Below are positions 1-32,000 of a stretch of 32,000 bases of DNA, piece by piece. A model generated the notes under the pieces. The model made no database searches. It was not told the origin of the DNA and was given only the letters and a program-made list of their open reading frames with translations. The DNA comes from Buttiauxella ferragutiae ATCC 51602. Lineage in GTDB: Bacteria; Pseudomonadota; Gammaproteobacteria; Enterobacterales; Enterobacteriaceae. Positions within the stretch are counted from its first letter, which is position 1, and every line of letters starts with the position of its first letter. The stretch is from assembly GCF_001654915.1 (NCBI RefSeq), contig NZ_LXEQ01000033.1. One strand, 5' to 3'. The translations under genes and the position numbers were made by a program.

Positions 1-788
1 CGGCTTTTGATGACGAAAGTCTCGAGTTCCTGGTCCGAGTGCTCAAACTGCGTACCCTGAAGATCCCGTCAGGTGAATTGACTAATGCCCCCTTTGTCCT
101 CAGGCATGCTCGTAGCGGCTGCAAACTGATCGTTTCCACGGGGATGGCGACGCTGGCAGAGGTGGAATCGGCCCTTGGCGTGATCGCTTTTGGCATGACC
201 CAGGAGCTGGATGCCGTGCCGAGTATGGTGGCCTTTATGGCGGCCTTTGCCTCTGAGAAGGGGCAAGAGGCGCTGCGAAACAACGTGACGTTGCTGCATT
301 GCACTACCGAATATCCGGCACCGATGCCGGACATCAACCTTAAAGCCATGGATACCCTGGCTCACGCCTTCGGATTGCCGGTCGGTTATTCCGACCATAG
401 CGAGGGGGTTACCGTGCCTGTTGCGGCAGTTGCCCGTGGCGCCTGTCTTATCGAAAAACACTTCACACTGGACAAGACCATGCAAGGGCCTGATCACAAG
501 GCCTCACTGGAGCCGCAAGAGCTGGCCGCAATGGTCCAGGGTATTCGGAATGTGGAGGCCGCGCTGGGTAATGGCATTAAGAGCCCACGCCCGTGTGAGC
601 TGAAAAATAAAGCGGTTGCCCGCAAGAGCCTGGTTGCAGCCTGCGACATTCCATTGGGTGCTGTGCTTGATGAGCATAACGTGACAATCAAGCGGCCCGG
701 TAATGGCATGAGCCCTTATTCCTGGTGGGATGTTCAGGGGAAACGCGCAAGTGTTGCTTACCAGATGGGAGATCTGATTCATGAATAA
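1..788 (+). CDS. NeuB-family nonulosonic acid synthase (N-acetylneuraminate/legionaminate synthase-like); 5' end lies outside the window
   Basis: Frame 3 is open from the window edge to the TAA at 786-788. Motifs HCTTEYPAP, VGYSDHSEG and IEKHFTLDK are typical of NeuB-type PEP-condensing synthases. A C-terminal SAF-like segment is present (RKSLVAACDIPLGAVL...VTIKRPGNG). Confidence 0.85.
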   Translation, partial: AFDDESLEFLVRVLKLRTLKIPSGELTNAPFVLRHARSGCKLIVSTGMATLAEVESALGVIAFGMTQELDAVPSMVAFMAAFASEKGQEALRNNVTLLHCTTEYPAPMPDINLKAMDTLAHAFGLPVGYSDHSEGVTVPVAAVARGACLIEKHFTLDKTMQGPDHKASLEPQELAAMVQGIRNVEAALGNGIKSPRPCELKNKAVARKSLVAACDIPLGAVLDEHNVTIKRPGNGMSPYSWWDVQGKRASVAYQMGDLIHE

Positions 789-1431
789 ACCGCTGATAGT
801 GATAGGCGCGGGGGGGCATGCATCCGTACTGGCTGACATTCTCACCCGCCAGGGACAGACCATTTTGGCACTGGTTGCGCCTGATTCATTAGGCGAGGGT
901 GCATTGGCGGGATTACCGCTGTGGCAGGAAGAGACACTCAGTACGAATGCTTCCCCTGATAGCTGCTTGCTGGTAAATGGCATCGGTTTCGTGGCCGGAA
1001 GCGATCTGAGGGCCAAGATATTCTCGCGCTATGCCGAAAAAGGTTATCGCTTCGCATCCGTAGTAGCACAAGAGGCCGTTATCTCGCCCCACGCATTTCT
1101 CGGCGAGGGGGTACAGATTATGCCGGGAGCCATTGTGCAGAGCTGTGCGCGCATCGGTAACAACACTCTGATCAACTCAGGGGCCATTGTCGAGCACGAC
1201 AGCGCAGTTGGCGACAATGGTCATCTCGCTCCACGTGCTGTGTTATGTGGAAACGTGACTCTGGGGAAAAACGTATTCGTGGGTTGTGGGGCTGTCGTTG
1301 TTCAGGGGATTCAGGTTGGCGATGAGGCCGTTGTTGGTGCCGGAGCGACATTGACCTGCCATTTGCCGAAAAATCACATTGTCTTTCCTGCTCGCGCTCG
1401 GTTGGCTGAGCGGAGTTATCAACAGAGATAA
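781..1431 (+). CDS. NeuD/PglD-family hexapeptide-repeat sugar acetyltransferase
   Basis: N-terminal PLIVIGAGGHASVLADIL Rossmann-like start, followed by left-handed beta-helix hexapeptide repeats (IGNNTLINSGAIVEHDSAVGDNGHLAPRAVLCGNVTLG). ATGAATAA overlap with the upstream stop indicates an operon. Confidence 0.8.
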   Translation: MNKPLIVIGAGGHASVLADILTRQGQTILALVAPDSLGEGALAGLPLWQEETLSTNASPDSCLLVNGIGFVAGSDLRAKIFSRYAEKGYRFASVVAQEAVISPHAFLGEGVQIMPGAIVQSCARIGNNTLINSGAIVEHDSAVGDNGHLAPRAVLCGNVTLGKNVFVGCGAVVVQGIQVGDEAVVGAGATLTCHLPKNHIVFPARARLAERSYQQR

Positions 1432-1438
1432 GTTTGCT

Positions 1439-2494
1439 ATGAGCAAAGACTGGAAAAAAATCTTGTTATCCCCCAGGGATTCTCTGCGCGATGCTTTGTC
1501 CATCGTGAATGAGGAAGCGCTGCGCGTGGCGTTGGTTGTTGATGAGCAGGAGAGATTATTGGGAGTGTTGACGGATGGGGACATCCGACGGGCAATTCTG
1601 GCTGATGTCAGCCTGAATACGGCCGTTGAAGCCGTCATGAACTGCAATCCACTGACGTCTCCTATTAATTGTAGCCGGAGCGAAGTTCTCGCAGAAATGA
1701 AGAGACGCAGTATTCTCTCTATTCCGGTAGTGGACGAAAATGGCCGCCTGGTCGGGCTGGAAACCTGGGAATCGGCTTCAGCACATCGCCGCTATGAGCA
1801 TCCGGTCTTTATTATGGCAGGCGGTTTCGGTACCCGTCTGAAACCGCTGACTGACAATTGCCCTAAGCCGATGTTAAAAATTGGCGGAAAACCCATGTTG
1901 GAAATTCTGGTTGAGCGTTTTGCAAAAACAGGATTTAAAAATATCTATATTTCCACCCATTATCTGCCAGAGGTCATTATGGATTACTTTGGGGATGGGC
2001 AGCGCTGGGGGGTTAATATTGAATATGTTCACGAAGATGTCCCTCTTGGAACGGGAGGGGCATTGGGCTTGTTACCTGATAATATCCCTGATTTACCCTT
2101 GATCATGATGAACGGTGATGTACTGACCTCGCTTGATTTTGAGCGGCTCATGCTTTTCCATACTACACATACGCCAGCAGCAACCATGTGCGTACGTCAA
2201 TATGAATACCAGGTGCCATATGGGGTTATTGACTGTGATGGCGAAAAAATAGTTGGGATGTCAGAAAAACCCATTCACCGTTATTTCGTAAATGCTGGCG
2301 TTTATATATTAAGTCCCAGGATTTTTAAAGGTGTGCCAAAGGGTATATCAATTGATATGCCAACACTTCTTGATTCAAATATTAATGATGACTCTGATGT
2401 TTTAATGTTCCCTATCCATGAATATTGGCTTGATATTGGCCGGCCGGATGATTTTCATCGTGCCCAGGCCGATGTATATCAACTGGAGTGGTAA
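1439..2494 (+). CDS. CBS-pair + nucleotidyltransferase fusion (PtmE/LgaF-like sugar-1-phosphate nucleotidyltransferase)
   Basis: Two CBS-like segments (VVDEQERLLGVLTDGDIRRA; IPVVDENGRLVGLET), then the NTP-transferase signature IMAGGFGTRLKPLTDNCPKPML. Start chosen at ATG 1439 (MSKDWKK) rather than 1379, which would overlap the upstream gene by about 50 nt. Confidence 0.75.
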   Translation: MSKDWKKILLSPRDSLRDALSIVNEEALRVALVVDEQERLLGVLTDGDIRRAILADVSLNTAVEAVMNCNPLTSPINCSRSEVLAEMKRRSILSIPVVDENGRLVGLETWESASAHRRYEHPVFIMAGGFGTRLKPLTDNCPKPMLKIGGKPMLEILVERFAKTGFKNIYISTHYLPEVIMDYFGDGQRWGVNIEYVHEDVPLGTGGALGLLPDNIPDLPLIMMNGDVLTSLDFERLMLFHTTHTPAATMCVRQYEYQVPYGVIDCDGEKIVGMSEKPIHRYFVNAGVYILSPRIFKGVPKGISIDMPTLLDSNINDDSDVLMFPIHEYWLDIGRPDDFHRAQADVYQLEW

Positions 2495-3193
2495 ATGAGA
2501 ATCGCCATTATACCGGCCAGAGGGGGAAGCAAGCGGCTACCTGGCAAGAATATAAAAATATTATCGGGTAAACCCTTGATTGCCTGGTCTATTGAAGCGG
2601 CAATTGACAGTAATTTATTTGATCGGGTGTTAGTGAGTACTGATTGCGAAGAGATTGCTTGCGTAGTAGAACAATATGGTGCAATTGTCCCATGCTTAAG
2701 GCCTGCAGTCCTGGCGAGTGATACGGCAACGACCTGTGATGTTATTTCACATATGGTGGAAATCGCCGAGAATAAATGGGGGAAGGTCCGTAATATTACT
2801 CTGTTACAGCCAACTTCTCCCTTACGAAAAGCCGTAAATATTGTTGAAGCTCATACGTTATATGAAAAAATGGCGGCAAACAGTGTCATTTCAGTCTGCC
2901 AAATGGAACACCCTGTTCAGCTATGCAATAAATTGCCTGCGGATCACTCAATGTCTGGCTTTCTTCAAAAGAAAAATAATCTGAGAGGCCAGGAGTTGGA
3001 GCCTTATTACAGAATTAATGGCGCGATCTATATTTTTGAGCGGAAATTCGTTGGTGCTTTAGCCGATATCTATGGAGATAAATCTTATGCTTATCTCATG
3101 AGGCAAGAGGAGTCTGTCGATATTGATAACCAACTGGATTTTACATTCGCGGAGCTTATGATGTCACAGACTCAAATTTCCACAGATAGGTAA
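2495..3193 (+). CDS. CMP-nonulosonate synthetase (acylneuraminate cytidylyltransferase family, NeuA/LegF-like)
   Basis: N-terminal AIIPARGGSKRLPGKN motif and LLQPTSPLR motif of the CTP_transf_3 family. The ATG directly follows the upstream TAA. Confidence 0.85.
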   Translation: MRIAIIPARGGSKRLPGKNIKILSGKPLIAWSIEAAIDSNLFDRVLVSTDCEEIACVVEQYGAIVPCLRPAVLASDTATTCDVISHMVEIAENKWGKVRNITLLQPTSPLRKAVNIVEAHTLYEKMAANSVISVCQMEHPVQLCNKLPADHSMSGFLQKKNNLRGQELEPYYRINGAIYIFERKFVGALADIYGDKSYAYLMRQEESVDIDNQLDFTFAELMMSQTQISTDR

Positions 3194-3394
3194 TTATTCT
3201 CTCCAGACCTCATCAATAAATTAGGTGGTGAGCAGAGGGGAAGGGTGAACAATCCATTGCCCACCCTGGCATGTTCAGGTGTAAAAAACGGCTAAATAAC
3301 TGCGCGTAATAGTCGATCACTGAAGGGAACTCAATCCGGTTTGAGCGATCTGATCAATCGCCAAGCATCACAAACCCTCCAACCGGACTGAGTC

Positions 3395-3547
3395 ATGCCG
3401 ATCATAGTACCCATCCCCCGAAATGAACGACGCAACATGCAGAAAATCATCCAGAAAACACCCGATAAAAACCATGCCCGGCGGCTTATCGCCATGCTGA
3501 TGTTACATTGTGATGACTCTCAGTCCCATGTGGCGAACATCTGTTAG
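3395..3547 (+). pseudogene. IS630-family transposase, N-terminal ~50-codon fragment
   Basis: My own translation (too short for the ORF track): MPIIVPIPRNERRNMQKIIQKTPDKNHARRLIAMLMLHCDDSQSHVANIC*. It closely resembles the N-terminus of the IS630 transposase as I remember it (MPIIAPISRDERRLMQKAIHKTHDKNYARRLTAILMLH...). It ends prematurely and no transposase body follows. Confidence 0.55.
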
Positions 3548-4013
3548 TTTTGCTTTTAGCCTGCGGCAGGCAACTGTCGGTAGACCCCACTCGCTGCGTA
3601 GCCGTGTATAAGTGGGTATTGATTTATTTTTATGTCTCCCACCGTAAGGTGGAAAAGTAAAATTCATATGAAATAGTAGAAATGATAAATGTCTTTATGT
3701 GTTGTAGAATTTACCGGTTAAGATCGGAAATAAAAGTCTAAAAACTACAGACGAAATTGTTTTCATTAATTTGATAAAATAAGTAACGGGGAGGGTGTCA
3801 GGTGTTTAAGGTTAGTGGTTGCATTCGTTTGTGTTGCGCATTTTTATTTTGAGTTTACTAAATAGAAAATGTACTGCTACCGATTTGATAATCTGCTAGT
3901 TAAAGAAATAACATCCATGATTTATACCACAATTTTAATAACAAAGTGCCAGATTAGTACCTCAAGAGTTAAGGAGTCCCCGACCTTTTGCCGGGGAGGA
4001 AGTCAAATATGAT

Positions 4014-4415
4014 TTAGCATTTCCCTATAATATCGCCAACCAGTGCGGTTGTAGATGTCATGTCAGGGTTATCTGTGTCAAGTACCGACCGATTAAATAA
4101 TACTTTATTTTCTTTTGTTATCACCCAGTTTTCGATTATCGTCATGCCAAGAGAAGAGCTATGTCCTGAAAAAGCATTATCATTAACTGGCGTATACGTT
4201 ATTCCTTCACCAAAGCTAGAATTCCCAATCTGTTTAACTGTGATGTTCTTGTTCTTAATGTCTAAAGAAATTTTCCCATCATCTATACTATTCTCTTCAA
4301 ATTTATATCCATCCTGGCTAAAAGCAGAGTAGCCTTTCATGTTGTCAACAATCCAGCATTCGGCATTCGCGCCTGTAGTTGCCAGAAGTGACAATAACAA
4401 TAAATATATTTTCAT
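4014..4415 (-). CDS. Small secreted protein of unknown function (133 aa)
   Basis: Sec-type signal peptide MKIYLLLLSLLATTGANA|E. AAGGA RBS about 8 nt upstream of the ATG. Cys at position 20 and at the C-terminus. Strongly AT-rich. No family recognised. Confidence 0.6.
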   Translation of the reverse strand: MKIYLLLLSLLATTGANAECWIVDNMKGYSAFSQDGYKFEENSIDDGKISLDIKNKNITVKQIGNSSFGEGITYTPVNDNAFSGHSSSLGMTIIENWVITKENKVLFNRSVLDTDNPDMTSTTALVGDIIGKC

Positions 4416-4509
4416 TGTAATATCCTTTGAAAGTTAATTAATACCTATATGTTTTGGCATCAGATGCTAGCTTATTATGCACTATCAATTTTATTTGTCA
4501 GAAGTATAT

Positions 4510-4658
4510 TGCCGTATGCGTGACAGAATTCGATGTGTACTTCTCGCCGCTGAGGACTGGACTACCGTCATGATCGCCAAGTCTCAGCTTATTGATGAAA
4601 CAACGGTTCGCCGTCATCTGCATGACTGGCTCAATGGCGAAAAAATCAAACCCGAAAA
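4510..4658 (+). pseudogene. IS630-family transposase HTH-domain fragment (internal piece, no start or catalytic domain)
   Basis: The translation RDRIRCVLLAAEDWTTVMIAKSQLIDETTVRRHLHDWLNGEKIKPENG matches the pattern I recall for N-terminal HTH regions of IS630-family transposases (...IKAILL.SEGWS..MIAQAL....TV..H...Y..G.LKPENGG). Similarity stops abruptly at 4658/4659, where psu homology begins. Confidence 0.4.
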
Positions 4659-4909
4659 TGGCGATACGACGAGCGACACATTACATCGGTGAAGCTCTAC
4701 GGGAGTATCTGGCTGCAAGTCATGAAATCAATTACTCGGCTGAAAACAGCGACATTTTAACGGCCATCGGATTCAGGCCTGATGCGGCTTCACGGGTAGA
4801 TAATCAGCAAAAATACACACCGGTACAGAACCGTCTTTACGCGCACCGGCTGGCAGAACTGAGCCAGCAACCACCCGCATACAATCGACCTGAAAATCCC
4901 GCCATTTAA
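4659..4909 (+). pseudogene. psu: psu (polarity suppression / capsid decoration) 3' fragment of a decayed P4-like satellite
   Basis: The last ~83 codons (RRATHYIGEALREYLAASHEINYSAENSDILTAIGFRPDAASRVDNQQKYTPVQNRLYAHR...) align with the C-terminus of the intact psu at 17295-17870. DNA homology 4659-5070 vs 17647-18058. Confidence 0.85.
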
Positions 4910-4916
4910 TTCAATT

Positions 4917-4942
4917 AAACCATGCATTACGGTGCATGGTTT
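4917..4942 (+). terminator. Perfect 10-bp stem hairpin downstream of the psu remnant (copy of 17905-17930)
   Basis: aaaccatgca-ttacgg-tgcatggttt. The T-tract is only 3-4 nt, so the terminator function is tentative. Conserved in both satellite copies. Confidence 0.4.
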
Positions 4943-5043
4943 TGCATGTAAAACCCCGTATTTTTCACACCTCATCACCCCAGAGCTGGCGCGGCTCCGG
5001 GGTGTTCATGCACCTGTATTAAAAGCCACCCATGAAGCGGGCA

Positions 5044-5062
5044 GGCGTGGCGGGGATAGCAT
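5044..5062. other. cos cohesive-end sequence (P2/186 type) of the decayed satellite
   Basis: GGCGTGGCGGGGATAGCAT is 18/19 identical to the phage 186 cohesive end as I recall it (GGCGTGGCGGGGAAAGCAT). It is identical to the copy at 18032-18050. Confidence 0.65.
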
Positions 5063-5157
5063 TGCGCGCCAGCGCAGATTTATTCATGTATTTAAATTTA
5101 ATGCTAGAGGCATACTAAATGACAACCTATCAAGTCTCTAGTGTAAGTGGTTTATAC

Positions 5158-6933
5158 CTACCAAAATGTATCAAGATCAATTGTATCGCTTTCTGGTGCT
5201 AACTCAGATGGTAGGCGTTGAACTTGAATGATCATTGGTGTGTGAAATGCAGTTCCTGAGACAACACAAGCACCTGATGGCAATATTGGTACTAACGCGC
5301 GTGATGAACTATCAAGATTGCTTATAGAGTTTTTAAGTAAGAAAAGATCATTTTCATTAACTAAGCGATGAAGGAAATAATTATGGATTTGGGATATTAA
5401 CGTAGGTGAGATATCAGCGGGGCGCTGACTTGCAATTGTAACAAAATAGCCAAATTTCCTTCCCTCTTTGATTATCTCTTCAAACAACTCAAGTCGATAG
5501 TCTTTCCAAGTTTCTGATTCGCGATTTGAGGTTTCCGAAAGAATGTTATGGGCTTCATCAATGATAAGGTGAAAGCTGTTCTGTGCAGTATCTTTTCTTT
5601 TGTGCTCAAGAAAAGAACATTTGGCAATTAGCATTGGTATTGTTTTTTTTGTTTCTTGATTGCAGTTTTTTAAAGATATAAATAATAATGGTTTAGGTTC
5701 TAGTTCTACATCATCAATAATTTCAATTACTTTTTCAAGCGAGTTGGTTGATGAATTCATTTTGCTTATTAAAGGACTAATGTGTTCATATTGCACATAG
5801 TTTCTAGAAACTGACATGATTAGTTGGAGGGTTGCTCTAACAATTATTTGCTCAAAAGCTGACAACTTAGTAATGTCAATATCACTACTTACAAGATGGG
5901 GTAGATGAGCTAAATACTCTTCCGGTGTATTGAAGTATGAATTGTTTCTATAATATTTATTGTTGTCTCCTCTTGAATACCAACTAAATTCAGATAGCTC
6001 GGCATTAATTTCCTTTGTCTTTTCTGGGTTGATGATGCTTATTATAGAGCGTAATACACTTATGGTTTCTCTATGTTGGTTTTGACCAAACATGACGTTT
6101 AATGTGTTATGGAAGTAATCATCAAGCTCATCACCATGCTTGTGTCTATTCCTTACCAATATATTAAGAAATGGTTTTTGAGTTTTTTCTGTGGCGGAGA
6201 AAAGAACTGAAAGTAATTCAGAATCCCAGAACTCAGATTTTTTAATCTTTAATTTGTCATTGCCATCTTTTTTTTGTGTATCAAGTTCAAGATATATACT
6301 TTTGCTTTCAAATTGATTGTGGATAGGTTTGTATTCACCATTAAAATCAATAAAAACAAAAGTGGATTTTTTGAATATATTGTCACCGTTGCCAGAGAAA
6401 AGCTCACTGTAAATCTTAGCTAATGAATTCGATTTCCCACTGCCAGTATTTCCAAATATTCCTATGTGAGAATTAAATATACCATTCACTGGTATGTGAA
6501 CTGGAATGTCTTCTAATAAAGATGTTCCTATTAATATTTTCTTTGAATCAACTTTGCCTTCGAATGTATATATTGCTGATATTGATTCGTCAGATATCAA
6601 GTGTAATTCATCTTGAATCATTGGTAGGTATTTTATTCCAGAGTGGAACTTGTTATTTAAAATATACCCAATGATTTTTATGTCTATAAATCTATCAAAT
6701 TTTTCATAGTTAGGCTTCGAATCATCGAAGTTTTTTTTCTCTAATATTTCTTCCCCCTCTATCTTGCCTATAATGTCATGATACCCTTTTCTAATTACGA
6801 TGAATTCATTAATGGCAACTCCCCTGTACAAACAGCCATCATGTATGTATGTCGTTTGATAGAGGTTTGGGTGCACGATTGCACGCACAGAAGTACCTCT
6901 AACTGCTGTAACATATCCGATTATAAACTGCAT
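5158..6933 (-). CDS. HerA-like ATPase/translocase, partner of SIR2 (SIR2-HerA / Nezha-type defence system)
   Basis: 591 aa. N-terminal barrel-like GYVTAVRGTSVRAIV. Walker A GNTGSGKS (res 161-168). Walker B-like FHLIIDEAHNIL. The start overlaps the upstream SIR2 gene by 13 nt. AT-rich. Confidence 0.8.
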   Translation of the reverse strand: MQFIIGYVTAVRGTSVRAIVHPNLYQTTYIHDGCLYRGVAINEFIVIRKGYHDIIGKIEGEEILEKKNFDDSKPNYEKFDRFIDIKIIGYILNNKFHSGIKYLPMIQDELHLISDESISAIYTFEGKVDSKKILIGTSLLEDIPVHIPVNGIFNSHIGIFGNTGSGKSNSLAKIYSELFSGNGDNIFKKSTFVFIDFNGEYKPIHNQFESKSIYLELDTQKKDGNDKLKIKKSEFWDSELLSVLFSATEKTQKPFLNILVRNRHKHGDELDDYFHNTLNVMFGQNQHRETISVLRSIISIINPEKTKEINAELSEFSWYSRGDNNKYYRNNSYFNTPEEYLAHLPHLVSSDIDITKLSAFEQIIVRATLQLIMSVSRNYVQYEHISPLISKMNSSTNSLEKVIEIIDDVELEPKPLLFISLKNCNQETKKTIPMLIAKCSFLEHKRKDTAQNSFHLIIDEAHNILSETSNRESETWKDYRLELFEEIIKEGRKFGYFVTIASQRPADISPTLISQIHNYFLHRLVNENDLFLLKNSISNLDSSSRALVPILPSGACVVSGTAFHTPMIIQVQRLPSELAPESDTIDLDTFW

Positions 6934-8072
6934 ACTAATCCCTCAGTAGAATCTTCGCCAATAGTTGGAAATATGCAATTAATAAACCTGTCAATATTAA
7001 TTACGTTTTCGCTATCGTCATTATCAGGATGGATGAATATAATTTTTTTATTACTTATTAATTTTTTTATTTCTGCTTTGTCATCTTTTTTATAGCAAAA
7101 GATATATACTATTAGTGATGGGTTGCTTAGAGAGCGGGAAATTATTTCTCGAATATGTTCGTCTTTAAAAGAGAATCCAAAGCATACAAGTACGGTTTGT
7201 GGTTTTTCTAGTTCATAACTTAAAAGTCTTAGTGATTGGTAATAATGCTGTTGAAATACAGTCTCTTCAAACTTAGCTTTTGTTGGATTGACAATAGCTA
7301 GTTTGTTATATTCTTCACGGAAGTTTTGAAGGGCTGATTCATCTTCACTTGATAGGCTTAAAACTTCCTCCGCTGTATATTTTGATGAGTGTTCTTCAAT
7401 ATTATCAACTGTTTCTTTTATGTCGTTTGTGGTTATTTCTAGCTCTAAACCATCAGGGTAGTCGCTTGGGTAGTTGACTTCTATTTTATCTTCACTGATT
7501 TTTTTCCATGAGACTGAACCATGCATTTTAATGAGGTTTATTGTAGGTATTTCAAATTTATACAAATCATTGGTTCCCTGATGCCACGTAGATGTGTGGA
7601 AGTTACTGATTTGAAGATAGCGCTTGCTAAGACCTCTTGCCCCATCATTGAAAATAAAGTTTGCCGACTCACGTAGTAATCTGTCAGATGCTTTTTCGAA
7701 AAAAAGATCGTAATTTGTAGTGAATATATTTGCGCGTCGAATCTGATTTGCGCCTTTTCTATTTATCAGGCTTACGATGTTTTCTATTAATTCTTCATAA
7801 GAGGTTAATGTCTCCCTGCGTTTTTTTCGTGATAGTGAACCTGGAGGCACAAGGCAAAAACTTTTCCTTAGAATATTTTTATAATATTGGTGATAAACGT
7901 AGTTTAGTATCTCAGAGTAATCACTATCAGTGAGTATATCTTCATATGTTTTATCATCATTAATCCTAAGGGTAGGGATGTATGAGGCTGAAGCTCCTGA
8001 TCCAATAAGGAAATTGATGTTTTTATCAAGCAAATCAGATGCTTTGAATGCTTTGAATAGTTCGTTTGCCAT
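6921..8072 (-). CDS. Defence-associated SIR2-family (NADase-type) protein
   Basis: 383 aa. FLIGSGASASYIP (res 21-33), TTNYD (118-122) and KMHGS (H184) are hallmark SIR2 motifs. GGAG RBS. The gene starts 14 nt after the int' stop, on the same strand. Confidence 0.8.
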   Translation of the reverse strand: MANELFKAFKASDLLDKNINFLIGSGASASYIPTLRINDDKTYEDILTDSDYSEILNYVYHQYYKNILRKSFCLVPPGSLSRKKRRETLTSYEELIENIVSLINRKGANQIRRANIFTTNYDLFFEKASDRLLRESANFIFNDGARGLSKRYLQISNFHTSTWHQGTNDLYKFEIPTINLIKMHGSVSWKKISEDKIEVNYPSDYPDGLELEITTNDIKETVDNIEEHSSKYTAEEVLSLSSEDESALQNFREEYNKLAIVNPTKAKFEETVFQQHYYQSLRLLSYELEKPQTVLVCFGFSFKDEHIREIISRSLSNPSLIVYIFCYKKDDKAEIKKLISNKKIIFIHPDNDDSENVINIDRFINCIFPTIGEDSTEGLVCSL

Positions 8073-8086
8073 GTGAGTCTAGCTCC

Positions 8087-9167
8087 TTATTTATTAGCGT
8101 TATTCACAAATATTCCCCACCAAAACATTAAATCTTTTCTTTTTTCAAGATAGGTTGATCGATTATAAGCTCGGCGTACTTCGTTTTTATCACTATGTGC
8201 TAAAGCGGCCTCAATAACATCTGAACTTAGACCCGCTTCATTCATTGCAGTGCTGGCGATAGAGCGTAATCCATGTGCAACTAACTTAGCACCAAAACCG
8301 ATTCGTTTTAAAGCAGCGTTAGCCGTCTGGCTATTCATTGGTTGCTTTGGATCATTTCTACTTGGAAAAACATGTTCACGATGAGCACTAATAGGCTTCA
8401 TTACTTCCAGGATTTCTAACGCCTGAGGAGATAAAGGAACAATGTGTTCGCGTTTGGCTTTCATTCGTTCGGCCGGGACTGTCCATAGTTTGGCATCGAG
8501 ATCGATTTCCTCCCATCGACTACCGGAAGCCTCAGAAGGGCGTACTAGCGTCAGGAGCTGCCATTCGATTAGACATCGAGTCGATACGGATAGATTAGAC
8601 ATAACCAAAGAGCGCATCAGCTTTGGCAGTTCTTCCGGTCGCAGCGTTGGCATGTTTTGTTTTTTGGGCTTCTCAAAAGCCATACCAACACCTGACGCCG
8701 GATTGGCATCAATCAAACCGGTGTTAACTGCGTAAATCATAATTTCGTTAATGCGCTGCACCAGGCGGCGAACAGTCTCCAGTGCTCCCCTCGCTTTAAT
8801 AGGCTCAAGGGCTTCAACTAGCGTTCTGGCTTTGATTTCCTGAACGGGGATCTCCCCAATGGCCGGGAATACGTCTTTATCCAGAGAACGCCAAATATCC
8901 TTTGCGTAATCTGGGGTAACGCTTTTGCTTTTGAGCTGGAACCAGTTAGCGGCCACGGTTGAAAAAATATTGTCGAGGGTAATTTGTTGTTGTTCCTCTG
9001 TGACTTCGGCTTGAACTTGCGGAACGATGCCTTTGGCTAACAATGATAAATAGCCAGCTCGTAATGCTCTGGCATCCGCAAGCGAAAGGGCAGGGAAGGA
9101 ACTTAAACCCACCATCGTCCTTTTTTGGTGGTCGGTAGTTGATGACGAAAGAGCCAGGGCTTTTCAC
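8087..9167 (-). pseudogene. P4-type tyrosine integrase, frameshifted and 5'-truncated
   Basis: The 342-aa ORF is roughly 90% identical by eye to residues 58-400 of the intact Int at 20702-21904 and keeps HGLRS...Y catalytic motifs. The upstream homology (INYRPPKK vs RYQRPTTKK) is in another frame, after an A6 vs A7 tract difference near 9120-9135. Homology is lost beyond about 9165, so roughly the first 40 codons are missing. Confidence 0.8.
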
Positions 9168-9254
9168 TGTAGTCTTAACTCTGACGTTTTCCGTATTCCC
9201 ACATCCAGGTCAGGCGTTTCCTGCACAGCAATGGCAGCGGCACCCTACATTTTT

Positions 9255-9285
9255 GGCGGATGACGCTGCGCTTATCCGCCCTACA
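9255..9285. repeat. REP (repetitive extragenic palindrome)-like element
   Basis: ggcggatgacgctgcgcttatccgccctaca carries the typical enterobacterial REP ending CTTATCCGNCCTACA. It is closely related to the REP pair at 27364-27424. Confidence 0.6.
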
Positions 9286-9337
9286 ACTCACTGAATTAAT
9301 TCCGGTTTATCAGTCTTCCACACCAAACCACAGGCAC

Positions 9338-9369
9338 AAAAAAGCCCGCGTAACTTTCGTTAAGCGGGC
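9338..9369 (-). terminator. Rho-independent terminator (island-borne homologue of the terminator that follows ssrA)
   Basis: The minus strand reads gcccgc-(13-nt loop)-gcgggc followed by TTTTTT. It is homologous in position and sequence to 22031-22062. Confidence 0.6.
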
Positions 9370-9410
9370 TTTCGACTTCATCAAGTGGCTCTGGTAACCA
9401 CTGACGGAGG

Positions 9411-9428
9411 ATTTTGGTGGGCTGGGGG
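9411..9428. repeat. att core: partial copy of the tmRNA 3' end (junction between the two tandem satellites)
   Basis: attttggtgggctggggg vs attttggtggagctgggggg at 22105-22124 (one base missing). About 70 bp of flanking sequence on its left is also homologous to 22031-22109. Confidence 0.75.
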
Positions 9429-9490
9429 AATCTGAATTTTATCTATAAGTGGATGTATATTAATAATATTTATTAATTCAACTTTCCTGT

Positions 9491-9513
9491 GTATACCTAA
9501 GCGTATACCAATT
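9491..9513 (+). repeat. Putative integrase arm-type binding repeats (attR arm of the intact satellite)
   Basis: gtatacctaagcgtataccaatt contains GTATACC twice. A near-identical 23-mer lies at 21955-21977, with an inverted aattggtatacg at 21922-21933 next to int. Confidence 0.5.
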
Positions 9514-9596
9514 TAGTTTCGTTAGGCTTACCTATGAGGTCCCTAAGTAGCTTTTGTATCACTTACATTAAGAAAAAAACTTTTTTTTAGAAAAAC

Positions 9597-9689
9597 TGTT
9601 CACACTATTCACTATGGATTTTTTATATTTATTTTCAATATGATACATAGTGAATGGTTGGTGGGTGGTGAACACTTTACTATTCACTT
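9597..9689. repeat. alpha-protein iteron cluster (crr/ori-like)
   Basis: TGTTCACA (9597-9604) and GGTGAACA (9667-9674) match the P4 type I iteron TGTTCACC. A second recurring motif, (C)TATTCACT, occurs at 9605-9613 and 9680-9688, with an inverted partial copy (CATTCAC) at 9650-9656. Confidence 0.5.
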
Positions 9690-9705
9690 TTGCAGACCTT
9701 CTTAT

Positions 9706-9729
9706 AAAAAAGACCAGCTGAGCCGGTCT
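9706..9729 (-). terminator. Rho-independent terminator downstream of the Mrr-cat gene
   Basis: The minus strand reads agaccggc-tca-gctggtct followed by TTTTTT (one mismatch in the stem). It is a paralogue of the terminator at 11188-11211. Confidence 0.6.
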
Positions 9730-9788
9730 GAATTGATTCTTTCACTGTAGGCACATGTAATTCCTCGGGCCGTATGGCGGCGATACTT

Positions 9789-10808
9789 TTACTTTCCCAT
9801 AAAGACACCGTTACCAGGTGTTTTCATTTTTTCAAGCCATTGAGCAATCGTCGTTTTGTTAGCCTCTTCTATGCTATATCCACGTGCATGGCAGTCTGAA
9901 AGGCCACCCGGAGAGATCCCTGAGGTCGTCACAATGAGTCCGGACTCTGCCTTTTCCCATTCAACATCGGCCCATAAAGCTTTTACTACTGTGCGATCAA
10001 TTTTATTCTTATATCTCTTACACTGAACTAAAATAAGTGGGGGTTCACCTGCATTTCTATTTTCTTTCCAGACACGCACATCGATACCTCCGTCATTGCG
10101 CCCTGGACCAAGTTCAACATCATATCCCTCACGCGTAAAGTATTCAGCCGTTAATCCTTCAAATTTACGCCAGTGCATTTCGTTTAACTTATCAGTATTT
10201 CGCTGTAAATAATCAATAAATCTCTGATCGATAAAATCACCATACTCACTTTCTAGAGATTCAGACTCAAAAAGCTCTTTAAGAGCTATTTCATCATTCC
10301 AATTTACTTTTCTAATGTCGCTAAGGCGGCGGTGCATATCATCTACATTGCCTTTGATAAATTCTATACTCATATCAAAGCCGGTTTTTCCAAACTTCTG
10401 TGCGCAATCCTTCATAAAAGGCGTTGGGTCTAGAGAGCTACCTCCTTCTTTACTTGTTTTTGCTATGGCGAGTTTTAGATGTACTGACCACAAACTCATT
10501 ATTTTTTGAAAAATAGCTGAAAGCTTTGGGTCGTCTCGGTATTTATGATAAAGAACGATAGTACTCGGAATGCACCCTGGTGTTTCAATGCTTCCAAGTT
10601 TAAATAAAATATGAGCAAACATTTCATCAACATCTTCTGGGTATATTCTTATATAATTCTCATCAGGTGCTGATAATGACTTTCTGAAACTTGAGCCATC
10701 TGGGAATAGTTCAATAATTTCATTTTTATCTAAGGTTAAACCTGTTTTGAATCCTGTGGATTCCCCTAAGACTGACACAAGTTCTAAATTTTTGAAGGTT
10801 ATAGCCAT
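9789..10808 (-). CDS. Mrr-cat (PD-(D/E)xK restriction endonuclease) domain protein with an unrecognised ~210-aa N-terminal domain
   Basis: 339 aa. The C-terminal region FEGLTAEYFTREGYDVELGPGRNDGGIDVRVWKE...PLILVQCKRY fits the Mrr_cat pattern (FE.L...L....GY.V......DGGID....x..VQCK). GAGGAAA RBS. AT-rich relative to alpha. Confidence 0.75.
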   Translation of the reverse strand: MAITFKNLELVSVLGESTGFKTGLTLDKNEIIELFPDGSSFRKSLSAPDENYIRIYPEDVDEMFAHILFKLGSIETPGCIPSTIVLYHKYRDDPKLSAIFQKIMSLWSVHLKLAIAKTSKEGGSSLDPTPFMKDCAQKFGKTGFDMSIEFIKGNVDDMHRRLSDIRKVNWNDEIALKELFESESLESEYGDFIDQRFIDYLQRNTDKLNEMHWRKFEGLTAEYFTREGYDVELGPGRNDGGIDVRVWKENRNAGEPPLILVQCKRYKNKIDRTVVKALWADVEWEKAESGLIVTTSGISPGGLSDCHARGYSIEEANKTTIAQWLEKMKTPGNGVFMGK

Positions 10809-11187
10809 AAATTTTCCTCTGGTCTGTGTTTGCGCAATGGGATTCTTGCTTTAGTCCAGTTAACAATCATGTATTGAGTTAATGACTTAGGGAATTATAT
10901 ATTCATATGTGACTAGCTCCACATGATTAATGAACTGTAGTACCTGTAATATTGTTATTGGCACGAAACTGCCGGGAACTCCGTGGAATGGTGCTTTATA
11001 ACGGCGAAAAGCTAACTTTAGCAACTAGAATGAGCGCATCATTCCGTTACGTTAGAGAAGACCATTTTTGACTAATGGTAAGTAAAAATTTTATTCGTAT
11101 AAAGAGTTCATTATTTTTATGATGACAATGATTGGTCAATTGGTGGCCATTCAACACTTTTCTGTTAACTTTTTACGATTATCAAGT

Positions 11188-11211
11188 AAAAAAGACCGGC
11201 ATAGCCGGTCT
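11188..11211 (-). terminator. Rho-independent terminator immediately after alpha
   Basis: The minus strand reads agaccggc-tat-gccggtct followed by TTTTTT, starting 8 nt after the alpha stop codon. Confidence 0.75.
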
Positions 11212-11218
11212 TAGTAGG

Positions 11219-13549
11219 TTATTTTGCTGTGGGTTCATCGCATTTCGGCAGCCAATCGGAGTTGCTTTCCTCCTTGAGCGCAAGATTGGTCTGTATTCCC
11301 TGATTCGTTCGTCGCTTGTCATAGTTCAGGCCGTACTCTTTGAGCATGGCCGACAGCCCTTTACCGAACATTGTGAGGCTTAGCGTGTTTTTATAGCCGT
11401 GAGCTTCCATGTATATCAGATAGGCGTGATATAGGTAGATACGGGGCTGCCGTGGAATAATGTTAGCGTTCCCCATGTACATTCCATCAGGTTCTGGCAG
11501 CGCTTCGAGATAGCCGCAAAAATCAAACGTTGGGTCAGCATCACGTTTAATGCTGAGCGCCTCGTCGGAGTTCTGCTGCGCCTGTAGCAGATTACGTGCC
11601 GTAGCCGGTTGGCTGAACTGCTGCATAAGCTGGCGCACGATGACGGCCAGCTCCTGCGAGATTTTATTCCTGAGCTGCGGGTCGCGTTCTTCCGGGGCAA
11701 TCTGCTCCGGGAAGTGGAGTATTACACGACGACGGGAGACACCGCCGCTGCGGTCGGTAAAGCGCATAGGGTTGTTGTTAACGGCCAGAATCACCGCCGG
11801 AATATGGGTCGAATACGCATCCTTGTATTTCGGATCAACTGAGACCGCATCACCGCCGGTAATGGCCTTGAGACCTGCACCGTCCCCGCTCCATTTCTCC
11901 TGGTCAGGCAGAATGATTAGCGAGTAGCCAATCACTGCTGCACGTTCGCGTGATGATTCCAGCGTCTCGATGGTGGCTGAGGTGGTGTTGTCCTTCCCGG
12001 CAAGCATGGTCGCAATTTCGGCCATGATACTTTTCCCGCTTCCCCCTGGACCGGTCACTTCAAGAAAAAGCTGCCAGTCGTAGCGGTTCGCCAGCACCAT
12101 AAACAGGGCTGCGAGAATAATGTCGCGCTTCTGTGCGTTCCGGCCTGCGGCACGGTCGAGCCATTGCCAGAAATGCGGCGCATCGCGCTCCAGTGTTTCC
12201 CCGGCCACCGGCGGGGTGAAATCCACATCACATAATGTTCTCAGCCAGTGCGTTTTGCTGTGCGGATTAAATATGCCGCTGGTTGTATCGAGTACGCCGT
12301 TTCGGAAACCGATTAAACGCCGTGCCGGGGCTTCATGCTGCGCCAGAATAAGCTTGAGGGTATCGACCACCGCCGAGATTTTCCCGGACGAGAAACCCGC
12401 ACCGATACGCTGGAACAGTGCCGCCACATCGCGGGCAAACTGCGTGGACGGCAGCACTTTCCAGGCACCGGCTTCATAGCGGGAAATTATCTCGCCGTTC
12501 GGGTCAACGGCCAGCGCATGGCCGTAATGCTCAGAAACGCGCATCGCCTTTTCACTGGTACTCATGGCGGTAAATTCGGCCTCGCTCATTTGCTCGAACG
12601 GGCTAACCGCCGGTGCTTTTACGGTTTCCTGCAATGCGCTGCGGGTGGCTTCTTCCCCGTGCTGCATAAATGCATCATTCCAGTCACCAAATACCGGCGG
12701 CAGCGCGACCATTCCCTGACAGGTATTTGCAGCGGCTGCGGCTTTGGTCTGCCCGTCGCCGTTGAGGTCACGGTCGGCAGCAATGATGATTTGCTGTGCC
12801 GGGTGCCGTTCCCGGACAAGGCTTGCCAGAGAAAGAAGGTTCACGGACGAGAGCGCCACCAGAACGGTATCGCCGGTGAGCTGGTTCACCGTCAGGCCGG
12901 TGGCGTAACCCTCCACTAACCAGAGCCGTTTTGAGGCGGTGTTTTTCCCCTCGATGGTGTGGCAGGTGCCTTTCACCTGACCGCCTTTGAGCGTGCGTTT
13001 GGTGCCACCGGCGTTGATGAGCTGGAGGTTAACCAGTTCCCCCTCCGGGGTGTGCAGCGGCACAAGCACATCACCGGCGCGGTAAGTGATGGTCGCCACT
13101 TTATGCGTGGTGGTCAGCACCTGACAGGCTCGCTGTGCTAACCCCTTGCGGGGGAGATAGGCATTGCCGGTGGTCGTGCGGCTCGCTTCCAGTAAACGGG
13201 CGGCCAGCGCGGCGGCCTCTTTCATCGCTTTCTCGCTGTCCGGGGCACTGGCGACTTCATCCGCTGGCACCGGCGGCAGATTGCCGGTCACGCTGTTGAC
13301 CTGGCTTGCCGCTTCCGCAACCGACACGGCCAGCGCTTTTGAGACCAGACTCAGGCCGTCACCGGCTCCGCACTGGTTACAGTACCAGGTGCCGCGCCCG
13401 TCTTTGTCGTCAAAGCGAAAACGGTCTTTACCCTGACACACCGGACAGGGCTGATGGCGGTTAAGCACCACATTCACGCCCAGCGCCGGGAGGATGTGCG
13501 GCCACTGACCTTTAGCGGCGTTCACGGCTTCGGTAACTTTCATGTTCAT
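11219..13549 (-). CDS. P4 alpha-type primase-helicase (zinc-ribbon primase + TOPRIM + SF3/D5 NTPase)
   Basis: 776 aa (P4 alpha is 777 aa from memory). CPVCQGKDRFRF...WYCNQCG zinc ribbon. TOPRIM-like LWLVEGYATG and IIIAADRDLNGDG. Walker A GPGGSGKS. AAGGAAA RBS. Confidence 0.9.
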   Translation of the reverse strand: MNMKVTEAVNAAKGQWPHILPALGVNVVLNRHQPCPVCQGKDRFRFDDKDGRGTWYCNQCGAGDGLSLVSKALAVSVAEAASQVNSVTGNLPPVPADEVASAPDSEKAMKEAAALAARLLEASRTTTGNAYLPRKGLAQRACQVLTTTHKVATITYRAGDVLVPLHTPEGELVNLQLINAGGTKRTLKGGQVKGTCHTIEGKNTASKRLWLVEGYATGLTVNQLTGDTVLVALSSVNLLSLASLVRERHPAQQIIIAADRDLNGDGQTKAAAAANTCQGMVALPPVFGDWNDAFMQHGEEATRSALQETVKAPAVSPFEQMSEAEFTAMSTSEKAMRVSEHYGHALAVDPNGEIISRYEAGAWKVLPSTQFARDVAALFQRIGAGFSSGKISAVVDTLKLILAQHEAPARRLIGFRNGVLDTTSGIFNPHSKTHWLRTLCDVDFTPPVAGETLERDAPHFWQWLDRAAGRNAQKRDIILAALFMVLANRYDWQLFLEVTGPGGSGKSIMAEIATMLAGKDNTTSATIETLESSRERAAVIGYSLIILPDQEKWSGDGAGLKAITGGDAVSVDPKYKDAYSTHIPAVILAVNNNPMRFTDRSGGVSRRRVILHFPEQIAPEERDPQLRNKISQELAVIVRQLMQQFSQPATARNLLQAQQNSDEALSIKRDADPTFDFCGYLEALPEPDGMYMGNANIIPRQPRIYLYHAYLIYMEAHGYKNTLSLTMFGKGLSAMLKEYGLNYDKRRTNQGIQTNLALKEESNSDWLPKCDEPTAK

Positions 13550-13559
13550 TGTTTTTTCC

Positions 13560-13883
13560 TTACGGCTGCGCCGGTTGCGTTAAGTGGCGGGTGCAGAGTT
13601 CATCCATGACGGCCAGCCCGAGAAACGACAGCGCCGGTGTGGTTTTCAGTGCGCCGCTTTCCAGTAAGTCCTCCAGTAACGCACAGGCAATTTCCCGGCC
13701 TTTCTCCAGCCCGTGCTGGCGCAGATAAAATCCCTCCAGCTCACCGGCAATGGCATCCTCCACCGCGCCGAGCGTGAGCTGTGGAAAGCGTTTCTGTTGC
13801 TGGCAGATATTGAGCCAGGCACAGGCCACGGTGCGACGGTAGAGCGCTGCGCGCAGAACGGGTGAAAGTGGCATTCTTTTCAT
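13560..13883 (-). CDS. Hypothetical protein (107 aa), P4-like early operon
   Basis: Start taken at MKRMPLSP with a GGAG RBS. ATGA overlap with the upstream ORF stop. Ends 10 nt before the alpha start. No family recognised. Confidence 0.55.
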
Positions 13884-14137
13884 TGGTTTTTCTCCGTAGT
13901 CATCCAGCTCATGTGGCAGCGTTCGACCACACCGTCGAGCTGGGCGGTCATCAGAAACAGCAGTGAAGCGAGTTGCGTTTGTTGCGCCGGGGGCTGGCTC
14001 AGTACGGTGCATTCCTGATGCTCCAGCAAATCACCGGCGAACTGGCCGACACGTAATAAATGTTCCAGGCAACGCAGGTCATCCAGCGTAATGGTGGCGT
14101 TAATTCCTGACGGTGTTACCGGCTGCGTGATATCCAT
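13880..14137 (-). CDS. Hypothetical protein (85 aa), P4-like early operon
   Basis: Start taken at [11 protein letters not shown] with a GGAGAC RBS. Translationally coupled to the next ORF. No family recognised. Confidence 0.5.
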
Positions 14138-14204
14138 GATTCGGTCTCCTGAGGGTGTGCGAAGCCCTGTGCAGATACGCACATAAATTGAATGAGTGAT
14201 TTAA

Positions 14205-14642
14205 TTACAGGTAATGGCGGTAACTGTTATCCGGCTCAGGGCGGGAAATATCACGCCACGAATACACCACCGGGATATTTTTTATTACCGGTTTATTCTC
14301 TTCCGGATAAATATCAATATTCCGTTTACGCCAGATTTGTAATACCGGGTCATTCGTTATTATTTTCAGCACCGTATAACGGTTCTCAGGGTTACGCTTA
14401 AACACATCAGGACGAATACAGATAAATTCCCGCAAAAAGCGCCCGAGCGGTATTTCAATCACCTGACCGTCTGACTCAATACGAATAAGAATGGTGTAGG
14501 GTTTGCGGAATGGGTTCCAGACCATATCCGGGCAGCGGTAAGGCAAATCCCACGGAATGCCATCGGCCAGAATGCCCACCACCGTCACAGCGGCATAAAT
14601 ATCCGTGCGGTATTTTTCACCCGGCTGTGGAAAATCAAACAT
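14205..14642 (-). CDS. Hypothetical protein (145 aa), P4-like early operon
   Basis: Clean ORF starting 4 nt after the upstream stop, same strand. No recognisable motif. Confidence 0.55.
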   Translation of the reverse strand: MFDFPQPGEKYRTDIYAAVTVVGILADGIPWDLPYRCPDMVWNPFRKPYTILIRIESDGQVIEIPLGRFLREFICIRPDVFKRNPENRYTVLKIITNDPVLQIWRKRNIDIYPEENKPVIKNIPVVYSWRDISRPEPDNSYRHYL

Positions 14643-14645
14643 GGT

Positions 14646-14945
14646 TTATTCCCCGCCGTGTAATTCAGTTAAACCACCTTGCGACAGAAATTCCTGGCAC
14701 AGCCCTTTCGCTTTTAATTCCTCCAGCACGAAACTGATGTCGTCATGGATATAGCTGAATATTTGCGGAATATAGAGCTGGTGTAACCCGTTCATTTCCC
14801 GATGCTGTAAATCACCGCCGACAAACTGCGATACGGCACTGGCGCGGTTGAGTTTGTGGTACGCCTCGATGCTCAGGTGAGCAATGACCGGATTTTCGTT
14901 ACCACGACGGGCTGAGACATTTTTAATGGGGGTTGCGTTATGCAT
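14646..14945 (-). CDS. Hypothetical protein (99 aa), P4-like early operon
   Basis: Start taken at MHNATPIKN, preceded by a strong GGAGGTG RBS. The longer 165-aa ORF upstream of it is Pro/Ser-rich, overlaps the preceding ORF, and looks non-coding. Confidence 0.5.
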   Translation of the reverse strand: MHNATPIKNVSARRGNENPVIAHLSIEAYHKLNRASAVSQFVGGDLQHREMNGLHQLYIPQIFSYIHDDISFVLEELKAKGLCQEFLSQGGLTELHGGE

Positions 14946-15135
14946 GAGCCACCTCCGCAACGGGCAGACGGGCGGCAAAGGAAAGAATGTAATCACGGAC
15001 AAGGGAAAGACGGGCGGTGTGCTCATCACCGGCGACGGTACGGAGCATGGAAACGCGGCTGGTGCGTTCGGTACGACGAACGGCGGCAAAAACAAAGACA
15101 AACTGCGGGTGAGTCGGGGCGAGGGTCGAAGCCAT
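14938..15135 (-). CDS. Small protein (65 aa), possibly Icd-like (cell-division inhibitor family found after C4-type RNAs)
   Basis: Start at MASTLAPTHPQF with a GGAGG RBS. The internal FVFAAVRR...ILSFAARLPV resembles Icd-like proteins as I remember them. It lies directly downstream of the CI/C4-like RNA, as icd follows c4 in P1. Confidence 0.45.
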   Translation of the reverse strand: MASTLAPTHPQFVFVFAAVRRTERTSRVSMLRTVAGDEHTARLSLVRDYILSFAARLPVAEVAHA

Positions 15136-15189
15136 AAGGGCAACCTCCATAGTTAGCTGAATACAGCCACCACCGGAGTTCCTACACTC

Positions 15190-15272
15190 ATGGGTGGTAG
15201 CCCGGACGGGGGTAGGAATACCGGTAACTATGAGAACCGGCCAGCCCGAAAGCTGCCCCGCCCGGGCCACCA
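15190..15272 (-). ncRNA. Candidate P4 CI / C4-type antisense immunity RNA
   Basis: On the minus strand, GGTGGCCCGG (15271-15262) pairs with CCGGGCTACCACC (15205-15193) as an outer stem. The enclosed region contains UCAUAGUUA and UUCCUAC. These are complementary to bipartite AACUAUGG / GUAGGAAC sites upstream (15369-15394) and downstream (15147-15188) on the same transcript. Confidence 0.5.
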
Positions 15273-15338
15273 TTATCTGACCTGAACCACAGTGTAAACA
15301 CCATAGTTCAAAATATGGGTGTGCCTGAGCAACGACGT

Positions 15339-15361
15339 AAAAAAAGACGCATGGCGCGTCT
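15339..15361 (-). terminator. Rho-independent terminator inside the early-operon leader
   Basis: The minus strand reads agacgc-gccat-gcgtct followed by seven T. Confidence 0.55.
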
Positions 15362-15423
15362 GGTGTCGCCATAGTTAAACACGGGTTCCTACGCCCGGCT
15401 GTCGATTTTGCGACAGCGGAAAA

Positions 15424-15453
15424 ACTATAACCGCAAACCTGGAAGGGATGCAA
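15424..15453 (-). promoter_or_regulatory. Candidate sigma70 promoter for the leftward early/immunity transcript (PLE-like)
   Basis: The minus strand reads TTGCAT-18 nt-TATAGT. The position relative to the CI-like RNA is compatible with P4 PLE, but another candidate (TTTACA-15 nt-GATAAT at about 15276-15302, just upstream of the RNA) cannot be excluded. Confidence 0.3.
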
Positions 15454-15488
15454 GCCAGGGAAAGGGGCTTTTTGAAAACGAGGCTGAT

Positions 15489-15755
15489 TCATGCGTCACA
15501 TCCCCGGTTTCGTTGTGCGATACGTTCTGACATCCACACGGTGACTTCTGACTGGAGCCAGGCGACATTTTTACCACCGAGGGAAACCTGCGTCGGGAAT
15601 GCATTGCGGGCGATTAAATCGTAAAGCGTGGAGCGGGACAGCCCGCACTGGTGAATGACTTCCGGGAGTCGTAAAAAACGCTCCTGAGTCGGGGTAGAAA
15701 CTGGCGGCAGATGCGCGGCTGGCGCGGAAGATAGTGCGGAAAAAGCGGTGTGCAT
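15489..15755 (-). CDS. AlpA/Vis-family HTH regulator-excisionase
   Basis: 88 aa. RFLRLPEVIHQCGLSRSTLYDLIARNAFPTQVSLGGKNVAWLQSEV is the typical Phage_AlpA (MerR-like) HTH. Confidence 0.85.
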   Translation of the reverse strand: MHTAFSALSSAPAAHLPPVSTPTQERFLRLPEVIHQCGLSRSTLYDLIARNAFPTQVSLGGKNVAWLQSEVTVWMSERIAQRNRGCDA

Positions 15756-16033
15756 AAAGCTACCTCATAACAGTCCATAGAGATCCGGTCGTGTCCGTCC
15801 GGCTTCGGGTAGCTCTCTATTTTGTGAATATTTTCTCTGAGGGCAACATATGATTTTATGTAAACAATCATTGACTTATTCAAAAGAAATAGACTGGTAA
15901 ATACTGGCAATCATATGCAATACGGTGGAACAAAATGGCAAATCAATGATTCCTTATAGATATATAAAAACGTTTATTTATTGCAAATAAATCTAATGAG
16001 TATCAAAGCCATCTCGCTGTCGAAAATAATCAG

Positions 16034-16126
16034 GGTGAACAGTGGTGAACAGACGGTGAACAGTCGAAAACCAACTGTTCACCATTTAATTTACTGTATT
16101 ACTTATCTTTTTTTTAAAGGTGAACA
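16034..16126. repeat. alpha-protein iteron cluster (ori-like)
   Basis: Exact GGTGAACA at 16034-41, 16044-51, 16055-62 and 16119-26, plus inverted TGTTCACC at 16076-83. This is the P4 type I iteron octamer. An adjacent gagtgaatag carries the second motif in inverted orientation. Confidence 0.7.
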
Positions 16127-16213
16127 GAGTGAATAGTTAATAGTAAAAAAATAATAAAAGAGGGGGTATGTTCCTGCGACCTTTCCTCTGGCAAGCCTGT
16201 TTTCAGGTCTTCT

Positions 16214-16231
16214 TGTGTCAGGGCTGGTACA
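16214..16231 (+). promoter_or_regulatory. Delta/Ogr activator box (TGT-N12-ACA) of the sid late promoter
   Basis: TGTgtcagggctggtACA lies 72-89 nt upstream of the sid ATG. P2/P4 late promoters carry TGT-N12-ACA centred near -55. Confidence 0.55.
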
Positions 16232-16302
16232 TCCACAACCGATCCTCTTGTTGTGTGGCACACGGCAGAATAGCCACTCATTGAAATGACGGAGAGGCAC
16301 TC

Positions 16303-17040
16303 ATGACCCAGACCATAACTATTCCTGAATCCCTGAAAGCCGGTATGCAGCGTCTTGAAGCGGCAAAGGCGGCTCATCTTGAGAACGCCCGCAAAATTGA
16401 TGAGACCGAAACGGCCATCAACCGCGCCCGCGAACAGAAAGCGGAGCTGGAGCAGGAAAACGGTGAGGACACGAATAGCTGGCGCAACCTGTTCCGCGCC
16501 GGTGGTGCTGTGCTGACGGATGACCTGAAAAAGCGTCACATTGAACGTGTGGCACAGCGTGAGCTGGCACAGGAATGCGACAATCTGGCACAGGTGCTGG
16601 AGTTTGAACGGGAGAAGCTAAAGGGAGCCTGTGATTCGAGCGCAAAAGCGTACCGACAGGCTCATCTGTCCGTTTTGCGTGACTATGCTGAGGGTGAACT
16701 GAAACAGGCACTGGAAACCGCCTGCGGCGCACTTGTCCGGGCAATGAAGCTAAAAGGCCTGGTATTAGATAACCCCCTGGCTAACAACACCGGTCATCAG
16801 GGCTACGTCGAACCGGATAAAGCGGTCATGCATCAGGTCACCCTGTTTCTTGAGCAGAAAATCAGTGGGTATAACCTGCGTCTTACCGACGAACCGGTGC
16901 TCTACAAAACCGGCCTGTCATCCCTGACGCTGCCACATATGGATCATAATGTGGCGGGAACACCATTCGCCAATAAGGCATTTTACGAGCGCATGCAGCA
17001 ACTGGAAGCGCAGCTCAAAGCGAAAGGGTTACTGTCATGA
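16303..17040 (+). CDS. sid: Sid, capsid size-determination (external scaffold) protein
   Basis: 245 aa (P4 Sid is 244 aa from memory). AAHLENAR, HIERVAQRELAQECDNLAQVLEFEREKLKGACDS and the C-terminal KAKGLLS match P4 Sid as I recall it. Order sid-delta-psu. Confidence 0.8.
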   Translation: MTQTITIPESLKAGMQRLEAAKAAHLENARKIDETETAINRAREQKAELEQENGEDTNSWRNLFRAGGAVLTDDLKKRHIERVAQRELAQECDNLAQVLEFEREKLKGACDSSAKAYRQAHLSVLRDYAEGELKQALETACGALVRAMKLKGLVLDNPLANNTGHQGYVEPDKAVMHQVTLFLEQKISGYNLRLTDEPVLYKTGLSSLTLPHMDHNVAGTPFANKAFYERMQQLEAQLKAKGLLS

Positions 17041-17276
17041 TGCACTGTCCATTCTGTAAAACCTCAGCCCATTCCCGTTCAAGCCGCTATCTGTCTGACA
17101 GCGTCAAGCATCGCTATTACCAGTGCCAGAATGTGCTCTGCTCTGCGACCTTCCGGTCGATGGAGTCCGTTGAGTCGATTATCCGACAGCCGGTGGCCAG
17201 TGATGAGCCTGATGATGATTTTATCCAGGCAGAAATGGATAAAGAGCCGAAACAGCGACCATCAGCGACACAATGA
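17037..17276 (+). CDS. delta: Delta/Ogr-family zinc-finger late transcription activator
   Basis: MHCPFCKTSAHSRSSRYLSDSVKHRYYQCQNVLCSATF is the Ogr/Delta C2C2 zinc-finger pattern. ATGA overlap with the sid stop. Single-domain size (79 aa). Confidence 0.85.
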   Translation: MMHCPFCKTSAHSRSSRYLSDSVKHRYYQCQNVLCSATFRSMESVESIIRQPVASDEPDDDFIQAEMDKEPKQRPSATQ

Positions 17277-17294
17277 CCAGACGGGGATGAATCA

Positions 17295-17870
17295 ATGAGC
17301 GACACACCATTACAGCAGGCCTTTGCAGTGTGTCAGGCGAATAAAACAGCCTGGCTGAATAAAAAAGATGAGCTGGCCGCAGCAGAGACGGAACTGGATG
17401 AACACCTCGCACCGGGAGCGCCCCGGAACGCAGAGAAAATCCGCTACCTGAGCGAATACATCGACATTAAGCAGTGGGAAATTACCTGTGCGGCTGGCCG
17501 CTATATCCGTTCACATGAAGCGGTGCAACACATCAGCATCGGGAATGCCCTGGGCGCTTTTATGACGCAGAACGGGGCGGCACTGGTCAATACACTGGCA
17601 CCGGAATTAATGGGTATTAATCAGTTTCCTGCGGCAGTCAGAGAGCTGGCGATACGACGAGCGACGCATTACATCGGTGAAGCCCTGCGGGGGTATCTGA
17701 CCACGAGTCAGGAAATCAATTACACGGCTGAAAACAACGACATTTTAACGGCCATCGGATTCAGGCCTGATGCGGCTTCGCGTGTTGATAATCAGCAAAA
17801 ATACACACCGGTACAGAACCGTGTTTATGCGCACCGGCAGGCAGAACTGAGCCAGCAAAACCCCGTTTAA
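17295..17870 (+). CDS. psu: Psu, polarity suppression / capsid decoration protein
   Basis: 191 aa (P4 Psu is 190 aa). LQQAF..CQ.NK.AWL..K.ELAAAE and AAGRYIRSHEAVQHISI match P4 Psu as recalled. Confidence 0.85.
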   Translation: MSDTPLQQAFAVCQANKTAWLNKKDELAAAETELDEHLAPGAPRNAEKIRYLSEYIDIKQWEITCAAGRYIRSHEAVQHISIGNALGAFMTQNGAALVNTLAPELMGINQFPAAVRELAIRRATHYIGEALRGYLTTSQEINYTAENNDILTAIGFRPDAASRVDNQQKYTPVQNRVYAHRQAELSQQNPV

Positions 17871-17904
17871 AATACGCCAAAAAATACTGCTATTTAATTC
17901 AATT

Positions 17905-17930
17905 AAACCATGCATTACCGTGCATGGTTT
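17905..17930 (+). terminator. Perfect 10-bp stem hairpin between the convergent psu and cargo genes
   Basis: aaaccatgca-ttaccg-tgcatggttt. Duplicated at 4917-4942. Weak T-tract. Confidence 0.4.
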
Positions 17931-18031
17931 TGCATGTAAAACCCCGTATTTTTCACACCTCAACATCCCAGAGCTGGCACGGCTCCGGGGTGTTCATGCA
18001 TATGCATTAAAACCCACCCATGAAGCGGGCA

Positions 18032-18050
18032 GGCGTGGCGGGGATAGCAT
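18032..18050. other. cos cohesive-end sequence (P2/186 type) of the intact satellite
   Basis: GGCGTGGCGGGGATAGCAT is 18/19 identical to the recalled phage 186 cos and lies downstream of psu, as in P4. Confidence 0.65.
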
Positions 18051-18135
18051 TGCGCGCTAAATGTATAATTGATAAAAAGCTCATAAAATTAAAGTTACCT
18101 TTTAAATCTATAAGCTTATTTTCATTTAACTTGGT

Positions 18136-19035
18136 TTAACGAAGTTTTATTAAATTGCTCTGGTATATCCAATTGTTCGTCCTGAAATTGTAAAGGGAGA
18201 ATCTGATTATATATTCCCAGTCGTATGTTAAATTGTCATTTATTGAAATAAAACTATCCACCAAATCTCTGTGTGTGTTAATGGTAATACTACCTTTATC
18301 AAGTAATTCTTTATATTTTCTCAGTTGCTTTGCATTTCTCCAAAAAGAGTTTGAAATCATTTCCTGATGCAATTTTTCAATTTTAATTGTTCGTAGATGG
18401 AAGTTGATGTGTTTTTTTATTATATAGGGGAGGTTATTGTTTGCAGTAACAATAAATTTCATATCTACAGAGGGGTATGGGTTTTCTTTAAATATAACAA
18501 TGAGTAATGGTTCGTTTTGTAGTAATGATTGATAATCATCATAATAAGGATTGATTATTCTCCTCCATGCGCCGAATGATTTTTTTGCACCTTTGTCTTT
18601 GTTACAATCACCACAGCATGGAATAAGATTTTCAGGTAGGAATGCGAATTGGGGTAGGAGCGCTTTGTTGTAATAATGGTCTAATGTTCGACATGGGGAC
18701 ACGCCACAGTATGGACATAAAATCCCATTGTTAACATATGCATTCCTAATATCATCTATGAAATTAGTTTTTCTTTTTTTACTTGGGTTTTTGTAAATCC
18801 ATTCTAATTGGGTCTGGAATTTAGAAAGGTTTATGCGATTGTTGTGACTTAACCTTTTATTTTGAAGCATCTCATAATTATATTTAATTAATTCATGCAA
18901 CCAAACTGTTTTTTTTGAACTTAAATCTAAAATTCCAACTGGCTCATTTAATGATGTCATGATGTCTATTGCAGATGCTAAATTAACATCATTTTCAATT
19001 TTGCTTATCTCCAAAGGCTTTGTTAAAGGTCTCAT
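18136..19035 (-). CDS. HNH endonuclease-domain protein (299 aa), partner of the upstream ATPase
   Basis: CPYC (107-110), DH (119-120), N136 and CCGDCN (140-145) form an HNH zinc-finger core. ATGA overlap with the ATPase stop. Strongly AT-rich. Confidence 0.8.
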   Translation of the reverse strand: MRPLTKPLEISKIENDVNLASAIDIMTSLNEPVGILDLSSKKTVWLHELIKYNYEMLQNKRLSHNNRINLSKFQTQLEWIYKNPSKKRKTNFIDDIRNAYVNNGILCPYCGVSPCRTLDHYYNKALLPQFAFLPENLIPCCGDCNKDKGAKKSFGAWRRIINPYYDDYQSLLQNEPLLIVIFKENPYPSVDMKFIVTANNNLPYIIKKHINFHLRTIKIEKLHQEMISNSFWRNAKQLRKYKELLDKGSITINTHRDLVDSFISINDNLTYDWEYIIRFSLYNFRTNNWIYQSNLIKLR

Positions 19036-20702
19036 TTTAATTTTGCCTCCATTATTATTTTATTAATTAAGTCTGAAGGAAGGTGAGAGTAATTACTTAA
19101 TATTTCTGAGATCGTATTGTTTTTTGCTATATTGGAGATTTCTTCTCTGAAAATAGCGTTTGAGTGTAAGTCGCCGAAAACATCAATCATTATTTGATGT
19201 GTATCTGCGCCAAAGGTCTCAATTTTCGTATTTTTGAACCTTGTAACGCCATTGTTTCGATGCAAAATAGTTACTTGCTGAGAGGGGATTTCTCTTAATA
19301 CTAATGCTGAATGTGTTGTTGCGATAGCAACTGAATTTGTGTCTCTTAATATATTTGTAAGTGAATTTATAAAGTGGGTTAGCAAACTTGGATGCAGGTA
19401 GTTTTCAGGTTCTTCTATTAATATTAGGCTGTTTGTTTCGACGATTGAAATCAATGAAAACATACATGTCAAAAATGCCAGTTGTCCTGAGCTAAGCTCA
19501 AATGGTTGCTCATCTTTATAAAAAACAATTTCCTCGTTTGGGAGGGTGTATTCAATTTCTGTGCCAGTTAACAGATCCAGGTTCCCATTTAAGTTGACCA
19601 GCGTATAACGGTCTATCAAATTGGAAAAACTTTTAGATTTTATCTCATCACTATTAGTTTTAATTCCTATTGAGAAGTTAGGGATTATTGTTTCAGTGAC
19701 TTTATCTAATAATTGACTTTGTTTAAAAAAACCTTCTTTTGTGGAGTCGCGTTCTTTCACCATTTCCATTAAAGATAATAAAGTTAACTTTCTCCCTCTA
19801 ATAAATAAATTATTGTAATGTTTCTTGGAAGTAAGGGATATAAAATTATAGTTGTTTGTTTTGGAACGGTTTTTTGTAATATTTGTAGGGCGGTAACAAC
19901 TGTCGTTAATCGTGTTGGATAATGCAATTATTCTACTAAATACCTCATTTTTATCATGAGAATCATGCTTTAAAGAAAGGTAGTTTTTAGCAATTCTATT
20001 CAATAAAAATGTTTTACCACTACCGTTTTTCCCTATTAATATATGTATAGGTATGTTTATGTTGTGATATTTTGAAAAATTTAACTTGTACTTATTATTT
20101 TCAAAGTCCTCAATGGTTAAATGTGATGGTGGTTGTATGTTATAAATTATATTATTTGTGTTTACCAGGTGTTTATAGCCATTGGTAAACGCATAATAAC
20201 TGGCGCTATTGTTAAGTAGTAGATCAAAAAATATTTTGTTAGAATTTTCTCGTATGAATCTATGAGATTTTTTTATATTAAAACCAGCGCCTAAATCTTT
20301 TATCGTATACAGAAAATCTAAAGCATCATTTGTATTTAGGTTTTTATTAATGTACCGATAAGTTCCCTCGTCATCAATTTGACTCAGGAAGTAATAATTT
20401 AAGTCGGTTTCTATATCTCGTAAAGATATTTTATTGGAGGATAATTTTTTGAATAAGTCATTTTCGTTGTCATTACGCCCAACTAAAAGCATGGTGAGAG
20501 TGTTGGAATTAGTGTTGGCTTTGTATTTTTTGAAATGAAAATGATCTATTTCATTGTTAAGGTTGATAGCTATTTTTAGAACAAAAATGTGGTTGTTGTG
20601 GATTTTATAAATTGATTTTTTAATATCAATAACTTCAAGGGTAATGCGATCTTGGTTATTGTCCTGTGGCTTTCCAAAAATAATATCATTAATTTTTATC
20701 AT
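19032..20702 (-). CDS. ABC/SMC-type (AAA_15/21-like) ATPase with a ~220-aa unrecognised N-terminal domain (556 aa)
   Basis: Walker A GKNGSGKT (res 224-231; nt 20010-20033), signature LSSGQ (402-406), Walker B LILIEEPE (426-433), H-loop TTHS (462-465). Its ATG overlaps the int TAA (TAATG). Confidence 0.8.
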   Translation of the reverse strand: MIKINDIIFGKPQDNNQDRITLEVIDIKKSIYKIHNNHIFVLKIAINLNNEIDHFHFKKYKANTNSNTLTMLLVGRNDNENDLFKKLSSNKISLRDIETDLNYYFLSQIDDEGTYRYINKNLNTNDALDFLYTIKDLGAGFNIKKSHRFIRENSNKIFFDLLLNNSASYYAFTNGYKHLVNTNNIIYNIQPPSHLTIEDFENNKYKLNFSKYHNINIPIHILIGKNGSGKTFLLNRIAKNYLSLKHDSHDKNEVFSRIIALSNTINDSCYRPTNITKNRSKTNNYNFISLTSKKHYNNLFIRGRKLTLLSLMEMVKERDSTKEGFFKQSQLLDKVTETIIPNFSIGIKTNSDEIKSKSFSNLIDRYTLVNLNGNLDLLTGTEIEYTLPNEEIVFYKDEQPFELSSGQLAFLTCMFSLISIVETNSLILIEEPENYLHPSLLTHFINSLTNILRDTNSVAIATTHSALVLREIPSQQVTILHRNNGVTRFKNTKIETFGADTHQIMIDVFGDLHSNAIFREEISNIAKNNTISEILSNYSHLPSDLINKIIMEAKLK

Positions 20703-21904
20703 TAATATGCTCTCATTTTTTTATAAACGACAATTCCCCACCATTGCATTAGCTCATAACGAGCCTCTAAGTAGGTAGATCTATTGTAAGCACGACGAAC
20801 TTCATTTTTATCTGAATGCGCCAAGGCTGTTTCAATTACATCTGCGTTAAATCCGGCCTCATTCATTGCTGTACTTGCAATTGAGCGCAGCCCATGTGCG
20901 ACTAACTTTCCACCATATCCGATGCGTTTTATAGCAGCATTAGCCGTTTGGCTATTCATTGCTTGCTTTGGATCATTCCTGCTCGGGAAAACATGTTCTC
21001 GGTGAGAGCTAATAGGCTTCATTACCTCCAGAATCTCTAATGCCTGAGGAGATAAAGGAACAACGTGCTCGCGTTTGCCCTTCATTCGTTCTGCTGGAAT
21101 AGTCCACAGCTTGGTATCGAGATCGATTTCTTCCCATCTAGTACCGGAAGCCTCCGCAGGGCGCACAAGTGTCAGGAGCTGCCATTCAATCAAACAACGA
21201 GTCGAAACCGAAAGGTTAGACATCACTAGTGAGCGCATGAGGTTTGGAAGTTCTTCCGGTCGTAAGGTTGGCATGTTTTGCTTTTTAGGCCGCTCAAAAG
21301 CCATACCAACACCGGATGCCGGGTTTGAATCAATCAAACCGGTGTTAACCGCATATATCATTATTTCATTGACGCGCTGTACCAAACGGCGAACTGTCTC
21401 AAGTGCTCCACGCGCTTTGATGGGTTCAAGTGCTTCAACTAACGTTCTGGCTTTGATTTCCTGAACAGGGATCTCACCAATGGCTGGGAACACGTCTTTA
21501 TCCAGAGAACGCCAAATATCCTTCGCGTAATCTGCTGTGACGCTTTTGCTTTTGAGCTGGAACCAGTTAGCGGCCACGGTGGAGAAAATACTGTCGAGGG
21601 CAATTTGCTGCTGTTCCTCTGTGACCTCTGCTTGAACCTGTGGGTCGATGCCTTTGGCTAACAATGAAAGATATTCAGCTCGTAATGCTCGGGCATCCGC
21701 AAGCGAAAGGGCAGGGAAGGAACCTAAACCAACCATCGTTCTTTTTTTGGTGGTCGGTCTTTGATACCGAAAACGCCATAGCTTTTTTCCGGTCGTCTTA
21801 ACGATAAGGAATAAACCTTCGCCGTCATGAAGCGTCAGCTCTTTCTCGCCTGCTTTTGCTCGTAGAACTTCGGTGTTAGTGAGGGGGCGCGTTGTCCGTG
21901 CCAT
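20702..21904 (-). CDS. int: P4-type tyrosine integrase (intact, 400 aa)
   Basis: N-terminal arm-binding DUF4102-like region (LTLHDGEGLFLIVKTTGKKLWRFRY). Catalytic AHGLRS...RRAYNRSTY. Adjacent to the ssrA 3' end. Confidence 0.9.
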   Translation of the reverse strand: MARTTRPLTNTEVLRAKAGEKELTLHDGEGLFLIVKTTGKKLWRFRYQRPTTKKRTMVGLGSFPALSLADARALRAEYLSLLAKGIDPQVQAEVTEEQQQIALDSIFSTVAANWFQLKSKSVTADYAKDIWRSLDKDVFPAIGEIPVQEIKARTLVEALEPIKARGALETVRRLVQRVNEIMIYAVNTGLIDSNPASGVGMAFERPKKQNMPTLRPEELPNLMRSLVMSNLSVSTRCLIEWQLLTLVRPAEASGTRWEEIDLDTKLWTIPAERMKGKREHVVPLSPQALEILEVMKPISSHREHVFPSRNDPKQAMNSQTANAAIKRIGYGGKLVAHGLRSIASTAMNEAGFNADVIETALAHSDKNEVRRAYNRSTYLEARYELMQWWGIVVYKKMRAY

Positions 21905-21921
21905 ATGGCCGCTCCTTCGTG

Positions 21922-21977
21922 AATTGGTATACGTTTTTAGGCCTACATCTTACCGTATACCTAAACGTATACCAATT
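21922..21977. repeat. Putative integrase arm-type repeats (int-proximal att arm)
   Basis: aattggtatacg (21922-33, inverted) and gtatacctaaacgtataccaatt (21955-77). The latter is near-identical to 9491-9513. Confidence 0.5.
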
Positions 21978-22030
21978 ATCACTGGATTCAGGCGGATCTT
22001 CTCGGATGGTTGCGGACATATAACAGATAC

Positions 22031-22062
22031 AAAAAAGCCCGCAAGGCTTACGCTGTGCGGGC
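22031..22062 (-). terminator. Rho-independent terminator following ssrA (supplied by the satellite)
   Basis: The minus strand reads gcccgca-(12-nt loop)-tgcgggc followed by TTTTTT, about 48 nt downstream of the tmRNA CCA end. Confidence 0.7.
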
Positions 22063-22109
22063 TTTCAGGACTTCCTCGGACGACTCTGGTAATCGTTGAG
22101 GGAGAATTT

Positions 22110-22473
22110 TGGTGGAGCTGGGGGGAGTTGAACCCCCGTCCGAAATTACTACGCCGTCGGTACTACATGCTTAGTCGTATCTTTACATTCGCCGGGCAAC
22201 TGCGGATAGACACGCCATTACCAAACTATCCTGATTAGTTTTAGTGCTTCAACCCCAGGCAAGGTTTACACACGATCTCTTTTGGGTTTGACTTCTCTTG
22301 ATCCCCGTCTTAAGAGCGGAAGCTAGGGAGAGAAGGCTCTAAGCAGGGTATTAAGCTGCTAGTGCGTAGTTTTCGTCGTTTGCGACTATTTTTTTGCGGC
22401 TTTTTACGAGGCAAACCGCCCCTCGGCATGCACCTTGGGTTTCGCGAATCCCGTCGAATCCAGAATCAGCCCC
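22110..22473 (-). ncRNA. ssrA: tmRNA (transfer-messenger RNA)
   Basis: The reverse complement starts GGGGCTGATTCTGGATTCGACGGGATT and ends GGAGCTCCACCA. It carries the tag reading frame GCAAACGACGAAAACTACGCACTAGCAGCTTAA (ANDENYALAA*). Collinear with E. coli ssrA. Confidence 0.97.
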
Positions 22474-22530
22474 ACAAGTGTTTTGTAAGTATAACAGAGT
22501 TGTAGCGTCACTTACTACCCCTTGAGTTTG

Positions 22531-23721
22531 TTAACGTTCACGTAGCGCTTCGCGGGCGCGGTTAAACGGTTTAATCAGGTAATCGACGATGGTTTTTTGC
22601 CCGGTTTTGATGTCGACGGTGGCGACCATACCTGGCGAAATTGAAAAATGGTGTCCGGCTTTGTTCGCCAGGTAGTCCTGTTGGGTGCGGATAAACACCC
22701 GGTAATAGACGATTTCTGGTTTCACTTTGTCCTGAATGGTGTCCGGCGAGATGGTTTCAACGATGCCCTCCAGCCCGCCGTAAATGGCGTAATCGTAGGC
22801 GGTGACTTTCACCAGCGCACGCTGGCCTGGGTGGATAAACGCGATGTCACGCGGTGAGAGGCGCGCCTCAATCAGCAAGTGGTCATCGAGCGGCACGATT
22901 TCCATCATTTCGCCGTTTGGCGGGATCACGCCACCAATGGTCGTTACCTGGATATTTTTGACAATGCCGCGCATTGGCGAGCGCACCGTCATGCGCGATA
23001 CCGAATCTTCACGGCCTTTGATAACCGCTGAAAGCATATCCACTTCGGCGTTCGCTTTGGAAAGCTCCTCGCGGGCTTGTACGTAATATTGTGAACGCAG
23101 GTCGGTGATTTTGAGTTGCAGGTCGCTTTTTTGCCGCTGCAAGCGCAGCACTTCCACGTTACTGGCGGCACCGCTTTTTGCCAGCCGTTGGGTTATGCCC
23201 AGCTCTTGATTGACCGAAACCAGCGCGTCTTTAATATCCGCAGCCGAGTCGTTAAGTTGTGCGCGGCGGCTTTTATATAGCCGGGTTTCGGATGCGGTTA
23301 GCTCCGGCCAGGCTTTTAGCGAGTCGGGAAAGACCAGCGGCAGGTCGTTCACTTCTGCGTTCAACCGCACGCTGGATGCCAGTGATGCGCGGTAACGTGC
23401 GGCACTTTCGCCGACGTTCGATTGCGAACGCGTGGGGTCGAGTTGGGCAACGATTTGCCCGGCTTCAACTTTGTCGCCTTCGTGCACCAGCAACTGGGTG
23501 ACGATGCCGCCGTCGAGCGACTGAAGGATTTGCTCGCGCGAGCTGGGAACCACTTTTCCGGTGCCGGTCGAAACCTCATCAAGCGTGCCAAACCATGCCC
23601 ACACGCCGAGCAAAATAAACAGTAAAACGCTGAGAGTGATAATGCGGCTCGCGCCGGAAAACTCGCTTTCACGCTGGATATCCGGGTCGTCCATTGCGGC
23701 ATCATGCTGACTGGTTTTCAT
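22531..23721 (-). CDS. bapD: HlyD-family type I secretion membrane-fusion protein
   Basis: 396 aa. One N-terminal TM segment (IITLSVLLFILLGVWAWF), a coiled-coil middle and a typical HlyD C-terminus. 20-nt overlap with the ABC gene. The symbol is from my recollection of the Salmonella bapABCD-ssrA arrangement. Confidence 0.8.
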   Translation of the reverse strand: MKTSQHDAAMDDPDIQRESEFSGASRIITLSVLLFILLGVWAWFGTLDEVSTGTGKVVPSSREQILQSLDGGIVTQLLVHEGDKVEAGQIVAQLDPTRSQSNVGESAARYRASLASSVRLNAEVNDLPLVFPDSLKAWPELTASETRLYKSRRAQLNDSAADIKDALVSVNQELGITQRLAKSGAASNVEVLRLQRQKSDLQLKITDLRSQYYVQAREELSKANAEVDMLSAVIKGREDSVSRMTVRSPMRGIVKNIQVTTIGGVIPPNGEMMEIVPLDDHLLIEARLSPRDIAFIHPGQRALVKVTAYDYAIYGGLEGIVETISPDTIQDKVKPEIVYYRVFIRTQQDYLANKAGHHFSISPGMVATVDIKTGQKTIVDYLIKPFNRAREALRER

Positions 23722-25888
23722 TTTTCCACTCCCGTCCGTTTGCCTGTGCTGCGGCGCGGCTGTTACTCAGCGCCTGGGCTTTCGGTGCGTCCATCACCAG
23801 TTGTCCTTCCTTCAGAACCAGCACCCGCTCCACCAGCTCCAGCATCGGCACCCGATGGGTAGCGACAATCAAGGTGCGGTTGCCAAGCCAAAGCCCGAGG
23901 CGCTGAATAAATTCGCGTTCGGTGTGGTCATCAAGAGAGGCGGTGGGTTCGTCGAGCAGTACGATGTTCGGCGAGCGCAGCAGCATACGCGCCAGTAAGA
24001 TGGACTGACGTTGCCCGCCAGAAAGCCCGGTGCCACCTTCCATAATGCTGTGGTCGAGGCCTTTGGCCAGGTGCTTGACAAAATTGCCCGCTCCGCTGAT
24101 ATCCAGTACTTCGAAGATTTCTTCATCGCTGGCGTGCGGTGCGCCCAGCGTCAGGTTTTCACGTAGTGTGCCGTAAAACAGCCGCGCGTTCTGGTTCAGG
24201 AAGCCAATGTTGCGCCGCAAATCTGCCATGTCGATTTGCGTCATGCTCAGGTTGTCGAGCCGCGCATCGCCACTCACCAAATCGATGCCGCCCGCTAAGG
24301 CCTGAAGCAACGTGGATTTGCCCGCGCCGTTGCGCCCCAGCACCGCGATTCTTTCGCCTGGCTGGATCTCTAAATGTGAGATGCGTAGCGGAATGCGTTG
24401 GTCGTCGCTGTGGTAGCGGAACTGTGCGTTTTCAAACAGATAGTGGCCGTGGAAAATATCCTGATGCACCAGGCTTTCATCGCGTTGGGTTTCGACCGGC
24501 AACTGCATAATGCTGTCCAGCCCTTGTTTCGCCGCTTTCACTTGTTGCCAGCGCGCCAGCACGCCGCACAGGTTTGCCATCGGCGCAATCATGCGTGACG
24601 CCAGCATTGACGCGGCCACCATCGCGCCGGTGGTCATATCGCCTTCAATCACCAGCGGTGCGCCAAACAGGATTACCGCCGCGTAAACCAGGCTTTGAAT
24701 AGTGATCCCCCAGCTGATCAACCCTTGCGAAATCTGGCGAGTCCGCAGGCCGGATTCCGCGGTAATGCGGATGTAGCTGTTCCATTGTTGCAGGAAGCGG
24801 TTTTCTGCCTGCATCAGTTTGATGTCTTCCAGCCCTTGCACACTTTCAACCAGCACCGCATTGCGCAAAGTGGCTTCGTGCGCCGACTGGTTCGCCAGCA
24901 TCGCCAGCTTCTTTTGCAGCAAAATACCAGGCAGCACCATCAGGATGGCGGCGACGGGTGCAATCCATGCCAGTTGCGGCGCGATGATCGCCAGTACGAT
25001 GATAAACATAAAGAAGAACGGTAAATCGACGAGGGTTGAGATGGTTGATGAGGTGACCATCTCGCGGATTTGCTCCAGCTCGCGAAGCTGCGAAATAAAG
25101 CTGCCGGTGGAGCGGGGAACCGCACTGTTACGCAGGCGTAGCGCATGGCTAAACACGCGGTCGGAAACCCGCATATCGGCCCGTTTGCCGAGTACATCCA
25201 TAATATGGCCACGCGCCACGCGCAGCAGGAAGCCAAACACCACCGCCAGTAATACGCCGGACGCCAGCACATACAGCGTCGGGTAGGATTGCGCCGGAAT
25301 CACCCGATCGTAGACCTGCATCGAGAAAATAATCCCGGCAAGCGATAACACGTTAACGAGGAACGCCGCCAGCATCACCGGGCCGTATGGCCGGAGATCC
25401 TGCATCACCAGCTCTTTTAACCAGTCCGGGCTAAAGCGCGAAATATACGCATCAACACGGCTGTCTTTCAGGGCCGAAAGCGGGCGCAGCGCAGCAACAA
25501 AACGGATGTCCGGCAGCAGTTCGCTGAGTGCCACGCGGTTGGTCTGGTGTACGCCATCGATAAGGCAAATATCCACGGTATCTGCGCCGTCAAAATGCTC
25601 GATAACCGCCAGTTGGCCGTTTTTTAAATCCACCACTATCGGCAGCCGCCATTGGGCAATCGCCAGTTCCGGCACGTTCAGCAGGTGAAAAGAAAGCCCC
25701 GCCTGGCGCGATAACTGTGTGAGAGCCGCAAGCATGCCTTTGTCTTTAAACCACGGGGCGTTGGCCTGAATGGTGCCTGGCGAACAGACCACGCGGTAAT
25801 GGGCGGCAACGTGGCTAATGGCTTGCGCCCAGTGGCTCAGTGACTGTTCAGTCAGCCGTTCATCAACAGCAGGGGGGATTTTGCTCAT
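23702..25888 (-). CDS. bapC: Type I secretion ABC transporter (C39-like N-terminal domain + 6 TM + NBD)
   Basis: 728 aa. Walker A GRNGAGKST, signature LSGGQRQ, Walker B IVLLDEPTASLD. ATGA overlap with the upstream TolC-like gene. Confidence 0.85.
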   Translation of the reverse strand: MSKIPPAVDERLTEQSLSHWAQAISHVAAHYRVVCSPGTIQANAPWFKDKGMLAALTQLSRQAGLSFHLLNVPELAIAQWRLPIVVDLKNGQLAVIEHFDGADTVDICLIDGVHQTNRVALSELLPDIRFVAALRPLSALKDSRVDAYISRFSPDWLKELVMQDLRPYGPVMLAAFLVNVLSLAGIIFSMQVYDRVIPAQSYPTLYVLASGVLLAVVFGFLLRVARGHIMDVLGKRADMRVSDRVFSHALRLRNSAVPRSTGSFISQLRELEQIREMVTSSTISTLVDLPFFFMFIIVLAIIAPQLAWIAPVAAILMVLPGILLQKKLAMLANQSAHEATLRNAVLVESVQGLEDIKLMQAENRFLQQWNSYIRITAESGLRTRQISQGLISWGITIQSLVYAAVILFGAPLVIEGDMTTGAMVAASMLASRMIAPMANLCGVLARWQQVKAAKQGLDSIMQLPVETQRDESLVHQDIFHGHYLFENAQFRYHSDDQRIPLRISHLEIQPGERIAVLGRNGAGKSTLLQALAGGIDLVSGDARLDNLSMTQIDMADLRRNIGFLNQNARLFYGTLRENLTLGAPHASDEEIFEVLDISGAGNFVKHLAKGLDHSIMEGGTGLSGGQRQSILLARMLLRSPNIVLLDEPTASLDDHTEREFIQRLGLWLGNRTLIVATHRVPMLELVERVLVLKEGQLVMDAPKAQALSNSRAAAQANGREWKNENQSA

Positions 25889-27291
25889 GGCTGGATCTCC
25901 AGTGACTGGATGGTGCGATGCTCCAGGCCAAATGCGTTGCGCAACCGGCCGCTGTTATACAGGCAGTTGAGCTGCAATTGATGAAGTTGGCTCAGGGTTT
26001 GTTGTCGAGCGAAGCGTGCCTGGAAAACTTCCTGTTCGGCGTTAAGCACATCCAGCAGCGGGCGCGAACCCAAACCGAGATATTGCTGTTGATACAGTTC
26101 GCGCGTTTGCGCGCTTAACTCTTCCTGGCGTTGCAGGACTTGAATGGCACCCATCAGGCCAAGCGCCTGGCTGCGCGATTCCATTAACTTCTGGCGAATA
26201 TCCAGGCGTGTGCGCTGAACACCGGATTGCGCGGCTTCAACAGCATGGCTTGCGGCGTTGCGGCGGGCGGTTAATCCACCCCCCTGATAAATCGGCATTT
26301 CAACTTTGATAAACGCCGAGTATTGCGTGCGATCCAGCACTTCGTGGCTGGCGTATTTGTCGTTGAGATAGTGCTGAACCTGCGGTTCCAGTGAAATGGT
26401 TGGCGTCATCTGTGCGTTGGCGTAATCCAGATTCGCCTGCGCGACGCTGGCCTGCGCCCAGGAGGCGAGAACGGCAGGCACTAAGCGGTCATCCGGTTTG
26501 GCAACGTCGCAGCTTTTGCTGAGTTTGTCCGGGAAATCGTTGCTAATACCATTGAGGCTATTCCAGCCCAGCCAGCTCATTAATGTGGCCTGTGCGCTGT
26601 CGAGGTTGGCCTGGTATTGAATCAGTTGCGAGCGGGCGGATTCAATACGGGCGTTGGTTTGCACCACATCGGACATCGACGTGGCACCTTCGTTGTTGCG
26701 CTGTTCGGTCAAACGGCCAATCGCGCTTAATGCTTCGAGCTGATCTTTGGCGATATCGACCATTTGTTGCCACATCTGCGCCTGAACCAGGGAAACGGCG
26801 GTGTCGTGGCCGACGTTATCAATACTCACCAGCACGTTGGCCTGTTCTTGCGCCACGCCTGCGCTTTCGGCGCGTACCTGGCTTGAGACTTTGCCGAAGT
26901 CGTAGAGCATTTGTGAGATGGAAAGCACCAGCGACGGGCTGAAACCGCTGTCGGTGTAGCCGTTGCTGTAGCCGTTATTCATGCCCGCGCTGATTTGCGG
27001 ATAGTATTTGGATTTCGCGACGTTGACCTGTTCGGACTGGCCGTAAAGTTTGCCGATGGATTCGTGAATGCTCGGGTGCCAGTTTACCGCGCGGTTGACG
27101 GCGTCGTTGAGCGTGAGCGTTCCGGGCGCAGGCGCGTTGAGCGGCAGGGATGACGACCCGTCAAGGTTTGGCAGTTCGTGTTGCTGAGCAAGCCCCTCAG
27201 TGGTGATGAACTGTGGCGTCTCTTCGGCATGCGTTTGGGCTACACATAGGCTGCATGCCAGCCACAGTGTAAACGGCTGTAATTTTCCCAT
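25885..27291 (-). CDS. bapB: TolC-family outer-membrane channel of the T1SS
   Basis: 468 aa. Signal peptide MGKLQPFTLWLACSLCVAQTHA. Two OEP/TolC-like repeats rich in coiled-coil Q/A/L segments. Confidence 0.8.
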   Translation of the reverse strand: MGKLQPFTLWLACSLCVAQTHAEETPQFITTEGLAQQHELPNLDGSSSLPLNAPAPGTLTLNDAVNRAVNWHPSIHESIGKLYGQSEQVNVAKSKYYPQISAGMNNGYSNGYTDSGFSPSLVLSISQMLYDFGKVSSQVRAESAGVAQEQANVLVSIDNVGHDTAVSLVQAQMWQQMVDIAKDQLEALSAIGRLTEQRNNEGATSMSDVVQTNARIESARSQLIQYQANLDSAQATLMSWLGWNSLNGISNDFPDKLSKSCDVAKPDDRLVPAVLASWAQASVAQANLDYANAQMTPTISLEPQVQHYLNDKYASHEVLDRTQYSAFIKVEMPIYQGGGLTARRNAASHAVEAAQSGVQRTRLDIRQKLMESRSQALGLMGAIQVLQRQEELSAQTRELYQQQYLGLGSRPLLDVLNAEQEVFQARFARQQTLSQLHQLQLNCLYNSGRLRNAFGLEHRTIQSLEIQP

Positions 27292-27363
27292 AGTTTGTCC
27301 CTTTTAAAAGTCACTACGTTCTAATTAGTGTTGCTATTGCTTGCCTGGTTTTGTCTGATTTTT

Positions 27364-27424
27364 GTCGGGTGACGCTGCGCTTATCCGACCTACATGTCGG
27401 GGGTAAGCGCTAGCGTCATCCACC
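27364..27424. repeat. Inverted pair of REP elements (BIME-like)
   Basis: gtcgggtgacgctgcgcttatccgacctaca followed by the inverted tgtcgggggtaagcgctagcgtcatccacc, in the intergenic gap between the adhesin and the OMP gene. Confidence 0.6.
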
Positions 27425-27430
27425 ACTTTT

Positions 27431-30400
27431 TTAGGTAATAATGTGGTGCTGCTGTACCAGTTCATCGAGCGTGACGTGCGTGTTCTCCAGGGTAACGAGC
27501 GTGGTTGAGTTGTAGGTGCCGCCTGTGCCGTCGCGATCAATGGAAATAACGGTGTTATTGCCGCTGGTGGTGACGTTGAGGTAATTGCCCAGTGTGGCGG
27601 CCTGCCCATTCCAGCCGGTCAGCAGGTCGTGAACGTTGATCGTGTCGCCTTGTGCCGCCGAGAAGTTGTGCCAGGTATCGGCACTGTTGCCGCCGGTCGC
27701 ACTTGCGCTGGTTAACAGGTGATAAATCAGCGTGTCGCCATAAGCCGAGCCGGTAATCACATCGCTTTGCGCGGTGCTGACGAATTGCGGGCTCATATTG
27801 ATGGTTAACGTGGCGCTGTCACTATGGCCGTTCTGGTCATTTAGCGTGTAGGTGAAGGTCTCTTTGGTGGTCATCGACGCCGGAGAAAGCCCGCTATTGA
27901 GGGTGTAGGTGTACGCACCATCAATCCCCATCACCAGCGTTCCGTAATGCCCCTGAATCGTGGCGGTTGAATTGCTACTGGTTAGCGGATCAAGCGTGGT
28001 CGTCGTGCCGTTGAAGCCGGTAATACTCAGCAGGGTGTGAACGGTGCCGAGCTGATCGGCAGCGCCTGAGGCTTCCGTACCGTCGTAGATATTGCCGTGA
28101 ACCGTGTTACCGGCAAGCGTTGAATAGCTGTCCAGATCAATGGTGGTACCGGTGATAGTTGGCGTGATGGTGATTTGTCCGGCACCAAGAACACCGACTC
28201 GCCCAGTGTAATTTAACGTGTAGGTACCCGATTGCAGATCCAGCCCTGCCAAATCAATATTCGCCACGCCGCCTAACAATATGCCACCGCTGAATGAACC
28301 GTTTCTTACCACGGTGCCTGAGCTGTTAGTGATGTTCCAGTCAACGTTCAAGCCACCCAAAGAAAGCAATGATTGCACCGTAAAATGTAAAACTGGGTTA
28401 TGCAGAACTTCGTTAGCGCCAACCGCAAAAGTCCCGTTGCCGCTTCCTGATGACGGGATTACCAGGGTTGTCCACGATGCCGACCCCACGCTGGTATCCG
28501 AATAAACCGCCGTATTTTGCGCGGTGTTCACCGCCATCACAGTGCTGCTGTCATCAAACGCATCCACGGTATGCGGCGTGGCAGTGACATTCAGCGAGGC
28601 GGTGTCGGTATCGCCGTTTGGTGCAGTAATGGTGTAAACAAAGCTGTCAGGCGTTTTGATGCTGTCCGCGCCCAGGCCGCTGTTCAGTTTGTAGGTGTAG
28701 TTACCCGCCGCATCAATGGTCAGCGTGCCGTATTCGCCAACAATAGTGGTGGTTCCGCTGGCCGCAATGGCGACGCCATTCACCTGAGTAATGTGGCTAT
28801 CTACCGGATGAATATCATCATTCATCACATTGCCGCTGGTACTGGCTGTGACGCTCTCCACCGCATAAGTATGGTCTTGCAGAATATTCAGCGTATAGCC
28901 GGTTAGCGCCGCCACACCGCTGGCATTTTTGAGCAAGAACAGATACTCGCCACCTGGCAGCGTCAGGGTTAATTGCGATGAGGTGCCGCCCAGCAATGGC
29001 GCGGTAAGCCAGGTATTGACCACCCGATATTGCTCATACTGCTGAGTCACATCGTTGAACTTGTAGACATAGAGATCGAAGGTGGAGAGTAACGCGACCC
29101 CGCCAACGCTCGCCTGCAACGTCATGGTGCGCGTTGAACCTTCATCGACATCAAAGAGTATCGGGTTCGCCATATTGGCTAACGCGCTGAGGCTCAGCAC
29201 ATTTCCCACACCGACGCTCAGCACCGAGAAACCACTTTGCTGTGAAGCCCCGTGGTCTACCGCTTCCACATCGGTGTTGTAGGTCAGCGCCGCCGTGTTA
29301 TCGGTGGCGGTCACGGTGCTGGCAGGTGTTGGGTTGCCGAGTGTCACCACCAACTGCGCCGAATCACTAACGCCATTATGGGTGATGGTGTAAGTGAAGT
29401 TTTCGGTGCTACCAAGTACCGAGGCTGAGGTGTCCGTCAGGGTGTAGGTGTAACTTCCGTCCTGGTTGATATGCAGCGTGCCGTATTCACCTGTGATATC
29501 CGCGCCGCCTGCGCCAATCTGGGTGGTGACGCCCTGCGAGTTGGTCACCGATGTCACAACAGTGCCTGTCGGCGCGGTGTCCTGGCCGCTGTTCGGATCA
29601 ATATCGGTGATCACGTTCCCCGGATGGGTCGTTTCTCCGCTGACTGTCCCGCCACTGATTTGTTCAATACTGACATCAAGGCTGGTGAAAGAGCCGGTCG
29701 CCAGCAGGCTGGTGTTGTAGCTCAGCACCCGATAAGTGCCTTCTTCCAGCCCGGTGACATTCAGTGTTACGCCGCTGGCACCCAGCGTTAGCAGGTTGGC
29801 AAACTGTGGCAGTCGCGAATCGATTACCGTAGTCCAGGCTCCGCCGACAAATTGCTGAATCACCACTTCCATCGTGTTGAGCAGTGTCAGTACCACGCCT
29901 GTAGCGGCGGCATCAATCGTGATATTGGCAGTGCCGCCCGCGTTAACCGTAAAGCCTACTTGCGCGGTATCGTTGCCGAGCACCTGTACTGTGTCGCCCA
30001 GCGCCCCGACCAACAGCACGCCGTAATCGCTGTAATGCTCTGGCGGTGAAACGACGGCGCTGCTGGTCAGCGCCAGGTTGACCACGTTGTCATCGGCGGC
30101 CAGTGGCAGAGTCGGTGCGGTTGCAGTGACCGATGGCGAGGTGTTGCCTGCCGCATCGGTGGCGGTGACGGATAACTGCTCGCCGCCAATTTCGCGCGTT
30201 GGCAGTGTCAGGGTGTAGCTTCCGCTGCCGTTAGCGGTGGTGGTGACAACGGTGCCGCCCGGCAAGGTAATGTTCACCGTGCTGTTGGCTTCCGCCGAAC
30301 CGCTGATGGTGGTGCCGTCTGCACTGATGGTCGCCGTTGGTGTCAGTGGGGCGATGGTGTCAACGATCACGGTGAGCGCCGTTGACGGGCTGCCGGTGCC

Positions 30401-32000
30401 ATTCGGGTTGGTGGCGGTAGCGGTGAAGGCGTGTGAACCTTCGGTGAGCGCAGATGGCGTGTAACTCCAGGTGCCGTCCGTCGCCACCACGCTGCCCATC
30501 AACACGCCATTGTTGTAGATACTGACGGTTGCACCAATGTCTGCCGTGCCGTTAATGGTCGGCGTGGCATCGTTGGTGCTTTGCCCGTTGTTAACCGTTC
30601 CGGTAACGGGAGCGAAATTATCCAACACTGTGGTAATCACCGGCACGCCTGGTAATGCAGTGTTTGGCGCAGCAAATCCAGCCGATGCACCCAGGTTACC
30701 CGCGCTATCTGTAGCCGCAGCTTGTAGGGATTCGCCGTTAGTTTGCGCGGGCGTTATCGTCACGCTGAATTTACCGTTACCGTCCGCCGTGGCGCTGCCG
30801 AGAACCGTTCCGCCGCTGGATATGGTGATGGTGCTGCCCGCTTCGGCATTCCCCGTGACGGTTGTCCCGGTGGCGTTGACCACCATGCCAGTTGGTGCGG
30901 CAGGCGGCGTGGTGTCGACAATAATCACCGCTGGCAGCGAGTTGGCGCTGGTATTGCCTGCCAGATCGGTGGCCGTCACGGTGAAGGTGTGGTTGCCTTC
31001 GGTCAGCGCGGTAGTCAGTGGGTAAGTCCAGTTGCCGCTACCGTCGGCAGTGACGCTGGTGACCAGGTTGCCGTTGTCGTAAATCGCCACCGTAGCACCC
31101 GCTTCTGCTGTGCCGTTAAGCGTAGGCAGCGTGTCGTTGGTGGTCTGGTTGTTGGCAACCGGGCCGGTCACGGTGCCGACATCGTCAACAACCGTGGTGA
31201 TCAGCGGCGCGTTTGGCGCGCTGGTATCCACCGTGATGGTAAAGCCCGGAGTTGGGGTGGTGACGTTACCCGCCGCGTCGGTAGCGGTGAGGGTGAAGGT
31301 ATGCGCGCCGGTAGCCAGCGGTGTGGCTGGGGTAAATGTCCAGGTGCCACTTGCCGGAACGGTCACCGTGCCAATTTGTATCGCTCCATCAAAGATAGCG
31401 AGGGTGCTGCCTGGTTCGCCGGTGCCGTTCAGCGTAGGGCGTGCGTCGTTGGTGACTTGTCCGTTGCTGAGTGAGCCGTTAAACCCAGCCACGTCGTCCA
31501 CCACGGAGGTGAGCACAGGAGTGGTCGGCAGCACCGTGTCGATAGTTAGTGTGAAGCTTCCCGAAATCGCCCCGACGTTGCCCGCCGCATCGGTTGAGGT
31601 GGCGGTGAAAACATGGGTACGATCGGGTAGCGGATTGGGTGGTGCCAGGCTCCAGATCCCTTCCGCGCTGGCGGTGGTGGTACCGAGCAGGATGCCATCG
31701 TCGTAAACCTTAACCGTGGAGTTGGCTTCTGCGGTGCCGCTCAGTAATGGTTGGTTGTCGTTGGTCGACTGCCCATTCACCAGCGCGCCAGTCACCGGGC
31801 CGACATCATCAGTTGCCTGGATGACGATCGGTGCGGTGGGAACGGCGGTATCCACGACAATATTGAACGCCCCTGAAGCCGGGCTGACGTTGCCCGCGGA
31901 GTCCGTCGCGGTCACCGTAAACGCGTGATTGCCGTTGGCGAGCGGTGACCCTGCTGGTGGCGTGAAACTCCATGTACCACCAGTCACGATTGCTGTGCCA
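27431..32000 (-). CDS. bapA: Giant Ig-repeat T1SS-secreted adhesin (BapA-like), C-terminal ~1520 aa; 5' part outside the window
   Basis: The ORF is open to the window edge. It has tandem ~100-aa Ig-like modules ending ...F(T)xTATDxAGN...VDTxxPxxP. The C-terminal region (DTLIYHLL...GGNSADTWHNF..GDTINVHDLL) resembles T1SS C-terminal target domains. Confidence 0.85.
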   Translation of the reverse strand, partial: GTAIVTGGTWSFTPPAGSPLANGNHAFTVTATDSAGNVSPASGAFNIVVDTAVPTAPIVIQATDDVGPVTGALVNGQSTNDNQPLLSGTAEANSTVKVYDDGILLGTTTASAEGIWSLAPPNPLPDRTHVFTATSTDAAGNVGAISGSFTLTIDTVLPTTPVLTSVVDDVAGFNGSLSNGQVTNDARPTLNGTGEPGSTLAIFDGAIQIGTVTVPASGTWTFTPATPLATGAHTFTLTATDAAGNVTTPTPGFTITVDTSAPNAPLITTVVDDVGTVTGPVANNQTTNDTLPTLNGTAEAGATVAIYDNGNLVTSVTADGSGNWTYPLTTALTEGNHTFTVTATDLAGNTSANSLPAVIIVDTTPPAAPTGMVVNATGTTVTGNAEAGSTITISSGGTVLGSATADGNGKFSVTITPAQTNGESLQAAATDSAGNLGASAGFAAPNTALPGVPVITTVLDNFAPVTGTVNNGQSTNDATPTINGTADIGATVSIYNNGVLMGSVVATDGTWSYTPSALTEGSHAFTATATNPNGTGSPSTALTVIVDTIAPLTPTATISADGTTISGSAEANSTVNITLPGGTVVTTTANGSGSYTLTLPTREIGGEQLSVTATDAAGNTSPSVTATAPTLPLAADDNVVNLALTSSAVVSPPEHYSDYGVLLVGALGDTVQVLGNDTAQVGFTVNAGGTANITIDAAATGVVLTLLNTMEVVIQQFVGGAWTTVIDSRLPQFANLLTLGASGVTLNVTGLEEGTYRVLSYNTSLLATGSFTSLDVSIEQISGGTVSGETTHPGNVITDIDPNSGQDTAPTGTVVTSVTNSQGVTTQIGAGGADITGEYGTLHINQDGSYTYTLTDTSASVLGSTENFTYTITHNGVSDSAQLVVTLGNPTPASTVTATDNTAALTYNTDVEAVDHGASQQSGFSVLSVGVGNVLSLSALANMANPILFDVDEGSTRTMTLQASVGGVALLSTFDLYVYKFNDVTQQYEQYRVVNTWLTAPLLGGTSSQLTLTLPGGEYLFLLKNASGVAALTGYTLNILQDHTYAVESVTASTSGNVMNDDIHPVDSHITQVNGVAIAASGTTTIVGEYGTLTIDAAGNYTYKLNSGLGADSIKTPDSFVYTITAPNGDTDTASLNVTATPHTVDAFDDSSTVMAVNTAQNTAVYSDTSVGSASWTTLVIPSSGSGNGTFAVGANEVLHNPVLHFTVQSLLSLGGLNVDWNITNSSGTVVRNGSFSGGILLGGVANIDLAGLDLQSGTYTLNYTGRVGVLGAGQITITPTITGTTIDLDSYSTLAGNTVHGNIYDGTEASGAADQLGTVHTLLSITGFNGTTTTLDPLTSSNSTATIQGHYGTLVMGIDGAYTYTLNSGLSPASMTTKETFTYTLNDQNGHSDSATLTINMSPQFVSTAQSDVITGSAYGDTLIYHLLTSASATGGNSADTWHNFSAAQGDTINVHDLLTGWNGQAATLGNYLNVTTSGNNTVISIDRDGTGGTYNSTTLVTLENTHVTLDELVQQHHIIT
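30112..32000 (-). repeat. Tandem ~300-bp coding repeats (bacterial Ig-like domains) inside the adhesin gene
   Basis: At least seven successive modules with the recurring TATD(A/S)AGN ... (I/V)VDT..P..P pattern, at about 100-aa spacing in the translated product. Confidence 0.75.

Follow-up and report, generated by a model that had tools for sequence, protein, structure and literature searches.

Two genes on a P4-like satellite of Buttiauxella ferragutiae ATCC 51602, one for an ABC-type ATPase and the other for an HNH nuclease, raise the question of whether they form an anti-phage system and, if so, whether that system is a new one, as a preliminary description had suggested, or a branch of Septu (PtuA/PtuB). 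The window (the whole 32,000 nt stretch of DNA that was analysed) contains the satellite integrated adjacent to ssrA, the tmRNA gene that marks the integration site (nt 22110–22473, minus strand; found by ARAGORN and by Rfam RF00023, 282 bits). Integrase, cos, psu, delta/ogr, sid, the alpha primase-helicase and the CI/C4 immunity RNA are all present, and in P4 order. The tyrosine integrase (400 aa; nt 20702–21904, minus strand) has the Pfam domains Arm-DNA-bind_3, Phage_int_M and Phage_integrase. The late genes lie together on the plus strand (nt 16303–17870) and comprise a sid-like gene of 245 aa (nt 16303–17040; phrog_6165), ogr/delta (nt 17037–17276; Pfam Ogr_Delta, 7e-19) and psu (nt 17295–17870; Pfam Psu, 1.5e-82). 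A P2/P4-type cos 19-mer, GGCGTGGCGGGGATAGCAT (nt 18032–18050, plus strand), matches the P2/P4 cos sequence at 16 of 19 positions.

The variable slot from integrase to cos is filled by the two genes, as first described. The start codon of the ATPase gene overlaps the integrase stop codon by one base (TAATG), and the HNH gene stops 85 bp from the cos 19-mer. Both ORFs were confirmed as co-oriented minus-strand genes that overlap by ATGA at nt 19032–19035; both are intact, their translation is coupled, and the pair as such is conserved. The cargo is also more AT-rich than the satellite core, as had been stated, with a GC content of 30.5% versus 47% for int, 53% for sid–psu and 58% for alpha. A scan for promoters and terminators between nt 17850 and 22100 gave sites no more numerous than in shuffled sequence. 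The int–cos slot is a documented defence hotspot of P4, and Septu is among the systems listed there (PMC9122126). A second copy of the cos 19-mer, at nt 5044–5062, is identical to the first. It belongs to a second satellite remnant in the window, where the equivalent slot beside this other cos is occupied by SIR2-HerA, indicating that the content of the slot is interchangeable cargo.

The short distance between the HNH gene and cos might instead point to an accessory nuclease of the HK97 gp74 type, aiding terminase in the packaging of the satellite. This is extremely improbable. P4-like satellites are packaged by the terminase of their helper, the slot at the second cos copy holds SIR2-HerA, and the HNH gene is always accompanied by the ATPase gene, also where neither cos nor any phage gene is present.

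Full-length homologues of the cargo proteins (50–74% identity) occur in many genera, so these are not merely chance ORFs. The cassette was kept as a pair in all eight sampled loci, at identities from 23% to 100%, and at five of the eight it occupies the corresponding satellite slot, immediately after a P4-like integrase. Loci with homologous cargo in E. coli and Serratia have a satellite layout identical to that of Buttiauxella. Six complete E. coli genomes carry the homologue of that species (55% aa identity); megablast with the cargo as query, run on 5,426 E. coli genomes, matched the cos flank alone. Degenerate patterns derived from the family alignment proved too generic for scanning genome contigs, giving 12 distant ABC ATPases and no close family member among the matches listed. 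The cassette was also found outside phage and satellite contexts, on an Aeromonas chromosome and, in Rheinheimera, beside a toxin-antitoxin pair and a large helicase.

The upstream gene (nt 19032–20702, minus strand) encodes a PtuA-like ABC/SMC-type ATPase of 556 aa, assigned from its ORF and from profile and fold matches, and identical to the B. ferragutiae protein WP_064544258.1. Re-translation upheld three of the four motifs at the residues first given: Walker A (GKNGSGKT, residues 224–231, nt 20010–20033; G224, N226, G227, G229 and K230 invariant), Walker B (LILIEEPE, residues 426–433, nt 19404–19427, followed by LHP; E431, P432, E433, L436, H437 and P438 invariant) and the H-loop (TTHS, residues 462–465, nt 19308–19319; T463, H464 and S465 invariant). 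The ABC signature LSSGQ is at residues 403–407 (nt 19482–19496; S404 and G406 invariant), not 402–406. All four are on the minus strand, as is the sequence for the C-terminal helical domain (residues 496–556, nt 19035–19217), which has four helices in the AF2 model and is a putative PtuB-docking domain. This domain (73% mean identity) and the ATPase core are the best conserved regions of the protein.

The downstream gene (nt 18136–19035, minus strand) encodes a PtuB-like HNH nuclease of 299 aa (WP_064544254.1), identified from its ORF and modelled by AF2 with a pLDDT of 90. Its beta-beta-alpha-metal core and Cys4 zinc site (residues ~105–170, nt 18526–18723, minus strand) include C107, C110, D119, H120, N136, C141, C144, N145 and K148, all of them invariant columns in an alignment of 37 homologues. 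The core motifs CPYC (107–110), DH (119–120), N136 and CCGDCN (140–145) read as in the preliminary description and are likewise invariant there.

The combination of ATPase and HNH nuclease had been recognised as the logic of Septu, and comparisons of sequence profile and fold bear this out. Pfam places the ATPase in AAA_21/AAA_15, and the PADLOC PtuA model PDLC00282 matches it over residues 59–539 (9.3e-37; profile positions 40–497 of 520), as do 10 further PADLOC PtuA models. The family profile searched against the PDB returned PtuA proteins first (4e-13 to 4e-9), with OLD and AriA below them, and the 49 best Foldseek matches of the ATPase in the PDB were all PtuA chains (E from 6e-10 to 4e-5). 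The TM-scores against PtuA are low (~0.3–0.4 in Foldseek), and may be lowered by the N-terminal domain, which solved PtuA does not have, and by domain flexibility. Foldseek against viral structures (BFVD) gave generic ABC ATPases only, with no entry of the lambda Ea59 type near the top. For the HNH partner, the seven top Foldseek matches in the PDB were PtuB chains, although these are weak and inform at the level of family ranking only (best E = 1e-2, prob 0.97); phmmer against solved PtuB was likewise weak (E = 0.1–0.3). PADLOC PtuB (PDLC00336) matched the core only (1.1e-9), and phrog_10378 (HNH endonuclease) matched at 7e-19. Two NCBIfam models described as retron-associated HNH endonucleases scored under their cutoffs, the PtuB equivalog NF041761 at 21 bits (cutoff 150) and TIGR02646 at 13.7 (cutoff 52). 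Profile and fold support homology of the ATPase to PtuA and, more weakly, of the HNH partner to PtuB. The gene layout is that of Septu as well: the two neighbouring genes share one orientation and the ATGA overlap, the ABC/SMC-type ATPase has its full motif set (Walker A, signature, Walker B, H-loop), and the HNH protein has the HNH/Cys4 core.

The JGI name for the HNH partner is '5-methylcytosine-specific restriction endonuclease McrA', and the ATPase has a weak, partial match to TIGR04435 ('restriction system-associated AAA ATPase'; 48 bits, cutoff 300), as might be seen if the pair were a McrA-like type IV restriction enzyme that depends on modification and is equipped with an ATPase motor. 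This is very unlikely, as the NCBIfam scores are far under cutoff, the HNH match is generic, Pfam detected neither an HNH nor a McrA-type DNA-binding domain in the partner, and the best profile and fold matches are PtuA and PtuB. The pair also differs from PARIS, OLD and Gabija. AriA/AriB, the OLD nucleases and GajA belong to the same AAA_15/AAA_21 class of ABC ATPases, and AriA (9e-15), GajA (1.7e-12) and OLD 6p74 (4e-9) match the Buttiauxella ATPase in part, but its effector is a separate HNH protein and not a Toprim or DUF4435 protein or domain, and it has no helicase partner. For PARIS in particular, there is no DUF4435/Toprim partner or fusion, and the AriA matches are partial and far weaker than those to PtuA and PDC-M01A.

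Within Septu, the pair was compared with the stand-alone and the retron-borne forms. Stand-alone Septu (Doron 2018; E. coli 8EE4/8EE7/8EEA) is also a gene pair for an ABC ATPase and an HNH nuclease; its PtuA (8ee4/8eea) matches the Buttiauxella ATPase at 4e-9 by profile and at E~1e-7 by Foldseek, its PtuB (8eea_G) is among the top fold matches of the HNH partner, and neither its PtuA nor the Buttiauxella ATPase has a long coiled-coil insert (PMC12673091). The solved Septu PtuA is a protein of 465 aa which, judged by alignment offsets, is without the ~185-aa N-terminal domain of the Buttiauxella ATPase. PtuA of the type I-A retrons (Ec78/Eco7 and Ec83/Eco4; 'type II Septu') gave the best matches to the ATPase in the PDB, both in sequence (4e-13) and in fold (Foldseek 6e-10). 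It shares the C-terminal helical docking domain, and retron PtuB has a Cys4 zinc finger and catalytic His as in the HNH partner (PMC12673091). In contrast to the Buttiauxella protein, retron PtuA has a coiled-coil insert, and an N-terminal extension of only ~63 aa that binds RT/ncRNA (PMC12819146, PMC12673091). The two genes alone fill the satellite slot, their neighbours have no RT domain and Rfam detected no retron RNA, so the pair is not part of a retron.

A precedent for the architecture comes from the satellites themselves. In Table S1B of Rousset et al. 2022, an N-extended AAA_15/21 and HNH pair, labelled Septu, is recorded at 80 P4-hotspot loci (PMC9122126). System #17 of that study ('AAA_15/AAA_21 / HNH_4') occupies the same satellite slot as the Buttiauxella pair and is built alike, with ~215 aa ahead of the P-loop and an HNH partner of 281 aa carrying CxxC...DH...N...CxxCN. 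The HNH cores of the two are 34% identical (E = 4e-9), and the ATPases are linked via shared relatives and profile–profile comparison only; compared directly, the ATPases show marginal similarity, confined to the P-loop region (E = 8e-4), and #17 is a different subfamily. Conserved peptides of the Buttiauxella family were not found in the available portion of the supplementary tables.

The closest named relatives of the pair are Ea59 and Ea31 of phage lambda. In both pairs the ATPase gene is followed by the HNH gene with a 4-bp overlap, the proteins are of similar size (525 and 296 aa in lambda; 556 and 299 aa in Buttiauxella), the ATPase has an N-terminal extension of ~190–210 aa before the P-loop, and the genes lie just beyond an integrase. 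The same PADLOC models cover both, matching the lambda proteins over their full lengths (8e-202, 9e-185, 6e-113) and the adjacent Buttiauxella genes as PDC-M01A (5.6e-49; residues 62–540, profile positions 49–528 of 552) and PDC-M01B (1.1e-30; residues 61–247, profile positions 56–237 of 282), which puts the pair in the PDC-M01 clade. PDC-M01B models make up 23 of the 25 top PADLOC matches of the HNH partner. The two pairs differ in that their identity is only 27–30%, with pairwise alignment limited to the ATPase and HNH cores, in that Ea59-type N-termini carry a 'WNDY' motif not evident in the Buttiauxella ATPase, and in their carriers, a P4-like satellite in one case and a lambdoid phage in the other. 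PDC-M01 is a candidate system of PADLOC, unpublished and not validated, and its calls coincide with Septu calls (PMC11811056). The literature searched held no paper linking lambda Ea59/Ea31 to Septu, no experimental test of the Ea59/Ea31-type clade, and no demonstrated defence phenotype for either the Buttiauxella or the lambda pair.

The two lambda genes are in the dispensable b region adjoining int/attP. The ea genes are active early in the lytic phase and are not known to be expressed from the prophage, so the role of the clade may not be classical prophage-encoded defence. Ea31 and Ea59 were reportedly purified by Benchimol, Lucko and Becker in 1982 as a lambda-specified endonuclease. These points, together with the position of the cassette against int, with which it may be co-transcribed, would suit a nuclease module working for the mobile element and not in protection of the host, for example by degrading host or competitor DNA or by interfering with the helper phage in the lytic cycle of the satellite; the same may hold for lambda Ea59/Ea31. 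As an account of the Buttiauxella pair this is improbable, given that the same cassette is found away from phages and satellites in Aeromonas and Rheinheimera and that the slot is a documented site for defence systems. It also overlaps with a role in defence, as competitor exclusion by a satellite is anti-phage defence in practice. Judging from sequence and gene context, the pair is almost certainly a phage-defence cassette on a P4-like satellite.

The part of the ATPase that sets it apart is the region ahead of the P-loop (~210 aa), in which no motif had been recognised at first and for which Pfam and PDB searches gave no match. Its N-terminal domain (residues 1–~185; nt 20148–20702, minus strand) is modelled by AF2 as a beta-sheet and a helical bundle, mostly at pLDDT >85. 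Neither Pfam (17 members searched) nor the PDB by profile gave a credible match. It is the most variable and fastest-evolving part of the ATPase (37% mean identity, versus 62–73% elsewhere), and a search of 1.84 billion representatives returned eight matches, of which five are proteins of 551–571 aa typical of the family and three are shorter (175–202 aa). In that set there was no evidence of an independent family of this domain, which is confined to this ATPase architecture. By hhalign, the N-termini of the close family match those of the Ea59 type (90.9%, E = 1.1e-6, 114 columns), with the first ~60 residues uncovered; direct HMM comparison with the N-terminus of Rousset #17 was not significant (E = 43).

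Such a domain could argue for a mechanistically distinct system that shares just the ATPase and HNH parts list with Septu, its N-terminal domain being a dedicated phage sensor and its short insert leading to a different assembly. Walker A and the signature motif are indeed close together, as first noted (~180 aa apart, versus ~260 aa in retron-type PtuA), and the HNH partner is ~65–80 aa longer than solved PtuB chains (216–266 aa), with extra N- and C-terminal helices. We nevertheless consider this reading unlikely. Stand-alone Septu PtuA likewise has no coiled-coil insert (PMC12673091), PDC-M01 models cover both proteins, and the architecture, N-terminal extension included, is that of lambda Ea59/Ea31 and of the pair labelled Septu by Rousset et al., and so has already been seen and classified. 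The claim of a non-canonical system is not sustained by these matches. Its novelty had been made to depend on how fully the proteins matched classified systems, and the ATPase does so over most of its length, from residue 59 in PtuA and residue 62 in PDC-M01A onwards. The Buttiauxella pair is an ordinary further member of an already catalogued branch of Septu and no new kind of system. The locus is thus best explained, with good probability, as a two-gene Septu-family (PtuA/PtuB-like) ATPase–nuclease cassette of the lambda Ea59/Ea31 clade (PADLOC candidate PDC-M01), carried as accessory cargo in the int–cos hotspot of a P4-like satellite at ssrA.

If this cassette works like the PtuAB complexes solved for Septu and retrons, its ATPase would dimerise or oligomerise through its nucleotide-binding domains, and the conserved C-terminal helical domain of the ATPase would dock the corresponding domain of the HNH protein. 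Both proteins have such domains in their AF2 models, and in solved complexes the C-terminal helices of PtuA bind the CTD of PtuB (PMC12673091). The nuclease would be restrained by nucleotide binding until an infection cue, such as falling ATP or a phage protein, released nicking or degradation of DNA; the damage would then stop the phage from replicating, and the cell itself might be lost. Analogues for these steps are a 6:2 PtuA:PtuB complex, an ATP-inhibited nuclease and CTD–CTD docking (PMC12640716; PMC12673091; PMC12819146). PtuAB substrates vary by system (plasmid nicking, ssDNA, tRNA-Tyr; PMC12640716), and the target of the Buttiauxella pair therefore cannot be inferred from them. Speculatively, recognition of the trigger or higher-order assembly would fall most plausibly to the fast-evolving N-terminal domain specific to the clade, and a sensor role would be consistent with the variability of this domain, the highest in the protein. 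A more tentative possibility, less probable than not by some distance, is that the whole Ea59/Ea31-type clade, the Buttiauxella cassette included, works unlike characterised Septu, with the N-terminal domain recognising a phage component directly and setting specificity; lambda Ea59/Ea31 would then belong to a family for inter-phage competition or defence.

For Buttiauxella, a little-studied genus, the locus adds one more Septu-family cassette to the P4-satellite defence hotspot, and the stakes are small. The P4-like elements of the window stand in tandem, have identical cos sites and carry different defence systems (PtuAB-like and SIR2-HerA) in the same slot, and so illustrate the swapping of cargo cleanly. 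The N-extended PtuA clade (PDC-M01) takes in lambda Ea59/Ea31, making lambda a convenient model for the clade and for its variable N-terminal domain.

Two minus-strand ORFs were found at exactly the coordinates of the preliminary description, a PtuA-like ATPase of 556 aa (19032-20702) and an HNH partner of 299 aa (18136-19035), and they overlap by the ATGA noted there. Both are exact proteins of B. ferragutiae ATCC 51602 (WP_064544258.1 and WP_064544254.1), whose annotation does not go beyond 'AAA family ATPase / putative phage protein' for the former and 'hypothetical protein' for the latter. Re-translation placed Walker A (GKNGSGKT, 224-231), Walker B (LILIEEPE, 426-433) and TTHS (462-465) of the ATPase, and the HNH core of the partner (CPYC 107-110, DH 119-120, N136, CCGDCN 140-145), where they had been described; the LSSGQ signature is also present, at 403-407, one residue off its original position. 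The pair does lie between the integrase stop and cos, with the HNH stop codon 85 bp from a cos-type 19-mer (GGCGTGGCGGGGATAGCAT, 18032-18050), 16 of whose 19 bases match the P2/P4 cos sequence. Since the start codon of the ATPase gene overlaps the integrase stop codon (TAATG), the int, ATPase and HNH genes form a tightly packed unit that is probably co-transcribed. Scanning for promoters and terminators around the cassette gave nothing beyond shuffled-sequence expectation. The reported AT-richness of the cargo was borne out, with a GC content of 30.5% compared to 47% for int, 53% for sid-psu and 58% for alpha.

The ATPase matched the A profile of the PADLOC candidate family PDC-M01 (PDC-M01A; 5.6e-49, residues 62-540 against profile positions 49-528 of 552) and the long PADLOC PtuA model PDLC00282 (9.3e-37, residues 59-539), while the partner matched PDC-M01B (1.1e-30) and, more weakly, PtuB (1.1e-9). 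Pfam recognised no domain in the partner and none but AAA_21/AAA_15 in the ATPase; the partner also scored far below the cutoff of the NCBIfam retron-type PtuB model. A McrA-like type IV restriction enzyme, suggested only by a generic annotation of the partner as McrA and by sub-threshold matches, is very improbable. A PDB search with a 33-sequence family profile found solved PtuA first (retron I-A, 4e-13; stand-alone Septu 8ee4, 4e-9), with OLD and AriA ATPases ranking after it. The AlphaFold models were confident (ATPase pLDDT 79, pTM 0.79; partner pLDDT 90, pTM 0.86), and in Foldseek searches of the PDB the best 49 matches of the ATPase were all PtuA chains and the best seven of the partner were PtuB chains, albeit weak (best E = 1e-2, probability 0.97). 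These profile and fold matches, and the location in a P4 hotspot, support the original view of the pair as defence cargo with a Septu logic. Septu and SIR2+HerA are among the known systems of that hotspot (PMC9122126), and PDC-M01 calls by PADLOC coincide with Septu calls in a survey of Bacillus genomes (PMC11811056). Neither a reverse transcriptase nor a retron RNA was found at the locus among ORFs, neighbouring domains and Rfam matches, ruling out the retron-coupled form of PtuAB.

By tblastn against phage genomes, the ATPase matched ea59 and the partner ea31 of phage lambda. In lambda and HK630 (2934-5398 of the compared locus L022; NC_001416, ~24.8-26.8 kb), these genes sit just past int/attP with a 4-bp overlap, and their products are an AAA ATPase of 525 aa and an HNH endonuclease of 296 aa. 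Ea59 itself matched PDC-M01A (8e-202) and PtuA PDLC00282 (9e-185, positions 3-518 of 520) end-to-end, as Ea31 did PDC-M01B (6e-113). The P-loop of Ea59 sits at about residue 195, so that it has the same N-terminal extension as the window ATPase. Ea31 and Ea59 were reportedly purified as a lambda endonuclease in a 1982 study; none of the papers searched names ea59 together with Septu. In Table S1B of Rousset et al. 2022, entry #17 (80 loci, 'AAA_15/AAA_21' with 'HNH_4') is labelled Septu, and has ~215 aa before the P-loop and an HNH partner of 281 aa. Its HNH core is 34% identical to that of the window partner (E = 4e-9), and its ATPase, including the N-terminus, is related to proteins that are relatives of the window ATPase.

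In the model, the N-terminal ~185 residues of the ATPase form a beta-sheet and then a helical bundle; consistent with the absence of a recognisable motif ahead of the P-loop, they have no Pfam or PDB sequence match. Among 1.84 billion representatives only eight proteins matched this domain, none with a different architecture. Profile-profile comparison of window-family with Ea59-type N-termini gave 91% probability (E = 1.1e-6, 114 columns, residues ~64-181). The extension is thus not new: Ea59-type proteins and Rousset #17 share it. A (D/N)W(N/D)(D/N)(Y/F)(G/S)(Y/F)xT motif, marking the first beta-hairpin of the domain, is conserved in Ea59-type N-termini (relatives P0036-P0049, Rousset #17 and lambda Ea59); it is not recognisable in the close family of Buttiauxella and other Enterobacterales. 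The spacing between Walker A and the signature was confirmed to be short (~180 aa, versus ~260 aa in retron-type PtuA), and stand-alone Septu PtuA likewise lacks the coiled-coil insert (PMC12673091). The preliminary description had proposed a non-canonical architecture and possibly a distinct system, but the PDC-M01 and PtuA models already cover it, Ea59/Ea31 and Rousset #17 have this architecture, and a near full-length match to a classified family, N-terminus included, was largely found. A truly distinct system is contradicted as a classification and unlikely as a mechanism. The cassette most probably belongs to the Septu family, in the clade of lambda Ea59/Ea31, which PADLOC catalogues as PDC-M01, and novelty in the kind of system is unsupported.

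Both proteins have full-length homologues in Aeromonas (72-74% identity), E. coli, Shigella and Salmonella (55-58%), and in Serratia, Yersinia, Klebsiella, Enterobacter, Citrobacter, Pantoea, Hafnia, Pectobacterium and Rheinheimera. The HNH gene immediately follows the ATPase gene in all eight sampled loci (23-100% identity); five of these (the window, E. coli, two Serratia and Enterobacter) are directly downstream of a P4-like integrase, and three are in chromosomal or island-like settings. A nuclease serving the element itself, as lambda Ea59/Ea31 might, is weakened by such cassettes outside phages and satellites, and is distinctly unlikely. Of 5,426 complete E. coli genomes, 6 carry the E. 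coli version, annotated 'AAA family ATPase' and 'HNH endonuclease'; the Buttiauxella version has no close match in E. coli at the DNA level. Catalytic and metal-binding residues are invariant in alignments of both families. Within the close family, mean identity is 37% for the N-terminal, 62% for the ATPase and 73% for the C-terminal helical domain of the ATPase, and 81% for the HNH core and 52-54% for the flanking regions of the partner. A JGI metagenome locus (3300047446; L023, 3300-6900) carries a partner 100% identical to that of the window, with a 556-aa ATPase. There the cassette follows a shorter, 344-aa integrase and precedes transthyretin-like, GGDEF and EAL genes unrelated to a P4 satellite, suggesting transfer of the cassette, alone or along with int, from one element backbone to another.

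Several features identify the carrier as a P4-like satellite: the tmRNA (22110-22473, minus strand), the tyrosine integrase with an Arm-binding domain (20702-21904, minus), the cos 19-mer, Psu, Ogr/Delta and a Sid-like protein (16303-17870, plus), the C4/CI immunity RNA with targets (15190-15430, minus; Rfam P4-type C4 antisense, 82 bits, a1/b1 targets, isrK) and an alpha-type primase-helicase (11219-13549, minus). A 23-nt direct repeat, GTATACCTAA(A/G)CGTATACCAATT, occurs at 21955-21977 and 9491-9513 (96% identical, each just upstream of an integrase), with a weak copy at 2331-2353. The spacing of the first two copies, 12.46 kb, is close to the length of a P4 genome, which makes these two candidate att or int-regulatory repeats bounding the first satellite; within the window, the 3' end of ssrA has no duplicate. 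A gene at 9789-10808 (minus; 38.5% GC), with the alpha primase gene on one side and the apparent terminal repeat of this satellite on the other, is possibly further cargo. Its 339-aa product carries an Mrr_cat restriction-endonuclease domain at its C-terminus (1e-22) and weakly matches PADLOC PDC-S02. The gene next upstream of ssrA codes for an HlyD-family adaptor (396 aa, 22531-23721, minus), at the position where smpB is annotated in Serratia loci with homologous satellites. In the chromosomal flank (27013-27356, plus), Rfam also identified the Hfq-binding sRNA isrL.

In tandem with this satellite is a second, degraded P4-like element (4592-9513), which retains an integrase (8087-9115, ~76% identical at the nucleotide level to the first int) without an Arm domain, a cos 19-mer (5044-5062) identical to the 18032-18050 copy, and a psu remnant (4592-4909, 89% nt identity to 17647-17946). 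Its int-cos slot is filled by a SIR2 and HerA defence pair (6921-8072 and 5158-6933; 33% GC), so that neighbouring satellites carry different cargo, PtuAB-like and SIR2-HerA, in one and the same hotspot. That SIR2-HerA fills the corresponding slot next to the second cos, that the ATPase partner is obligatory and that loci without phage genes also carry the pair leave a negligible chance that the HNH protein is an accessory of cos cleavage.

In Septu and retron PtuAB, a PtuA dimer or oligomer binds PtuB via C-terminal helical domains (PMC12673091, PMC12819146). Stand-alone PtuAB forms a 6:2 complex whose DNA nicking is inhibited by ATP, and substrates vary from system to system (PMC12640716). 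Counterparts of these elements are present in the window cassette: the ATPase contains a complete ABC site and a conserved C-terminal helical domain, and the HNH/Cys4 nuclease likewise carries a C-terminal helical domain. By analogy, the Septu-family pair would form an ATPase-nuclease complex held back by nucleotide and unleashed on infection, with the variable N-terminal domain as the prime candidate for recognising the trigger or for assembly.
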